The position numbers were made by a program, and so were the translations under genes. From Naegleria gruberi (lineage: Eukaryota): a DNA stretch of 64,000 bases. This document shows positions 1 through 64,000 of the stretch, piece by piece (position 1 is the stretch's first letter; every line of letters starts with the position of its first letter). Under the pieces are notes generated by a model. The model saw only the letters and a program-made list of their open reading frames with translations. It was not told where the DNA came from and made no database searches. Where the stretch lies: the NCBI GenBank assembly GCA_000004985.1, contig GG738895.1; one strand, given 5' to 3'.

Positions 1-431
1 ACCCAACCCAAACCCAAACCCAAACCCAAACCCAAACCCAAACCCAAACCCAAACCCAAACCCAAACCCAAACCCAAACCCAAACCCAAACCCAAACCCA
101 AACCCAAACCCAAACCCAAACCCAAACCCAAACCCAAACCCAAACCCAAACCCAAACCCAAACCCAAACCCAAACCCAAACCCAAACCCAAACCCAAACC
201 CAAACCCAAACCCAAACCCAAACCCAAACCCAAACCCAAACCCAAACCCAAACCCAAACCCAAACCCAAACCCAAACCCAAACCCAAACCCAAACCCAAA
301 CCCAAACCCAAACCCAAACCCAAACCCAAACCCAAACCCAAACCCAAACCCAAACCCAAACCCAAACCCAAACCCAAACCCAAACCCAAACCCAAACCCA
401 AACCCAAACCCAAACCCAAACCCAAACCCAC
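1..431. repeat. Telomeric repeat array (CCCAAA)n, ~70 units (G-strand TTTGGG); window starts at a chromosome end
   Basis: Perfect 6-nt periodicity CCCAAA from base 1 to ~431 with one CCCAA variant at the very start. The C-rich strand reads 5'->3' on +, as expected for a left chromosome end. It passes abruptly into unique AT-rich DNA at 432. Confidence 0.9.
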
Positions 432-1229
432 GACTAAGGTCAGACCCAACTTTTTTACTTTTATTCATCTTAATTCATTATCTCAATAAATACTCATTAT
501 AAATCAATATATTATATATCAATATACTCCAAATTGAATATATAATCATATAATAACATAATATAACATCATTATAATGACTTATATAAGTCAATTTCAT
601 AAAATAGATTAGACAATTAGAATATCAATGAAAACATTTCAAAATCATTTCAAATCAATTTATCACATTATAAATCATGTTAATAACAATATATATCAAT
701 TTCAAATACTTTGGTATCATTTCAGGATGTTTACTATTCAACTTGTCAACTGACCTATATTAACATTGAAAGTAGAAATCTATACCACTTCAATTCACTT
801 CCAATACATCTATACATGATAATGAAATACATTAATATCAATTTTACCTTCATCCATATAATACATGGTACATGGCTGATCTACTTGATACATACAGGGA
901 TGTGACAATGACATGCACTATACAGATCATTATGAAATTGATACAGTACCTTACTAATGGTGAATAAACACTACTGTATCAGTTTCATGATAATTTGAAA
1001 TCATTCAACATGTCAGGAGTGTAATTATGGGAATAATGAATATCAAGATAATGAAATCATATTAATTTAAAAATCTTTCAATTATAATATCATATATAGA
1101 TCAATTAATCATGGTATTTCAATAATTGGTATTGACTTTCAAATCAATTCATTCAAACCTTAATGACCTATCCTTAGATGACCAAGTCAATTTTAAACTA
1201 TCATGAATCATATAATTATTGATGCCATN

Positions 1230-1526
1230 NNNNNNNNNNNNNNNNNNNNNNNNNNNNNNNNNNNNNNNNNNNNNNNNNNNNNNNNNNNNNNNNNNNNNNN
1301 NNNNNNNNNNNNNNNNNNNNNNNNNNNNNNNNNNNNNNNNNNNNNNNNNNNNNNNNNNNNNNNNNNNNNNNNNNNNNNNNNNNNNNNNNNNNNNNNNNNN
1401 NNNNNNNNNNNNNNNNNNNNNNNNNNNNNNNNNNNNNNNNNNNNNNNNNNNNNNNNNNNNNNNNNNNNNNNNNNNNNNNNNNNNNNNNNNNNNNNNNNNN
1501 NNNNNNNNNNNNNNNNNNNNNNNNNN
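1230..1526. other. Assembly gap (297 N)
   Basis: Uninterrupted run of n characters. All ORF-track entries spanning it (1149..1616) are artefacts. Confidence 0.95.
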
Positions 1527-2540
1527 TGGTATCAATTATTTGTCGATAAAATAAATAGATATACGATATTATCAAATAAAATATATAGGTCCCTATTGAA
1601 AGTGTTTACCTGGTAAAAAGTGAGCGTAACTTCCCCTACTTTCATCCTAATTGATTATCTCCCTATATATATGATAGATTTCAATTATTTCAATTATATA
1701 TCATAATACATGATAATTAGACATGTATCAATGAGTGGAATTAAGTCATGTAAGATATTCATCCTTCAATTGCCAGTACTGTCAATTTCACACAAGTTGA
1801 CTTCCTACAGTCTGAATATGGGTCTAATAATGATTATTTCAATTATATATGATTATATTTGATATTTACTACTGTATATATGAGTTTAATAAATTAGTAT
1901 AGTGTTTCCATAGTATGGCTCAATATCTTGGTCAATTAAGGTAGAATGAGTACAGTATACTAAGGATATTATATATTATACTTCCAACACTTCTACAAGG
2001 TAGATATCATCATTATACATCATGTATATGAGATTGGTGATGATTCTAATAACATTCATATAATAATACAATAAATGTTGAAAAGTTAATATTTAGACAT
2101 GTTGTCATTTATTCAATATACCGATTCAACAAGATTAATTCATAATATCATCTATTCATACATATATCTACAATATATCAAAAATTTCATTCTGGCCCAA
2201 CTTTGAAATTTTAGACCTACTAGGGTAAAAACCTTAATATTTTAGGCAATGCCTTATAACTTTTTGGCCTCCAACTATGTTTTAATTTTTTCACCGGATT
2301 TAGTCAACTCATATATTGATCTATTGATTATGTGTAGATGGTATTTCAGATATTCCTAATTATTGAGATATGCGAAGAAAACCTAACTTTTTTTTCATCG
2401 AGTACCTATTATCTCTAGAACCACTTTGAGTTTTTATTATCATATAACAGTTTGTCGATGAAATTGTACCCTGATTAACATATATAAGATCCAAGTTTTG
2501 AATATTAGCCATTAATAAAATGGTAATGGGTTTTCGCCAT

Positions 2541-2567
2541 ACCCAAACCCAAACCCAAACCCAAACC
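2541..2567. repeat. Interstitial telomere-like tract (CCCAAA)x4.5
   Basis: acccaaacccaaacccaaacccaaacc lies 2.1 kb inside the terminal array in the same orientation, followed by a degenerate aacacc. Confidence 0.8.
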
Positions 2568-2715
2568 AACACCTTCTTTTGATGTTTCACTGGATAAACC
2601 TTATTACAGAGGAAATACTTCAATAAGAACAGATATTCAAAATTTTTTTGTTGGAGATCGTGTACGCTACAGATACCCAGACAATCAATGTATCAGTCCT
2701 GATACAGCTTTCAGT

Positions 2716-3099
2716 TTGTACCCTAATGCTGATGCTGTTCAGAGTGTTTGTGGATGTTCAAAGTTCTTTGCGATAATGCATACCGGATTCGGATTGGTAG
2801 ACAATTCTACTATTCCTGATGAGTATTATCCTTTGACAATTACTATCAAACCAAAGTTCCAAAAATATTCTACACAACAAGAGTATTTTTGCACAGCAAG
2901 TCCATTTTCTTGTTCTAGACAGCACTGTGAATGTACATCTGGAGGAGTTAATCTTGATGAAAGTAGTTTTTTTTTCCCTCCCATTAGCAATTCAATTAAT
3001 AGATATGGAAGTACTAGAAGTGTTTCATCAGCCATAACAATTTCACAAAATATTTATTTAATAGTTTTATTGATTTTCTTCATTTTGTATTTACAATAA
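2716..3099 (+). CDS. Hypothetical ORF (TTG start in track); Cys-containing, hydrophobic C-terminus; possibly a gene fragment
   Basis: 127-aa ORF with no recognisable domain. It ends in a hydrophobic tail (IYLIVLLIFFILYLQ). No ATG at the listed start. It lies in the subtelomeric zone next to a kinase remnant. Confidence 0.15.
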   Translation: MYPNADAVQSVCGCSKFFAIMHTGFGLVDNSTIPDEYYPLTITIKPKFQKYSTQQEYFCTASPFSCSRQHCECTSGGVNLDESSFFFPPISNSINRYGSTRSVSSAITISQNIYLIVLLIFFILYLQ

Positions 3100-3208
3100 A
3101 TCATACATTCTATTTGCATTAAAAATTTTTCATTTAGAAATAGTGAGATTGTGTTCAGATACTGTTTTAACTCTTAAAAAATGGCTAAATGTTAACTAAT
3201 GTGAAATT

Positions 3209-3660
3209 TCATTCAATATTTGAATCATTTGCGAGAAGGAAGGTCTTTCCATTGGATTTGGATGCAAGTTCACAATACTTGAGCACACTCTTCATACTTT
3301 TCTCCTTCGATTGGTTTTCATGCACTGGATATAGTAATAACCATTCATTCAATTCATTTTCGTTTTCAAATGGAATACTTGGTCGTTCCCCTTTTAAAAC
3401 ATTTGAGATGATATCAACAATTGATCTATCCGATTGATACTTGGCTTTCTCTGATTTACAATAAGGAGAAACTTCGAAAAATAATTCCCACATTATAATA
3501 GCAAAGCTATACACGTCAACTTTGGGAGCCCTTTGAGATTTATCAGTATTACTATTACTCGTATTATCTGATCGAATTGTTTCCTATTTAAATAACAGGT
3601 AAGCTGAGAGGTAAGCTCAATCCGAAATCAACGATTTTACATGAATCAATCTCCTTCTTC
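3209..3660 (-). pseudogene. Protein kinase catalytic-domain remnant (subdomains VII-XI), apparently disrupted
   Basis: Minus-strand translation gives ...KIVDFGLS... (DFG motif) and ...APKVDVYSFAIIMWELF...PY...VLKGERPSIP (APE, subdomain IX-XI, TKL-like). Reading frame is broken between DFG and APE without a convincing GT..AG intron. No glycine loop or HRD region is found upstream. Confidence 0.4.
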
Positions 3661-4076
3661 CTCAATAATGACAGTCTTTTCTGAATGTGAACAATACCTT
3701 TTGTATAATATTTGAATTCAATGGAATAGTTTCAGAATCTAGTGACAGGGCAGTTACATTGACGAAAAATGTTTCTCCTGGTTTCACAACTTTCAAAACT
3801 GCTCTAATGTCAGTAAACTTAGCAGCAGCTGCCAATAAATTAGGACTGCTTTATTTCTAGTGAATAAGCAATTTTGAATGTAATTAGGATAATTATTACT
3901 GCCCAAAAGATAAATGGCACCTCCAAACTCATTTGCATATTATTTTGAAATGCAGTATTAGATATTATTCAGATATTTGTAAATTGTACATCATATCCAA
4001 GTTTAGTGCGCATCCACTGGTTTTACATACAGTATTAATAAAATTTGATTTGTAAATAATAACTTCAAACCTTGTA

Positions 4077-4961
4077 TTATCTGACATGGATTGTATAACC
4101 AGTTTTTACGTCATTGCTGTAATGATTTTGGATTGTAACATTTACCATAGATAAATCATCTACAATATAGAAAGAAATAGGTGAACTTATTTTTCCTGAA
4201 ATGGCTTGAGATTGAGCATTCCCATCAAAATCAACATTCATACTCTCAACCTTTTGTGCACTTCGTACTAAGAGAGAACCACCTGATCTTTTGAAAGATG
4301 AATCCTCAGAAAATTGAAACACAAATACAATTGCAAGTTTTGTACATTCTTCAATATGTATATTTCGTATCTTGATTTCTTTAACACTGATGGTATCCAC
4401 CATTAAGTTAGATTTCATAAACTGCCCATTTTGAAATATGATAAGATTAGCTTCATAGATTGGTAAATTTACAGATGCATCTTCCATGAAATTGTTTTGA
4501 AAAACAATCCGATTATTTCCTCTCAGCTCTATATAGCATCCTTGTAATAACTTGCCAACGAGTTTACAATCTTTGAATAATGTTAGATATGTTGCTGTAG
4601 TTAAAATGTTAGAACTGATTAGTTCACTACTTTCAACAATAAAATTAACTTTTGTAGGCTTAGTGTTGAAATCTACATCATTCATATGCTGAAATAGTGA
4701 GGACGTCAATTAGCAATTAGCATAACCAAAAGAGGTACTTATAATTTTTGAAAATATTCTAAAATTCACAATTTCAATATTATTAAATATTATCCAAGCA
4801 ACATCTGTTCTGTCTTTCAAATACATGTATGTGTTGCCCTTCTGGAAAGTCAAACCTCTCTTTTCAGAACTTTGAAACATGAAATAGTATGAAATTAATG
4901 AATTTGATGGTAAATCAAAATCTCCGTATGTGAATGAAAGATTACCTTCAATATTAATCAC
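4077..4961 (-). CDS. Hypothetical protein (two abutting ORFs 4077-4709 and 4710-4961, frameshift or tiny intron)
   Basis: Adjacent same-strand ORFs of 210 and 83 aa with ordinary coding composition. No recognisable motif. Confidence 0.3.
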
Positions 4962-5892
4962 AAATAGAATATTAATACTATTATTTCTAATATTGTTTCC
5001 ATGTTTTGATCCATAACTACTTTCATTGTTTTGAACAATTTACTAAAACTCTGGCAGGGATCATTCTGAATTCATGTTTCCTGCATATTTGATGTTTTTC
5101 ATTTTCAAATAAAAAACTGCTCGTGAGACGGAAGAGCTGTAGAACATGTTTTGCATAGCAGTGATGCTCACATAATTGGTTTGAATTATTTCTCTTTCAT
5201 TGCCAACAACATTAGGTGTATTGTAATATAAATTACTAAATATTGAAAGATTGTCTGATGAAGTATGTTGTTGGGTTGTTGTCGGAATCTATTAACCATT
5301 CCGAACAAGTTTGCAACTCTCACTACAAATTAATTTTACAAATACTATTGTTATGTTGCTTACGGAAATATATCATTGATGGTTGGAGAATGATAGGATG
5401 ATGATCACTGCACCAACTTGTATTTTTCCATCAAGAAAAATAATATCCAATTTCATGATAATCTACCAATAAAAATTACTATTATTCCTACTATTTAGAT
5501 CATGTTGAGATGATCATAAGGAAGTTTGGTGGAGGTTAATCATGCTGTTCATCAGACGTTACGGGTGATGAAATTTTTTTTAAAAATTTTTTAAAAAATT
5601 GAAAAAACATATTCCAATTTCTTACTATGGAGAATTTCATTATAAAATTATTATTGCACAATATAGAATAACTAGAATAACCAAGTTTTAAACTCAGAAT
5701 ACTATGTGCTTTAGTATTGTAAGAGTCAACCAAGACAATACCAAAAGAACTTCTCATCAACCTGTCAATTCAAACGATGTCCTTCCATTTCCGAGTGACA
5801 CGACTAAATGCAACTAAATTGACACAATTTCTCACCTTCCACTTCGCTTTCATCTTTTAAAAAAAATTTCACAGACCTACCTGCCAGAAATC

Positions 5893-7665
5893 ATGCGTTC
5901 AAAATCTCTCTTGATCGCTATCTTCTTGCTTTTGTGTTTGATCTTCACAGCTCAATCTTCATTTGCTGCTGAAGAACAATCAAACCCTCTCAAACAAGAA
6001 CTTTCCCGCCTTTTAAAATTAAAAAAACAACTCAAAACCAAGTGGAACCCTAGCCGTTATTTGAATGAGCGTATTTTGCGTATTGCCAAGAGATTTAGAA
6101 TTGCCATTCCTCAACGTTGCAAGAGACGTGTTATTATTGATGATGAAGTAGTTGATACTATTAGAAAATTGGCCGAGTGTGATCGTGATACTAAACCTGA
6201 ATTGCCAACCAATCCTTCCACTCCATCAAATCCATCTACACCAACAACACCATCTAATCCAAGTACTCCAACAAATCCTTCCACTCCAACAACACCACAA
6301 GAACCTACAAATCCTTCTGTTCCTACTGTTCCTTCCACTCCAACAACACCATCAACACCATCCAATCCAAGTACTCCAACCACTCCATCAAATCCAACTA
6401 CTCCATCTACTCCAACTCTTCCAAAATGTCCAAAGAGACTCACTTGTAGATTGTTGTGTAAGAATGGATATTATTACGATTCAAATGGATGTGTTGATAC
6501 TTGTCGTTGTAAGCCATCTTCTTGTCCACAATTCAGATGTTTGAGAGCTTGTCCATATGGATATAAGGTTAATGCTCGTGGATGTACCACTTGTGATTGT
6601 AAGCCAAAACCTTCCACTCCAACTAAACCAACTAAACCAACCTTTGAATGTCCAAAGCGTAAATGTGCTCGTTTGTGTGCCCATGGCTATAAGACTGATA
6701 GAAGAGGATGTCAAACTTGTTCTTGTGTTAGAAAGCCAGTCAGACCAACACCAGTTAGACCAACTCCTGTTAGACCAACACCAGTCAGACCAACACCTCC
6801 AGTTAGACCACCAGTTATTGTCACACCAACACCTGTTAGACCAACTCCAGTTGTCACACCAACACCTGTCAGACCAACACCTCCTCCAGTGAGACCACCA
6901 GTTGTTGTCAGACCACCAGTTGTCAGACCAAGACGTAGAAGAAGACGTTTCTTCGGAAGAGGTAGAGGTGACCCACATTACAGTTTGTTGCATGCCAGCA
7001 ATGCTGCCCATAAGGATGTACTTTTTAATGGATTGGGTGATTATATTTTAGCTGAAACTGTTGATAAGGAATTTATTGCTCATGTCAGAATTGGCAAGTG
7101 GCATAAGAAGGCTACTGTTAATATTGGTGCTGCCATCAAGCTTGGAACTGATGTTATTGAATTCGATTCTAAGGATGGTCAATTCTACCTTAATAAGGAA
7201 GAAGCTGAATTCAAGATTGGAAAGAAATATGAACTTGAAGGAGGTTCTCTTATTAGAAAGAGTGAAAATAGATTTATTATCAAGTCCGTTGATGGAGTTG
7301 AATTCTTTGGTGAAAGATTCACTCTCCACGATGGAAAGAGTTACATGGATGTCCAAGTTGATTCTCCAAAGGATGTTGAATTCAGACGTGGTTTGATTAT
7401 CAATGGTAAGGGCAGACAAGGAAAGGGTCTTTTCAGAGTTTTAAAGGCTGCTAAGGTTAATAAGAACGCTGTTGCTGTTGTTGAAATTCCAAAGTGGGCC
7501 AAGAAGGCTTGTGCTAAGCAAGGATTGACTGGAAAGAAACTCAAGGATTGTGCCTATGATATTACCGTTACAGGTAAGGAATTCGCCAAGGAAATTGCCA
7601 AGGATGAAGCCAAGTTTGCCAAGAAGAGTAGAAAGGTTTTAAAGGCTGTTTCTAAGAAGAAATAA
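5893..7665 (+). CDS. Secreted modular protein with a signal peptide, mucin-like Pro/Thr/Ser repeats, four antistasin-like 6-Cys modules, (PVRPT)n repeats, an Arg6 tract, a GDPH-motif (VWD-like) domain and a Lys-rich tail
   Basis: ATG at 5893. N-terminus MRSKSLLIAIFLLLCLIFTAQSSFA is a classic signal peptide. PSTPTTPSNPSTP repeats follow. Four copies of C-x5-C-x3-C-x2-G-x3-D-x2-GC-x3-C-x-C (e.g. CPKRLTCRLLCKNGYYYDSNGCVDTCRC) fit the antistasin-like spacing. PVRPTPVRPTP repeats, RRRRRR and then RGDPHYSLL... follow, GDPH being the VWD/RGM autocleavage motif. Single exon, TAA stop. Confidence 0.7.
   Translation: MRSKSLLIAIFLLLCLIFTAQSSFAAEEQSNPLKQELSRLLKLKKQLKTKWNPSRYLNERILRIAKRFRIAIPQRCKRRVIIDDEVVDTIRKLAECDRDTKPELPTNPSTPSNPSTPTTPSNPSTPTNPSTPTTPQEPTNPSVPTVPSTPTTPSTPSNPSTPTTPSNPTTPSTPTLPKCPKRLTCRLLCKNGYYYDSNGCVDTCRCKPSSCPQFRCLRACPYGYKVNARGCTTCDCKPKPSTPTKPTKPTFECPKRKCARLCAHGYKTDRRGCQTCSCVRKPVRPTPVRPTPVRPTPVRPTPPVRPPVIVTPTPVRPTPVVTPTPVRPTPPPVRPPVVVRPPVVRPRRRRRRFFGRGRGDPHYSLLHASNAAHKDVLFNGLGDYILAETVDKEFIAHVRIGKWHKKATVNIGAAIKLGTDVIEFDSKDGQFYLNKEEAEFKIGKKYELEGGSLIRKSENRFIIKSVDGVEFFGERFTLHDGKSYMDVQVDSPKDVEFRRGLIINGKGRQGKGLFRVLKAAKVNKNAVAVVEIPKWAKKACAKQGLTGKKLKDCAYDITVTGKEFAKEIAKDEAKFAKKSRKVLKAVSKKK
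6208..6420 (+). repeat. Coding tandem repeats (Pro/Thr/Ser mucin-like, ~18-21 nt units)
   Basis: Repeated ccatc(t/a)a(a/c)tcc(a/t)...actcca units encoding PSNPSTPTTP. They also generate the spurious antisense and alternate-frame ORFs 6111..6443, 6152..6544 and 6481..7011. Confidence 0.6.
6727..6948 (+). repeat. Coding tandem repeats (PVRPT 15-nt units) ending in an Arg6 tract
   Basis: ccagt(c/t)agaccaaca(cct) is repeated about 10 times and is followed by agacgtagaagaagacgt. Confidence 0.6.
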
Positions 7666-7816
7666 ATAGATCCTTTTCATTTACGTATTTGGTTTATCCC
7701 AAAAATGAATCACTGAATAGTACTACTTGCATTTCGAACAGTTCAGTCCAATCTAATTGTCAAAATCATTACTTGAATTAATCACCACAACTCTTTCATT
7801 TAATAGGTAAATAAAA

Positions 7817-8776
7817 ATGAATTACAAACTTAAACTGATACTAATTGTTATGGTTGTCTCGCTGGTGACTCTATTCGCTGAGAGAAATCTTCTGTTTTCA
7901 ATCCTTAACCATTATCCACATAAGGAAACAGAAGCAATTACAAACGAAATCCATGTCGTAACGATTTATGAAAATTCAGCAAAGGTACAATCTCCTCTTC
8001 TTGCATTTCTTCCGTGTCCTTCTCAGTCTCATTCTCAATCCCTAACCATTCATCTATTCATTAATTCCAATCACACAATTGAGTGTTTACAAAACAGATT
8101 AAGCTCTTGCCAAAGGTTAACTCTCAAATTTTACAGTTCATCAGAATTGAGCATCAATACTCAATCCACTCATTACAGTGCCTCATCTGCCAAAAAGAAA
8201 CTCAAATTATTACAATTTTTTCAACACAAAATTCAACGATTCTTATATTTGGACGCTGACACATTTTTAGTGCACGGATTTGAAGGATTAATTCAGGTGT
8301 GGAAGAATTTCTTATTATTCGAAAAGGATGAATTTATTGGAATGAGTAAAGAATTGAGTAATTGGTACAAGTATGATTCGTATAATTCTGGAGTCATCCT
8401 AATAGATATTCGAAAATCATTACAATATCCTTGGAAACAAATATTGGAAGAAACTATCCAAGATGTTGGAGTAACCCAACTTGCAGATCAGGATATTTTC
8501 AATGTAATTGATAGAAAAACAAGAGGAAAGTGGTTCCATCGAATAGATTGTGGACTAAACTTGCAACATGCTGGATGGAAAGAGTGTTCTACAAGTTGTG
8601 TAAGAATCATTCATTTCAATGCCATGCCAAATATTCAAAATACCACCAATCTTGCTTCCATGCTGAACTATGCCAGAAAAACCTATCAGTCAATTGGTTG
8701 TGAAACGACTATTTTCCCACATGATAATTTGTTTAATTGGATTGGTAATTCAAACATTAGCCTTATCTGTAAATAA
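7817..8776 (+). CDS. Glycosyltransferase family 8-like protein, type II membrane topology
   Basis: N-terminal signal anchor (LKLILIVMVVSLVTLF). Carries the GT8 hallmarks YLDADTFLV (DxD), YNSGVILIDI and DQDIFNVI. Confidence 0.55.
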   Translation: MNYKLKLILIVMVVSLVTLFAERNLLFSILNHYPHKETEAITNEIHVVTIYENSAKVQSPLLAFLPCPSQSHSQSLTIHLFINSNHTIECLQNRLSSCQRLTLKFYSSSELSINTQSTHYSASSAKKKLKLLQFFQHKIQRFLYLDADTFLVHGFEGLIQVWKNFLLFEKDEFIGMSKELSNWYKYDSYNSGVILIDIRKSLQYPWKQILEETIQDVGVTQLADQDIFNVIDRKTRGKWFHRIDCGLNLQHAGWKECSTSCVRIIHFNAMPNIQNTTNLASMLNYARKTYQSIGCETTIFPHDNLFNWIGNSNISLICK

Positions 8777-8863
8777 ATCAAAGATATTTGATTGATTTTT
8801 TATTGTAAACTCGTCAAACTCATTGTAAACTATTCGATTGGAACTAAAGCAAATTAAATTGAT

Positions 8864-9763
8864 TTAATAATCATCATAGTAATCATAATCATCATCATCA
8901 CTGCTGTCTTCACCACCATCGTAATCACTCCAGGATCGATGACTTGGACCTCCATCATAAAAGTGCCAAATTTTCACACCATCTTTCTTTTCAATAAAGT
9001 AGCGAATAGAAGTTTCGACTGGTTTCGTAATAAGAAAACTACAAATGAGATGGAAACTGTCATCGCATACTAAATTCAAAGGATGATTAAGTAATAATTG
9101 AGAATTTGGTGTCGCCTTAGTAGATTTTGCTTTTTCTCTAATTAGAAAAGCAGGTTTGAGATCTTTCCAAATCAATTCTTGACGTTTCTTCTTGGCGTTT
9201 AGCAGAAATTCATTTCTGACATTTGGCATAGTTGCTTGTGAGGCATAACTTTCCAATTCTAGCGGTCCTATTTCTTTACATTTTGGCAGAATCAACTTTA
9301 ACATGTCAATCTTAATGTTGTCACATGACATTTTCAAAATATTATACCAATTAAAATCTGCATCCAAACAACAATGATCAAACACACTTTTAAATATCCA
9401 ATAATCACCCTTTTCAATCGAAACAAGAAGTGCCTTCTTTCTACTCGATCTAATTATCTCAGTACTTGCTAACCAATTGACCAATTGTTCATTTCCACTT
9501 TTAACTGCCAATGTCAAAGGATCTTCCCCCTTCAACACAAACCTTATAGCATTCCTTCCTTTTCCAGATTTTTCATAAATTATTTTAGCAATTTCATAAT
9601 TTCCATTTTCACACGCGTGAATAAATGAAGTTTTTCCATCGAAATCTTTCATGCCCATGTTACAACCGGCAGAGATTAAGCATTTGATTATTTCAGAGTC
9701 GAGATTTTCTTGTTGTGCTGCGACCATGAGTGGGGATTGACCGTTTCGTCCATGAATTCGCAT
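8864..9763 (-). CDS. Ankyrin-repeat protein with an acidic Asp/Tyr-rich C-terminus
   Basis: Ankyrin consensus stretches (GQSPLMVAAQQENLDSEIIKCLISAGCNMGMKDFDGKTSFIHACENGNYEIAKII...DPLTLAVKSGNEQLVNWL). C-terminal DDDDYDYYDDY. An in-frame extension upstream of the ATG lacks a start, so an extra 5' exon is possible. Confidence 0.6.
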   Translation of the reverse strand: MRIHGRNGQSPLMVAAQQENLDSEIIKCLISAGCNMGMKDFDGKTSFIHACENGNYEIAKIIYEKSGKGRNAIRFVLKGEDPLTLAVKSGNEQLVNWLASTEIIRSSRKKALLVSIEKGDYWIFKSVFDHCCLDADFNWYNILKMSCDNIKIDMLKLILPKCKEIGPLELESYASQATMPNVRNEFLLNAKKKRQELIWKDLKPAFLIREKAKSTKATPNSQLLLNHPLNLVCDDSFHLICSFLITKPVETSIRYFIEKKDGVKIWHFYDGGPSHRSWSDYDGGEDSSDDDDYDYYDDY

Positions 9764-10005
9764 ATTGAATAGTTTTCTGTTGAGGGAGAAATGTTTAACT
9801 TGCCAATAGTTATTGGATTCGATGGCTGTTATTAGTTGATCAAGTTCTTGAGACTTTTTTTCATTGTTGAGTGGAATGTGGAATAATTATTTGGGATTTA
9901 GCTTGGAATGGAAATTTTCTTTAAATGAATCATAATTATGTCCAATACAAAGAAAACTAAACACTTATTCTAGAAAATTAGATGGCCAATCAACAAACAA
10001 TTCAT

Positions 10006-11091
10006 TTATCTCACATACATATTTGCTTTTGGTATTACCGAATATGAACCACTAAATGTCCATTGCTTGAAAGTTGAACCTGCACATAGATTATACACAT
10101 GAGAATTCTGATTAAGAGGACCACCTCCAAAAAGACAATAATCTAAACCTGTTCCATCACATCCATTGTTTTCTATATGACCCAGTGAAAGATCTGTCAA
10201 TTTAGTGCTCAATGGGACACAAATTCCCGGAGCTGTCCAAACAGAAATTAAAGAAACAGCAAAACCTGTTCCTGTTGCATCTTTCCACATGATCTCAGTT
10301 GATGCACTTCTCAACATGGCCCATTTATCATCTCTCATTGAAGCACCATCACTGGTTACATTGACTATATCAACATAATATGGAGCTAGTTGAACATTTC
10401 TTGATGAAACAAGTGCCCAACCACCTCCATTAGCAGATTGTTCACAATAGACCACAAATTCTGATTTGGTAGCATCAGGTTTAATCCAATACAAACCACT
10501 CACTGCAGAATCATTGAATTGTTTCTTATATTCAGCACAGGATTTCAAAATGCCACTTCCAAATGTGAAAATACTATTGGTGGAAGAGAGAGTTTGCACA
10601 TCACAATTAGATCCTGTCCAACCACTCTTACATGTGGAACATGTGGCTCCATCCCAATTTCCTGAACAAACTGAACATTGACCTGCAGATGAGCATACAG
10701 AACATTTGACATCACATGAAGATTTTACAATATTACAATCAGGACCATCAAATGCATTACATGTAGAATTGAAAATTTGAATTTCTTCTGAAAGAGTAGC
10801 ATAAGCTCTCTTTACCTTACTTAATTGAGTTTGACGAATTGAGAGCGATGTGAAATTTGCCTTACTCAATACTGCAATTACCTTTTCCAATTGAGAGACG
10901 GTTAATTCTAATGCAGATGCCTCTTTCTTTAATGAATTTAACCAATCTCTGACATTACCAGAAGTAGTGGAAGTGCTATTGGTTGTTGCCGCAGCACAAG
11001 ACCATCCACCACCGTTGAGAGATGGAAAGGCATGTAACAATAGACAACATACCACTAAGCACATCATCAACAATCCGTTGGCTGTAGACAT
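10006..11091 (-). CDS. Secreted fibrinogen-related-domain (FReD) protein with an EGF-like Cys-rich segment
   Basis: Signal peptide, coiled-coil segment and Cys-rich CSVCSSAGQCSVCSGNWDGATCSTCKSGWTGSNC. Then ...GLYWIKPD...FVVYCEQSANGGGWALVS..., matching the fibrinogen C-terminal signature (F.VYCDM...GGGWTV). Confidence 0.6.
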   Translation of the reverse strand: MSTANGLLMMCLVVCCLLLHAFPSLNGGGWSCAAATTNSTSTTSGNVRDWLNSLKKEASALELTVSQLEKVIAVLSKANFTSLSIRQTQLSKVKRAYATLSEEIQIFNSTCNAFDGPDCNIVKSSCDVKCSVCSSAGQCSVCSGNWDGATCSTCKSGWTGSNCDVQTLSSTNSIFTFGSGILKSCAEYKKQFNDSAVSGLYWIKPDATKSEFVVYCEQSANGGGWALVSSRNVQLAPYYVDIVNVTSDGASMRDDKWAMLRSASTEIMWKDATGTGFAVSLISVWTAPGICVPLSTKLTDLSLGHIENNGCDGTGLDYCLFGGGPLNQNSHVYNLCAGSTFKQWTFSGSYSVIPKANMYVR

Positions 11092-11668
11092 TTTTTTAAC
11101 TGTGAAAATTGCACAATCTTGTCGTTATCATCTACTGAAAATGGAAATGTAATGTAGGGCTCTGTAGTTTGCTGTAGTGACAACTCCAATTTGGGAGGGT
11201 AACCTCCTCGTTAGGAAATTTAATTGTGAAATAAATAATGGCTTGTGCACTTGATTTTCAATGGTCTTTTCACAAGGAAGAAAGGATCATTCCCACCGAA
11301 ATCTCACAATACAGTGCACTGTGTTACGGTGAGATTGGAGACTATTCTGGTATTTGCCATCTTTTATACATCAACAGTATAGAGAGCTTTTCCAATATTA
11401 AATTCTTTAGAAACCTTAATTAATTTTACTAGTTTAAGGTAACAGTGAATGACATCATCCTGATCACTCTAAAATGTGTGTAGCCTACAAGCAATTGATC
11501 TTGTTGAGAAAGACCAATTTTGAAAATGTTAAATTCATGGATATTCACCTAAACTTTTTAGGTAGTGGAAATGGTATGTGGAAGGGATAACTAGAACTAC
11601 TTTTGTAAATTACAACATTCCAATTCCAGAATATCTCCAGATGGCTATTTAACCCACTTGGACTAGAT

Positions 11669-12657
11669 TTATTTCTTTTTCATGGATGGACATCTATCAT
11701 CACACTTATTCAAACTAGCATCATGGAATAAAAAGTGCATGGTTGAGAATACTCTAAATGAACTCTCCTTTTCCATGCAATTATCTGAACAGAAATTCTT
11801 ACAAAACAATGATGGAATGAATGGACCTTCCCATTGCCCAACTGGCCACAATTCTTGTAATTGATGAGTATAGAATAGGATTGCACTGACGAAACCATCA
11901 TGGTACATTGGAATGACTGGCATTAGAGTGTAACTGTAACCTGACAAGTTTGGATGTTCAACCAAGTCAAAACCCCAATGTGTACTTTAATTTTTTTTTT
12001 TAAAAAAAATAATTAAAAAATTTAAAAATATAAATAATGTTAATAATTAAATATAAATAATGTTAATAATAATGTAAATATAAATATTCAAAATTACCCC
12101 ATGCCCGTAATGCACCCTCCTTTGGTAAATTGTGCCTTATCTGCTTCAGCTTCTGTTAATGGAACTGAAATTGGAAATTTACTATTTGGAGCTACCAATA
12201 ATCGATCTCCTAAAACTCCTCCTTTTGTATCCAATTGCCCAGAGCATGCAAAAGCTGGATCACGAGTAGAAACTTCAATTTGATAAACATCAGGTGAAAC
12301 TCTCTTCCAGAAACTAGCTTGTTCCAATTGACTTAAAACTCCATGAACTCTAACACCAAAACCACCCAGTTGACCAGCTTTTGTATAATAAACAACAATT
12401 CTATCATTAATGAAGCCATATCCAAGATTTGGAATGCATGCCCCATTTTCAATTGGTGTATTCCAATCGGATGAATTTCTGGCTTGTGTAATGTTTAAAG
12501 GCATTGGAGTTTTACTAAAAAATGTATGAAGTAAACGATCTCCAAGTCCAATCCATGGTTGTTGTTTGTGTGGTGAAAGACCTCGGAGAGGAACATTTGC
12601 ATGCACAAAGGTGAGAATTAGAAACAATGCAGAGATGAGCAAAATGAATTTTGACAT
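11669..12657 (-). CDS. Secreted hypothetical protein, 2 exons (12657..12098 and 11984..11669; intron 11985..12097)
   Basis: The signal peptide MSKFILLISALFLILTFVHA starts at the ATG at 12657 (the track's 12750 ATG adds 31 non-signal residues). The 113-nt AT-rich intron has a GTAATT donor and TTAAAG acceptor and joins the two track ORFs in frame (...GGCITGM-G-THWGFDLVEHPN...). Confidence 0.45.
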
Positions 12658-13117
12658 TTTTTTTTGATGATGAGAATCTTGTATGGTGGAATATCTTGTC
12701 CTCCCTTCCTTATGATATTGGATCCAAATTAGTTCATGTTTGTTGATCATTCAAATCCAGTCCGTCCTTAGTGGAAGAGTGTGTTTGGCAACTCCTGTAT
12801 GTTAGTATTAATAATCAATTAATCTTTAATTTTTGCAGAGATTTGAAGTGGTGAATGTTCAAATTTTTAATTGATGATATGATAAGCTCCATCTCCACAA
12901 CTGTTCCGAATAATTTATACAATTAAATATAAAAATTATTAATCCCTCCTCCGATCCATATATCTTTCTACAGTCTCACAATTTAGCTACATTAATTTTA
13001 TTTTTTATTTAAAATTATTTAAAATTATTTAACGGTTGTTGGTGGCGTGAGCTTTTTAATGTTCAACAAATTTCTCAACACACCAAACAAAATCATCAAT
13101 AATTTAACAATAAAAAA

Positions 13118-14470
13118 ATGACTCAACAAGAAGTATCATCATCAACAACAACTACGGAATCAGTCCCAACAACAACATTATCATCGGAAGAAACCAAGAT
13201 GGAAACTCAACAAATGGACACAACAAGCGATGAAAAGAAGAGAGAAAAACGACCACCTCTCACTGAAGAAGAACAATTAGCCTTGGATGAAAAGAAGAAG
13301 AGAAAGAGAATGGAAGCAAACAAGAAGAGAAAAAAGAAAAAGGTTGAAAAGTTTAAAAAAAAGAAAGCTCCAGCTGTTTTCCAAGTATTGAATGTTCACT
13401 TGATGGATTCAAGCAAGATACATACCATTACAAAGGAAGATATCAAGAAGTGCTTCCCTGAATGTGTACAAATGTCGAGACCTTGTGAGAATATATTTCG
13501 AATTCAATTTAGTAAGGAACAAGATTGTTTGAAATATTTCAAAAAGGAGGAAAAGAAGAGGAAGAAGCAATTGAGAAAGAGAGATATTGAAAAGAAGAAG
13601 GAAGAAAAGGAAGAAAAAGAAGAAACACCAAAGGAAGAAAAGGAAGAAACAGAAGAAACACCAAAGGAGGAAGAATCAAAGGAAGATACACCAATGGAAG
13701 AATCAACAACAACTAATACTGAAACATCCGAATCAACATCAAGTAAGGAAACAGCTGATAGTAGAGAAGAACGTATTCTTGCATACAAGATTCAAGAAGT
13801 TATCAATGGATTCAAATTTACCTTACGAGCAGAAGCAGCCAAATTTATTGCCAAACCAGAATGGAAAGAAGTCACCAAACAAAAGAAGAAGGATCCAAGA
13901 GTTCTTGTCTTTTTACTTCCAAAAGAAGTTGATATTTCACATGAAAAGTTTAAGGAATTATTCCCAGATTGTGTCAAGGCCATCAGAAATAATAGAGATA
14001 TCTATGGTCTCTTCTCATCTGAAAAGCAAGTTGCAAATTACCTTAATCAATCAAAGTATAGAAAATTGGAAAGGGGTGGAATTTCATTCGTTTTGAGAGT
14101 TGGTCCTGAAAATCTCTCACTCAAACCATGTAATTGGAATCCAGAAGAGAAATTCCTCAGAGATGAAGATAAGGAAAAACAAGTTGTCAAGGAAAAGAAG
14201 GAAGAAAAGAAACAAAAGAGAAAGGAAAAGAAGGAAGAGAAGGAAAAGAACAAGTCAACCGAAACAACTACAGAACCAGGTGAAAAGACTGAAAAGAAAG
14301 AAAAGAAAAAGAATAAGAAAGATAAGAAGGAAAAGAAGGATAAGAAGCAATCAGACGAAACAACAACAGAAATTAAAGATAAAAAGAAGGACAGAAAGAA
14401 GATTAAAGCTAGCAAGAAACAGAAAGAAGAACCAAATGGAAATAGTGCATCCAAGATGAGTGACGAATAA
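13118..14470 (+). CDS. Highly charged Lys/Glu-rich low-complexity protein, possibly nuclear or RNA-associated
   Basis: 450 aa, dominated by K/E tracts (KKKRKRMEANKKRKKKKVEKFKKKK; EEKEEKEETPKEE). Two less biased globular segments. (GAA/AAG)n coding generates long spurious ORFs in other frames and strands. Confidence 0.5.
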   Translation: MTQQEVSSSTTTTESVPTTTLSSEETKMETQQMDTTSDEKKREKRPPLTEEEQLALDEKKKRKRMEANKKRKKKKVEKFKKKKAPAVFQVLNVHLMDSSKIHTITKEDIKKCFPECVQMSRPCENIFRIQFSKEQDCLKYFKKEEKKRKKQLRKRDIEKKKEEKEEKEETPKEEKEETEETPKEEESKEDTPMEESTTTNTETSESTSSKETADSREERILAYKIQEVINGFKFTLRAEAAKFIAKPEWKEVTKQKKKDPRVLVFLLPKEVDISHEKFKELFPDCVKAIRNNRDIYGLFSSEKQVANYLNQSKYRKLERGGISFVLRVGPENLSLKPCNWNPEEKFLRDEDKEKQVVKEKKEEKKQKRKEKKEEKEKNKSTETTTEPGEKTEKKEKKKNKKDKKEKKDKKQSDETTTEIKDKKKDRKKIKASKKQKEEPNGNSASKMSDE

Positions 14471-15250
14471 AACATAAATTAACAGAATGGATATAATTGT
14501 CCAAACTATCCCAAATTAGACGTGCACCATGAAATTACCAACACTATTCTAACAGTCTGCTTTCCACTCTAGAACAATACATGAAGAATTTCATCATCAC
14601 CAAATAATTTATTTAACAAATTCATTCTCCATCATCATTTTCCTCTCATCTCTTTGAAAAAAATTCAAATCTCTGAACCATTGCCTCTCTTGCTGGTTTG
14701 GTTCTTGGATCTTTGCATCATCATCACGAAATTAAATATTCATCATCACGAATTTATTCTTCCCGCGTTATCATCCATCATAGGCTGCTTCCTCTTTAAA
14801 AAAATAACACCATAGAAAAAAAACGCAAGACATCACACACTAGTGTTGTATTACTACAATTTTGTTGTTGTACTCTGACCTGGTTTTTTGAAAAATTGAA
14901 ACTCTTGAAATTATCTGCTACTTTTGATTTTGTTTAGTCAAATATTGTGGTGGTAGAATCATTATATATTTAGGATTTTCGGAATCGAATAGGTTTTTTT
15001 GTATTTTCTCTACGAAAGGAGGAAATTCAGTTGATTTGAAATTATTGGTGTTATCTCTACTTGTGTTGAAAGCATAACATCAACAATTAATCAGTAATAA
15101 CAAAAATAACAACAGCAAACACGTTACTAAACATTAGTTTCAATATCGGACTATTTCTAAATTGTCAACCACAACAACTACTAGTAGTTGAAATATTCAT
15201 CAATAATAATAATAACAACAAATATATTAACATATTAACACATCAATACA

Positions 15251-15760
15251 ATGGTACTTCACGTAACAATACTTGAAATAACTAACTTGGATAACAAACA
15301 TACTGATCCGAATTATACATCTGATCCATATGTGGTCGTTTCAATAGATCACAAACAATTTGCAAATACAGATGATCACTTTAGGACGAATATACAAAAA
15401 GATACACTAAATCCAAAATATAACGAAACGTTTCAATTCGAGATACCCAAGCAATCTACGTTTGAAAATATTGATATAGTATTTGAGGTTTATGATTGGC
15501 GTGTGATTGGTAAGAATGCATCAATGGGTCAAGCACAAACTAGTTTAGCATGTTTGAGGAATCAATTTGTGGATTGTGATTCCTCAATGCAATCAGAAAA
15601 GAAAGGAGAAGAAGTTCACGAACAAGAAAACTCAACATCTAGGAAACGAAAGCTCTACAAGAAGGAACCCCAGAGATTAAAATTAGAGTTATCAAGGAAT
15701 AGAAATGCATTTATTGAAATTGAAATGATGGTAGATGAAACTGATCGGCGACATTATTGA
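15251..15760 (+). CDS. C2-domain protein
   Basis: VLHVTILEITNL...SDPYVVVSID...NTDDHFRTNIQKDTLNPKYNETFQFEI...DIVFEVYDWRVIGKNASMG matches the C2 (Ca-dependent lipid-binding) fold motifs. Confidence 0.65.
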   Translation: MVLHVTILEITNLDNKHTDPNYTSDPYVVVSIDHKQFANTDDHFRTNIQKDTLNPKYNETFQFEIPKQSTFENIDIVFEVYDWRVIGKNASMGQAQTSLACLRNQFVDCDSSMQSEKKGEEVHEQENSTSRKRKLYKKEPQRLKLELSRNRNAFIEIEMMVDETDRRHY

Positions 15761-16027
15761 TTTTATAAACTACCTAATTGGATTCTTTCTAATACTTTAG
15801 GTTTAATCAGTTATTATTTCTACACCAAAACCTTCTGGTATCTGTTTTCAGATTTTCATCCCTTTCTATATTCTTCTAATTTCGCAAATATTGGGTATCT
15901 CTGTTCCTGATGTGAACAGGAGATTGTTAAACTGTTTAGAATCTAAACCAATCTAAGATCTGACATCAATGTCAATAGAGTTTTCTCTTCACAGATGATA
16001 TGATACTCGATTTTTTAAATCAAAGAT

Positions 16028-18956
16028 CTAGTCTTTTACCATCTCCTCTCCAAGCATTGCTTGAATACCATTTTGCAAATCGTTACGAGTACATGGCTTG
16101 CAAATCACTGCATCCACTACACTTGCATAATATTCAGCATTTGTTAGTGCATCTGCAGTCAACATGATTATCTTAATGTCCTTATATTTGGTCTTGATTA
16201 TTTTAGATGCCTCAATACCACTCATGAAGGGCATGTGCTATAATGTAAAATTAATTCATTCAAAATTTAAAACAACTCAGTAAACATACCATATCTGTAA
16301 TAACTAGTTTGTGTCGAGTTGGGTCAATTTTCTCTACCAACTGGCGACCGTCCACTGCTACATCCACCTCAAATCCCAAACTTCTCAACATTTTGGTAAG
16401 CACTTTTCGATTGATTGCATTATCTTCGGCAATAATAATTTGAATATTGTCTGTGTTTGGTTTGGAGGTTTCAGCATTCTTAACATAAGAGTCTGCCTTT
16501 TCAAATTGATCCAAATAATTGTTTTGAATGTCAATCTGTCTCTTGATTGAAAAATCGACAGTTTGCTCCTCTGCTGAAAGAACAACCTCCTTTGCATCCA
16601 AGGTATTCATGTTGTAAATTTGTATAGGTATTTGAATAGTAAAAGTGCTGCCATGATTTTCCTCTGACTCGAGAGTAATGCATCCATTCATGGAACGTAC
16701 AATATTAAGGCAAGTAGATAAACCTAAACCACTGCTTGGGAAAATACTTTCATTAAGGTTATGGAGCTGAATAAAATCATTAATATATGGAAACAATTAT
16801 TACTTACCTGACCAAATGGTTGAAAGATAAATTCTTGCTTCGACTTGGGAATACCAACACCATAATCAACAACCTTAAACTCAAACCATTGGTGAGAATT
16901 TTCCGTAATGACATTTGGAGGATTTGGTATTGTTTTGCAGTGAAGTTCTACAACTTGAGATGGATGAGAAGCTTTCACGGCATTAGTTAATAAATTAACT
17001 AGAATTTGACTCATTCTTGCCTGATTCATCTTGACAAAAACATTGGCCTCCAAATTTTGAGTAAATATCTGCACATCCACAACAAACTTTTTGGCATAGC
17101 TCTTCATAATTTCCTGTACACTTTGAAGGCAATTCCTCAGACAAAAAACTTGTTTGGTATTGGTTTGAACTTTGCTCTTGGTTTCATGTTCCGATTTTAC
17201 AAAAAGTAAAATATCCTCAATGAGAGTCAATAGAATATTTTCGGCACTCTCAATGGTTTCTATGTGTTCTCGTTGTTCCTTAGTCAGATTTGTTTCCTTA
17301 ATTAATTCTATCGATCCTAAACTACTCAGGGTTGGTGTTCTAAATTCGTGTGAAAGATGGCTGACAAAATTTGATTTGGCTTCCAAAGCCAATTTGAGTC
17401 TGTCTGTTGTTTCTTGAAGTTGATCACACTCTGATGATAATTGAACATTTCCGAACACTATAAATAATCCAAAAATTAGAATAGTATAAATGGCTGGTGA
17501 ATACTCGAAAATTACATCCAATGTGTAGGTCCATCCCATTGCATTGATTTTGAGCAGTCCAGCTAGAAAGTAGTGAAAAGCCATGGAAACTGTTGGAAGC
17601 ATTGACCAAAATGGATCTCCCTTACTATGAGCTGTTTTCAATGAAATTATTCCAATAGTAATATTAATAATAATAATAACAATAATTGAAAATTCCAATA
17701 TGCAATTTTACATTCCACAACAATAAATATTAAGAATTAAAAGAAATTGATAAAAACTCACCTGTGTTTTTAGACATGACTGCAATAGTTGCCAGTGAAT
17801 TGCTCAACATTAAAACTCTGTGCTTTTGCATTACAAAGAAACGAATTGAAAAGCTAACAACATTAAAAAGAATGATAACCTTTGATTCGTAAGTATTTTC
17901 TGCCTTATCCATCCTAATAAGACGTCCACTATTTACAAGTATCGTCAGTGCTCCCAGAATAAACATCCAAAAAGTTGCATTAATATCATGACTCTGTTCT
18001 CGAAAGACATACATGGTCTGTATCAGATATCCTGTATAAACTGTGAATAAAATCGTAGAAGCTTGAATTTTCAGCAGTGAATGCCAAGCTTTCGGAATGG
18101 ATGTTCCCTCAAGTGGCAAATTGAAAAAGTTTAAAGAGTAGTGAGCATTGGCTGAATAGGGTACATTTGTATGAGGTGTTGGTGAGTTGGAAAAATTCAT
18201 TTCTGTTGTTGTTGTTATATTCTCATCAGATGAAATGATTTTTGTGATTTTATCTTCCTTATCACTTGATGATGATGATGGTACTGATTCAATATTGTTT
18301 GAATCTATTAGATTCTTATTGCTAGATGATTTAGATATTTCTTCTCGTGAATTCTTCCTCAAATTGTTATCCAATACCTGTTTTTTAGTATTAATGATCG
18401 GATTTAGGTGGTATATCCTAGATGATAGGGTTTTCAAATAATCCTCTTCTTTTTCAGCACCTCCGCACTGTATCTTCTTTTCCGTATCACTATTATTAGT
18501 ACTAAGGTTATTATTGTCTATTTGTACTTCTCCTCCCTCTTCACAATTATTATTATTCTTACGAGTGGTAGATGCCTTTTTCAATTCTGATGATGATGAT
18601 AAGGAAGAAGTAAACGGTTGTTGCTTTTTTTCTGTAAGGTCCAAATTTGTTTGCTGCCTTACTAATTTTTGTTCTTGGGCGCAAAATAATGTCGTTGCAT
18701 TCTCCTCCGCCACAGAGGAGTTGACTTGTTCTTCTTCTTCTTGATGAGCAGTAAAAGAAGAGGAAGAAGAAGAATTTGATGATGATGAATGATGGCAAGT
18801 TGATGAAAAAGTATCGGAGGGAGAATTAGAAAGTTTTGATAGGGTTGTTGTGATATTGTTGGAGTGATGAAGATTGTTTAATTCTTCTGATGCTACTTCT
18901 TGTTGAAGAGGCATGTCATTTGTTGATGGAAGTGCTTGGTTTTTGGGTTCCAACAT
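16028..18956 (-). CDS. Hybrid sensor histidine kinase, 4 exons (18956..17762, 17631..16808, 16766..16290, 16237..16028)
   Basis: Ser-rich N-terminal region, then TM helices, HisKA (HEFRTPTLSSLGSIELI), HATPase_c (VVDYGVGIPKSKQEFIFQPFGQ | ...SSGLGLSTCLNIVRSMNGCITLESEENHGSTF) and a receiver domain (IIIAEDNAINRKVLTKML...LVITDM | HMPFMSGIEASKII...IIMLTAD). Introns of 130, 41 and 52 nt (GTGAGT..AACAG, GTAAGT..TTCAG, GTATGT..TATAG) restore the frame across the split track ORFs. Confidence 0.7.
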
Positions 18957-19426
18957 GTTAGTAGAGAGGGAAGTGAGATGTTTTTTTGTGGAAAGGATTC
19001 GAATACCTTCATCATGTGTTGACAGCTAATTTCGAATAAAAAAATGACCATAAAAGTAGCTTGGTTTTGATTTTTGGTAAATACGCATCTTGATATTCGG
19101 CAATTTTCAAATAGTTGACCAAAATCTCCAAACTAACCAATAATTGATATATCAATACTATCTCAATAACATGTGAATTTTTAGTTTAAATATTTATTCG
19201 AAATCATATGACAGTCAAACAATCGACAAATTAAGAACTATCCCCGTCCTTTCCTACCATTATTTTTACAATTTTATCCTTCATCATATTTCTTCAACAA
19301 TTATATCGATTATCGAAATCCTTACCACATCATAAAACACGAAAAAATAACAATTATCAAATTTATCACCAGCAAACACTGATTTTAAATTTTAATTTAT
19401 TTTAAAAATAAATTAAAAAATAATTT

Positions 19427-20626
19427 ATGAAAAGAGAAGCTTTGGAATCAATAACAACAAAAACAACTCGCGTTAAAGAGGAAAAGGAGGATAAATCATC
19501 TACTTTATCAAATTCTTTAGGTGTTATTGATCCTAGTAATAATAATAATGATGAAGGATTGCAACCAGCATTGAAGAAGGTAAAGACGGAATCGTCATCA
19601 TCTTCTAATCAAATTAAAGGAAATATTAGTACTAGTAATAATAATAATGGATTATTAACGAGCACACCAAGTAGAATTGCCTCTTCTTCATCAGCATCAA
19701 ATAATAATAACAATTTAAATATTATTATTAATACTTCTACTACTAGTAGTACTCCTACAAACATAATCATGACATCAACTAACAACAACAACAATACTAA
19801 CAATAATTTAAAGTGGAGCGTGGTCAACTTTACAAATAATAACACTAATAACAATGCTTCTGCTAGTAGTGCCACCATCAATAATAATAATAACAATAAT
19901 AGAATTAGAATTGCATATAATCCTGATGACATTCAAGTTTATCTAATTTGGAGACATGTTAATGATACAAGTGATGATACAAAGGAAAGTAATTGGAAGA
20001 AGGTAGAATCTACTTTTATTCCTTCATTCTCTTCATCAGTTCACAAGCAATACATGTCTCATTTGGAAGAATTGAACAAATCGTCAACAGAATCTATTCG
20101 AATTGGAGTCATGTGTAAAAATAAGACACATTTAAATATTGCCTTAAAGTTTGAATTGGATGGAAAGGATTACGCTTTTATGAGTACAACACTTAAACCT
20201 GGAGAGGATCGTCTCATAAGAAGACTCATTCACAAAGTTACAAAAGCTTCACAAACAGTTCAAGTGAAGAAGAATCAAGTTGTGGAAAATTCATCTGGAG
20301 CAACTAGTGAACAGAGTTTAATTGAAAAATTGGGAACTATCAAGATTAAAGCGTTTAGAATTCAAGTTGCTTCGGAACAAACATCATCATCTTCTGTTGC
20401 TACTGCCCAAAACTCTATCAAAGCTCCAGATGTTAAAATTAAAGAAGGAATGACCAAAATGAAGGATTTATCTGTTGGTTTTGGAGCTACTACTAAAGCT
20501 CCCTCATTCCAACAAACTGGATTTGCTTATAAAGAGGAAATCAAAGCTTTGGAATTTGTTTATCATACAAGATTGGGTTACTTGTTTGAATTGAGAAAGG
20601 CTGGTATTGATATTAGTAATAAGTAA
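19427..20626 (+). CDS. Hypothetical protein with Asn/Ser/Thr-rich low-complexity N-terminal half
   Basis: 399-aa single ORF with poly-N tracts (NNNNNNNRIRIAYNP) and a more complex C-terminal half. No recognisable domain. Confidence 0.45.
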   Translation: MKREALESITTKTTRVKEEKEDKSSTLSNSLGVIDPSNNNNDEGLQPALKKVKTESSSSSNQIKGNISTSNNNNGLLTSTPSRIASSSSASNNNNNLNIIINTSTTSSTPTNIIMTSTNNNNNTNNNLKWSVVNFTNNNTNNNASASSATINNNNNNNRIRIAYNPDDIQVYLIWRHVNDTSDDTKESNWKKVESTFIPSFSSSVHKQYMSHLEELNKSSTESIRIGVMCKNKTHLNIALKFELDGKDYAFMSTTLKPGEDRLIRRLIHKVTKASQTVQVKKNQVVENSSGATSEQSLIEKLGTIKIKAFRIQVASEQTSSSSVATAQNSIKAPDVKIKEGMTKMKDLSVGFGATTKAPSFQQTGFAYKEEIKALEFVYHTRLGYLFELRKAGIDISNK

Positions 20627-20794
20627 TTTTGGATCATTGTCTCATTTTTTCGAGACATCTATGATTGAAACAAGACTGTCACATTTTGATTAATTGACTC
20701 AACTCAGAAAGAGGAAGAATTATTGTTTTGGAGCTGAAAAACGACTGAATCGATATTATTTAATTGAATGAAATTAGAATAAGAAAATAAACAG

Positions 20795-22225
20795 TTATTC
20801 CCAATTTTTAATTAAAATGTCAGAGCATGGAACAACCCCTGATGAATGTTGAGATTCCATTACAGAATACAAGTACATTTTGTGTAAATTAATCAATAAG
20901 AGTATCTGTTGTCGAGGAGATCCCATCAATACTCCAATGATATTACTTCCACAATGCACATCCAGAACATCATGACTGTCAATGTACTGAGATAGATCAG
21001 AATGGTCAGTCTTGATTTTTTCTAATATATTGTAAGGTACTGAAGGAGCATTACTCGTAGATCCAACTGCCATCAGTTGCTTCTTTCTATTATTACAAAT
21101 TACAACAGTTGTAAATCCTCCATATGGCTCAATGTCCCATCCATTTACTGTTTGTGAAGAATGATATTCTTTTTCTTTTACGTAATCTCCTAAGGGTGTA
21201 TTTCCAATATATCCATAAACATCCAATCGATTTGGAGTCACCTTACATGTTAAGTGACTCAATCGTAGAGCTTTGAGATTTAATATTTGCTCGTCTTTTA
21301 AATCCAGTTTCTCAAACTTGAACTTGCTAACGTGTGAGAATAATTGTCCATATTCATTCTCTCCAAAAATATAGTACGTTCCATCCACAGTCTTGACAAT
21401 CAAGTGGTCGTATCCAACTGAAAGTGATGATATCATTGGGTCTGATTCAATTGAAATCTTTTGAAAATCAATTCTGGATTCTCTCATTCTCCCTGTCAAA
21501 TATATTTCTCTATTGTCTTTTGAATAAATAAGAGAATTAGATGGTTCACAATGTTAATGCTTGCAAAAATATTCGAAACTTACTGAGTACAAGAATTGTG
21601 CAATTAGTTCCACAAACAGCATGAGTAATTTCAGATTTCTCTCCTATGAAATGGTGAGTTTTAACCTGAGATAGTCTCTTCTTTGCAGAGTTAGAATCAC
21701 CTATCAAAATTCCAATCTCACCACTATCAGAACTGACCTCATCTATTCAATAATTATTTTTCAAATATTCGAAACTAAAACCTTTGAAAAAACTCACCTG
21801 AAAATGCATAAACATTATTACTCTCCTTCACAACCATTATATGATAAAATCCAGCTATCAAAAACTATTCCAATACATAATAATTCAATTCCAAATTATT
21901 CCAAATTAGTCCACTTTAGTATATCCAAAAATTCTCCTCCTAAAAAACAAACCTTTATCCTCGAGCGATCTTGTTTAAATTCTTCACAACTCTCCAACTC
22001 TACAAATGTATTTTCCTTCTTCCTATCATCAATACAATAAACTTTTCCCTTCACCGTCGAAACTAGACACAAATAGCCTGAGCAAATCATGTGCTCGAAA
22101 GGATCATTAATTTCCTTCGGAGCAAATGGGCGAAATTTCTGCTCTGCAAATGAGACAAATATACGATTTTCCCAACAACATGGAGTTACTCCGTGAATTC
22201 GGTTTGGATATTGGTGTGTCATCAT
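20795..22225 (-). CDS. RCC1-like repeat protein, multi-exon (about 4 exons)
   Basis: Minus-strand segments contain RCC1/beta-propeller repeat signatures (IFGENEYGQLF; HAVCGTNCTILVL; VYGYIGNTPLGDY). Segments are linked by short GTGAGT/GTAAGT introns between 21500 and 21900. Exact junctions not fully resolved. Confidence 0.45.
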
Positions 22226-22399
22226 GATGTGTTTCCTCTTCCTATTAATTAATTTGTTGCGTTTTTAATTATTTACAATTAGATGATCAAAAAAAATTGA
22301 TGAAATTTTGCTGTTTGTTTTAATTTTTCTTATTTTTTTTTTCTATTTTTAAATGTAGAATGTTATTGTAAAGTTTGTTGATTTTGTTGAAATATTGCA

Positions 22400-22790
22400 T
22401 GGGACGCTATCTCCCAGAAATTTAGCCTTAACAAGATTCGTTTCCCTCCTGATATCTCAGAATCCTCTCAACTTAGGATAGAATTTGATGGTCGTTGCTC
22501 CCGTAATGACTGGCTTAACTGGTCTAAGCGCAAAAGAATACCTAAGAATGTGGCCCTAGAAGTCTAGAAAGCACTAGCTATTTATTTGGAAAATTGCTAC
22601 AAGAACTCAGTGTGGTACAACCGTCCCAATGCAAGCTTCACTATTAACAGGAAATACCTCTCTGCCTACCACAGGCAAGCTCAGTCTAACCAACCACTTA
22701 GCATCAACCCATAACACTTAAACGCTGAACCGAAACTTACTGGTTGTAGACCTCGTCTCTCAGGTCTTTACGATACAAGAGACGTTAATA
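22400..22790. ncRNA. Candidate non-coding RNA locus (ORF-free, GC-richer island)
   Basis: About 390 bp with no ORF in any frame and markedly higher GC than the flanking intergenic DNA. Contains a U1-like ACUUACUGG, a 7-bp perfect hairpin CGTCTCT...AGAGACG and a D-arm-like GCTTAACTGGTCTAAGCGC. Class and strand undetermined. Confidence 0.15.
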
Positions 22791-22891
22791 AATATTACAA
22801 TTTATATTTATTGAAATATTGATTGGATACTAATAGCACAAATGTCATCAACATCAAGGTTAGAGAATCCTCTCGCTTTCCATTAAAAAAA

Positions 22892-23386
22892 ATGAGTCAA
22901 CTTGCTATCAAAAAGATTGTCAAACCAATTGTCTTTTTCGATGGAGAATGCATTCTCTGCAATCGTGGAGTTCAGTTCATTATCAAACGAGATGCAACAT
23001 CTGCTTCCACTGCTAACAAGATTGAATTTTGTCGTGTGCAATCCATGACCGGAAAAAACTTGTTGGAAAAATATGGAAAAACTCAACAAGAAGTTTTGGA
23101 TCGTTTCGTAATTCTTGATACGAATGATAAGATTTATTCTGCTTCGACTGCTGCATTGCGTTTGGCTAAGTATCTTCCATTTCCATATCCGTTATTGTAT
23201 GGATTTATTATTGTTCCACCATTTATTCGAAATGCCATTTATGATTTTGTGGCTACGAATAGATATGGATGGTTTGGAAAGTATGAGACTTGTATGATGT
23301 ATAGGAAGGATTTGATGCAGAGGTTTGTGGATCAGGAAGAAATTGATCAATCTTCTAAGAATAAGGGAGCTCCAAGTTTCGAATAA
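22892..23386 (+). CDS. DUF393 / DCC-family thiol-disulfide oxidoreductase-like protein
   Basis: First in-frame ATG is at 22892 (the track start at 22823 is TTG). VFFDGECILCNRGVQFIIKRD matches the DUF393 FDG-x-C-x-L-C signature. Confidence 0.55.
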   Translation: MSQLAIKKIVKPIVFFDGECILCNRGVQFIIKRDATSASTANKIEFCRVQSMTGKNLLEKYGKTQQEVLDRFVILDTNDKIYSASTAALRLAKYLPFPYPLLYGFIIVPPFIRNAIYDFVATNRYGWFGKYETCMMYRKDLMQRFVDQEEIDQSSKNKGAPSFE

Positions 23387-23416
23387 CAAATATTGGAAAT
23401 GAGTATTCGAAAGGGT

Positions 23417-24178
23417 TTAGACTGTTGATTTTGGGAATAAATATTTGTGATTCTTCTTGATAAATCTTTGATAGGATATTAAGGTTGTGCAAATGGAGGC
23501 AGTGCTCAGAAGGAAAAAGAATAGTAAGTTAATGATAGGATTCGAATAGATCATTAGATTCTCTTGAGTTTGAATGTCCATTTCACTGCCCACAAATGGT
23601 GGTTTTACAAACGGAATATCCACATTCTCATAACTATTGTAATCATTCATCACTGTTTCGAATAAATTTTGATAGAATCGACTTTGAGAAAATTCGACAC
23701 AACTCTCACCCAACAAGACTAAACATGCAATAGTCAATCCAAACATGCAAGCCATCCAATGGAGAGCACCCATGACAATCGTATGGTTTCGTTCAAGAAA
23801 TTCTTTTTTTCTTGACTTGCAAGCCGAAATTCCCAAACATCCAACCAAAATAACAAACAAATCCAATCCAAACAATAAAATTATATTCGAAACTGCATTT
23901 CTTATAATGTAGCCACAAAATAACCAAGCTACTGTCAATCCTAAATGAACGGCTAACATGAAAACTCCCAAACTTATTAACAATACATTCGAATGAAACA
24001 TTCGTATTTTGGAGATTTTGTGATGAAGGTTCTCCTGATGAGAATCACCATTTTCTATCGCATTTTCAAATGCCCTCGAATTGGTAACAGACGAAGAGTC
24101 ATTATTCGAGTTCCCTTCGCTACTGATGTTACTGCCACTCGAACAACTTTCGTCTAAAGATCTTATAAGAATTGTCAT
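23417..24178 (-). CDS. Four-pass membrane protein (tetraspanin-like topology, no CCG motif)
   Basis: Four predicted TM helices with a large loop between TM3 and TM4. N-terminal Ser-rich region. Confidence 0.4.
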   Translation of the reverse strand: MTILIRSLDESCSSGSNISSEGNSNNDSSSVTNSRAFENAIENGDSHQENLHHKISKIRMFHSNVLLISLGVFMLAVHLGLTVAWLFCGYIIRNAVSNIILLFGLDLFVILVGCLGISACKSRKKEFLERNHTIVMGALHWMACMFGLTIACLVLLGESCVEFSQSRFYQNLFETVMNDYNSYENVDIPFVKPPFVGSEMDIQTQENLMIYSNPIINLLFFFLLSTASICTTLISYQRFIKKNHKYLFPKSTV

Positions 24179-24531
24179 GCTGTTTTTTTGTGTTTGTCCA
24201 ACAAACTATTGTAACTAGATAAGAGGCGAAAATCTACGATCAGTTCACGTAGAACTGTGCACACCACTAAATCTGGAAGGTAAGTGCCACATGGTTGAGT
24301 AGAAGCATTTTTATTGGAACTAACTTCCACTGAGATATTTGTATAGTTTACAATGGAAAGTGTGCTGTTAGGTAATTATGAATATCAATTTAAAAAAACA
24401 TCATTTAAATTGCCAAACAACTTGGTGAACGAAGTCGGATAAATGAATTAGAGGTGATTGTACTTTGATTTCACACATTGATAAATTGTCTCGCATATTT
24501 ATTCAAACCTAGAGTATCCCAAGTGGGATGT

Positions 24532-25281
24532 TTATTTGGATGGAGAAAAGAAAGGAAAGACAAATTGGTTCAGTCTTGCTTTCAGTTGGACCTTATCGAG
24601 AGAATCACATGCATTTTCATCCAACAGCATAGAAGAGAGAGGTACTGTATCTTCATTATGTGATGATGCTGGTTCAATTACTTGCATGGAAAGAGTTTTT
24701 TCCATCTTGTTGTGGGTACCAGTATTCGAAACATTGGATAATGATGGAGAAGAAGTTGGGTGTAATGCTTGGTGGATAATCTCAGCTAATTCATTGGCTA
24801 CACGCTCAATAATTGCATCAATGTCCATTAGTGGTATATCGAAGAGTGAGGACTTTCGTCTATCTTGCTGTAACGAAAGGGAAATGTTCAAATCATCACT
24901 TGGAGAGGATGTCAAACGGAAATCATTATTGCCATCACTATGTCTTCTATTGGTGGCTATGTGAGGTGATGTCGAATAAATGGAAGTATCTACTTCAAAA
25001 TAAACAATGGATGATGTCAAGAATTGAAAACTGCTCCATCCTAGCTCTACAATAATCTTTCCAAGTCCAATAACCAAGTGGAAGGTCATCACCAACAAAT
25101 CATATAATTGAGCGAACATTATCGATTCTAAACTATCTAACATTTCAATGCCGCCATATGAATAGTCCACTATCTGAGATGAAGCGCTCGATTTTCTACG
25201 TTCATTATGGTGATGTACTGAGTTAAACTCTTGACTAACTAGTGCTGAGAGAGAGATTGGACCTCTAATTGTTCCTGTCAT
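24532..25281 (-). CDS. Hypothetical Ser-rich protein
   Basis: 249-aa ORF with a central hydrophobic segment (LVMTFHLVIGLGKIIVELGW). No domain recognised. Confidence 0.35.
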   Translation of the reverse strand: MTGTIRGPISLSALVSQEFNSVHHHNERRKSSASSQIVDYSYGGIEMLDSLESIMFAQLYDLLVMTFHLVIGLGKIIVELGWSSFQFLTSSIVYFEVDTSIYSTSPHIATNRRHSDGNNDFRLTSSPSDDLNISLSLQQDRRKSSLFDIPLMDIDAIIERVANELAEIIHQALHPTSSPSLSNVSNTGTHNKMEKTLSMQVIEPASSHNEDTVPLSSMLLDENACDSLDKVQLKARLNQFVFPFFSPSK

Positions 25282-25610
25282 CTTTTGTATTGATACGCGC
25301 TCAGTAGTGAAAGGCTATGTTCTTGTTTTTTTTCTGTTTGTTTGTAGTGCGTATTGAGGGAATATTTGACCTGTTTGGCCATTGATGTAAAATCTCTGCA
25401 TTTGAGGAGGATGGAGGGGGACCAATTCGACTTTGTTTGTATTCTTGTAACCCCAAATAAAGCAAGAATAATTGCATCGAATATTCATACTATTAATAAC
25501 AATTTGCTGAAACTGATTCTCGTCATCCAAAATCATAATTACGGAAACTTTGTTTGTATCATATGCTAATTTCGACAAGAATAGCAATTAATAGGTACAA
25601 AAGCGGTAAT

Positions 25611-26900
25611 TTATAAAATTACACACTTCTTCTTGTTGGAAGTTGTATGTGGTTGTTCTTGTTGTTCTTGTTTGGAAGGAGAGCTACTTTTGACAGTACT
25701 CTTTCTTGAAACTTGTGATGATCCACCAGGTGAAGTTGGATCTGTTTGTTGTTGTTGATTATTGCTGCCAAAATTGAATAATAGAGAAGAACTCCTCCCT
25801 ACTGTTGTTGTTGGTGAGGAAACTTTTTCTAAGGATGTTTTCTTTGATACTTGTTCAGCAGAGGAGGATGAATCTGCTCCGAAAGTTGAAATGGTAGCAA
25901 ATTGACCATCAACTTCTCCCGATGGAGTTGTACTCGATAAAATCTTCTCCCCGAATGGATTCAAAGTAATTCCCTTATGTTGGAGAGTATAACGTGCAGC
26001 TCTCTGAAAAGCCACCTTTATATTTCTTCCCGATAAGGCTGAACATTCGAAATAATCAATTCCCTTAGGTGTAATGGTTGAGACATTTTTTTTTCGCGCC
26101 CATTCCTCTACTGTTGATTTTTCAACCTTTCTATTTAATTCGGGATTTTCTTCGGCCAAATCTACCTTATTGCCCTAAATTAAATATATTATAAATATTA
26201 TATTATTAACAATAGAATTGTTGTTGATCAAGTTGTGATTTCGATATTTGAAATCAAATATTATTATTTCATTCCAAAAAGAAAAATGCAAAAGAGAGTA
26301 ATTCGGATCAATTAAATTAAATAATATTAAATTATCAATTATTAACGTAATAACCTACCAATAGAACAATGGCTGGCCAATCATCAACATCTTTAACTCG
26401 TAATATTTGTTCGTAGAGTTCTTCTATATTTTCGTAGGACTTTTTATCATTGAGAGCAAAAACCAATAGGAAACCATCGGCTTGCTTCATCCAATTTTCC
26501 CTAAGGCTTGAAAATTCTTCCTATTATTATCATCAATATTTTGTTTTTAAATTAATATCATCAATCATCAGAGAATTACAAATAATATTAGAGTTTGTCA
26601 AGCTTGATAATACAAACCTGTCCGGCTGTGTCCAAGATGGAAAAACCACATGATTGACCATTTTCTAATTCGGTTACTTTATAATAACTATCATCATTGT
26701 TGTGGTGTATTAGAATTAAACAAGAAGATAACTACATACGAATCTTCAATGGTTGGGTCATAGTTTTCCGAGTAGCTATCAGATATGAATCTACATGTAA
26801 CACACGACTTTCCAACACCACCTATCCGAAACAATGATTATAATAACACTGTCTAGAGAATCAACATACCTGAACCAATAATTGCTAGTTTAACTTCCAT
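25611..26900 (-). CDS. Ras-family small GTPase, 5 exons, Ser/Thr-rich hypervariable region, C-terminal CaaX (CVIL)
   Basis: Exon 1 is [11 protein letters not shown] and exon 2 [11 protein letters not shown]...YDPT (G1). Later exons carry ...ILDTAGQ (G3), [25 protein letters not shown]...IVLLVG and NKVDL (G4)...ECSAL (G5), ending KKKCVIL*. Introns of 48-190 nt with GTATGT/GTTTGT/GTAGGT donors. Confidence 0.7.
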
Positions 26901-27262
26901 AGCGAACTGTTTATTGTTTCTTTTTTTCAGTGATTATGTAAAAGATGTTGACATGTATTATTGCCAAGTGATGTATTGGGAAGGATGAAGACAATTTAAG
27001 AAGAATTGTAACCTTTTTGGATTGATAGCAAGACCTTACATATTGAGGATGTTTCACATGCTAGCCATGGTAGCAATTGAAAACTCTGGACAACAAAACC
27101 AAGCCGTTCCAAATGTGATCAACTCTGTCTGTAAGGATTTGAAAATAAGAACAAAGTACGCTTCACCAAGTATCGACTGAAGAATACAATTAATCGAAAT
27201 TAAGGCATGATGTTTCTGCTCATTATTTCCTCTATGTTGAGCATCATTTAATTTAAAAAAAA

Positions 27263-28540
27263 ATGTTCTCATCTTTGGCTAGTAGACTGGTTTCTGCTGT
27301 AGGATCTCTTTTGGGTAAGAGAAATCCCGAAGAAGTACACGACCCATTGGAACCAGAAAAGAAAAAGAAAGCTTCTGGTCGATATGATACACATACAGAT
27401 CACAAAGACTTTATTACCATGATATGTGAAATGAGATTAGCTCTTGCAAAGAGTGTAAGAAAATTGATACGGGATGAACTTGAGGATTGGCATGATAAGA
27501 TTACTGTACTTGGAATCACAACAGATTCAAGAAATAGTTACCTTTACTCTATGCACTGTTCTATTGAGAAGAATTCTTCAAACAACAAATTTGCGATCAC
27601 AAACTATTTTCTTAATTACATTGGAGCCTTTTCTCATTTTGATGAAAAAGATAGAATTCGACTAATGTCGAAAATTATTGTTGCGTTGACAACTCCAATT
27701 TTTGGATCAGTTGAACAATATTTTCAAACTCATCAAAGTGCTTTAGATACCGCTAAACAATCAGTTGACTTCCCAACACACTTCTGCTTCACAAATCCAC
27801 AACCAAACAATGTAATTGTTACTTATAACAAAGAACGAGAGTATGTAGCAACAGGAAAAGTGATCAAAAGAGCCACAGTTTCAAATTCAACCTCCATTTA
27901 TGTGAAACGTAACAAAAGTGCAAATGAGAATGAGATTGCACGTACACTAATGTTTGCATCCCTTTATATCATAGCAGAAAAATCCAAATATTGTCTTTCC
28001 TTAGCTGGAACTCCACTATCTCATTTTTTTAATAGCAGAAATAATCTCCCTTCTAACTCTATACTCAACTTCACTCTAGACTTGCTTGCTCAATTGTACA
28101 TGCTAGAACAACAAAGTCACATTCACAATGATGTAAAACCAGAAAAGTTGTTTACTTAGTTTTTAGGATATAGAGCTCCAGAGAGAAAAGATAATGATCT
28201 TGTCTCCCCAAAAAGTGACATTTATTCCCTAGGTTTGGTAATTCTCGGAATACTTGGAGGTAACAGATATAAAAATTGGGAATCAAAAGACGAGAAGGAA
28301 ATCTTTAAGAAATGTGATGGATTCAAAGACTCTGCAGTACACAAGTTTATTAAGAGAATGTTATACACAGATACAGGGCAAAGAGGCTCTCCATTAAATT
28401 TAGTGGAATTATTGGCATCAGATATCGAGATTAAACCTAAATTGATTGAAACTTTGGATTATTTTAAGAAGAGGGATAGATTTTGGAATTTATTTGAGAT
28501 CAACGATATTGATGTTGCTCGTACTTTGTACTTTGAATGA
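27263..28540 (+). pseudogene. Protein kinase-like gene interrupted by an in-frame TAG (28157-28159); DFG segment absent
   Basis: The same frame reads ...HIHNDVKPEKLFT-TAG-FLGYRAPERKDNDLVSPKSDIYSLGLVILGILGG... It has a catalytic-loop-like HNDVKPEKL, an APE motif and DIYSLG (subdomain IX), but only 7 residues lie between the catalytic loop and APE. No GT..AG intron can remove the stop. Confidence 0.4.
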
Positions 28541-29340
28541 TTTCTCAACCAAAATTCCAAGAATATTTAGTAGTGAGGCAATTGAAATTGCTCTCAATTT
28601 TGTACTATGAGCCCAATTTGAGGAATGAGGATTAGTTTTTAGATGGTTGTTAAAACTGGAATTTTGCTCAACCTTAGTTATTGAAAGAGAAACATCTATG
28701 TAATCCAATCATTATTGAAGAAGATGAAAATAATACAAAAACAGATAATGAAGAAATTGAAGTAGAGAAGAAAACATCATATCATCAACGCTGACTATTC
28801 TCTCAATAATTCCTTCGTACATTTCTCCAAATGGTTTTGTTTTGAGGACATGCGTGGAAAATTCCGTAAATACCCACCAACAAGACAACACCAACCAATA
28901 CTAGCAATATTATTTCTCATGAAACATTCAAGAAACCATCAATTGGTAAAAAGTCAAAACGAAATCCTAGTTAAATGAGATCATTTCAATCTTGCGAAAA
29001 TGGGCCTACATTTTAACACGTTGGAAACGTAAGGGTCTTTTATAGTATATTGACTTGACCAATTTTGAAATAAGGCGCAATATTTTCGGTCCAACATGAC
29101 CACCAAAACCTAAACCAAGTCACAAATTATGAAGACACCAACTAGCTCCTCCTCACTGCTGCGCAACACCCAAAGAAAAGCAATTTCCTTAGAAGAGCCT
29201 TAATGATTTTTCTTAGGTAACAAGTTTCCCTAAGAAAAACCACACCGAATCAACAGCAATTGAAGTCAGTGATTTCTTCCCACGTTCATCTACTAGCTGA
29301 CAGTATTATTAATTGTATAGTATAACCAAAGTAGAAGAAA

Positions 29341-32300
29341 ATGTCTGCTGAGAATAATCCTCTGCCCAACAATGAGCAACACTATAAGGGAACTCCACAC
29401 AATAGCAATGCGAATAATAACATGTGGGGTTTGTTGGATAATCCACCACATGTCAATCTCTCGACACAACTCCTTCATGGCAGTGTGAATTTTAATAATA
29501 GCACTAATAATGTGACCACCAATACAATACAACAACAGGACAATTCTTCATCAATTATTAGTTCACCCACTTCAGCATCAGCAGCCAACAATTCAGTCTC
29601 AATTATGAGATTTGTCAAGGATAACATGTGGCAATTCTTCTCCGTGATTCAACACAGGTATGCTGTTAAGGGAAGGAAAATTTATATACTTTTCACATTA
29701 TTACACATTTACTATTCGTATGTGGTGATGATTTTACCAACATTGAGTTCACAAATTAATTCTCCTGCCTTCTCTGCAACAACTACCACGACAACTAATT
29801 CTAATAGTGGAACAATCAACAGAGACACAACACTTCACAATTATCCTTATGGTTTCTATGGGACTTGGCTGTTTAAAGCAATGAATTATCCTATAACATT
29901 ATCATTGGATTGGATTCCCTATGAGGCTGCTATTGCCGTTACAATTTTTGGTTTATCAGTTGCCTTAGTTCATATAACGATTCTATTTCTCACATTCAAG
30001 ACTAATTTCGGTCGATTACAAGAGAAACTCAAGAATATTTCCTTCATGTTGGCCATCTTTATTCTTTTCATTGGACCACCAACAGCATTTGTAATGACTT
30101 CCTTTATTGACTGCAATTATCAGCAATTAATTTTTTCAGTCATTGACAAGATGTACTCTGCCTCTCTGTGGAGATATCCCAATGTAATTTGTTCGAGTAG
30201 TATGAACGTGAGCATGATTGTTGTGTCCATCATTTCAATAGTCTTGTTTAGTTTTGGTTGGCTCTTTTCCTTATTCATTTTACCAATGGCCAATCCAAAG
30301 AGTCAAATTCCCTTCCTCATTTCCTACAAACTACCAATGTGTGTCATTTACACATCAACTGGATTCAGAATTCTGGTTCATTTCGCCATTCCATCTCAAT
30401 ACTCGTATGCCAGAGCCGCATTCCACATTGTGGCCTCGATTGGATTTATTCTCTTCTTTACAGATACAGTTCCACTGTATCGACGTGTGGAGAATAGTAT
30501 ATTCTTTTCAGTCTTGTGCACTTATTGTGCATTTGCTGTTGGTTTGTTAGTTTCATCAATTGTGAACTCGTCAACAGCTATCATGAATTATGATCTTCTA
30601 GGAATTGGATTAGGAGCTGGTTTGACAGTTGGTTTACCAATTGTTGTTTGGATACTTTCATTCACAGGTTTTGAAATTTACACACGAGTAGTATTTAAAA
30701 ACATCCAAAAGATTGTGAGAAGAAAATTGGAACATGATTCTCAACATGATAATTTTGAAACAGCTCAATCATCAATTTACATGATGTGCGAAGAGTATTC
30801 CATGAGAAATTTGAAATTCTATCTTCAATTCGTGAGTCAAATGCCAAAATCACAAGAAATGGTTCAAGCTTTGAGTTTTGTGAAATCTGAATCTCCACAA
30901 AAGTTTTTCACATCACCTTCCATTTTAATGATGGCAAGTGATCTTGTCGCTAGATGTTGGGGAGATGAAAATAGATTGAACTTTGCATTGTTCCTCCTTA
31001 AGAAGGCATTGAAACATAATGAAGGTCCTTGGCTTGCCATGCAAATTAAATTCAAATTGAGAGATGTTGAGAGTGAATTGTTTGAAAATGCAAATTATGG
31101 AAAATTTGGATATGCTGTGAAAAATGTTTTGATGGAAATTGAAAAGAAACAAGATCAAATCAAATCAATTCACAAACTATTTTGGAAGGAATTATTGAGT
31201 GATATTCCAAATAATGAAAAACTTGAAAGAATCAATGCAACAGCCACACATTTGACCCATTACTGTGAAGAACAATTTGAACACTTGTTGGCAAACTTTG
31301 CACACGACAAGACTGTATTGAGATATTATGCCAACTTTTTAGAAACTATCAAACAAGATAAGGAATCAGCAGTAACTTATTATGAAGAAGCGGCCTCCTT
31401 GGAAGAAGAAGATTCCAAGAATAAGTTTACCATGAAACGTTTCAGAAATAAGGTCATTCCAGAGTTGGCCGAGTCACAATCTTGGAATTTTATGAGAAGT
31501 TCCAGTAGAAAGGAGTTCAACAATGAAGATGTTGAGAAGGATTCGTTTGATGGAGTTGAGAAACAACTCGAAAAGAAACAAAATATTTATAGAAATTCAT
31601 TGAATACTCCATTCAAATCTCGTTCTAGATTGATTAGCTTTTGTGCGTTGAATATGATTGGATTGGGTTTGTTGTTTGTGGCGTTTGTCCTGTCATTGGT
31701 TTATGGAGATTATTTATCAAAGACTGATTTGGTAAAAGTGTCAAGTTTACCAATTTTAACACCTGGAGCATTGTTGAGAGATATTAGAATGAGACAAATT
31801 GTTTATGAATTATTCAATGTTGAAAATAAGACCTATCCCTCAAATGGTACTTCCGAATTTAGTTCACTTTCTTTCTTTTTATCAAACTATAAGGATAGAA
31901 TTAGACGTCAGAGAGAAATCTTATTGGACTTGAGTAGTAAATCAAGATCTGGGGAATTTACAAGCAAAATGTATGCTGACTTTATTAGGGAAGATAATGT
32001 AATTTCGATTCCTGTTGCAAGTGAAAGTGGAAAAGTAGAGTTCAAGTCAACCTTTCCAAAGAATACTTCAATTAGTGATGTAGTTCATGAACTTATTCAA
32101 CATTCCACTTATTTTAATTTGGCCTCTGATTCTGAATTTAACAAGACAACAACTTCTTATCCATTCATGTATATTTACCATAATAGGAGAACTGCACCTG
32201 ATGTGACCTTTGCATTTTTCAAGAATTTTCAAGAGAGCCAAAAGTTCGTCGTTGATTATGTGAATGAATTGTTGTGGAATTACATTTTAATTTCAGCACT

Positions 32301-34551
32301 GGTCTATATTGGAATCTTTTCCGGATTTATCATCATGTCCAGAGTTGAAATGCAAAGAATTTCATTCATCCTAGCTCTATACAGAAAGCTGCCAAAAGAC
32401 ATGATTGGTGTCATTTATCATGAAATTGATAAGAAGGGAGAAGATGTCAAGTATGAGAAGAGTAATATCTTTTTAAGACCAAAGGAATTTTCACTTGTTG
32501 TTGCATTTTGCATTATTTTCATTATTGCCGCCTATTCTGGAATTATTTACTTTGAAATTTCAGAGAATGTTAGCACTTCTACTGATAATTTGACTACTGT
32601 TAATCAATTATCAATTTTGATTAGAGCTGCCCACAGGTTGACCATTCGATTGGGTGAATTATTTGCCTACTTTGGATGTCCTACTGGAAGTCCAGTCAAT
32701 ATTGTAGTTTCACCTAGCTATGTGGCTCAATATAGACAAGATGCAAGAGGTTTCGTCAGTTTAATTACATCCAGTTACAATGAAGTTGTTTATGGAAATA
32801 ATAACAGTCAACCATTAATTGGAAGATTCTCCAAGATTGATAACATCATTAATGGACCATCCAATTGTACAGCTGATTCACCAGTTGAAGAATGTTCCAG
32901 TTTACAAACCTTCATTTCAGCGTTTACAATTTCAAGTTCTCAAATGACTGAAGAATTTTTCAATCCAACTTATCAAAAATCTGATTCACTTTTTTATCAA
33001 GTTTTGAAAATTTACAATATGAATGATGTTCTTTATGAAAGATTAATGGATTTGATGAATTTATTGTTCATTTCCACTTCAGAATCATTCAAAGTTTTGA
33101 CTATTACCTTTTTTATCTTTGGAGTTATACTTTATTTATTGTTTAGTTCATTGTTATTGTATAGTTTCTTGATTTATGATAGACAGATCACTAATTTGAG
33201 ATCTTTCTTGAATTATTTACCTGTTGATTATATAGATTCAAGTGAAGCTATGAGAAATTTCATTTATTTCAACTCACTCACAATATTCAAAAAGAAAATT
33301 AAGGAAGCAAATGATGATTCATTGAGAAATGTGTTGAGTTCAATGGTAGATGGTGCTCTTCTTGTTAATGAAAAATCAGAAATTATGTTATTCAACTTGA
33401 CAGCTCAGAAAATGTTTGGAAAAGCTCCAGAAGAAGTTATTGGTTTGAAATTTTACAACTTGTTCGAACCAAGTCAAAGTGAAAAATTGACATCTGTGGT
33501 CAAACAAGTGAAATCATCGTTGACAGATCCAAACTCAAAACATGGTGAAACTTTGGAATTGGATTGTATCAGAAAGAATCAATCTAAATTTCCAGCCATT
33601 GTAAACATTTTTGCAACACGTGAAAGAGGAGTTGTCATTTATGCCTTCTTTATTAAGGACATTACATCAGAAAAGAAACAAAATGCATTATTGAACGAGG
33701 AAAAGAAGAATTCTGAAAATTTATTGAGAAACATCTTGCCAGATTCTGTTGCCTTCAAATTGAAAGCAGGTGAAACATTAATTGCTGACAAGTTTTCTGA
33801 TATCACCTGTTTCTTTTCAGATATGGTCGGTTTTACCAAGTTTAGTTCTGGAATGAATCCAAATGAATTGGTAATCATGTTGAATACAGTGGTTAACGGC
33901 TTTGATGATTTAACAGACAAGTATCAATTGGAGAAAATTAAAACAATTGGAGATGCATACTTTTGTGTAGGTGGATTGCACGGATTAAATGCTCAATCAG
34001 ATCACCCTGAAAGATGTGTTAAATTCGCAATTGACACTCTCCAAGTAATCAAAGATTACAACATTCAAAATCCACATGCACAAATCAATATTCGTGTTGG
34101 ATTGAATACTGGAAGTGTTGTTGCAGGTGTGATTGGAAGAAAGAAATTTGCCTATGATTTATGGGGTGATACCATTAATATTGCCTCAAGAATGGAATCA
34201 AATTCATTGTCAGGAAGAATTCAATTATCGAGATCAAGTTATGAAAGGGTTTATGATATTTTCGAATTTGAGGAACGTAAAATTGAAGTGAAAGGAAAAG
34301 GAATGACTCTTGCTTATTTATTGAAAGAAAAACATCATTGCAATCCAATCATTACCATTCAATCACATGATGATGAAGATGATGTGAATACTGATAATGA
34401 TGAAATTGAGGTAGAGAAGAAACCATCCATGCAAAACCTGACTGCTCACTCTCCAAATAGTGGCATTCCAAATATCACTAGAGAACACAGTTTGAATCAA
34501 CATGGCAACAATAGTACACCAAATGTTATGAGTGACACTATGGTATTCTAA
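29341..34551 (+). CDS. Polytopic membrane protein with a PAS domain and a C-terminal class III adenylyl/guanylyl cyclase domain
   Basis: 1736-aa single exon with many TM helices across residues ~100-1220. PAS-like segment (SMVDGALLVNEKSEIMLFNLTAQKMFGKAPEEVIGLKF...). The cyclase domain has both metal Asp (FSDMVGFT; IKTIGDAYF) and the Asn/Arg pair (GDTINIASRMES). Confidence 0.8.
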   Translation: MSAENNPLPNNEQHYKGTPHNSNANNNMWGLLDNPPHVNLSTQLLHGSVNFNNSTNNVTTNTIQQQDNSSSIISSPTSASAANNSVSIMRFVKDNMWQFFSVIQHRYAVKGRKIYILFTLLHIYYSYVVMILPTLSSQINSPAFSATTTTTTNSNSGTINRDTTLHNYPYGFYGTWLFKAMNYPITLSLDWIPYEAAIAVTIFGLSVALVHITILFLTFKTNFGRLQEKLKNISFMLAIFILFIGPPTAFVMTSFIDCNYQQLIFSVIDKMYSASLWRYPNVICSSSMNVSMIVVSIISIVLFSFGWLFSLFILPMANPKSQIPFLISYKLPMCVIYTSTGFRILVHFAIPSQYSYARAAFHIVASIGFILFFTDTVPLYRRVENSIFFSVLCTYCAFAVGLLVSSIVNSSTAIMNYDLLGIGLGAGLTVGLPIVVWILSFTGFEIYTRVVFKNIQKIVRRKLEHDSQHDNFETAQSSIYMMCEEYSMRNLKFYLQFVSQMPKSQEMVQALSFVKSESPQKFFTSPSILMMASDLVARCWGDENRLNFALFLLKKALKHNEGPWLAMQIKFKLRDVESELFENANYGKFGYAVKNVLMEIEKKQDQIKSIHKLFWKELLSDIPNNEKLERINATATHLTHYCEEQFEHLLANFAHDKTVLRYYANFLETIKQDKESAVTYYEEAASLEEEDSKNKFTMKRFRNKVIPELAESQSWNFMRSSSRKEFNNEDVEKDSFDGVEKQLEKKQNIYRNSLNTPFKSRSRLISFCALNMIGLGLLFVAFVLSLVYGDYLSKTDLVKVSSLPILTPGALLRDIRMRQIVYELFNVENKTYPSNGTSEFSSLSFFLSNYKDRIRRQREILLDLSSKSRSGEFTSKMYADFIREDNVISIPVASESGKVEFKSTFPKNTSISDVVHELIQHSTYFNLASDSEFNKTTTSYPFMYIYHNRRTAPDVTFAFFKNFQESQKFVVDYVNELLWNYILISALVYIGIFSGFIIMSRVEMQRISFILALYRKLPKDMIGVIYHEIDKKGEDVKYEKSNIFLRPKEFSLVVAFCIIFIIAAYSGIIYFEISENVSTSTDNLTTVNQLSILIRAAHRLTIRLGELFAYFGCPTGSPVNIVVSPSYVAQYRQDARGFVSLITSSYNEVVYGNNNSQPLIGRFSKIDNIINGPSNCTADSPVEECSSLQTFISAFTISSSQMTEEFFNPTYQKSDSLFYQVLKIYNMNDVLYERLMDLMNLLFISTSESFKVLTITFFIFGVILYLLFSSLLLYSFLIYDRQITNLRSFLNYLPVDYIDSSEAMRNFIYFNSLTIFKKKIKEANDDSLRNVLSSMVDGALLVNEKSEIMLFNLTAQKMFGKAPEEVIGLKFYNLFEPSQSEKLTSVVKQVKSSLTDPNSKHGETLELDCIRKNQSKFPAIVNIFATRERGVVIYAFFIKDITSEKKQNALLNEEKKNSENLLRNILPDSVAFKLKAGETLIADKFSDITCFFSDMVGFTKFSSGMNPNELVIMLNTVVNGFDDLTDKYQLEKIKTIGDAYFCVGGLHGLNAQSDHPERCVKFAIDTLQVIKDYNIQNPHAQINIRVGLNTGSVVAGVIGRKKFAYDLWGDTINIASRMESNSLSGRIQLSRSSYERVYDIFEFEERKIEVKGKGMTLAYLLKEKHHCNPIITIQSHDDEDDVNTDNDEIEVEKKPSMQNLTAHSPNSGIPNITREHSLNQHGNNSTPNVMSDTMVF

Positions 34552-35052
34552 TGAGCTGAATAAATAATGATCTTAATCTAAATACATAGGAAAATACCAA
34601 AAAAATATTTCAAAAATATTGGCAACAACCAGTCCCTCACAACGCTCTTGATTCCTTCTTGGAGTAGTTTCACATCTATTAACTCAAAGAATTTCACCAC
34701 ATCATCTCATAGTAATAATTTTTGGAATTTAATCCTTCGCCATGTGATTTGGAAATTATTTTATTGTTCTATTAGGAATAATTCAAATTGGTAAATAATC
34801 ATCCACAACCATCATGTGATAGTAGTATACATGGGTATTGTAAGACCATACTTCTCCGTCACTTCTCAAGTATATTTAATACAAGTTATGTTTTACAACA
34901 TGAAACATTGTATTTGGTGGTATGATGAAAATCTATTAATGATGGGATTGATAAACCAAAATACTTTTTTGGGGTTGTGAATTCCCAACCTTCCTTGCTT
35001 CTTTCTAATCACAACGAAGTTTCTAACGAAAAAAACCACACAGAAAAAAAAC

Positions 35053-38000
35053 ATGTCAACCCAAACAACAAAACCCTCCATTGTTCTCTTCATTAGGACC
35101 TCAAATTCATCAAAGAAGCAATCAATAATTTGTGATCATATTAGAAAGATGACTTTTGGCAAGCCCCATGAAGGTAATGCTCTATTAGTATTACAAGTTG
35201 GTTCAGAGCCAATTCTACTTGATGATCTTGTTATTAAATTGAAAGGATGGAAGATCGGACAACATGTTTCACAAGAACAACAACCTCCTCACTTTGTACA
35301 TACTAACAAGTTGCGAGATTGTTTGCAGTATTCGAAAGGTTCAACTCTTAAAAATTCTTCATGTACATTCAATGCATTGGATGTGAATGCATGCAATCAA
35401 CTTGAGAAAGGACAGCACTATGCTATTCGATTGAGTGATGTTAAATTGGCCTTTCTTCCACCTTCACTAGATTTTGATCAAGTGCAAGTTGAAATTTTCA
35501 AGAAGGATCAACTTGTTGGTGCAATTTCACATTCAAAACAAGAGGCCATCGACAGTCATATCGAAATGAGTGCAAAGAGTCTTGTTAGTAAATGGAAAAC
35601 AAAATCAAGATACGAACATTTGGATTTGATAGATGGAGTTGGAGCTGCAGATTTCATTGTAATTAATGTAGACGCTCTTATTTCAATGGCTTTAAAAAAG
35701 AGTAATGGATTGGATTGGAAAGAGCACGGTGGACAATGGTTGCATCTTGTATGGTTATGTGAAAAGATGCTCTCACTTCTAAAGTCCAGAAATGTGAATT
35801 TTGATCTAATTTGTTTTAAGAATTCAATTATTATGGATGGCAATTTCAGCTTTTTTGTTGCGAGAATGATAGTTTTCAATCATTTGAAAAAGTATTGTAC
35901 CTTTCCATGTTACTTGTTTGATTCATTATTATCAAAAGAGTGGGAGGAATATATCAGACAAGCCAATCCATCTGCAGTTATTTCAAGTGATTGCAATTAC
36001 ACAAATGCTTATTTGAATTTGATGTCTAATATTTCCTATATTGTAACAAATGTTGAAGAAGGTGCTAAATCTGTACTAGGTGATGTTTATTCAAGTGCTT
36101 ACCTATCATGGGTTAGGTCTGTAGAGCCAGAGCTAGACAATTTGTCAAAATTTTTACAAAATTCTTCAATTTCTAGCACTTTGAAGATTAGAGAATTTCA
36201 CCAATTAGAAAATGTTATGAAACAAGTTAATGAATTACAATTACATAGTAATTTTACAAGACTTGAGGTATTTTTAAGCTCTTTCCTATTATTTATTGAA
36301 AATTGTAAACAAGACAAAGTTATGGAAAGCTTGTTTTATGGTATTTCAATGATTTATTCAGTTGTCTTGTTGGATTACCTACCAATTGAAGCTAGACATT
36401 GTAATTTGAAAGAGACAATCAATGAATTGACACAATTCATGCAAGAGTTATACAAGTATTGCTCTATGGTACTATTTGAAATTGATAATTTCCAAGATAT
36501 TTCATGTGATTTATTGGATTGTAGATTGATTCATTGGCTGATTTTGAATTTCAAACCAAACAATCCATTTACACTAAATCAATGGATAGAGATTATATGT
36601 GAATTATCACCACAGCCTGTAAAAGATAGCTTGAATAAGATAGTACTATTGTTGAAAGAAAGAGTGTCATTCGATTTTGACTCTGACTTTGAATTTTCAT
36701 CTATTGTCAGCCCTTACATTAGAAATTATGCCTACGACTACAGTAATAGCAAAAACAGATGCACAGTATTAGAAGTTAAAAATAATTTCATTAACACATT
36801 CTGTAATTTACAATCTAGCTCAGTGATCCAAGAAGATTCCTTTAAAAAACCTTTATTTTATGATATTTATCACTTTCACTCCACAAGATTGATAACAGAC
36901 ACTGCAGAACATTTAGAAAGGAACAAGTATTCAACAGTTGACAAAACAAGAGAAAAGTTGAACGGAATGGTTGAATTATTTAAGAAAGTGAATAAGTGCA
37001 AAGAAATAGCAACTGAACAAGTACCAAAAGATTTAAAATTCACTGAGCATGTCAATGAAAAGAATATTATGAAAATAGTTTCTGAAAATTATGAAAAATC
37101 ACAGAAACCACTGAATGCCATTAAGGAAATTATTAGAAAACAAGAAAGTCTTGTTAAGAAAAAAGAAGACGAAGAAGAAACCTTTTCAATTTCAGAATTA
37201 GTATCAATTTCACTTACTATCCAGGAAAATATTCAACAATTTATACCTATTATGGGCAAATACAGTCCAAAGAATAACACCACAATGGTTTTTGGCAAGA
37301 AATTGTACATTCAATTATTAGATTCCTTCAAATATCAACTTCCAAAATCAAGAAAACCTATAGAATCTAAATTATTACAAAGAACAGTAGAGGGTCCCAC
37401 ATCTAAAATTTCATTGAACGAATTGGAAGAGCAAAAAGCCATGTACAGATTGTACCACGTTAATAGTTGGATAAGATTTATTTATTCATACTTGATGGAA
37501 CTAAACAGTCTATGTCTCTATTTCACTGAGAAGGAAATTGCCAAAGAATTGGAAAATCTTGCCACCTCTGCCAGAATGTTTGGATTTTGTCAAACGGCAC
37601 AATTAATTGAAAATGAAATTAGTCCAAAGAAAATTTCCAAACACGAGGAGGATATTATTGATCCAAATTATTTATTTTTATATCATTTTGAAAAAACAGC
37701 ACCAACAACACCTCCATTAGAAAGATTTACAAAGAAGAAACATAACCAAATTTTAAATGAACTAGTTCAAGAAAAGGTTCTTCTAATAGAGAAACTTAAA
37801 AAAGACTCCTCAACTAAATCTAGAGAAGAAATTTCACATGAAATCAAGAAAGTGAATGTAAATATCAAATTGAGAGAGAGTTTAACATTTACACCTGATG
37901 ATTGGCAAAATCAACTTATTTCTTATGTAAATAGAGATGAATCTGTGTTAGTCTCAGTGCCAACTTCAAATGGTAAAACATTTATTGTATTTTATTTGAT

Positions 38001-40797
38001 TGAAAAGGTGTTAAGAGAAAGTGAGAATGGTGTAGTATTATTTGTTGTGCCAAATAAGGCATTAGTCAATCAAGTTTATTGTGAAATCCAATCAAGATTG
38101 AAAAAGAATCAAAATAATATGGCCACAGCTGGTATGGCTACAGCAAATACAAGATTGGATGTATTTAATTCTCAATTACTTGTCATAGTACCTGCAATGT
38201 TGGAGATTTATTTAATGAGCTCAGCTCCAAAGGTTCTTGAGTGGAGAAAGAGAATTAAATATCTTGTCCTTGATGAAATACATTGTATAACAAGTGATGA
38301 TCAAGGTGAATACTATGAACATTGTATTCAATTATTAGATTGTCCTGTCATTGGATTATCTGCTACTTTGGGTAATTCTGAAAAATTTGCAAAATGGATG
38401 ACTCATGGATCGAGAGATAATGTACATTTAATTTATGAACCTGATTATAAAAGGTTCAATCCATTAGAATATCATAACTTTAATGGAACAGAAATTTCTC
38501 ATTCACATCCATGTGAATTATTTAATCCAAAATATCTAAATGAAAAGGAAATACAAAAATGTAGAATGATGACAATAGATGAATGTTTCCAATTAAAGAG
38601 AATGCTATTGGAAATAGATCAATCCGATGAGATGAAGGAAATAATCGAAACTCATGTTGGCTATCATTTATTGAATCGCAATAACCAATTGTCATGCATA
38701 ACTTGGAATGATCACATTCAGTACAAGCTTGGCTATAAACAATTAATGATCTACCTAGTGAATCATCCAACCAAACACAAAGTACTTTCCACTGTAGTGA
38801 GCTCATTACAAATGTCATACGCAGACGAAAATATTAAGCCAGTTGAATTTGTAGATGATATGATACACTTGATCATCAAAATGAAGAAGGAAAAGATGCT
38901 TCCCTCCATAGTATTCATTTTAGATAGGAGGATGATTGATCTTATGGTTAGAACCTTACTGCATAGAAATGTCTATTTATATGAAAATGAGGAAGATTGT
39001 CCGAGAGCTGATATTTTGAGACTAAATATTGATGATAATGATAGCGAAAAGACTATCAATAGGTATTATATTGATGCACTATCTCATGGAATTGGAGCTC
39101 ACTATGCTGGTATGAACGATGGCTATTTAATTGAAATTGAAAGACTCTTTAGAGAGAAGAAATTACCACTCATATTTACAACCTCCACTCTAGCTCTTGG
39201 TATTCATCTTCCTTGTAAAACAGTAGTTATGGCTGGAAGTTCCATTTATTTAACCAATTCACTTTTTAAACAATGTTGTGGAAGAGTTGGAAGAAGAGGA
39301 ATAGATCAGAAAGGTAAAGTTATTCTATATGGACTGAGTAAACCAAGAATTAGAAGATATTTACTGTCAGAACCTATTTCCATCAATGGAACAGTTGGCT
39401 TAAAACCAAGCTTCATTCTTAAAATGTTTACATCTCTTAATCAAGCTGAACAGGATTTAAAATCTGGTGAAAAAAATCCATTCCAAGATGCATTCCAAAG
39501 AGTATTAGAAAAACCATTATTTTCCATTAATGAAAATACAATGATTGCAACACAATCACAAATGTCATACTTTATCAGATTCCATACAGAATTTTTGAGA
39601 CAAGCAATGTTCCTTAATAAGAAATGTAATCCTCTTCAATTGAGTGGATTAATTGGACATCTCCATTATAGAGAACCTTTCAACTTTTTAATGGCACACT
39701 TTTTACAAACTCGAATTTTTGAAATGTTGGATATTAACAAGATTAGGGAACACGAATTTGATAAGATTATTTTAACCATTTTTACTTTGCTCTTTGCCAG
39801 ATATAGAGTTGGCAAACACATGTCGCAAAATACGTTGGACACTGACTTTACGAAAAACATGTCCAATATTTATAGGAAAATGATTGAGAAAAATGTTGAA
39901 TTCAATAATGAAACATTGGGAATTTATTCCAATTATGCTATTGCCTATTGTTTGAGTGAAAAATTGAAAGATGAAACCCTTCCACTTTCTGATTATTCAA
40001 CAATTATTTTAAAGGAATGTGAAAGTGAGTGCAAACTATTTACCGAATTGAAAAAGAGTCGATCTACAAATACTCACTCAATTTCTTCATTTTCTGCATT
40101 AAGTGGAAATGAAGATGGTAAATATCTAACAGAAGATCATTTCTTTTCCACTCTAAAGCATACAATTTCAATTAATAAGGCACACGTACCATTTACTAGT
40201 GCTTTGTCTGATGAAGACCATCCAATAAGTTGTTTCCTTTTGGATTACTATGGACATGGATCTTTGAAGATTCTCACAGAAGATCATCAATTTATCAACA
40301 TTGGTGCAAGCTCTAAACTTATCAGTGAAGCCATTAGAGATTTGAAGAAATTGAGAGCTAGTTTGATTAATGAAGAAATATTTTCATTTTCAATTTCAGA
40401 TTATGAACGAAAATTGGATAGTGGAGTTGTTTCTGAATGGTTAGTTAAGGAGTGTCCTTGGTTGAAGAATAATCCCAATTTAGAATTGATAACATTTGAA
40501 AAACTCTATAATTGGTTAACAAAAAACGTGCTAGAGATAGAGGTATCTGCACTGTTTCCTATTAGGGGAAATGGATTGAAGATGTTGAAAAGAAAAATTG
40601 AAAATAGATTTGCTCATCCAATTATTCAAAGTCTTGATAGAATCTTATCTAAACTTGAGGAAGGTGAAAGAAGAGAAAGACAACAATCTTTTAATGAAAG
40701 AAAAGAAATCAAACAAAAGAAACAATCATTGCGGAATGATTTGGATTCAGTTGAGAGTTTTAAGGGTATCAAGCATGCAAAATCAAATTTCATGTGA
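35053..40797 (+). CDS. Ski2-like DExH-box superfamily-2 helicase with a ~900-aa N-terminal extension of unknown function
   Basis: 1914-aa single exon. Motif I VPTSNGKTFIV, motif II LVLDEIHCI (DEIH), motif III LSATLGN, Ski2-type IGAHYAGM, motif VI QCCGRVGRRGID. The N-terminal ~900 aa and C-terminal ~450 aa have no recognisable domain. Confidence 0.75.
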   Translation: MSTQTTKPSIVLFIRTSNSSKKQSIICDHIRKMTFGKPHEGNALLVLQVGSEPILLDDLVIKLKGWKIGQHVSQEQQPPHFVHTNKLRDCLQYSKGSTLKNSSCTFNALDVNACNQLEKGQHYAIRLSDVKLAFLPPSLDFDQVQVEIFKKDQLVGAISHSKQEAIDSHIEMSAKSLVSKWKTKSRYEHLDLIDGVGAADFIVINVDALISMALKKSNGLDWKEHGGQWLHLVWLCEKMLSLLKSRNVNFDLICFKNSIIMDGNFSFFVARMIVFNHLKKYCTFPCYLFDSLLSKEWEEYIRQANPSAVISSDCNYTNAYLNLMSNISYIVTNVEEGAKSVLGDVYSSAYLSWVRSVEPELDNLSKFLQNSSISSTLKIREFHQLENVMKQVNELQLHSNFTRLEVFLSSFLLFIENCKQDKVMESLFYGISMIYSVVLLDYLPIEARHCNLKETINELTQFMQELYKYCSMVLFEIDNFQDISCDLLDCRLIHWLILNFKPNNPFTLNQWIEIICELSPQPVKDSLNKIVLLLKERVSFDFDSDFEFSSIVSPYIRNYAYDYSNSKNRCTVLEVKNNFINTFCNLQSSSVIQEDSFKKPLFYDIYHFHSTRLITDTAEHLERNKYSTVDKTREKLNGMVELFKKVNKCKEIATEQVPKDLKFTEHVNEKNIMKIVSENYEKSQKPLNAIKEIIRKQESLVKKKEDEEETFSISELVSISLTIQENIQQFIPIMGKYSPKNNTTMVFGKKLYIQLLDSFKYQLPKSRKPIESKLLQRTVEGPTSKISLNELEEQKAMYRLYHVNSWIRFIYSYLMELNSLCLYFTEKEIAKELENLATSARMFGFCQTAQLIENEISPKKISKHEEDIIDPNYLFLYHFEKTAPTTPPLERFTKKKHNQILNELVQEKVLLIEKLKKDSSTKSREEISHEIKKVNVNIKLRESLTFTPDDWQNQLISYVNRDESVLVSVPTSNGKTFIVFYLIEKVLRESENGVVLFVVPNKALVNQVYCEIQSRLKKNQNNMATAGMATANTRLDVFNSQLLVIVPAMLEIYLMSSAPKVLEWRKRIKYLVLDEIHCITSDDQGEYYEHCIQLLDCPVIGLSATLGNSEKFAKWMTHGSRDNVHLIYEPDYKRFNPLEYHNFNGTEISHSHPCELFNPKYLNEKEIQKCRMMTIDECFQLKRMLLEIDQSDEMKEIIETHVGYHLLNRNNQLSCITWNDHIQYKLGYKQLMIYLVNHPTKHKVLSTVVSSLQMSYADENIKPVEFVDDMIHLIIKMKKEKMLPSIVFILDRRMIDLMVRTLLHRNVYLYENEEDCPRADILRLNIDDNDSEKTINRYYIDALSHGIGAHYAGMNDGYLIEIERLFREKKLPLIFTTSTLALGIHLPCKTVVMAGSSIYLTNSLFKQCCGRVGRRGIDQKGKVILYGLSKPRIRRYLLSEPISINGTVGLKPSFILKMFTSLNQAEQDLKSGEKNPFQDAFQRVLEKPLFSINENTMIATQSQMSYFIRFHTEFLRQAMFLNKKCNPLQLSGLIGHLHYREPFNFLMAHFLQTRIFEMLDINKIREHEFDKIILTIFTLLFARYRVGKHMSQNTLDTDFTKNMSNIYRKMIEKNVEFNNETLGIYSNYAIAYCLSEKLKDETLPLSDYSTIILKECESECKLFTELKKSRSTNTHSISSFSALSGNEDGKYLTEDHFFSTLKHTISINKAHVPFTSALSDEDHPISCFLLDYYGHGSLKILTEDHQFINIGASSKLISEAIRDLKKLRASLINEEIFSFSISDYERKLDSGVVSEWLVKECPWLKNNPNLELITFEKLYNWLTKNVLEIEVSALFPIRGNGLKMLKRKIENRFAHPIIQSLDRILSKLEEGERRERQQSFNERKEIKQKKQSLRNDLDSVESFKGIKHAKSNFM

Positions 40798-40899
40798 GAT
40801 CACTGCTTTCTCTATGTACTTTGATAATTCTTGATTTTTTAGTGAAATAATTGGAATTTGCCATGGTAGATACTTTAAAAAATTCAATAAATTACAATA

Positions 40900-42723
40900 T
40901 TATTTACTTCTTACACATCCCTGAAGGATTTGTGTTGCCAGTTCCTTTTCAGATGAAGAGTAAAAATCAGCCAAAATGATCTTAATGTCATTCTTCGAGT
41001 CTAGGTAAATAAAATCCTTCAACTTTTCAATCATTTTGAGTTTGGAACTACAAGTGATAAGGTCTACCATTGTGAAAATCTTGAGAAGATCCATTGCATT
41101 CATCTTTTGAATGTTTCCACTTGAAATCAAAAGATCAAGGAATTCCTTCTTACTGAACGAATATTTGAGAATTCCACTAATAGCTTCAATTTGAGGAATG
41201 GTTAACACTTCTGTTGAATTCCATACAATTCGTTGCAATTGTGATGATAAATTCCACTTATCTTTAGCTCCTTGATGCACTATCTCAGCAAACAGTGTAC
41301 TTGATCCTCCCACTTTTTTCACCATTGCATTGGTAAATGATCTAAGTTCCAAATAATTTTGAATATTTCCTTTCACCGCAAATGCTGTTATGACATAAGC
41401 AATTCTAAACATCCATTTTTGACCTGTGGATAGATCAGATGGTTTGAATCCAAAGACTTCTAATAAGTGGTTTCCAACAGCTACGAACGGCATCTTGGCA
41501 ACATTCCAACAGAGTTTCATGATTGAGTTTTTGGATTTTACAATCTTTTCTCTTTCCTCTTTAAATTTAGTAATTTTAGATTGAATGAAATTAACATCTT
41601 CTTCCTTTTGATTGAATGAAATGGTTGACTTGAGAATTTGTGAGTCTGCTCTCGTGATACCATACTTTCCAATGTCATCTCTCAATAATTGTAAAAATTC
41701 AAAACAATTTTGTAACTTTTGATCTCCAAAAAGTGGAATTTCACTACTATCAATGAATAGAATATTTCCAACAGAAGCAGATCCAATCTTGTAATTATAA
41801 ACAATTTCAGGTCTCTGAACAGTGAATTGATTTGAAATGTATTCACTAATTAGAGGATAGGTTGATGGAAATTGTGTCACGAAAAACTTGGAAAGAATGT
41901 TTGAATGAGTCTCCAAATCTGGAATTTTGAAAAACACAGTGGAAGAGAATGAATTTTGGTCAAAGGTTGGAACTGCCATCAAGGTAACTTCCTCAGATTG
42001 GAAAACATGAATTTCATCATCACTCATCAATGGATTCAACACATCAAATGGAATATTCAATCTCATGTAAGCATAATTTGATGGAGATTGAGAAACTGAC
42101 AAGCTTGAATTAAAACTACTCAATAATGATCTCAGAACGAAACTCTTTCTCTCACAATCAATAATCATTTGTGAGAGAATTTCTTCTTGATTTCCTTCCT
42201 TGGTGATATATTTGAGAGATGGCAATTTCTGGTCTTGACTATTCTTAATTTCCATTTGTTCGTCAAAGCATTCCAATCGCATTTCAACATTTGGACTTGT
42301 TTGTGAAAGAAAGTCCACAATTGCTCTCTTCAAATCGCTCACTTTAATCAAGGCCTTTCTTTCATTAATAGCTGATAATTCTCTCTTATTGTCCAACATG
42401 ATATTCACAGAATATCCCTTCAAATTCCTATAAGAAACCTTTCCTTTCAACAAGTGCCAATCAATTAACTTTCCCAAACTTGCAGTTCCCTCAACATCCA
42501 AAAACAACACATCATTACTATTTCCCGATTCAAATGATGAAGTCAATATAAACTTTTGCATTGGATATTCCCTTGCCAAAAACAAGGTAATTAAATGTGC
42601 AGTCAATGAACATTCACTTCTTCCTGCATTAATAATGATCGGATTCTCACACCCGATGTGTTTTCCATTTGATGATGATGATGATGAAGAACTCGAAGCA
42701 GCAGCAGTACTTGATACGGTCAT
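40900..42723 (-). CDS. Hypothetical protein; N-terminus resembles a degenerate GBP/atlastin-type G domain
   Basis: First ATG is at 42723 (track start is TTG). Poly-Ser N-terminus. IIINAGRSECSL (degenerate P-loop) sits ~45 aa before LFLDVEGT, matching the GBP-family DTEG G3 motif. The rest is unrecognised. Confidence 0.45.
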   Translation of the reverse strand: MTVSSTAAASSSSSSSSSNGKHIGCENPIIINAGRSECSLTAHLITLFLAREYPMQKFILTSSFESGNSNDVLFLDVEGTASLGKLIDWHLLKGKVSYRNLKGYSVNIMLDNKRELSAINERKALIKVSDLKRAIVDFLSQTSPNVEMRLECFDEQMEIKNSQDQKLPSLKYITKEGNQEEILSQMIIDCERKSFVLRSLLSSFNSSLSVSQSPSNYAYMRLNIPFDVLNPLMSDDEIHVFQSEEVTLMAVPTFDQNSFSSTVFFKIPDLETHSNILSKFFVTQFPSTYPLISEYISNQFTVQRPEIVYNYKIGSASVGNILFIDSSEIPLFGDQKLQNCFEFLQLLRDDIGKYGITRADSQILKSTISFNQKEEDVNFIQSKITKFKEEREKIVKSKNSIMKLCWNVAKMPFVAVGNHLLEVFGFKPSDLSTGQKWMFRIAYVITAFAVKGNIQNYLELRSFTNAMVKKVGGSSTLFAEIVHQGAKDKWNLSSQLQRIVWNSTEVLTIPQIEAISGILKYSFSKKEFLDLLISSGNIQKMNAMDLLKIFTMVDLITCSSKLKMIEKLKDFIYLDSKNDIKIILADFYSSSEKELATQILQGCVRSK

Positions 42724-43009
42724 TTCTTCTCCCAATTTTAAAATATTATGAAATTTAATTATTTAATTATTTGATGATGAGAAATCTTTGTTTTTTTTTG
42801 TAAGTTTTGAAAAATTTTGTCTAAAAAAAGAATTTTTGTTCAGTAAAAGTTCTTCTTTCAGCCAATTGATTTGATATTTCAATCAAAATGATTCAAATCC
42901 AATACAAATCCAATAGATTGGATGGCTTTCACACTTTCCGTATGATCCTTTTACAATAGAATACACTTTTCAAAGTTCATCAATAATCGAACCATAAAAA
43001 CTGGAAAAA

Positions 43010-44677
43010 ATGTCGTATTTCAATGATGATGATCATAAACCTAGCCGTTATCATACAAAGTGCACAGGAGAAATTGAGAAATCAGAGAAGGTACTACCTT
43101 GGTTGGACATGAAGAGGAGTGATTTGCAGATGAAGGAAATTGCCACTCTGATTAGACAAACAAGAAGAAATCAATTGCTGAAGATGATTAATACGACTAA
43201 TTCCGAAGCAAATTGTTACATTCCCAAAATTCGAAATTTAATTAATCAAATTCCTGATGAAGTGTATACAATACACATCTTTCCGTACTTGAAAGTTGAG
43301 AGCTTGGCTGGAAAGTGCTCATTGGTATGCAAAAAGTGGTTTTCCAATGTTCAATTAGCTCACGTTTCGATCAATAACTTTGATAAACTTGGATGGAAAA
43401 GAGAAAAGCATCTCTCCAATATTGTGAAATCATTTAAATGTCTTGAAAGTTTAGTGGCATTTCATGGAGGAAATGAGGATTATAGTTTGATTAGATTCCT
43501 TAGTGAGAATGCAACTAGTTTGAGAAAATTAGAATTGAGTGGAAACTCGTTTAATCAAGGTCATATTGTGACTAGATATATAACGAATGGGAAATTGAAC
43601 AATTTGGAAGAATTGGCATTCAAAGACTATGAATTGGAAGAGAGGGGAATACTGCATCTCACTAAACATGAATCTTGCTTGAAGAACTTAACGAGTCTGG
43701 AAATTTCGGATAAGAATATTGGAAAGCACTTGGCACATTTGAGTGTTTTGGAAAATTTAAAATCACTAACAATTTCATATTGCATTAGTGATGAGAAGGT
43801 AATTGAAACATTGTGCAATGGTTTGAAGAATTTGGAGAAACTTTCTCTTTCCTTTAACACACCAACAGTTGATCCAAAATGTTTCAAGCACATTGCCAAT
43901 CTTTCCAATTTGAAATATTTTCACACCACTTCAATGAGCAATGAATCTGCTCAATATCTATCGAGTGGAAAGTTGACAAACCTCAAGACCCTTTCATTAC
44001 TATTTGTAACAATGGAAGAGGGAGTGTTGGAAAGTTTATTCTCTGGAAATTTAAATGAAATAACCTGTCTACACTTGAAATATTGTACATTTGCAAGCAT
44101 GAAACCAATTGCAACCAATCTCCACTCTCTCACAACATTAGAAATTTCTACTGGTAATGATTCTCCACTCCTATTACACGAACTTTCAGTGGCAAATTGT
44201 AAACTTTTAAATTTTCAATGTTATGCTCACTCTGGTTTTACACCACTTTACAATTTCAATTCTCCTACATTTTCATCTCTGAAAGTTTTAAATTTAAGCC
44301 AAACTTCAAGTATTGGCAATCAGTTGAATGAGTTATTGCAAGGTAAACTCATCCACTTGCAAGATTTGAATTTGAAATTAACAGGAATCACAGACGAGGA
44401 TTTGAAAAGTATTCGGAATGCCATTAATCAAACTCCAGAAACAGAAGAGCAATCATTTGGTCAACTAACTCGATTGAATCTTTCACTGAATAAGATTGGA
44501 GATGAAGGTTGTAGATACCTCAGTGAGTGTCGTGGCTTGTACAATCTAAGGAAGCTGCAATTGAAGAATAATAGAATTGGAGAGGAGGGAAGTAAATACT
44601 TGATAGTATTTGCTTTGGCCAGACCAAAGTTTACCAATTTGCAAGGTTATTCTCTCCTTGCCAATGATGATGATTAA
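43010..44677 (+). CDS. F-box / leucine-rich-repeat (RNI-like) protein
   Basis: F-box IPDEVYTIHIFPYLKVESLAGKCSLVCKKWFS. Multiple RNI-type LRRs follow (LNLSLNKIGDEGCRYLSECRGLYNLRKLQLKNNRIGEEGSKYL). Confidence 0.65.
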   Translation: MSYFNDDDHKPSRYHTKCTGEIEKSEKVLPWLDMKRSDLQMKEIATLIRQTRRNQLLKMINTTNSEANCYIPKIRNLINQIPDEVYTIHIFPYLKVESLAGKCSLVCKKWFSNVQLAHVSINNFDKLGWKREKHLSNIVKSFKCLESLVAFHGGNEDYSLIRFLSENATSLRKLELSGNSFNQGHIVTRYITNGKLNNLEELAFKDYELEERGILHLTKHESCLKNLTSLEISDKNIGKHLAHLSVLENLKSLTISYCISDEKVIETLCNGLKNLEKLSLSFNTPTVDPKCFKHIANLSNLKYFHTTSMSNESAQYLSSGKLTNLKTLSLLFVTMEEGVLESLFSGNLNEITCLHLKYCTFASMKPIATNLHSLTTLEISTGNDSPLLLHELSVANCKLLNFQCYAHSGFTPLYNFNSPTFSSLKVLNLSQTSSIGNQLNELLQGKLIHLQDLNLKLTGITDEDLKSIRNAINQTPETEEQSFGQLTRLNLSLNKIGDEGCRYLSECRGLYNLRKLQLKNNRIGEEGSKYLIVFALARPKFTNLQGYSLLANDDD

Positions 44678-45066
44678 TATCCCTTCAAAGCGGGATCACT
44701 TTCTTTGCTGGTTATTCAATGATGAATAGCATGCTCTTCCTATTGTTGATTTTTTTTGATGATTTTTTTTAAAATATGTAACGGCTAGTCTAGCGGTTTC
44801 TTTGGCTGTACTTAAAGCAATAAGAACATCCTTCCATGATGATGGTGGTAGTACTACCATAATATCCTTCACCTTCATCCAACAAATTCAATTTTTTCAT
44901 GAAGATGACAATCAACAACAACTCCATACTTCGCAAGTCCTTCCACTTCAATCCAATCTCATCAAAAGAATCCCATGATCATCAATTCATTAGAAAAAAA
45001 GTAACAACAACAACAATAATTGATATAACAAACTCAACAGTAAATTAAAAGAGAGTAAATCACACA

Positions 45067-47172
45067 ATGCTCAATACTAGTAGTAATTATTTAAAAACCA
45101 AGCACTTTGCTCATCTCTTTGAAAATCTCTCCTTTGCCAATACATTTTGCAAGGAAACTCTTGCTGATCCCTTAGGGCAATTAAACAAGACTCGACAAGT
45201 GCTGGGCTCCATGTATTCATATGTGGATTCTACACCATTGGAGAAGGCTAAATATGCCTTTGATCCTAGTAGTGGACGTTTACTTCCCACTCGACAACAA
45301 GTTTCCGAAGACTTTGATGATCAAGATGAAGAGAGAAATAATAGAAGTAATATATTGTCATCTTCATCATCATCATCTGTGGGTATATTGAAATCTGCAA
45401 CATCTGATAAGGGAGTAACATCTGATTTTATTAATTTAATTGATTATAACAGGTATTCTCGTTTTGAATTTGTGATGGCTTCGAATAGTGTTGCAAAGGA
45501 ATGTTTGAATGGAGACTTGTTGTCGAGTGAAAGTGGTGATGAGAGAGGAGTGAATGGAGTGAATGACTTGATTACTGTGGAACATTTGATGAAACAACAG
45601 GAGAAGGAACATGATTTGGATAATTTTGTAAATATACTATCTGGATATGATCTTGTAAATAGTACTAAATATTATGCACATTGTTATGGTGGTTTTCAGT
45701 TTGGAAATTGGGCTGGTCAATTGGGTGATGGAAGAGCTATTAGTATGGGACAAGTTGAAACACCATTCACAGATATGGATTCGTCTGGTTTCGAGTTTAA
45801 CAATAGTAGAAATTCCTACAATTATATCAAACCAAAGAGATTGTGGGAGTTGCAATTCAAGGGAGCTGGTCACACACCATTCTCTAGACATGCAGATGGA
45901 AGAGCAGTATTGAGATCTTCTATTAGAGAATTTTTGGGTAGTGAATTTATGGACAGTTTGGGAATTGCTACAACGAGAGCATTCTCACTTGTGAGAAGTA
46001 AGGAAAAGGCAGTCCTCAGAGATGAATTCTATGATAACAATCCAAAATATGAATATGGAGCTATTGTATTGAGAGTTGCTCCAACTTTTGTCAGATTTGG
46101 ATCCTTTGATATTTTCAATTACAGATATCATCCTATCAATGAAAAGGAAAAGGCATTGGAAGAGAAGAAGAATATCGAAGTATTGGCTCGTTATGTCATT
46201 AAGAATCACTTCCCTCATTTGTGGATTAATGGTGATCTCACTTTGGAATTGAAGGAAAAGTTTTCAAAGGAGATTGTTAGAAGAACTGCCAAATTATGTG
46301 CTGATTGGATGTCTGTTGGCTTTGTTCACGGAGTTCTCAATACGGATAACATGAGTATTCTAGGATTGACTATTGATTATGGTCCATTTGGATTTGTTGA
46401 TTATTTTTCTGAAGATTTCGTACCAAATAACAGTGATAGTGACGGTAGATATCGTTACAAGAATCAACCAGCTATTGTCTTTTGGAATTTACAAAAGTTG
46501 ATGAGAGCTTTCACACCAACACTCCTTCCAGAGGAATACTTTGCCAAAGTTTTGAATGTTTATGCTCCACACTTTGAACATTACTACTTGATGAATTTTA
46601 GAAAGAAACTTGGTTTGATTTCTTCCAGTACAATTATTGACACTTCTGAAGATGTTACCAACTTTGACATGTTTGATGGCGATTCTGAGAATTTAAGAAA
46701 TGAAGATTGGGAGCTTATTGAGGGATTTTTGGCTTGGATGAATGAGAACAGAGCTGATTTTACCAACTTTTTCAGATTATTGTCAAATGTAAAGAAGGGA
46801 GCAGAAGTTTCTCAAGAGTTACTCGATAATTTACTTCAAACAAGAATGCACGCTGATCACACTCCATCTGAAACAACTGTATCAGAGCTCAAGAATTGGC
46901 TCTCCATTTATACCAAGAGACTTGAATCTGTTCCACTCTCCGATGAGGAAAGAAAGACTCAAATGGACAAGACTAATCCAAGATACATCTTGAGAAATTA
47001 CATTGCCCAAAAGGTAATCAAATCAGCTGAAGAATTTGACTATGGTCCACTCTATGAATATTACAATGTTCTGAGAAATCCATATGATAATCATTCTACA
47101 GAGTTTGAAGAAAAGTTTGGTGGTAATGCACCACTTTCTTCTCGTTGTTTGAAATTGAGCTGTAGTTCTTAA
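45067..47172 (+). CDS. selO: SelO / UPF0061-family protein adenylyltransferase homologue (Cys form, C-terminal ...CSS)
   Basis: YAHCYGGFQFGNWAGQLGDGRAISMGQ and downstream conserved SelO blocks. The C-terminus ...LKLSCSS* has Cys (TGT) where selenoprotein O carries Sec. ~150-aa N-terminal extension. Confidence 0.8.
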   Translation: MLNTSSNYLKTKHFAHLFENLSFANTFCKETLADPLGQLNKTRQVLGSMYSYVDSTPLEKAKYAFDPSSGRLLPTRQQVSEDFDDQDEERNNRSNILSSSSSSSVGILKSATSDKGVTSDFINLIDYNRYSRFEFVMASNSVAKECLNGDLLSSESGDERGVNGVNDLITVEHLMKQQEKEHDLDNFVNILSGYDLVNSTKYYAHCYGGFQFGNWAGQLGDGRAISMGQVETPFTDMDSSGFEFNNSRNSYNYIKPKRLWELQFKGAGHTPFSRHADGRAVLRSSIREFLGSEFMDSLGIATTRAFSLVRSKEKAVLRDEFYDNNPKYEYGAIVLRVAPTFVRFGSFDIFNYRYHPINEKEKALEEKKNIEVLARYVIKNHFPHLWINGDLTLELKEKFSKEIVRRTAKLCADWMSVGFVHGVLNTDNMSILGLTIDYGPFGFVDYFSEDFVPNNSDSDGRYRYKNQPAIVFWNLQKLMRAFTPTLLPEEYFAKVLNVYAPHFEHYYLMNFRKKLGLISSSTIIDTSEDVTNFDMFDGDSENLRNEDWELIEGFLAWMNENRADFTNFFRLLSNVKKGAEVSQELLDNLLQTRMHADHTPSETTVSELKNWLSIYTKRLESVPLSDEERKTQMDKTNPRYILRNYIAQKVIKSAEEFDYGPLYEYYNVLRNPYDNHSTEFEEKFGGNAPLSSRCLKLSCSS

Positions 47173-47180
47173 TAAACTTT

Positions 47181-48743
47181 TTATTTACATTTCTCTAGAA
47201 TTTTATCGAATATTTGTGAGAGCTTTGGTACCAGATCTTCTGTGTCCAATGAATTTGTTATAATGATTTCGCAAACTCTATTTCCTAAATCCACTTCCTT
47301 GAATTTGTTAGTAATTGAGGTCAAGTAAAAATCCGCATCTAGGTTGTTATTATCATTTCCTATGGAAAGTAACGAGTTCAAAATTGTAACCTTATTTGGT
47401 GAGTCTAACTTTTTCTTGAATCTATCAACATTAGTTAATACGAGAAACACTGGTTGATTCTTGATCGATTCATTCGTAATCCAATCTTTAAATGTTGTCA
47501 AATCCTCAATAAATCTATTAGTAGTAATATCTTCCCAACAAACTAGGTCAAACTCTGAAAGAGATGCCACATAAACAAGTGCTTGGCAGCATTTCATTAC
47601 TGCAGACCATTTTTTCCTTTCGGTACGAACGCCTGCTAAGTCCATCAGAGTTATTGACTTGTCCTTGTAGGTATAAATTCGAGAAATGACTCCAGTTGTT
47701 CGTTGTTGGAATACAATGTAGTCTCTCTCGGTAGCTCTGTATTCTGAACTTGTTAATCGTTCATATTCTGAAATATAATACTCAATACAATTTCCAATCG
47801 AATAATTCAAATTCTTATAGTCGTGAATGTTATCCAAAATTTCTTTAACTCTTGAATCATGTAAAATATCATACCATGTTGCAGCATCTATCACCTTGTC
47901 ACCAATTAATTTTTCAGAAGCGTGCTTTGAGATGAAATTTTTCATTTTCTGACAAGTTGCCCAATCGAGAGCAACATCACCATTTGATTCCTGTTCTTTG
48001 AGTATTCCTTCAAAGAGAGCTCTCAATACTTCCACCAAATTTTGTTGTATGAATGTGGCTGAAAGATTAACAGCCTTCTCAGCATATTTTCCTCCAATAA
48101 TCTTTTCGCATTGTTTGAATAGAGTACTCTTTCCACTTCCTTCACATCCAAACAAGGCAATCTTGAGGTCGGAATCTTTTGGCACTTCATTGGCCTTCCT
48201 TCCAGAGAGCCATTGCAACAAGTTACTTCTCGGAGATGATGGTGGAGACATTGTTGGAGGAGTTTTTGATTTCTTATTGTTGAATGGAATATTTCTTGGC
48301 GAAGTACTTCCAGAAGATGACGATGAGCCTTCATCCATTATACCACTATTCGGAACAAGCAAATAATTAGCACTCTTAATCCCCTCGTCTGATGATGACG
48401 AAGAGGATGCTGGAGAAGCAGAGGAGTGACCCATCAATCGATTCCCAGCCGAAGTTGTCCTTCCAAAACTGACGAGACTTTCATTATTATTACTACTACT
48501 GGAAGCAGCGTTGTTGTTTGTATTTTTTCGTTGCTGTAAATTTCCAAGCGAGGGAGAAGTTGGAATGGCGGGAGAAGTGTTGGTAGAGCTTGGAATGAGA
48601 AATTCTTGGACATCTTGTTTGGTGGTTCGACTCTTGAATGATGGAAGGGAAAATTTACGTTTAGTTTTGGACATTTTTTTGCATTGAGAGTGATGAACTA
48701 TTTTTTTGAAAGGGAACTTTAAATGCAATCTGTCAAAAGTCAT
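47181..48743 (-). CDS. Divergent heterotrimeric G-protein alpha-like subunit with a long Ser-rich N-terminal extension
   Basis: P-loop KIALFGCEGSGKSTLFKQ, switch II/G3 DLAGVRTERKKW (cf. DVGGQRSERKKW) and a G4-like LVLTNVDRF. About 190 aa of S/N-rich low complexity sits upstream. Confidence 0.55.
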   Translation of the reverse strand: MTFDRLHLKFPFKKIVHHSQCKKMSKTKRKFSLPSFKSRTTKQDVQEFLIPSSTNTSPAIPTSPSLGNLQQRKNTNNNAASSSSNNNESLVSFGRTTSAGNRLMGHSSASPASSSSSSDEGIKSANYLLVPNSGIMDEGSSSSSGSTSPRNIPFNNKKSKTPPTMSPPSSPRSNLLQWLSGRKANEVPKDSDLKIALFGCEGSGKSTLFKQCEKIIGGKYAEKAVNLSATFIQQNLVEVLRALFEGILKEQESNGDVALDWATCQKMKNFISKHASEKLIGDKVIDAATWYDILHDSRVKEILDNIHDYKNLNYSIGNCIEYYISEYERLTSSEYRATERDYIVFQQRTTGVISRIYTYKDKSITLMDLAGVRTERKKWSAVMKCCQALVYVASLSEFDLVCWEDITTNRFIEDLTTFKDWITNESIKNQPVFLVLTNVDRFKKKLDSPNKVTILNSLLSIGNDNNNLDADFYLTSITNKFKEVDLGNRVCEIIITNSLDTEDLVPKLSQIFDKILEKCK

Positions 48744-49163
48744 CGCTTTGAATGTGCTCTTGGACTTTGAAATAATTGAGGCGAGAAGTTATTCGCCATT
48801 TATTATTTTCGTCTTCATTAAAAGTAATCCAACCAACATACAAACATCAATTAAAAATTGAAATATGAAAGAGTGAATGACTAAAATATCATTTTTAAAG
48901 TCAGTCAATGGAGCACACTAATTTTGGTCAGCAACTTAGTTAAGAAGGCTAGAAACTAGCTTAGCTTGTCATCAGCAATTTTCATTGATAAAATTCAAAT
49001 ACAAATTGGCGCCAAATATTAAAAAAAAAATTGATATTTTGGTTTTCTTTAAAGAAAATTTAATACATGTAACCAATTATGATTCCAATAAACGTTGTGA
49101 TTTGATTACGTGGATAGCGAGATCAAAAAATTGTCATCACACAAGATCACCACAACATTGCAC

Positions 49164-50762
49164 ATGATGGAATCAACAAAACCATCATCCGAGATGAAAA
49201 TGTTCATGGAAAAGGTTGGTCTGGATGTTTTTCAATTCATCCTTTCCTTCTTGCCTCCTGTTCCGTATTTATTTCAACTTCAGAGAGTGAGCAAACATTA
49301 TTCACAATTGTGTCAATCATGTATGGAAGAAGATTGTAGTGAATTGTATTGGGATGAAGAAGCTGTCGCTCAAATGAATGATCAGATGAAAAAATCGTCA
49401 TCAAACAATATTCCGAATACTTTGTCGAAATTATTGAAACAAGTTAGACCAGCACATAAAGATTGGGTCTTGTTCTTTAGGGATATCCTACATAAATTCA
49501 AAAAGTTGGATCGTCTGGTTTTGAAGAATATGGAATTTTCGAATGTGATCATGTATTTAATTTTTGTAGATTGGAAAGGAGATTTGAAAGAATTGAAACT
49601 CATTGAATGTGATTTCAAGGTACAAATACCATGTAGTTTTTCAAGCATGTCTCAAGGTCAAGTTGTAACACTGAGAGAAATATATTTTCAAGTGGAGAGC
49701 TTTTTGGATTGTACTTTAGACTTGGGTGACCATACAGGATTCATGACAGATATTCAGAAGTCAACAAATATTGGAAAAATTGAAAAGATCAAAATTGTAT
49801 CCAAATCGAACGGTTATAATAACGATGCTAAATATCCAAATAATGGATATGGGTTGATTCCATTTGTGAAATGTTTCCCCTCACTCAAGAATATATTCTG
49901 CTTAGTTTTCAGAAACAAATCACCTGTATGGGAATCGGTTCTTTTAATGTTTCCAGATATTGTTTTTGAACCCTTACCTAGAGAATTAACCAATAATGAA
50001 ACAAACTTGGGCGAATTTTATATTGATTACCTGTGTAAGGAATTCAATTTGAGGAAAAACAGACTAGAATTGATTCAACACGAATTTACATCTTCCAGAA
50101 CTAGAGAGAATATTCATAGTTTCTTTAGTACAATTATTGATTTCTTGGAGGTGCATACACCATTTGGTCTTGATAGTTTGATAAAGGATGTTCGTGGTAA
50201 TAATATCATTCAATTGGCTATCCTATTTACAAACTATGAAACAGTTCGATTCTTTGTCAAATACCTTACAGCACTTGAGGATAAGGATCATGCTGCTAAA
50301 GAACTCTCCCAACTCTTCTCTGCTAATAACCGACTCGATGGAAGAAATGCTCTATTTAAATGTATTTCCTCATCCTCACTTACTTATTTCGATCTGCTTT
50401 TAGAGTATGGAGTTTCATTCAATTTTCCAGATAGTGATGGAAATACAATACTTCACAGCTTGTGTATGTTTGGACAATTAGCTAAATTACAAACCTTGTG
50501 GGATAATACTTTGGGTAAAAAGCAATTGAAAGAAAAAATGTACTATTTGAATTTTAATACAAAGAATAAGAATGGTGAAACACCACTCTATCTATGTAAA
50601 AAGAATAGAATGAATAATATGGCAAACCAATTACAAACCCAATTTGAACATTATGGCATTGATTTGAGTGTTACTGATCCAGTGCCACCAGTAGCAAGCA
50701 GCAACCCAACACCAATAAGAAATGACACACCAAGCTCAGCCACGAAATGTGATATTTTGTAG
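49164..50762 (+). CDS. F-box-like N-terminus with C-terminal ankyrin repeats
   Basis: First ATG is at 49164 (track start 49110 is GTG). VFQFILSFLPPVPYLFQLQRVSKHYSQLC is F-box-like. C-terminal ankyrin-type repeats (DGNTILHSLCMFGQLAKLQTLW; NGETPLYLCKKNRMNNMANQL). Confidence 0.45.
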   Translation: MMESTKPSSEMKMFMEKVGLDVFQFILSFLPPVPYLFQLQRVSKHYSQLCQSCMEEDCSELYWDEEAVAQMNDQMKKSSSNNIPNTLSKLLKQVRPAHKDWVLFFRDILHKFKKLDRLVLKNMEFSNVIMYLIFVDWKGDLKELKLIECDFKVQIPCSFSSMSQGQVVTLREIYFQVESFLDCTLDLGDHTGFMTDIQKSTNIGKIEKIKIVSKSNGYNNDAKYPNNGYGLIPFVKCFPSLKNIFCLVFRNKSPVWESVLLMFPDIVFEPLPRELTNNETNLGEFYIDYLCKEFNLRKNRLELIQHEFTSSRTRENIHSFFSTIIDFLEVHTPFGLDSLIKDVRGNNIIQLAILFTNYETVRFFVKYLTALEDKDHAAKELSQLFSANNRLDGRNALFKCISSSSLTYFDLLLEYGVSFNFPDSDGNTILHSLCMFGQLAKLQTLWDNTLGKKQLKEKMYYLNFNTKNKNGETPLYLCKKNRMNNMANQLQTQFEHYGIDLSVTDPVPPVASSNPTPIRNDTPSSATKCDIL

Positions 50763-50798
50763 AGATCTATTAAATTAAGTGTAAATACAGTTAGATTT

Positions 50799-51878
50799 TT
50801 AATTCGTGAACGAAAATGTTACATCATGAAAACAATTAGACATTAATCCACATTGCTCATTTAAGGAATGCTTGAAATGCTTTCTAATTTTCCTATTCTT
50901 ATGACAGGTATCCAAACTAAAATCACGTAGAAACCTCACAATCTCCTTATGACCATAACGTTGAGCAGTTTCAACAGGTAACTCATCCAGACACTTTTGA
51001 TATTGATTGGCTCCATTTTTCATTAGAAACTTGACCGTACTCAAACAACCAATGATACAAGCAGTGGTTAATGGCATGAATTTTCGTTTCGTTCTCTTTG
51101 ATCCAACATAATTAATTACTTCTCTGATGAGCTTTTGACCACCTCCAACATGTCCATATAGTGCAATACCATAATTCTTTACATCTTTTCTAATGAACTC
51201 TTTGATTTGAGACAGATTTTTTGAATTGACAAGAACTACCAGTTTGTTAGCCAAGTCCAAAATCATGAGCATCCTCATACTCATTCGTATAGAGTAATTG
51301 TGCTTGTGTAACATTTCACAAAATGATAGGTGAAGTGTTGGTTCAATTGGAGCCAAACCCACTTCACCTTCATGTGGTACTACTGGTAGGTGTTGTTGCT
51401 GTTGACCTTCACTAGAAATAATTGCATCACCACTCTTTTCATTCACAAGCCCATCACCATCACCACATTGAGAACCATCATTCAAACATTCATTCAATAC
51501 TATTGTTGTACATGTACCATTATTACTTGTATTCGCCTGTGAAGAAGCATTCAATACTGTAATATCGGATGATGGCAATGATGACAATTGTGGACTAGTA
51601 CTAATAACAGAATTTGATATTGTTGGTTCCTGATGTAAAAGTGCAGAATTTGTTGTTGGTTGTTGGACTATTGAATTAGAGGATGAAATGGAAGAGGTAC
51701 TATAATTATTTTGTATCAAAACATTTGATGATGAACTATACGAAGGAGTAGAAGAATAATCATCAGACGCCTTGTTGGTATACAGAGATGAATTCATCAT
51801 CGATGCTGTTGATGGAGATGACTGAGAAGAATTGAATGAAGAGGAGTTATTTGACTGTGTCATGACTAGTGACAGCAT
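50799..51878 (-). CDS. Ser/Thr/Asn-rich protein with C-terminal ankyrin repeats
   Basis: Low-complexity N-terminal half. C-terminal half with ankyrin-like GHVGGGQKLIREVINYVGSK...TACIIGCLSTVKFLMKNGANQYQ...ETAQRYGHKEIVRFL. Confidence 0.45.
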   Translation of the reverse strand: MLSLVMTQSNNSSSFNSSQSSPSTASMMNSSLYTNKASDDYSSTPSYSSSSNVLIQNNYSTSSISSSNSIVQQPTTNSALLHQEPTISNSVISTSPQLSSLPSSDITVLNASSQANTSNNGTCTTIVLNECLNDGSQCGDGDGLVNEKSGDAIISSEGQQQQHLPVVPHEGEVGLAPIEPTLHLSFCEMLHKHNYSIRMSMRMLMILDLANKLVVLVNSKNLSQIKEFIRKDVKNYGIALYGHVGGGQKLIREVINYVGSKRTKRKFMPLTTACIIGCLSTVKFLMKNGANQYQKCLDELPVETAQRYGHKEIVRFLRDFSLDTCHKNRKIRKHFKHSLNEQCGLMSNCFHDVTFSFTN

Positions 51879-52507
51879 TTTTTGTCTGTTGGTTTCGAAT
51901 CAGAAGAACCTTTCGCGACGATTGGTGAATGAATGACATATTCTGTATTTGGACTCTTCAGTTTCACATGTGTTTTGATTTGTCAAATTTGGGGTTTTGC
52001 TTGCCGAGGAGAAGTATTGAATTGTTAAGGTTTGATAATTTGTAAGTTGTTTTCAAATCTACTTATCTAAACACATAAATTGCATCTCCTTAATTGTGTC
52101 CTTAGAGATGCACTAGTTTGTCTCCTTCCCATTCATCGACATGTTCATGCAAAAATTACCTCGTATTTGATCTATACAAATTAATATTCCATGCGCAACA
52201 ATGGTCAAACTAGCAGTTTTTCAATTTGTAAAGAGTGCATCTTCCTTACTGAACTCAAACTGAGAACTTGATAATGCCTCCTTAATAACCAGTGTACAAC
52301 AGCACAATTCACATCTCTCCAACAAATACTGTTCATCCTTATTAACAAATAGTAAGAAAAAAACAAACGACAACAAGAACGCATTCACTGTATTCTCTCG
52401 AGTGTTTTTGAAGATCATTAAGGCGTACCTTTGTGTATTATATAACCAATCAAGCAAAACTAATCTATACACAACTAACTAGTAATTGTACATAATAGTA
52501 TTTAACA

Positions 52508-55084
52508 ATGCCAACTAAAATTCAACCATTCAATTTGCAACCAACAAGTTCAGAAACCAAGATTCGTTCCACAGCACAACTCTCCACACAAACATCGTGC
52601 TTTGAATTTACAAAGGAAGGAGGAGGAATTGCATCTTCTGATTATGATCCAGATCATGATTTGGAAGAACCACTCAATGGAGTGGAAATGACACAAACTA
52701 CATGTGCTCAATGTATTTCTATTCGGTTATTTATTATCATTCTGATGACTTCCTTGTTATTGGTGTGCTCTATTTTAATTTGGCTCACTGGATTTGTCAT
52801 GTCCCAGCAAGCTCTTAATTCCATGTCGAGTGAATTAATGGCCACCTATGGACAATCTATCATTCGCTTCATGGATGGTCAAGTAAGACCTTACATTGCA
52901 GCCACACACTCAGTAGCCGACGATTACAACATTGGACTTGTTGGAAGAGCTCCACCATTGTCCTATCTCTACAAAAAGTACTCGACCTTCAAACCATACG
53001 GTATTGGTTTGGTATTTGATGATGAGTTGAATACTTTCAATACTTTTGGTGTTCCACCGAATGAAGTAGCAGCTTACTACCAAACTCCAAAGGGACAACC
53101 AATTTTGAATACATGGAGTGTGAATACTACCAGCCCCAATGTCACAATCAATGGATTGTACAAGATTACCAGCAATTATCTCACCACAAAGCAAAGTTAT
53201 TGGATTACCGCCTTTGGTTTATTTGAAAAACATCCAGAAATGGAGGGCGTCTTTGGCTCTTCAATTTATTACGTGCCAGGGGGTGGTTACACCATGTATT
53301 ATTGTGCAAAATTGTATGATCCTTCTATTTATTTCAATACTGGTAATAAGGTGGTTGTTGGTGTGGCCAAGACCAATTTGGCTGTAAATATCATTCAGAG
53401 ATTCCTCTCAAAAGTAACCTTATTCGGTACAGGTTACTTACTTGTTGCAGAGGATAATGATTTAGTCATTGGAGGTAATATCAATACCACTGCTTTGGAT
53501 AAGGTCTCCCGTGTATCCATGTTTGATTTGGAAGATCGTGATTCTGGCAAGTTGATGCAAAAGATTTCGATCACATACGGAGATTTGAACATGGCCCCAG
53601 CTCACTTTGAAATGAACAGTGTGGGAGTTGATTATTTCATATCGAGATTTGAATTTCAATTATTGAACTTGCAATGGCATGTGTTCATGGTTCTGAAAAG
53701 GGATGAAGTTCAAGAAGCACTCAATATAAGTTCTGGTGTTTCGGTAGCTGTCACATTTATCATTATAATATTTGGTGTGGCAATCAGTTTTGCTATTGGT
53801 GTCATTATCACAAGACCATTCAAAGTTCTGGAACGTGAATTTGGAAAAATCAAAACAATGGACCTTGAACATGTAATGATTTCACAAAGCAAACTCAAGG
53901 AAGTAGACATTATATATGGATATCTCTTTGAAATGACAGCATGGCTCAATGAAATTAAGAGTTTCATCCCAGAGAGCGTCTTTCTCCAGCTAAAGAATGC
54001 CAAGCATGAGGAAACCAAACGAGTTCAACTTTTTGAAAAGAAGCAAATCAGTGTAACTGAGCTGCAATCCAAGAATAGTAGAAATTTCTCTGCTATTGGT
54101 TCACACTTTTCTGGTTTCTCTAGAAATTGTCCAGATCCAGGTGCATCCAACTTGTTCAAGATGGGTCTCAATGTGAAAAAGACTGCAGTGATTAGAATTA
54201 CACTTCCTGGGTTTTCCAAATCCTATTCGGCAGCTATCATTTCACACGTCTTTTCAAAGATTGTTTCTGGTCTATCTACCATTTCTAAGGCTATCCAAGC
54301 CGATTTTTCAATTAGCTCTGTTGAGGAATTCCAAATCATTGTGAGTGCTGATGAATCACCAAACAAAAAGACTATTAACATTCAAAGTTTGGATGCCGCA
54401 TTGAAATTCTCTAAATTGATTCAAACCATCAATGATACTTCCCAACTCAATATCAAGTGCTGTATTGGTGTGAGTGTTGGTAAGGCCAATGTTGGTAATT
54501 TGGGTTGTGCCAGTTTTAGATCATTTAGTGTGGTTGGTGGTATTTTAGAAAATGCCAAGCGCCTCAGTAAGCTGGCTAACTTGCTTAATTGTAAGATTTT
54601 GACAGACCCTGGATGTTTGGACTCTCAAACAAGACAATACTTTGTTTCCAGACCAGTCGAAAGATTACTTATGGAACCACCAATTTATGAAAACTGTCAA
54701 GCAACAGTTTCTGGATGCATTTCAACAGTATTCGAAGTTGAAAAGGAAAGATCAGTAGAAAGTGATGAATGGATGTATGAATTGCAACAACACAAGGCCA
54801 ACGAAAAGTTCTCTGATTTTTGCAAGTACTTTGTCTTTGATCAGGATTATTCACAATTAGGAAATTCATTACTGGTCGAAACTTTAAAGCAAACTGAACA
54901 ACAACTCAAAGATGAAGTGGAAATCCAATTGTCAGGTGATGTGATTGCTCTTCGGTTATTGAGAAGTATTCAAACATTTATTGGAAGATCTCACGATTTA
55001 GAAAAGCACCACGTGAAACTTTCAGATGCCTTGTTGAATTATTATACTAAACTTGATACTTCCATGTTAGAAGTATTTCCATAA
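52508..55084 (+). CDS. Receptor-type cyclase-homology protein (TM - ~310-aa extracytoplasmic domain - TM - juxtamembrane - degenerate class III cyclase domain); likely pseudo-cyclase
   Basis: Two TM helices (LFIIILMTSLLLVCSILIWLTGFVM; VSVAVTFIIIIFGVAISFAIGVIIT). The cyclase-like domain VIRITLPGFSK...IIVSADE...CCIGVSVGKANVGNLG...SVVGGILENAKRLS aligns to the neighbouring active-type cyclase. The first metal-binding Asp is Leu, while the Asn/Arg pair is retained. Confidence 0.65.
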   Translation: MPTKIQPFNLQPTSSETKIRSTAQLSTQTSCFEFTKEGGGIASSDYDPDHDLEEPLNGVEMTQTTCAQCISIRLFIIILMTSLLLVCSILIWLTGFVMSQQALNSMSSELMATYGQSIIRFMDGQVRPYIAATHSVADDYNIGLVGRAPPLSYLYKKYSTFKPYGIGLVFDDELNTFNTFGVPPNEVAAYYQTPKGQPILNTWSVNTTSPNVTINGLYKITSNYLTTKQSYWITAFGLFEKHPEMEGVFGSSIYYVPGGGYTMYYCAKLYDPSIYFNTGNKVVVGVAKTNLAVNIIQRFLSKVTLFGTGYLLVAEDNDLVIGGNINTTALDKVSRVSMFDLEDRDSGKLMQKISITYGDLNMAPAHFEMNSVGVDYFISRFEFQLLNLQWHVFMVLKRDEVQEALNISSGVSVAVTFIIIIFGVAISFAIGVIITRPFKVLEREFGKIKTMDLEHVMISQSKLKEVDIIYGYLFEMTAWLNEIKSFIPESVFLQLKNAKHEETKRVQLFEKKQISVTELQSKNSRNFSAIGSHFSGFSRNCPDPGASNLFKMGLNVKKTAVIRITLPGFSKSYSAAIISHVFSKIVSGLSTISKAIQADFSISSVEEFQIIVSADESPNKKTINIQSLDAALKFSKLIQTINDTSQLNIKCCIGVSVGKANVGNLGCASFRSFSVVGGILENAKRLSKLANLLNCKILTDPGCLDSQTRQYFVSRPVERLLMEPPIYENCQATVSGCISTVFEVEKERSVESDEWMYELQQHKANEKFSDFCKYFVFDQDYSQLGNSLLVETLKQTEQQLKDEVEIQLSGDVIALRLLRSIQTFIGRSHDLEKHHVKLSDALLNYYTKLDTSMLEVFP

Positions 55085-55237
55085 AATTGATTGATTTTAA
55101 TGAGGCAACCTTTGAACGAAAAATAACAAGAAAAATTGTGTATTTTTTGCTTGGTGTTTGTGCCACAATTTTTCTTGTTTTACCTGAGAACACACTTGCT
55201 CTATGACCGAAGAAAATTGAAAAATCAATAGAAAAAA

Positions 55238-55618
55238 ATGAATACAACCTTTCCCTTCGAAATAAATTACACATCTTGTGGCAAAGATCATGTTTTTAAA
55301 TTGGGCAAAAAGTCAAATGTTCTAATAGATCTGCAAGATTTTCCCAGCTCGATGAATTTCCAACTCAGAGTCATCAATTTCACTGGTGGCTCCTCTCTTG
55401 GTCAAGTAATTTTTGGTGAACGAGAGTTTCATGATGCTGGTTTTCACTTGGTTTTGGATTTTGAAAAGATTTACAGAGTTTGGGTAGAGAACAGTGAGGT
55501 GAAGGTCGAGTTGGTGCTTATTTCAGAGGAAGGAGAGCAAAGAGTGGTTTCTGAGTTTTTGGGAGAGTTGAATGGAAGGGGTGGGATTAGAAAGTGGTGT
55601 TGTGGAAAGTGGCTGTGA
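55238..55618 (+). CDS. Small hypothetical protein (126 aa)
   Basis: ATG-initiated ORF with coding-like, GC-richer codon usage. Ends ...RKWCCGKWL*. No recognised domain. Confidence 0.3.
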   Translation: MNTTFPFEINYTSCGKDHVFKLGKKSNVLIDLQDFPSSMNFQLRVINFTGGSSLGQVIFGEREFHDAGFHLVLDFEKIYRVWVENSEVKVELVLISEEGEQRVVSEFLGELNGRGGIRKWCCGKWL

Positions 55619-55841
55619 GTTTAGTTTTGTGAAAAAGATTGAGAAATTATTCGAAATTATTCAAAACAATCACCAATATTGAAATCGAATAGATTTAATG
55701 TAAAATACAAAATATCTTGCAAGCATTGATTTAAACATGCCTTAACAAGAAACCAAAACGAAACTTGCTAGTTTTAGAAATAAGGCGCCAAATTTTGCAT
55801 TTTCAAATTTAAAAAAAAATATAACAAAAATCTCGCCCTCG

Positions 55842-58421
55842 ATGAACAACAATTCCATCATTCAAAGTGATGATGTGGTGATGGAAAAACAACTCGATAA
55901 TAACAACAAAAATCTTCGGAATGAACAACAACAACAAGTAATAATTTCTCCTTCCGATAAAGATGATTGTGTTGTTGCTTCTTCTTCTTCTGTATCATCT
56001 GATAATAATACAACAACAATAGTTATTGGAAAATTGGAGGGAACACCTTGTGTGAATAATAGTAATAATAATAGTGGAAATATTGTGGTTGATCCGAATA
56101 GATTGTCACCTCATACATCATCACATCTCTCGATAGAATCGAGTCTTGAACAAAATATGGATGATTATATTGCGGATGATGATGGAAATGCATCGAATAA
56201 TAACAAAACGAAAAAACATCATCCAGTCGAATTTTTGACAAAACGAATGAAGAGTTTTTCAAATTCTGATGTTTTGAGCTTTTTCAAAAAACCATCACCG
56301 AGAAGTGCTTCACCAAATAATGTGCATGAAACTAATAGTTCGGAACTCTTATCTTCTCCCAGTGAAACAGAAAAGATTTCAACAACTCAACTATCAAAAC
56401 AGGAAAATACAATGTCAATTTCCTCTTCTTCTGTATCCTATCCTACTACCACCAAATTGATTCCACCAAAAGTGAAAAGAGAAAAATCAACAGGAAATAT
56501 CTACACTTCTTCATCTGATGATGAAATAACATCAACAATTCAACACCAGCTTCAGGAAAAGAAGAGAAAGAGTAGACAAATTCCACCACTACCTCTCAAC
56601 GAGACTAAGATAAAGAGAATTGCATTGAAAACCATTTACAACATGATGGTTCTTCAACCGAGTATTACAGATAGGGTTCTTCCTCTAATTTTGATAGATG
56701 TCAGATCTTCTGAGAAGGACTACATTTCAAAAGTTAGCCCAACCATTGGTCCCCAACACAATAGTCACAATAGTTTTTCTGTATCAGAAATGAGTAGCAT
56801 CCTTTCTTCCCAAATTGAAAGTGAACTTATATTCGATCAAATGAGGCCTCGATCAAGAAGTTCAGCTACTCCACCCACTCAACCAATAATTTCACCAGGT
56901 ACTCCCCTCGGTACAAAGGTGCCACTCCTCAATATTAGCTCTATCTCTCCAGACCAAAAATTTAAAGGTATTATGGGTAGCCCTAAATCAGGTTACAACA
57001 CTCCAGTGGCCAGTCCACTAATGAGTCCAAGAACTTCTTCACTCGGAATTTCTCAACATGTCCAATGGTCAATTCATTTCTATTTACCAGATCATATCAT
57101 TGATCATATACCAATTGATGATTTGAACAAGGAAAATGTAGCTAGTATAATTCACATGATTGAAACATCTAACACATGCATTGAGAAGGATTTGTACAAA
57201 GCCAGATTTGCTTGGAGGAAAATGTCAAATGTTGTTGTAATGGCTGGTAGCTCGAGAGATGAACACAGAGCCAAATGGCTCCTTAGAGTTTTACAATTGG
57301 AGGGGAAGTCCTATAATCTATACTCACTCCCACATGGTCTTAATTTCACTCATTTCGAAGCTAAATATCCCTTCTCCATTACTTCTTTCGATTTTGTTGA
57401 ATTTCAATTACCAACCCATATTTTCAAGAATATTTATTTGGCAAGTTATAGAGTTTTAACACAGGAACGAGGAATAGAAGTGCTCATAGCAAAGAGGTTG
57501 AACATTAAGAGGGTTTTGAATTGTGCAAAGGAATGTAAATGTGTAATACCCAACAAATTTCTCTCAGAGGACTCTCCAACAAAGCCAGTCCAAAATAGCT
57601 CTCAAACTCTCTCAAGATCAGAGAGCTTTTCCAAGACTGGAATTTCCACCTCTCAAACCCCAAAGATTTCCTATCTCCATCTTCTTCTTGATGATTTTGA
57701 TCCAAAGCACTGTTACTTTACCGCAGAACAAATGAAGGAAAGTGTCCTCTTCATTAATCAATCATTGAAAAACAATGAAAACATCTTGATTCACTGCCAA
57801 GAAGGTAGATCTAGATCAGTAACTATCATTTGCCTCTACATGATGATTAATATTGGATGGAAATTGTCATACTCATTGGAATTTATGAGATCTCAAAAGC
57901 CCACCATTTCTGTCCATCCAACCTTCCTTCTTGAACTTCAAGCCATTGAGGATTACATTAGTGACAAGATTGAAAAAATCAAAGGAAACAGCACTATTTC
58001 CAGTGATTCTCTCGACAACATGGAAGGAATGATAAAAGTTGATAGTATTCTCACCATAACAGACGATCCTGAACCTCCTGAAAGATACCTCCTCAAATTC
58101 ACACCACTGTACGAATATTCCTCCACCGATGATCTTTCCTCGGTCAGCACCAATGCATCCCCAAGAGTTTCACCTCGTCTCATCAGCAATAGAAAATTAA
58201 AGAAAAGCTCGGTAGACAAATTGAATGTCTCTTTAATTTTCAATAGGGCCAAAAGTGCCACACTATCCTTACCTGATTCTCCACTCCTTCTAGACCCCTC
58301 TACCTTATATCTTGATGATTCAGTATTGAGCACATTCTTGGATGAAATTGGACACAATGTCATTCGCCCATTCATTGAAAATTTATATTCATCCAATGAC
58401 CAATTACAGCAATTACGATAA
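55842..58421 (+). CDS. Dual-specificity protein phosphatase domain protein with long low-complexity N-terminus
   Basis: HCQEGRSRSVTIICLYMM matches the DSP catalytic signature HCxxGxxRS. Preceded by ~600 aa of S/N-rich sequence. Confidence 0.65.
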   Translation: MNNNSIIQSDDVVMEKQLDNNNKNLRNEQQQQVIISPSDKDDCVVASSSSVSSDNNTTTIVIGKLEGTPCVNNSNNNSGNIVVDPNRLSPHTSSHLSIESSLEQNMDDYIADDDGNASNNNKTKKHHPVEFLTKRMKSFSNSDVLSFFKKPSPRSASPNNVHETNSSELLSSPSETEKISTTQLSKQENTMSISSSSVSYPTTTKLIPPKVKREKSTGNIYTSSSDDEITSTIQHQLQEKKRKSRQIPPLPLNETKIKRIALKTIYNMMVLQPSITDRVLPLILIDVRSSEKDYISKVSPTIGPQHNSHNSFSVSEMSSILSSQIESELIFDQMRPRSRSSATPPTQPIISPGTPLGTKVPLLNISSISPDQKFKGIMGSPKSGYNTPVASPLMSPRTSSLGISQHVQWSIHFYLPDHIIDHIPIDDLNKENVASIIHMIETSNTCIEKDLYKARFAWRKMSNVVVMAGSSRDEHRAKWLLRVLQLEGKSYNLYSLPHGLNFTHFEAKYPFSITSFDFVEFQLPTHIFKNIYLASYRVLTQERGIEVLIAKRLNIKRVLNCAKECKCVIPNKFLSEDSPTKPVQNSSQTLSRSESFSKTGISTSQTPKISYLHLLLDDFDPKHCYFTAEQMKESVLFINQSLKNNENILIHCQEGRSRSVTIICLYMMINIGWKLSYSLEFMRSQKPTISVHPTFLLELQAIEDYISDKIEKIKGNSTISSDSLDNMEGMIKVDSILTITDDPEPPERYLLKFTPLYEYSSTDDLSSVSTNASPRVSPRLISNRKLKKSSVDKLNVSLIFNRAKSATLSLPDSPLLLDPSTLYLDDSVLSTFLDEIGHNVIRPFIENLYSSNDQLQQLR

Positions 58422-58607
58422 CAGTATCATGTACAAACGAATATATTGTATTAATTTAACAATTATCACTCTCTGAAATACAATATTCATACATTAGAAA
58501 ATACTCTTCTCTCTTTTCCAAACGTCATCAACTGTCTCCAATCATCACTGCACACAAATTATTATAATTTCATTACCAACAACTAACAAAATCATCATCA
58601 ATAAAAA

Positions 58608-60631
58608 ATGTTTGGAATCTTCTCAGCATCATCTTCCATCAGTAGTGCTGCTACTGCTGCTGTTGCGGGAAGAAGATCCTACTATAAACAACATCAGGAA
58701 CAAATTCATCGTCATCATCAACGTGGCAAATTCCTTCCAACAAGAACAACAACAATTTGTCTCCTCCTTCTCATAATACTTCTCCAATTACTTTCAGAGG
58801 CAAATGTTGTTCATTCCTTGACCTTTTCTAAACGTTTTTGGAATGCCAATTGTACATCGGAGACGTATCTTCGTGATTGTGGTGAAGAATTAATTTGTGA
58901 TACAAGTATTGGAAAGTGTTCCTTCTGTGCCAATACAACACAATGTTCAACAGTATTTGGATCAATGAGACAATGTAGAAGATCAATATTGGCAGATCAG
59001 TTGCAGGATTTATATCCAAGTTTGATCACCGATCCGAGAGCTCCTATCCATGGAGGTGTTTGTTATCATAAGGATTTATTTCCACAATTTTCATATTTGG
59101 ATGCTATTGCAACTGTGATTTCATTCCTCGGAAGTGTCTTGTCAACAATGGCTGGAATTGGTGGAGGTGGTTTGATTGTTCCATTGATGGAAACTGCAGG
59201 TCAATTTCCTCCTCAAATGGCTGTTGGTATTTCAAAGACAATGATTTTTGGTGCTTGTAAGTACAGTGTTTGAATGATTTGTATTCGAGTTGAGTTGTGC
59301 GAATATTTATGATGATAATGATTGTGTGTGAAATAGCCATTTCAAATTTCATTGCTCTTTCATTGAAGAGACATCCACACGCTGATAGACCACTTATTAA
59401 TTATGATGTGGCACTTTTACTTCAACCTACTTCATTGGTGGGTGTCTTGGTTGGTGTTTTATTGAATAGTATGACTCCTAATTGGCTCATTGTCTTGTTG
59501 AGTGCTATTATTTTGACAATTGTCAGTTTGACAACATTTGTCAGAGCTGGTAGAATGTGGAGGGCCGAAAGTGCAGCCAAATTAGTTGGTTCAAACAATG
59601 GTTCATCTGCAAACTATCATCAAATTACAGATAATGGAGTAAATAATGATACTATTATTTCAGATGACGAAGACGAAACATTTGACAGACCAAAAAATAC
59701 CAACAATGAAAATGTATTGGAAACTTCCCTATTAGGAGAAGATGAATTGGAACAAATGGAACAGGAAAATATTGAAAAGGAGGAAAAGAAACAAATTGCC
59801 AGAAAAGTCTTACACAATGAAAAATCCACTCCATTCACAAAGCTTTTCGTTTTGGTTTTATGTTGGGTTATTGTATTTATTTTGACAATTGTCAGAGGTG
59901 GCCATGGTGCTCCAAGTGTTTTCCACATTGATCACTGTTCTGTTTGGCATTGGGTCTTATTTGCTGCCATGTTTCCAATAATGATTGCTGTTTCATATAT
60001 GGTTGGTGTCTATCTTGTTAGAAAACACAAAGAAAGATCAGCACTCGTTAGCCATGGATACAGATTCGTAGCTGGAGATCCTCACTGGAGTGTTGGAACT
60101 GTAATTCTCTATCCAGTTTTTTCTGCTCTTTCAGGAGTAATTGCTGGTATGCTTGGTGTTGGAGGTGGAATGATTAAATCACCAATGCTTCTCTATCTAG
60201 GATTGGATCCACTTGTTGCAGCAGCTACTGCTTCATTCATGATGTTGTTCACATCCTCAATTTCATCCATTCAGTTCGTTATTTTGGGAACTGTTCCATT
60301 TGATTATGGTCGTAAGTATTATTGTGTGCATAATTAATATTTATTCATTTATTATCATAATAATTTATTGCTACTTTAGTATGGTATTTCGTTTTTGGAT
60401 TATTGTAAGTAGAAATTGTAATGTTTTGTAATATTAATTGATTTTAGTGCTGGTATGGTTGGTCAGATATTGATGCATTTCGTATTCCAGAAAGGAAGAA
60501 AATCAGTGCTTGTCTTTATTGTGGCCTTTATCATTATTGTTTCAACATTATGCATGACTGGTTTTGGTATTTACAATGCTGTCATTATGTTGCAAAACAA
60601 TATGTATATGGGTTTCCACTCAATTTGTTAG
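58608..60631 (+). CDS. TSUP (TauE/SafE, DUF81) family membrane transporter, 4 exons including a 25-nt micro-exon
   Basis: Two TSUP Gly-rich signatures (MAGIGGGGLIVPLM; GMLGVGGGMIKSPML). Exons 58608..59256, 59337..60311, 60380..60404 and 60448..60631. Introns of 80, 68 and 43 nt (GTAAGT..AATAG, GTAAGT..TTTAG, GTAAGT..TTTAG) keep the frame and hydrophobic continuity (...PFDYG-LWYFVFGLL-FAGMVGQILM...). Confidence 0.7.
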
Positions 60632-60696
60632 ATAAATCTGTTTTTCTTGTTCATATTTTCTTAATTGAAAAATTATTAAATTTATAAAAGTTGAAA

Positions 60697-62636
60697 TTAA
60701 ATGTTAAAGGCATAATTGAGCTTGGCCCTTTCTAAGCAGGAATTATAGAGCAAAGATGATTCCTTTGCGTTCGAAACCAACTTACTAACCATTGGAATTG
60801 GAGAGGAAATATTGACAGGAGTTTCAGGAATAAATGGTGATTGGACAGTGTTTGTTGTTGTGTTGTTGGAAGAATCAATATCCTCCAATAAGGCATTTGG
60901 TATTATGTGTGATTGAACATCAAATTTCCATTTAGCAATTGTCTGTAAATTTTGATTCAATTGACCGAACCGTTTGTTAATTCTTTTGTATCTTTTCGAG
61001 AATTCATTCATCATTTTCAAACTATGAACAATTCCATTGAAATACTTTTGAAATTTCTCCAAGCAAAATATCGAACGAATGTCCATTCCATTAAGAATAT
61101 GGTGATGAAATTCTGCAAGAATATTCCCAAATCGGTTCACTCTATAGGTCATATAGATGGAGAGGTGAGGAAAGACAGCTATTGGGAATAGCAATGGGTC
61201 AAATATTTGCATGAGTTCATCAGCTCTATCAACTAGTGCATCAACCATTTCTCCCTCCAATCCAAGTGAAAAGAACACTGATGAAATACCAGATAAGAAA
61301 ACAAGTTCATGGAGTACGTGCTTCATCCTGGTATATTCCTCAGTGTACTTGTTTGGAAAGTTACGTAAGATTGAATTCATCATATCATTAACTTGCTGTA
61401 CAACTGTGATGGCAAGACCAGCATTTTGAGGATTAATTTCTTCTTCAATGCTTTTCAAATCAAAAGTATGATTTTCTCGATTGTATAAAGAAAATATGAA
61501 TACAATACTTGACATTACTCCATTACAACCTCTATCTTCCAATGTACATGCTTTCTGAGCCCTTATAAGTAAATGCTCAAAATCTTGAGCACCATCTCCC
61601 AAAATTCTATTCAAATGATTCAAATACGATTGAGCAACTTCGTCCTCGCCTTCTCCACCGTAATAATCACTCAATACTGCATAACTAATCTTTGTATAAA
61701 TATTGTAATCACTCTTTGTCAAGTATCTTCTAGATTCATGAGCTGCCAATTCGGCTCCTTTTGAATTAGCCAATCTCTGCTCACATAATGCTTGAATAGA
61801 GTACATCATTGACAGAAATCCAGTATTATCTCTCGAATCATCTTCATTCATCTCTTTCAACTTTAGTTTCATTTCCACATTGGTAATCAAAGAAAATCCA
61901 GGATCCACCACTTTATAAAAGAAATCAATAGTTCCAATTTACAATTATTTCTAATCAAATTATCATCCACTCCCACCAATTCTCTTCCTTTCAATATATT
62001 TACAATTTCATTCTTTGCATTCATATAGGGATGATACTTTCTAGATTCATTTGATTTCTTTACATTCTCATCATCACCATTAGTCAATTGAAATGTTAAC
62101 GCTTTTCTCTTTACTTTCTTATTTACTTCAGTATTTCCACCACTGCTACTACTGCTACAACTATTAGAAGAGGTGGAAACAGCGCAATCATTACTATTAT
62201 TCGATTCTGGTGAAGACTTGACAGAAGAGATTGGTCGTCCCCTCCTCTTTGGCTTCTCATAACAACAGGTTTTACCTCTCTGAGAACATTCGGAGCATGA
62301 TGGTAATGTCTTATCACAAAACAAATGCAAATGTCGACACGATTTACATGCTATGGAGTGATATTGTTGTTGGGCACTGGAAAGGCTTGTTGTATTATTA
62401 TTGATTGAGACTATTTGATTATTATTTAAAGTAGTGTTCCTCCTCGATTGTTGTTGACTTTCTGTTATTGTGGATGGAGATGAAAATTGCAAGTTAGTCA
62501 TGTTGTTATCTATTACTTGAGAAAAATTAGTTAATAATTGAATGGTTTTTTTTTGCTTTGTTTTACTTAGTGCTGGAAGAGATGGAATGTGCCAATGGCT
62601 TTGATGTGGTGAGGAAGAATTTGTGCGTGCGAGCAT
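60697..62636 (-). CDS. Zn(II)2Cys6 binuclear-cluster transcription factor, 2 exons (intron 61911..61942)
   Basis: ACKSCRHLHLFCDKTLPSCSECSQRGKTCCYEKPKRRGRP fits C-x2-C-x6-C-x6-C-x2-C-x6-C followed by a basic linker. First ATG is at 62636 (track start is TTG). A 32-nt intron GTAAAT..ATAAAG joins the two track ORFs in frame (...NLIRNN-L-VDPGFSLIT...). Confidence 0.6.
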
Positions 62637-62820
62637 GATTACTTTATTTGTATTCAAGAGGACAAATATGTGAAAATTGAAGAAATTTGTTGTTATTTGT
62701 AAAATTGGATTGCTGTGAATGCTTTATTACCAGTGTCTCTTTCAAATATTTTGTGTTTCGAACGTACATTATTGTTCCCATCTCTTGTTTTAAATTATTT
62801 GGTTTAAACCAATGCAAAAA

Positions 62821-62826
62821 CAAAAT
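62821..62826 (-). terminator. Probable RNA polymerase III oligo-T terminator downstream of tRNA-Glu
   Basis: On the minus strand the tRNA 3' end is followed by AATCATTTTG (T4 run). Confidence 0.3.
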
Positions 62827-62830
62827 GATT

Positions 62831-62902
62831 CTCCCATGCCGGGAATTGAACCCGGACCTCCTGGGTGAAAGCCAGGTATCCTAGCCATTGGACTACACGG
62901 GA
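62831..62902 (-). tRNA. tRNA-Glu (anticodon UUC)
   Basis: Reverse complement TCCCGTG-TA-GTCC-AATGGCTA-GGAT-A-CCTGG-CTTTCAC-CCAGG-AGGT-CCGGG-TTCAATT-CCCGG-CATGGGA-G folds as a canonical 72-nt cloverleaf. 7-bp acceptor stem with one G-U pair, anticodon loop CUUUCAC (UUC), T-loop TTCAATT. Confidence 0.85.
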
Positions 62903-63232
62903 ATCTTGTTCATTATGAAAATAGTTCTCTTATAATATTTACAATATTTCTGTAAACAACAAATGACAAGACGCTATCTCAAGATTTTACAAACAATAGC
63001 CAGACACATTCGAATAAGTTTCCATGTGCGATTAATGAACGCTTTCTTTTATCACCAACTTTGTCTCTCAATCCTGAATAGAATTTGTTTCGATACTTCT
63101 CCCTTCCAATGAGCATCAAATTTAACCTCTAAAAAAAATAATTACGACTTCAAAGCACCAACCGATTTTTTATTGATTTGTGTCTCTTTGAATAACAGAA
63201 TCTTTTTATACAAACAAACAACATAACAACAA

Positions 63233-64000
63233 ATGTCTAATAACCCATACGGATCCACTGATGTTGATCCATACGATTATGATTATCAAGTAAGTAGTGA
63301 TTGTTTTCAACAAGAAGAAAATTTAATGTTCATGTTTGTTATTTTCCGTACTAAATGCTACTTTTGATATTCAAATAATATTCTACCAATAACGACAATT
63401 TATAACAACCCAAAACTGATCGTATTGTATTTTGAAATTGTTCATCACCATCAAATTTAAATGTCCTACACCTCTACTATTATTTTACTATTATTATACT
63501 CTTTGTGATGATAATTGTACATACTTGCGATGATTTTATTTGATAATGTGATAATAATGAATAATGTCATTTACATAATAGCCAAACTATGGTAATCCAA
63601 CTCAAGGATATGTCCCACCACAAGTTGGAGCAATGAGTCAACCTGCTCAAATCAACATTGAACCTGTTGGTTCTATGGATAATGAAGCTCTCAGACTTAA
63701 GGCTATGGAACTTGCTCGTAGAGAAGCTGAATTGGAAAAGAGAGAACAAGAAGTTACAAATCTTGATAATGCCAATACTGCCAAGAAGAATTTCCCAAGA
63801 TGTTACCCTCTTGTTTATCACAACATTGCTGATGTTCCTAATGAATTCCTCCGAAGGAAGATTGCCTACTGGGGATTCATCTCTGCAATTGTTTTCCAAG
63901 TTGTGGTCTTCTTGAACTGTGTTTCTGCCTATATTACTGCCTTCTCTACTACACCAAATGCCTTCCCTAAGGATGTTTCTCTCATGAATCTTATTCAATT
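63233..64000 (+). CDS. Secretory carrier membrane protein (SCAMP) homologue, 5' portion (exon 1 63233..63289, intron 63290..63581, exon 2 63582..window end)
   Basis: Exon 1 MSNNPYGSTDVDPYDYDYQ, then a GTAAGT..AATAG intron of 292 nt. Exon 2 ...KKNFPRCYPLVYHNIADVPNEFLRRKIAYWGFIS...VVFLNCVSAYITAF matches the SCAMP conserved block (NWPP..P..H.I..IP...Y..W) followed by TM1. The ORF runs off the window. Confidence 0.65.

What the first reader, a model, noticed from the sequence alone, without database searches (positions are those of the whole stretch)
35053..40797. Ski2-like DExH helicase with a ~900-aa uncharacterised N-terminal region, in one exon
The helicase core has Ski2/Brr2/HFM1-type motifs. 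It is preceded by ~900 aa and followed by ~450 aa with no recognisable domains. No intron is present in a 5.7 kb gene, although small genes nearby are intron-rich.
Basis: partly seen in the sequence, partly recalled or inferred. Interest (0 to 1): 0.5.

Follow-up and report, generated by a model that had tools for sequence, protein, structure and literature searches.

The report
Naegleria DDX60-family RNA helicase gene
The 5.7-kb intronless gene is real and encodes the Naegleria gruberi member of the known DDX60 family of RNA helicases; its "uncharacterised" flanks are the standard parts of that family, so it is an ordinary, under-annotated gene.

Summary
The ORF at 35053..40797 (+) is real: 1914 codons, no stop, and 100% identical to an NCBI "predicted protein" of Naegleria gruberi. 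The helicase motifs are intact (GKT974, DEIH1074, SAT1103, QxxGRxGR1407).

"Ski2-like" is correct but too coarse. This is a DDX60-family helicase.
- The best solved-structure match is kDDX60 of the Trypanosoma cruzi 43S pre-initiation complex (E 9e-59). Mtr4, Ski2 and Brr2 score E ~1e-28 or weaker.
- The protein aligns end to end with DDX60-like proteins of N. lovaniensis, Willaertia, S. pombe (SPAC694.02), an acorn worm and Thecamonas.

The flanks are not domain-less.
- Residues ~350-935 are a helical region with family-conserved blocks.
- Residues ~1431-1775 are the winged-helix and ratchet domains that complete a Ski2-type helicase.

Lineage-specific parts are the first ~175 residues (coding, poorly conserved, low model confidence) and a ~140-residue C-terminal tail.

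The ORF is not low-complexity and not a fusion artefact. Being intronless is unremarkable here: ten ORFs of 500 aa or more in this window are uninterrupted. Interest is low.

The parts
35053..40797 (+). Complete single-exon gene for a 1914-aa DDX60-family Ski2-like DExH RNA helicase (stop codon included).
   Evidence: ORF list. 100% identical to the N. gruberi predicted protein P0001. Collinear with full-length DDX60-like proteins.
35053..35577 (+). Residues 1-175: lineage-specific N-terminal extension. It is coding but poorly conserved, and the model predicts beta-rich structure at low confidence.
   Evidence: Codon-usage log-likelihood is +51 bits in frame 0 against -29 and -77 in the other frames. 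Only N. lovaniensis has a counterpart, and that similarity is not significant (E 0.086). No hit from 1.84e9 representatives covers it. pLDDT is 33-67.
35590..36096 (+). Residues ~180-348: PIN-like_DDX60 domain (PF23002 type) with a FEN1/Exo1/GEN1/XPG-like 5'-nuclease fold. Family-conserved residues are D207, G226-G227-Q228, H231, E237, R271, H277 and P306. Position 205 is Asn here and Asp/Glu in the other 25 aligned relatives.
36100..37857 (+). Residues ~350-935: mostly helical middle region with family-conserved blocks. These include LP..R448, D486..D489-x-R-L492, the H607-x-H609 motif and G844-F845. The linkers at residues 555-700 are poorly predicted.
37882..38484 (+). Residues ~944-1144: RecA1 domain with motif I (GKT974), motif II (DEIH1074) and motif III (SAT1103).
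   Evidence: Pfam DEAD E 1.6e-24. Motif positions. 42% identity to DDX60-like P0003. Alignment with kDDX60 residues 1019-1196.
38485..38889 (+). Residues ~1145-1279: helical insertion between RecA1 and RecA2, shared with DDX60-like proteins. It contains the invariant H1152-P1153 block.
   Evidence: Alignment A1. AF2 helices at model residues 246-350.
38890..39342 (+). Residues ~1280-1430: RecA2 domain with motif VI (Q1407..GR.GR).
   Evidence: Pfam Helicase_C. Motif position. Alignment with kDDX60 residues 1612-1782.
39343..40377 (+). Residues ~1431-1775: winged-helix and helical-bundle (ratchet) region that completes the Ski2-type helicase. A poorly predicted loop lies at ~1635-1707.
   Evidence: BLASTP aligns residues 1311-1771 to P0003 residues 1281-1745 of 1774 (E 7e-36). 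Foldseek matches Mtr4 6c90_A at E 2e-22 with TM 0.70 over 851 columns, and also Ski2, kDDX60, Hel308 and Brr2.
40378..40797 (+). Residues ~1776-1914: helical C-terminal tail. It aligns with N. lovaniensis and Willaertia (P0013 and P0014 align in part) and is absent from the animal, fungal and Thecamonas proteins, which end before it.
   Evidence: Alignment A1, columns ~2716-2960. AF2 helices at model residues 854-968.

Best explanation
The gene encodes the Naegleria gruberi orthologue of the DDX60 family, an ancient eukaryotic branch of Ski2-like DExH RNA helicases. The family includes vertebrate DDX60/DDX60L, S. pombe SPAC694.02 and kinetoplastid kDDX60.

Shown here:
- An intact ATPase/helicase core made of RecA1, a family-specific helical insertion and RecA2.
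- Closure of that core by C-terminal winged-helix and ratchet domains, as in Mtr4, Ski2 and Hel308.
- An N-terminal PIN-like domain of FEN/XPG fold, followed by a conserved helical region, preceding the core.

Inferred from the family:
- The protein is an ATP-driven 3'->5' RNA translocase or RNP remodeller.
- It most likely acts in the cytoplasm on the translation machinery. In T. cruzi, kDDX60 sits on the intersubunit face of the 40S subunit in the 43S pre-initiation complex and contacts eIF3c, eIF5 and the initiator-tRNA anticodon stem-loop (PMC7773551). Human DDX60 lowers translation from type II IRESs and needs both its N- and C-terminal extensions to do so (PMC9724679).
- The PIN-like domain probably serves as a nucleic-acid- or partner-binding module rather than an active nuclease in this species. 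Position 205, acidic in all 25 aligned relatives, is Asn here.
- The first ~175 residues and the last ~140 residues are lineage-specific additions of unknown role.
For: - The ORF and its identity to the N. gruberi protein are confirmed.
- The motifs are intact and no segment is low-complexity beyond two marginal 40-residue windows.
- kDDX60 is the best PDB sequence hit: E 9e-59, 202 bits. Mtr4 reaches 102 bits, and Ski2 and Brr2 score lower.
- RecA1 is 40-42% identical to DDX60-like proteins. The C-terminal region aligns to the end of a 1774-aa DDX60-like protein at E 7e-36. N-terminal residues 199-511 align to that protein's PIN-like region.
- The N-terminal query found 47 relatives. The long ones are 1700-2100-aa helicases with the match at their N-terminus.
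- These relatives carry PF23002 PIN-like_DDX60.
- hhalign gives 99.9% probability. The N-terminal profile hits only kDDX60 in the PDB at E 8e-6.
- The relatives were named as N. lovaniensis, Willaertia, S. pombe SPAC694.02, Ptychodera DDX60 and Thecamonas.
- The full-length alignment is collinear.
Against: - A direct Pfam scan of the Naegleria N-terminal region does not reach PF23002 at any listed E-value. The domain call rests on transitive and profile-profile evidence.
- No tree with Mtr4, Ski2, Brr2 and HFM1 outgroups was built here. Family placement rests on score ranking, shared architecture and a published Discoba DDX60 tree that does not name Naegleria (PMC10639054).
- Nothing here tests ribosome binding, localisation or helicase activity in Naegleria. 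The kinetoplastid A-site insert is described as kinetoplastid-specific (PMC7773551), so the 43S role may not transfer.
- The T. brucei orthologue also affects nuclear RNA-DNA hybrids (PMC10639054), so the cellular role of the family is unsettled.
- The N-terminal model is only moderately confident (mean pLDDT 65.6).
Confidence: 0.9

Rival explanations
1. It is the Naegleria orthologue of one of the classical Ski2-like helicases, carrying a species-specific N-terminal extension. The candidates are the exosome cofactors Mtr4 and Ski2, the spliceosomal or RQC helicases Brr2, ASCC3 and Slh1, HFM1, and POLQ-like helicases.
For: All of these are significant sequence matches to the core, at E 1e-28 to 1e-6. 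Mtr4 and Ski2 are the best Foldseek matches for the helicase plus C-terminal model.
Against: - kDDX60 scores about twice the bits of any of them.
- No Pfam match to the arch, DSHCT or Sec63 domains, and no second cassette.
- The best Mtr4 fold match is an Mtr4 chain with only 694 modelled residues (TMt 0.70). Longer Mtr4 chains score TM ~0.4.
- The N-terminal region carries the DDX60-specific PIN-like domain.
- The insertion between RecA1 and RecA2 is shared with DDX60-like proteins.
Confidence: 0.04
2. The long ORF is a gene-model or assembly artefact that fuses an unrelated upstream gene to a helicase gene. A variant is that the true start is Met172 and the first 171 codons are untranslated.
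For: Residues 1-175 have no significant relative, even in N. lovaniensis. The Willaertia protein begins at the position equivalent to residue ~185. Met172 lies just before the PIN-like domain.
Against: - The same order of PIN-like domain, helical region, helicase and WH/ratchet is found in one polypeptide in heteroloboseans, a fungus, an animal, Thecamonas and kinetoplastids.
- There is no stop codon and no assembly gap inside the gene.
- The first 171 codons have coding-type codon usage in frame 0 only.
- 195 open codons upstream of Met172 would occur by chance at about 8e-6.
- N. lovaniensis also has a long extension.
Confidence: 0.04
3. The protein is a coupled helicase-nuclease. The N-terminal FEN/XPG-fold PIN-like domain would be an active endo- or exonuclease that cuts RNA or RNA-DNA substrates delivered by the helicase.
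For: - The family conserves acidic residues at positions 205, 207 and 237.
- T. brucei DDX60 was recovered with RNA-DNA hybrids, and its loss raises their level (PMC10639054).
Against: - Only three acidic positions are conserved. By my recollection (not tested here), FEN1-type active sites use about seven carboxylates.
- In N. gruberi position 205 is Asn, the only non-acidic residue among 26 aligned sequences.
- The position after the second strand is not conserved across the family.
- No nuclease activity is reported for DDX60 in the papers read.
Confidence: 0.1

Closest known systems
kDDX60 of Trypanosoma cruzi (PDB 7ASE/7ASK; 43S pre-initiation complex helicase)
   Same: - It is the best sequence match in the PDB for both RecA domains (E 9e-59).
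- It is the only significant PDB hit of the N-terminal profile (E 8e-6).
- Both organisms are Discoba.
- The overall order is the same: PIN-like N-terminus, helical region, DExH core, WH/ratchet.
   Different: - kDDX60 is 2174 aa against 1914 aa here.
- It is described with a kinetoplastid-specific A-site insert that contacts the initiator-tRNA anticodon stem-loop (PMC7773551). Whether Naegleria has an equivalent was not established.
- Ribosome association is unknown in Naegleria.
Metazoan DDX60/DDX60L (interferon-stimulated Ski2-like helicase) and S. pombe SPAC694.02
   Same: - Collinear over the full length.
- PF23002-type PIN-like domain at the N-terminus.
- 40-42% identity in RecA1.
- The C-terminal region aligns to the end of the animal-type protein.
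- Shared insertion between RecA1 and RecA2.
   Different: - Naegleria adds ~175 N-terminal and ~140 C-terminal residues.
- It lacks the long charged insertion that the animal-type proteins carry before RecA2 (alignment columns ~2001-2150).
- Position 205 is Asn.
- Interferon regulation and antiviral IRES targeting (PMC9724679) have no obvious meaning in an amoeboflagellate.
Mtr4 / Ski2 (exosome-associated Ski2-like helicases)
   Same: DExH core plus a winged-helix and helical-bundle ring. Foldseek gives E 2e-22 and TM 0.70 to an Mtr4 chain with 694 modelled residues, over 851 columns.
   Different: - No arch/KOW insertion or DSHCT match.
- Half the sequence score of kDDX60.
- Mtr4 and Ski2 lack the PIN-like N-terminal domain and the insertion between RecA1 and RecA2.
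FEN1 / Exo1 / GEN1 / XPG structure-specific 5' nucleases (PIN-like superfamily)
   Different: Sequence identity is 7-11%. Only three acidic positions are conserved in the DDX60 family, and one of them is Asn here. No evidence of catalysis.

Membership tests
DDX60 family (DDX60/DDX60L/kDDX60/SPAC694.02) | Ski2-like DExH core with intact motifs I, II (DExH), III (SAT) and VI (QxxGRxGR). | tested here: met
   GKT974, DEIH1074, SAT1103 and QCCGRVGR1407 are present. Pfam DEAD E 1.6e-24 and Helicase_C E 4e-5.
DDX60 family (DDX60/DDX60L/kDDX60/SPAC694.02) | Closer to DDX60-type helicases than to any other Ski2-like subfamily. | tested here: met
   kDDX60 scores 202 bits (E 9e-59) against 102 bits for Mtr4 and 80-86 bits for Ski2 and Brr2. 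The closest non-identical relatives found are DDX60-like. This is a ranking by score, not a tree.
DDX60 family (DDX60/DDX60L/kDDX60/SPAC694.02) | N-terminal PIN-like_DDX60 domain (Pfam PF23002). | tested here: met
   The direct hmmscan is negative. Other evidence is positive:
- phmmer hits at E down to 1e-15 fall on PF23002-bearing regions.
- hhalign gives probability 99.9%, E 6.6e-34.
- The N-terminal profile hits the kDDX60 N-terminus at E 8e-6.
DDX60 family (DDX60/DDX60L/kDDX60/SPAC694.02) | Family-type helical insertion between RecA1 and RecA2, and a C-terminal WH/ratchet region alignable to the end of DDX60. | tested here: met
   The invariant H1152-P1153 block and collinear alignment. 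Residues 1311-1771 align to P0003 residues 1281-1745 at E 7e-36. PF26076 is precomputed on this protein and on the DDX60-like P0002 and P0003. That model is not in the local Pfam copy, so its name was not verified.
DDX60 family (DDX60/DDX60L/kDDX60/SPAC694.02) | Monophyly with DDX60 in a phylogeny that includes Mtr4, Ski2, Brr2/ASCC3, HFM1 and POLQ outgroups. | not tested
A published tree places Discoba homologues in the DDX60 branch but does not name Naegleria (PMC10639054).
kDDX60 (kinetoplastid 43S-PIC helicase) as a functional class | Binding to the 40S intersubunit face within the 43S PIC, and an A-site insert contacting the initiator tRNA. | not testable with these tools
   This needs biochemistry or cryo-EM. 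The sequence alignment of residues 1330-1497 with kDDX60 residues 1612-1782 is nearly gap-free. The position of the insert was not mapped here.
Mtr4/Ski2 subfamily | Arch (stalk plus KOW) insertion and a DSHCT-type C-terminal domain. | tested here: not met
   No Pfam match to the arch or DSHCT families. The best fold match is an Mtr4 chain with 694 modelled residues; longer Mtr4 chains give TM ~0.4.
Brr2/ASCC3/Slh1 subfamily | Tandem helicase cassettes, each followed by a Sec63 domain. | tested here: not met
   A single DEAD/Helicase_C pair and no Sec63 (PF02889) match. The ASCC3/Slh1-type hits in the same search do carry Sec63.
FEN/XPG (Rad2) structure-specific nucleases | PIN-like 5'-nuclease fold. 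| tested here: met
   [not shown]
FEN/XPG (Rad2) structure-specific nucleases | Full set of conserved active-site carboxylates binding two metal ions. | tested here: inconclusive
   Only positions 205, 207 and 237 are conserved acidic residues across 26 DDX60-type sequences, and 205 is Asn in N. gruberi. No residue-level structural superposition was available.

The most novel reading that the evidence does not exclude
The DDX60 architecture, a FEN-fold PIN-like domain fused to a Ski2-like helicase, would date to the last eukaryotic common ancestor as a housekeeping factor of translation initiation or mRNA surveillance on the 40S subunit. Free-living Naegleria would retain that ancestral role, and the vertebrate antiviral function would be a later co-option. 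The Naegleria-specific ~175-residue N-terminal module would then be a new, fast-evolving partner-binding domain.
Probability: 0.12. Interest if true: 0.45.

Novelty: new member of a known kind. Interest (0 to 1): 0.15.

Why it matters
The practical gain is annotation. A 1914-aa "predicted protein" of N. gruberi can be named a DDX60-family helicase, with its domains placed.

The result also shows that the full DDX60 architecture is present in Heterolobosea as well as in kinetoplastids, fungi, animals, Thecamonas and Bigelowiella. That supports an ancient, probably housekeeping origin for a family best known as an interferon-stimulated gene. It also offers a free-living relative of trypanosomes in which the 43S-associated role of kDDX60 could be tested.

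None of this would surprise a helicase specialist.

Tried and rejected
- **Direct Pfam scans of the flanks.** Scans of residues 1-933 and 1425-1914 at E up to 10 gave only spurious or no matches.
- **Indexed homology search.** It returned only 10 hits with the protein and 8 with a 9-sequence alignment.
- **The look-up of encoding contigs.** It has no record for this protein.
- **afdb50 fold library.** It was not available, so no AlphaFold-database neighbours such as human DDX60 models could be listed.
- **Low-complexity explanation.** Rejected. Entropy is 4.06-4.16 bits in all three parts, and only two 40-residue windows fall just under 3.3 bits.
- **Fusion-artefact and short-start explanations.** Rejected on collinearity with orthologues, codon usage and open-frame probability.
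- **Conservation of residues 1-175 in N. lovaniensis.** Not significant (E 0.086).
- **Literature.** Searches for a DDX60 structure or ribosome paper beyond PMC7773551 and PMC9724679 found nothing relevant. Published intron statistics for N. gruberi were not retrieved.
Full report
**Observation.** The window holds an uninterrupted ORF at 35053..40797 on the + strand. It starts with ATG and has 1914 codons. The frame is open from 34981. Its translation is 100% identical over the full length to an NCBI/UniRef "predicted protein [Naegleria gruberi]" (P0001). The window is therefore N. gruberi DNA, and the public gene model is the same single exon. Pfam places DEAD at residues 952-1108 and Helicase_C at 1344-1416. 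Motifs I (GKT974), II (DEIH1074), III (SAT1103) and VI (QCCGRVGR1407) are intact.

**Composition.** None of the three parts is low-complexity. Entropy is 4.06-4.16 bits, and only two 40-residue windows fall just below 3.3 bits.

**Introns.** The contrast with neighbouring genes is weak. The window holds ten uninterrupted ORFs of 500 aa or more, including the 1736-aa cyclase gene immediately upstream. Only a few neighbouring genes show one or two candidate GTAAGT/GTGAGT...YAG introns at ORF junctions. Those candidates were not checked against transcripts. I could not retrieve published intron statistics for N. gruberi. My recollection that the genome averages fewer than one intron per gene is unverified here.

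**Which helicase.** The best match among all PDB sequences is kDDX60, the helicase of the Trypanosoma cruzi 43S pre-initiation complex (7ASE chain f). It scores E 9e-59 and 202 bits, and both RecA domains align. Mtr4 reaches 102 bits, and Ski2 and Brr2 reach 80-86 bits.

Pairwise BLASTP to a 1774-aa DDX60-like protein (P0003) was informative. P0003 carries Pfam PIN-like_DDX60 at E 9e-107. The comparison gave:
- 42% identity in RecA1;
- an alignment of residues 1311-1771 to P0003 residues 1281-1745, which is nearly its C-terminus (E 7e-36);
- a weaker collinear alignment of residues 199-511 to its PIN-like region (E 1e-4).

**The N-terminal region.** I searched residues 1-933 alone, with no helicase sequence, against 1.84 billion representative proteins. 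This found 47 relatives at E <= 1e-3.
- The closest are 1777-2073-aa proteins of N. lovaniensis (E 3e-111, match to residues 174-733) and Willaertia magna (E 6e-32).
- Most of the remaining hits match residues ~180-315. Where the hit is a long protein, the match lies at its N-terminus.
- These hits carry PF23002 PIN-like_DDX60: 21 of 22 fragments, best E 6e-32.
- A profile of the five closest relatives' N-terminal regions (N. gruberi, N. lovaniensis, Willaertia and two unnamed sequences) matches a profile of those fragments with hhalign probability 99.9%, E 6.6e-34, over window residues ~178-380.
- The same profile hits only one PDB sequence significantly: the N-terminus of kDDX60 (residues 125-269, E 8e-6).

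**Full-length alignment.** A nine-sequence alignment is collinear from the PIN-like domain to the C-terminal region. It includes N. lovaniensis, Willaertia, two unnamed sequences, P0003, S. pombe SPAC694.02, Ptychodera flava DDX60 and Thecamonas trahens (identities). Conserved blocks run through the "uncharacterised" middle: R448, D486/D489/L492 and G844 across all nine, plus R491, H607, H609 and F845 among the five closest. A shared helical insertion between RecA1 and RecA2 holds the invariant H1152-P1153.

This rules out a fusion artefact. It also satisfies every sequence-level feature I could list for DDX60 membership. The one item not done is a proper tree with outgroups. A published tree places Discoba homologues inside the DDX60 branch with full support, but it does not name Naegleria (PMC10639054).

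**Structure of the N-terminal half.** AlphaFold2 with a 26-sequence alignment gave a moderate model for residues 1-940, with mean pLDDT 65.6.
- Confident regions are ~200-550 and ~700-880.
- Poor regions are 1-200 and 555-700.

Foldseek's best hits were also FEN1, but they were not significant. The domain therefore has a FEN/XPG-type PIN-like fold.

**Is the PIN-like domain an active nuclease?** Across 26 aligned sequences the conserved positions are acidic 205, D207, GGQ226-228, H231, E237, R271, H277 and P306. N. gruberi is the only sequence with a non-acidic residue (Asn) at 205. Few carboxylates are conserved, and one of them is replaced here. On that basis I infer the domain is more likely a binding module than an active nuclease in this species. 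This is inference, not a test.

**Structure of the helicase and C-terminal half.** The model for residues 930-1914 has mean pLDDT 73.9 and pTM 0.70. It superposes on an Mtr4 chain with 694 modelled residues over 851 columns (E 2e-22, TM 0.70). It also matches Ski2, kDDX60, Hel308, PolQ and Brr2. The "domain-less" C-terminal ~350 residues are therefore the winged-helix and ratchet domains that every Ski2-like helicase needs. No arch, DSHCT or Sec63 module was detected.

**What is specific to this lineage.**
- Residues 1-175 have no significant relative, not even the N. lovaniensis extension (E 0.086). They are still clearly coding: codon-usage log-likelihood is +51 bits in frame against -29 and -77 out of frame, and 195 open codons would occur by chance at about 8e-6.
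- Met172 would give a protein starting where the Willaertia protein starts. A shorter true start cannot be excluded without transcript data, but it is unlikely.
- Residues ~1776-1914 form a helical tail that aligns with N. lovaniensis and Willaertia, and in part with P0013 and P0014. It is absent from the animal, fungal and Thecamonas proteins.

**Mechanism.** Shown here is an intact Ski2-type ATPase ring with a FEN-fold N-terminal module. The rest is inferred from the family: an ATP-driven 3'->5' RNA translocase or RNP remodeller, most likely acting on the translation machinery.
- kDDX60 binds the 40S intersubunit face in the 43S complex. It contacts eIF3c, eIF5, 18S rRNA and the initiator-tRNA anticodon stem-loop, and ATP changes the 40S head conformation (PMC7773551).
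- Human DDX60 lowers type II IRES translation and needs its ATPase residues and both extensions (PMC9724679).
- T. brucei DDX60 is cytoplasmic and apparently essential, yet its loss also raises nuclear RNA-DNA hybrids (PMC10639054). The family's cellular role is therefore not settled.

**Verdict.** This is an ordinary, under-annotated member of a known family. The only mild curiosities are the lineage-specific termini and the Asn at a conserved acidic position of the PIN-like domain.

Noticed in passing
window 1-430: About 72 tandem copies of a hexamer (TRF unit ACCCAA, i.e. AAACCC, which is TTTGGG on the other strand) at 99% match lie at the very start of the window. The C-rich strand reads inward, as expected for a chromosome-end telomere array. 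The window therefore seems to begin at a scaffold or chromosome end.
   Followed up: partly
window 1229-1526: A run of N (an assembly gap of ~300 bases) lies in the AT-rich subtelomeric stretch. It explains the 'open in all six frames' segment seen in the ORF map.
   Followed up: yes
window 29341-34551 (+): The upstream neighbour is an intronless 1736-aa multi-pass membrane protein. It has TmcB-type TPR repeats, a PAS domain and a C-terminal adenylate/guanylate cyclase catalytic domain (E 4e-52).
   Followed up: partly
window 40900-42735 (-) and 27263-28159 (+): The convergent downstream neighbour (611 aa) and a 298-aa ORF have no Pfam match at E <= 1e-3. The downstream gene ends only ~100 bases from the helicase stop codon.
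   Followed up: no
window 35665-35667 (residue 205 of the helicase): The first acidic residue of the PIN-like domain's D/E-x-D motif is Asn in N. gruberi and Asp/Glu in all 25 other aligned DDX60-type sequences. Willaertia and one unnamed relative instead have Asn at position 207. Heteroloboseans may be relaxing this site.
   Followed up: partly
[not shown]
   Followed up: no
window 16263-19025 (-), 55232-58418 (+), 58605-60334 (+): Adjacent same-strand ORFs are separated by short AT-rich segments with canonical GTAAGT/GTGAGT...YAG ends. These are candidate introns of 41-130 bases, and the only signs of introns near the helicase gene.
   Followed up: partly
P0011 (N. lovaniensis XP_044547272) versus the window protein: The two Naegleria orthologues share only ~44% identity overall, and their N-terminal extensions are not detectably similar. 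The gene seems to evolve quickly within the genus. No genome-wide baseline was computed.
   Followed up: no

What the first reader, a model, noticed from the sequence alone, without database searches (positions are those of the whole stretch)
52508..55084. Receptor-type pseudo-cyclase resembling a C2-like half-site partner
The domain order is TM, ~310-aa extracytoplasmic domain, TM, juxtamembrane helix, cyclase-homology domain. In the cyclase domain the first metal-binding Asp is replaced (VIRITLPGFSK versus FSDMVGFTK), but the Asn/Arg pair is retained (ENAKR). This is the pattern of the catalytically passive C2-like half of heterodimeric class III cyclases. Alone it cannot bind both metals. 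It may be a regulatory receptor that heterodimerises with an active cyclase such as the one 18 kb upstream, or a cyclase-derived pure sensor.
Basis: partly seen in the sequence, partly recalled or inferred. Interest (0 to 1): 0.6.

Follow-up and report, generated by a model that had tools for sequence, protein, structure and literature searches.

The report
Dead receptor cyclase, not C2-like
This Naegleria gruberi gene encodes a membrane receptor whose adenylate/guanylate-cyclase-like output domain has lost nearly all catalytic residues, and it belongs to a large, undescribed family of such "dead cyclase" receptors in amoeboflagellates and euglenids that must signal without making cAMP or cGMP.

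Summary

The first metal-binding Asp is lost (T565), as claimed. The "retained Asn/Arg pair" is not. The canonical Asn position is E681, with N682 one residue out of register. R685 sits at the Arg position but is K or T in the closest homologues. The substrate-specifying positions are I602 and S674. So both half-sites are degenerate, and the domain is not C2-like.

In 96 family representatives (Naegleria, Willaertia, euglenids, metagenomes), only one has Asp at the first metal site. The former catalytic positions rank among the more variable columns. Relatives with the same ectodomain and an intact class IIIb catalytic set exist (e.g. Willaertia KAL9647366.1).

Best reading: a catalytically dead receptor derived from a dCache class IIIb cyclase, signalling non-catalytically. 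The output mechanism is inferred, not shown.

The parts
52508..55084 (+). Whole single-exon gene: 858 codons plus stop
   Evidence: ORF list. 100% identity and coverage to an NCBI N. gruberi predicted protein.
52508..52714 (+). N-terminal cytoplasmic tail, aa 1-69, disordered and poorly conserved
   Evidence: pLDDT <50 for aa 1-68. Mean identity to the query is 13% across the family.
52715..52801 (+). TM1, about aa 70-98
   Evidence: Kyte-Doolittle peak 2.8 with window centres at aa 74-94. Model helix starts at aa 72.
52802..53728 (+). Extracytoplasmic dCache_1 (double PDC) sensor domain, about aa 99-407
53729..53815 (+). TM2, about aa 408-436
   Evidence: Kyte-Doolittle peak 2.85 with window centres at aa 412-430. 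Continuous model helix 398-449.
53816..53962 (+). HAMP-like helix-loop-helix, aa 437-485, with near-invariant P437, L441, S461, E465 and L480
   Evidence: Model shows a helix to aa 449, a loop at 450-463 and a helix at 464-484. Conservation is. hhalign to 7 HAMP-cyclase proteins is in register (P437 on the HAMP Pro, E465 on the HAMP Glu) but weak, E 0.0076, probability 5%. No Pfam HAMP hit in any of 37 members.
53963..54028 (+). Conserved 'SFIPESVFLQL' helix, aa 486-507 (P488 invariant). It corresponds to the LLxNILPxxIAxRLK segment that precedes canonical cyclase domains.
   Evidence: P488 is invariant in 37 sequences. Compare NILPDSVAFKLK in the upstream cyclase and LLLNILPGPIAERLK in HAMP-cyclases. 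Model helix 489-507.
54029..54148 (+). Ser-rich disordered linker, aa 508-547. This insertion is specific to the pseudo-cyclase family.
   Evidence: pLDDT <50 for aa 501-550. Identity is 12-17%. The spacer between FIPExV and LFKxGL has median length 60 aa (range 37-181) and is 18% Ser across 44 family members. The catalytically intact relatives have only 31-34 aa from VP to the first metal Asp.
54149..54751 (+). Degenerate class III cyclase-homology domain (pseudo-CHD), aa 548-748
54200..54202 (+). T565 at the position of the first metal-binding Asp
   Evidence: Alignment. This column has Asp in 1 of 96 family members and is mostly R/K/T/H.
54311..54325 (+). I602 at the substrate-specifying Lys/Glu position, through E606 at the second metal-binding Asp position
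   Evidence: Alignment. Position 606 is D/E in 49 of 96 members. Position 602 is mostly I/V/S and is Lys in only 2 of 96.
54494..54520 (+). G663-N664-L-G666...R671: the beta4-beta5 'arm' motif inherited from class IIIb cyclases, and the most conserved part of the domain
   Evidence: G663 and G666 are each conserved in 95 of 96 members, N664 in 83 of 96, and R/K671 in 95 of 96. They rank at the 0-3rd percentile of variability. The same motif, vGNIGSEKRTKYGVVG, occurs in Cya2 2w01.
54527..54562 (+). S674 at the second substrate-specifying position; E681 at the canonical Asn position; N682 at +1; R685 at the canonical Arg position, on helix alpha4
   Evidence: Alignments. Model helix 678-692. Variability is at the 47th, 83rd, 73rd and 96th percentile respectively.
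54764..54784 (+). DEWMYEL motif, aa 753-759, the signature of the pseudo-cyclase family
   Evidence: D, E, W, Y and E are invariant in a 27-sequence alignment. It is absent from the catalytically intact relatives P0247 and P0191.
54764..55081 (+). C-terminal alpha-helical tail, aa 753-858, possibly TPR-like
   Evidence: Model helices 755-774, 786-806 and 812-833, pLDDT 85-94. The PDB profile search finds only designed helical repeats. One relative has a weak Fis1_TPR_C hit.

Best explanation
The gene encodes a two-pass membrane receptor that descends from a bacterial-type dCache / HAMP / class IIIb adenylate cyclase. Its cyclase domain has become a pseudoenzyme. The first metal Asp, both substrate-specifying residues and the transition-state Asn are gone. 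Neither a homodimer nor a heterodimer with an intact cyclase can therefore assemble a complete active site that uses this subunit's residues.

It is one paralogue of a large family with at least 6 genes in N. gruberi. The family also occurs in N. fowleri, N. lovaniensis, Willaertia, the euglenids Entosiphon and Chasmostoma, and uncultured eukaryote-like metagenome contigs. Three derived traits mark the family: (i) loss of the catalytic residues; (ii) a 40-180-aa Ser-rich disordered spacer between the transducer helix and the cyclase fold; (iii) an invariant DEW[ML]YE motif leading into a helical tail.

Proposed mechanism (inferred). A small-molecule ligand binds the dCache ectodomain of a homodimer. 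The signal passes through TM2 and the HAMP-like bundle. The conserved pseudo-CHD dimer plus the DEWMYEL/helical tail then acts as a non-catalytic output: a ligand-controlled docking or regulatory surface for another protein, possibly tuned by phosphorylation of the Ser-rich spacer.

Shown here: the architecture, the homology, the loss of catalytic residues, the conservation pattern and the family distribution. Inferred: dimerisation, ligand control, and the nature of the output.
For: Architecture and folds. CHD homology: (98.6%, E 7.7e-16).

Residue mapping: D1 on T565, substrate Lys on I602, D2 on E606, substrate Asp/Thr on S674, Asn on E681, Arg on R685.

Family-wide degeneracy: Asp at the first metal site in 1 of 96 members, Asn at the catalytic Asn column in 10 of 96, Arg at the catalytic Arg column in 5 of 96. 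Former catalytic columns rank at the 47-96th percentile of variability. The structural arm G-N-x-G...R and G677 rank at the 0-3rd.

Purifying selection on the dead domain: identity to the query is 51% in the pseudo-CHD against 48% in the ectodomain for close homologues, and 33% against 27% across 37 members. ORFs are intact across four heterolobosean genomes.

Descent from an active receptor cyclase: P0247 (Willaertia KAL9647366.1) and P0191 share the ectodomain/TM/HAMP region with the family. They carry D,K,D,R,T,N,R,K, a complete class IIIb set. They lack both the long spacer and DEWMYEL.

Derived family traits: spacer; DEWMYEL.

A precedent for a non-catalytic cyclase fold appears in the fold search: PDB 6yii, 'Class III adenylyl cyclase-like ATP-binding protein'.
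Against: No experiment supports any of this. Inactivity is inferred from residue loss alone.

The acidic residue at the second metal site (E606, D/E in about half the family) and the arm Arg/Lys (R671, 95 of 96) are retained. Some metal or nucleotide binding therefore cannot be excluded.

The disordered spacer would seem to break the rigid helix-to-CHD coupling used by real receptor cyclases, so it is unclear how ligand binding would reach the pseudo-CHD.

No partner protein, ligand or function for DEWMYEL is known. The HAMP assignment rests on topology and two hallmark residues only (probability 5%; no Pfam hit).

No dimer model could be made.
Confidence: 0.6

Rival explanations
1. First reader's model. 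The domain is a C2-like passive half. It heterodimerises with a catalytically competent or C1-like cyclase, such as the one at 29341-34551, and contributes Asn/Arg and substrate-binding residues to a single shared active site.
For: The first metal Asp is lost. R685 aligns with the canonical Arg. An Asn (N682) lies next to the canonical Asn position and is invariant in the 7 closest homologues. The family profile scores sAC C2 better than sAC C1, 33.6 against 13.3 bits.
Confidence: 0.07
2. Dominant-negative or modulatory subunit. The protein forms mixed dimers with the still-active dCache class IIIb receptor-cyclase paralogues, which share its ectodomain, TM and HAMP-like region. Both composite sites are poisoned, so cAMP output is tuned by the ratio of paralogues or by a second ligand.
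For: Active-looking relatives with a homologous ectodomain/TM/HAMP region exist in the same lineage (P0247 in Willaertia). N. gruberi has dCache_1+Guanylate_cyc proteins D2VLR9 and D2V3A4 (PMC4822843 supplement). The arm motif GNxG...R..F/Y...G that forms the CHD dimer contact is the best-conserved part of the pseudo-CHD and is shared with class IIIb enzymes.
Against: Pseudo-family members far outnumber the active relatives seen here (96 against 2 among the top 150 representatives). The family has its own invariant DEWMYEL motif and tail that the active relatives lack, which suggests an independent output. There is no evidence of mixed dimers.
Confidence: 0.17
3. Nucleotide sensor. The dead cyclase fold still binds ATP, GTP or a cyclic nucleotide without turnover and uses occupancy as an allosteric input. 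This would resemble the ATP-binding cyclase-like domain of PDB 6yii, or degenerate GGDEF domains that act as c-di-GMP receptors.
Against: The positions that contact the base, ribose and alpha-phosphate in real cyclases are variable in the family. That argues against one conserved ligand pocket. R671 and the GNxG motif may be conserved for structural or dimer reasons.
Confidence: 0.12
4. Unorthodox but real enzyme. The domain still catalyses a nucleotidyl cyclase or related reaction using E606/E607 and other residues.
For: The E606-E607 acidic pair (D-E in most close homologues) sits on the beta2-beta3 hairpin where the second metal Asp lies.
Against: All characterised class III cyclases need both metal-binding Asp residues (established knowledge). 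The first is T565 here and is R/K/T/H across the family. The acidic pair is not conserved in the wider family. The Lys of the beta7-beta8 KGK loop is also absent.
Confidence: 0.04

Closest known systems
dCache / HAMP / class IIIb receptor adenylate cyclases. Examples: bacterial Rv2435c-type enzymes; Willaertia magna KAL9647366.1 (P0247); N. gruberi D2VLR9 and D2V3A4 as listed in PMC4822843.
   Same: Same topology (TM, dCache_1, TM, HAMP-like, LP-helix, CHD, helical tail). The ectodomain/TM/HAMP region is homologous. The CHD shares the class IIIb arm motif GNxG..R..Y/F...G. The best structural matches are class IIIb enzymes: CyaB, Cya2 and CyaC.
   Different: Those proteins keep D,K,D,T,N,R. 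This one has T,I,E,S,E,R. This family adds a 40-180-aa Ser-rich spacer before the CHD and an invariant DEWMYEL motif after it.
C2-type passive halves of pseudo-heterodimeric cyclases (tmAC C2, sAC/ADCY10 C2)
   Same: Cyclase fold without the first metal-binding Asp. The family profile's best PDB sequence hit is sAC residues 283-418, E 3.6e-12.
Non-catalytic cyclase-fold or GGDEF-fold domains used as binding modules. Examples: PDB 6yii 'Class III adenylyl cyclase-like ATP-binding protein' of P. aeruginosa; degenerate GGDEF receptors such as LapD (3pjx).
   Different: There is no detectable specific sequence relationship. Those are bacterial cytoplasmic or inner-membrane proteins with known ligands. 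This is a eukaryotic dCache receptor with unknown ligand and partner.
Receptor pseudokinases and the kinase-homology domain of receptor guanylate cyclases (analogy only)
   Same: A cell-surface receptor whose enzyme-derived intracellular domain is conserved but catalytically dead and acts as a regulator or scaffold (own knowledge; reviews PMC8141879 and PMC13259870 were listed).
   Different: Unrelated fold and lineage. Analogy of logic, not homology.

Membership tests
Class III nucleotidyl cyclase catalytic domain (Pfam PF00211 fold) | Sequence and structural homology to the CHD fold | tested here: met
Class III nucleotidyl cyclase (as an enzyme) | First metal-binding Asp at the end of beta1 | tested here: not met
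   T565. There is no Asp at aa 548-598. Asp occurs in 1 of 96 family members.
Class III nucleotidyl cyclase (as an enzyme) | Second metal-binding Asp on the beta2-beta3 hairpin | tested here: inconclusive
   E606, a conservative change. It is Asp in the 5 closest homologues and D/E in 49 of 96 members.
Class III nucleotidyl cyclase (as an enzyme) | Substrate-specifying pair (Lys/Glu, and Asp/Thr/Cys) | tested here: not met
   I602 and S674. The Lys column has Lys in only 2 of 96 family members.
Class III nucleotidyl cyclase (as an enzyme) | Transition-state Asn and Arg on alpha4 (N-x-x-x-R) | tested here: not met
   Asn position is E681 (N682 is at +1). Arg position is R685 in this protein, but K/T in close homologues and R in 5 of 96.
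C2-like passive half of a heterodimeric cyclase | Loss of metal-binding Asp(s) | tested here: met
   T565.
C2-like passive half of a heterodimeric cyclase | Retention and conservation of the substrate Lys plus Asn/Arg that complete the partner's site | tested here: not met
   I602, S674, E681. The Asn and Arg columns rank at the 83rd and 96th percentile of variability.
C2-like passive half of a heterodimeric cyclase | Existence of a complementary C1-like partner (metal Asps kept, Asn/Arg lost) | tested here: inconclusive
   None among 96 family CHDs, 108 canonical CHDs (all DKDDNR) or the upstream cyclase. A full N. gruberi CHD census could not be run.
dCache_1 extracytoplasmic sensor (PF02743) | Profile match and double-PDC fold located between two TM helices | tested here: met
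dCache_1AA amino-acid sensors (AA_motif Y-x4-R-x-W-Y...Y...D; PMC8915833) | Carboxylate-clamping Arg in the YxxxxRxWY motif | tested here: not met
   By register, Y224-LTTK-Q229-S-Y231-W232. The Arg position is Gln, which is Q in 15 and R in 6 of 37 family members. The alignment was made by eye and carries low weight.
HAMP domain (PF00672) | Profile match; helix-connector-helix after TM2 with hallmark Pro and Glu | tested here: inconclusive
   No Pfam HAMP hit in 37 members. hhalign is in register but weak, E 0.0076, probability 5%. The model topology fits and P437 and E465 are near-invariant.
Class IIIb subclass | Lys/Thr substrate pair and GNxGS..R..YT..G arm | tested here: inconclusive
   The arm motif is kept: GNLG...R671.F673...G677. 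Intact relatives P0247 and P0191 have K...T. The best hits are class IIIb enzymes. The query itself has lost the K/T pair.

The most novel reading that the evidence does not exclude
The DEWMYEL-tailed proteins are a previously unrecognised class of 'receptor pseudo-cyclases', spread across Discoba (Heterolobosea and Euglenida) and expanded to many paralogues per genome. A bacterial-type dCache sensor would drive a non-catalytic output built from a dead class IIIb cyclase dimer plus a new conserved tail. That makes it a cyclase-world counterpart of receptor pseudokinases, with its own, still unknown, downstream partner.
Probability: 0.45. Interest if true: 0.65.

Novelty: new variant of a known kind. 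Interest (0 to 1): 0.5.

Why it matters
Naegleria genomes are said to encode 80-100+ adenylate/guanylate cyclases (PMC9928731 gives at least 81), and this count is used to argue for very rich cyclic-nucleotide sensing.

This work shows that a sizeable, conserved set of 'Guanylate cyclase domain-containing' or unannotated proteins cannot be cyclases. At least 6 are in N. gruberi, and there are 96 representatives at the 50% identity level among the top hits. Counts of cyclases in these organisms, including the pathogen N. fowleri, are therefore inflated. A separate receptor system with an unknown output has been overlooked.

It also multiplies the number of Cache-type extracellular sensors in Naegleria. 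An earlier census reported 'a single protein' in its text, with two entries found in its supplement (PMC4822843).

If the non-catalytic output is confirmed, the invariant DEWMYEL motif gives a direct handle for finding the partner, through mutagenesis, pull-down or proximity labelling.

Tried and rejected
1. Pfam on the single sequence gives only a sub-threshold dCache_1 hit and no cyclase hit. Single-sequence annotation fails here.

2. Word-indexed homologue searches, with the single sequence and then with the alignment, returned only the same 6 proteins. The exhaustive HMMER search was needed to see the family.

3. The first AF2 run, with a 6-sequence alignment, was unusable (pLDDT 46). The 37-sequence alignment gave pLDDT 81. 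Coordinates are not exposed, so side-chain geometry (the N682 orientation, any docking of the DEWMYEL helix) could not be examined. No multimer prediction is available.

4. The afdb50 fold library was not available.

6. HAMP confirmation by profile gave only a weak in-register hhalign match.

7. The C-terminal tail profile against PDB found only designed helical repeats, a compositional match.

8. Synteny with the N. lovaniensis homologue P0002 showed no shared neighbours, so orthology is unresolved.

A codon pattern for DEWMYEL[EQ] across 185,579 prokaryotic genomes gave one hit, in an unrelated actinobacterial ORF without a cyclase domain. About one chance match was expected by my own estimate. 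This is a narrow test, consistent with a eukaryote-only family.

10. Literature searches for pseudo-cyclases or Naegleria cyclase degeneracy found no prior description.
Full report
WHAT IS THERE

The window is Naegleria gruberi DNA. The ORF at 52508-55084 (+) encodes 858 aa. It is identical over its full length to an NCBI 'predicted protein [Naegleria gruberi]' that carries no precomputed Pfam domain. The gene is a single exon. The window starts with 72 tandem ACCCAA repeats at 1-430, apparently a chromosome end, so the gene lies about 52 kb from a telomere-like array.

ARCHITECTURE

Hydropathy gives two membrane segments, with window centres at aa 74-94 and 412-430.

A first AlphaFold2 run with 6 homologues was unusable (mean pLDDT 46). 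A second run with a 37-sequence family alignment reached mean pLDDT 81.3, and all folded domains were mostly above 85-90. The model gives:
- a disordered N-terminus (aa 1-68);
- TM1 running into a long helix (72-141);
- a two-module alpha/beta ectodomain (about 145-397);
- TM2 continuing as a helix to aa 449, a loop (450-463), then helices 464-484 and 489-507;
- a disordered stretch (501-550);
- an alpha/beta domain (552-747);
- a helical tail (755-843).

The ectodomain is a dCache_1 domain.
- The query alone scores 16.1 bits, below the cut-off of 45.
- 13 of 37 family members hit Pfam dCache_1, best E 4.7e-12.
- The family profile finds dCache chemoreceptor structures (6mni 3.8e-6, 6iop 3.8e-5).

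By register, the amino-acid-sensor motif YxxxxRxWY (PMC8915833) reads Y224-LTTK-Q229-S-Y231-W232. The carboxylate-clamping Arg is therefore Gln. The ligand is probably not a standard amino acid. This point rests on a by-eye alignment and carries low weight.

The juxtamembrane part has HAMP topology. It has a near-invariant Pro (P437) at the start of the first helix and a near-invariant Glu (E465) at the start of the second. Profile evidence is weak: hhalign is in register but E is 0.0076 and probability 5%, and there is no Pfam HAMP hit in 37 members.

It is followed by 'SFIPESVFLQL' (P488 invariant). This matches the 'NILPDSVAFKLK' / 'LLLNILPGPIAERLK' segment that directly precedes real cyclase domains.

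THE CYCLASE-HOMOLOGY DOMAIN IS REAL BUT VERY DIVERGENT

- Pfam gives no Guanylate_cyc hit for the query at E<=1.
- The five closest homologues score 18.8-22.1 bits, or give no hit, against a cut-off of 21.9.
- A 6-sequence profile reaches OaPAC at E 6.4e-5.
- An exhaustive HMMER search of 1.84 billion representatives found 1792 hits at E<=1e-3 and 70 at E<=1e-30.
- From the top 150 I aligned 96 CHD regions. Their profile matches a profile of 108 canonical CHDs with hhalign probability 98.6%, E 7.7e-16.
- The 37-sequence profile hits sAC (3.6e-12), Cya2 (1e-9) and CyaB (4.9e-9) in the PDB.

CATALYTIC RESIDUES

The hhalign mapping agrees with the HMMER alignments to OaPAC, sAC and Cya2 and with hmmalign to the canonical model.

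| Canonical role | Residue here |
|---|---|
| First metal Asp | T565 |
| Substrate Lys/Glu | I602 |
| Second metal Asp | E606 |
| Second substrate position (Asp/Thr) | S674 |
| Transition-state Asn | E681 |
| Transition-state Arg | R685 |

The metal Asp is replaced, and VIRITLPGFSK aligns with FSDMVGFTK exactly as proposed.

The second claim is not. In 'G677-G-I-L-E-N-A-K-R' the canonical Asn is G+4, which is E681. N682 is one residue late, so the Asn-to-Arg spacing is i,i+3 rather than i,i+4. The bridging family member P0192 still has 'GSVVNEA', with Asn at G+4. This shows there is no indel in that stretch.

R685 is K, K, K, T and K in the five closest homologues.

THE WHOLE FAMILY IS DEGENERATE ON BOTH HALF-SITES

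Among the 96 representatives:
- the first-metal column has Asp once and is mostly R/K/T/H;
- the Asn column has Asn in 10;
- the Arg column has Arg in 5;
- the Lys column is mostly I/V/S, with Lys in only 2;
- the second-metal column is D/E in 49.

Ranked by entropy among 183 CHD columns, the six former catalytic positions fall between the 47th and 96th percentile of variability (Asn column 83rd, Arg column 96th). The beta4-beta5 arm G663-N664-x-G666...R/K671 and G677 fall at the 0-3rd percentile.

That arm motif is the ordinary class IIIb motif ('vGNIGSEKRTKYGVVG' in Cya2), so it is inherited, not new.

The pseudo-CHD is nevertheless as conserved as the ectodomain. Identity to the query is 51% against 48% in close homologues and 33% against 27% across 37 members. 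The fold is under purifying selection while the chemistry is not.

ORIGIN

Two relatives share the ectodomain/TM/HAMP region with the family. They are P0247 (Willaertia magna KAL9647366.1) and P0191 (a metagenome contig). They have strong Pfam cyclase hits (56 and 87.6 bits). They carry D, K, D, R, T, N, R, K, a full class IIIb catalytic set. They have only 31-34 aa between the 'VP' helix and the first metal Asp, and they have no DEWMYEL motif.

The pseudo-family differs in three derived ways:
1. The catalytic residues are lost.
2. A Ser-rich (18% Ser) disordered spacer, median 60 aa and range 37-181 aa, separates FIPExV from the conserved LFKxGL that precedes beta1.
3. An invariant D-E-W-[ML]-Y-E motif follows about 10 residues after the last CHD strand and leads into a helical tail. 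The tail's only PDB profile matches are designed helical repeats.

DISTRIBUTION

Named members come from:
- N. gruberi: this gene, NAEGRDRAFT_80465, 65131, 68321, 65007 and 65846;
- N. fowleri, N. lovaniensis and Willaertia magna;
- the euglenids Entosiphon sulcatum and Chasmostoma nieuportense;
- an MMETSP transcript and a EukProt entry labelled 'Hpha';
- JGI metagenome contigs auto-named 'class 3 adenylate cyclase'.

A codon-pattern scan for DEWMYEL[EQ] in 185,579 prokaryotic genomes gave a single hit, in an unrelated ORF.

UniProt names several members 'Guanylate cyclase domain-containing protein'. I found no paper describing them as inactive. [quoted passage not shown] Two entries, D2VLR9 and D2V3A4, were found in its supplement. 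The 858-aa protein was not among the Naegleria entries found in the stored, truncated supplement text.

THE HETERODIMER IDEA

In a head-to-tail CHD dimer each active site takes the two metal Asps from one subunit and Lys, Asp/Thr, Asn and Arg from the other. This is established knowledge for class III cyclases (Tesmer et al. 1997; Linder and Schultz 2003; own knowledge).

Because this protein lacks both sets, pairing it with an intact cyclase would leave both composite sites defective. It could inhibit a partner but could not complete one.

The cyclase 18 kb upstream (29341-34551: TPR_TmcB, PAS and a CHD scoring 177 bits) has all six residues, of the K/D type. These two are the only CHD genes in the window. 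Six unrelated ORFs of 200 aa or more lie between them, including a DEAD-box helicase, SelO and a G-alpha.

MOST LIKELY MECHANISM (inferred)

A homodimeric dCache receptor senses an extracellular small molecule. It relays through TM2 and the HAMP-like bundle. It then uses the conserved pseudo-CHD dimer and DEWMYEL tail as a non-catalytic output surface, with the Ser-rich spacer as a possible phosphoregulatory tether.

Alternatives that remain open:
- modulatory mixed dimers with the intact dCache class IIIb paralogues;

Residual catalysis and the C2-like partner model are unlikely.

VERDICT

The specific 'C2-like' interpretation is not supported. What is there is a member of a large, conserved and apparently undescribed family of receptor pseudo-cyclases. 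That is a new variant of a known kind, of moderate interest. Its main immediate consequences are for how cyclase and Cache-receptor repertoires of Naegleria and relatives are counted. It also yields a clean, testable motif (DEWMYEL).

Noticed in passing
window 1-430 (and 1-2000): 72 tandem copies of ACCCAA at 99% match. GC is 27% and GC skew is -0.50 over the first 2 kb. This looks like a telomere or chromosome end, so the whole window is subtelomeric and the pseudo-cyclase gene lies about 52 kb from the end.
   Followed up: partly
window 29341-34551 (+): A 1736-aa protein with TPR_TmcB, PAS and a cyclase domain scoring 177 bits. It carries the full D,K,D,D,N,R catalytic set and is predicted to be a self-sufficient homodimeric adenylate cyclase of the K/D type.
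   Followed up: yes
window 47181-48743 (-), 45067-47172 (+), 35053-40797 (+): A G-protein alpha subunit (184 bits), a SelO protein adenylyltransferase (363 bits) and a 1914-aa DEAD/Helicase_C protein lie between the two cyclase-domain genes. There is no evidence of a functional link.
   Followed up: no
window 16724-17698 (-) and 17730-18956 (-): An ORF with HisKA + HATPase_c starts with TTG. It sits directly downstream, on the same strand, of a 408-aa ORF without Pfam hits. This is possibly one histidine-kinase gene split by an intron or a frameshift.
   Followed up: no
window 55842-58421 (+); 49110-50762 (+); 50799-51878 (-): The immediate neighbours of the gene are a Ser/Asn-rich dual-specificity phosphatase (DSPc, 68 bits) downstream and two ankyrin-repeat proteins upstream. 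The homologue in N. lovaniensis (L001) has entirely different neighbours: an Arf-like GTPase, tripeptidyl peptidase II and G-gamma.
   Followed up: partly
window 5893-7665 (+); 10006-11091 (-): An antistasin-repeat protein and a protein with a fibrinogen C-terminal domain fragment. Both are animal-like extracellular modules in an amoeboflagellate.
   Followed up: no
P0167 (N. gruberi NAEGRDRAFT_65131) and P0222 (NAEGRDRAFT_65007), related proteins: Some family members swap or extend modules. P0167 replaces the dCache ectodomain with a long EGF/teneurin-like Cys-rich region in front of the same FIPE helix, pseudo-CHD and DEWLYE tail. P0222 carries a roughly 500-aa extra C-terminal extension. 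The pseudo-CHD + DEW tail therefore behaves as a portable cassette.
   Followed up: partly
L002 2589-2612 (Streptosporangiaceae MAG): This is the only prokaryotic match to the DEWMYEL[EQ] codon pattern. It lies near the N-terminus of an unrelated 323-aa ORF with no cyclase domain and looks like a chance match.
   Followed up: yes
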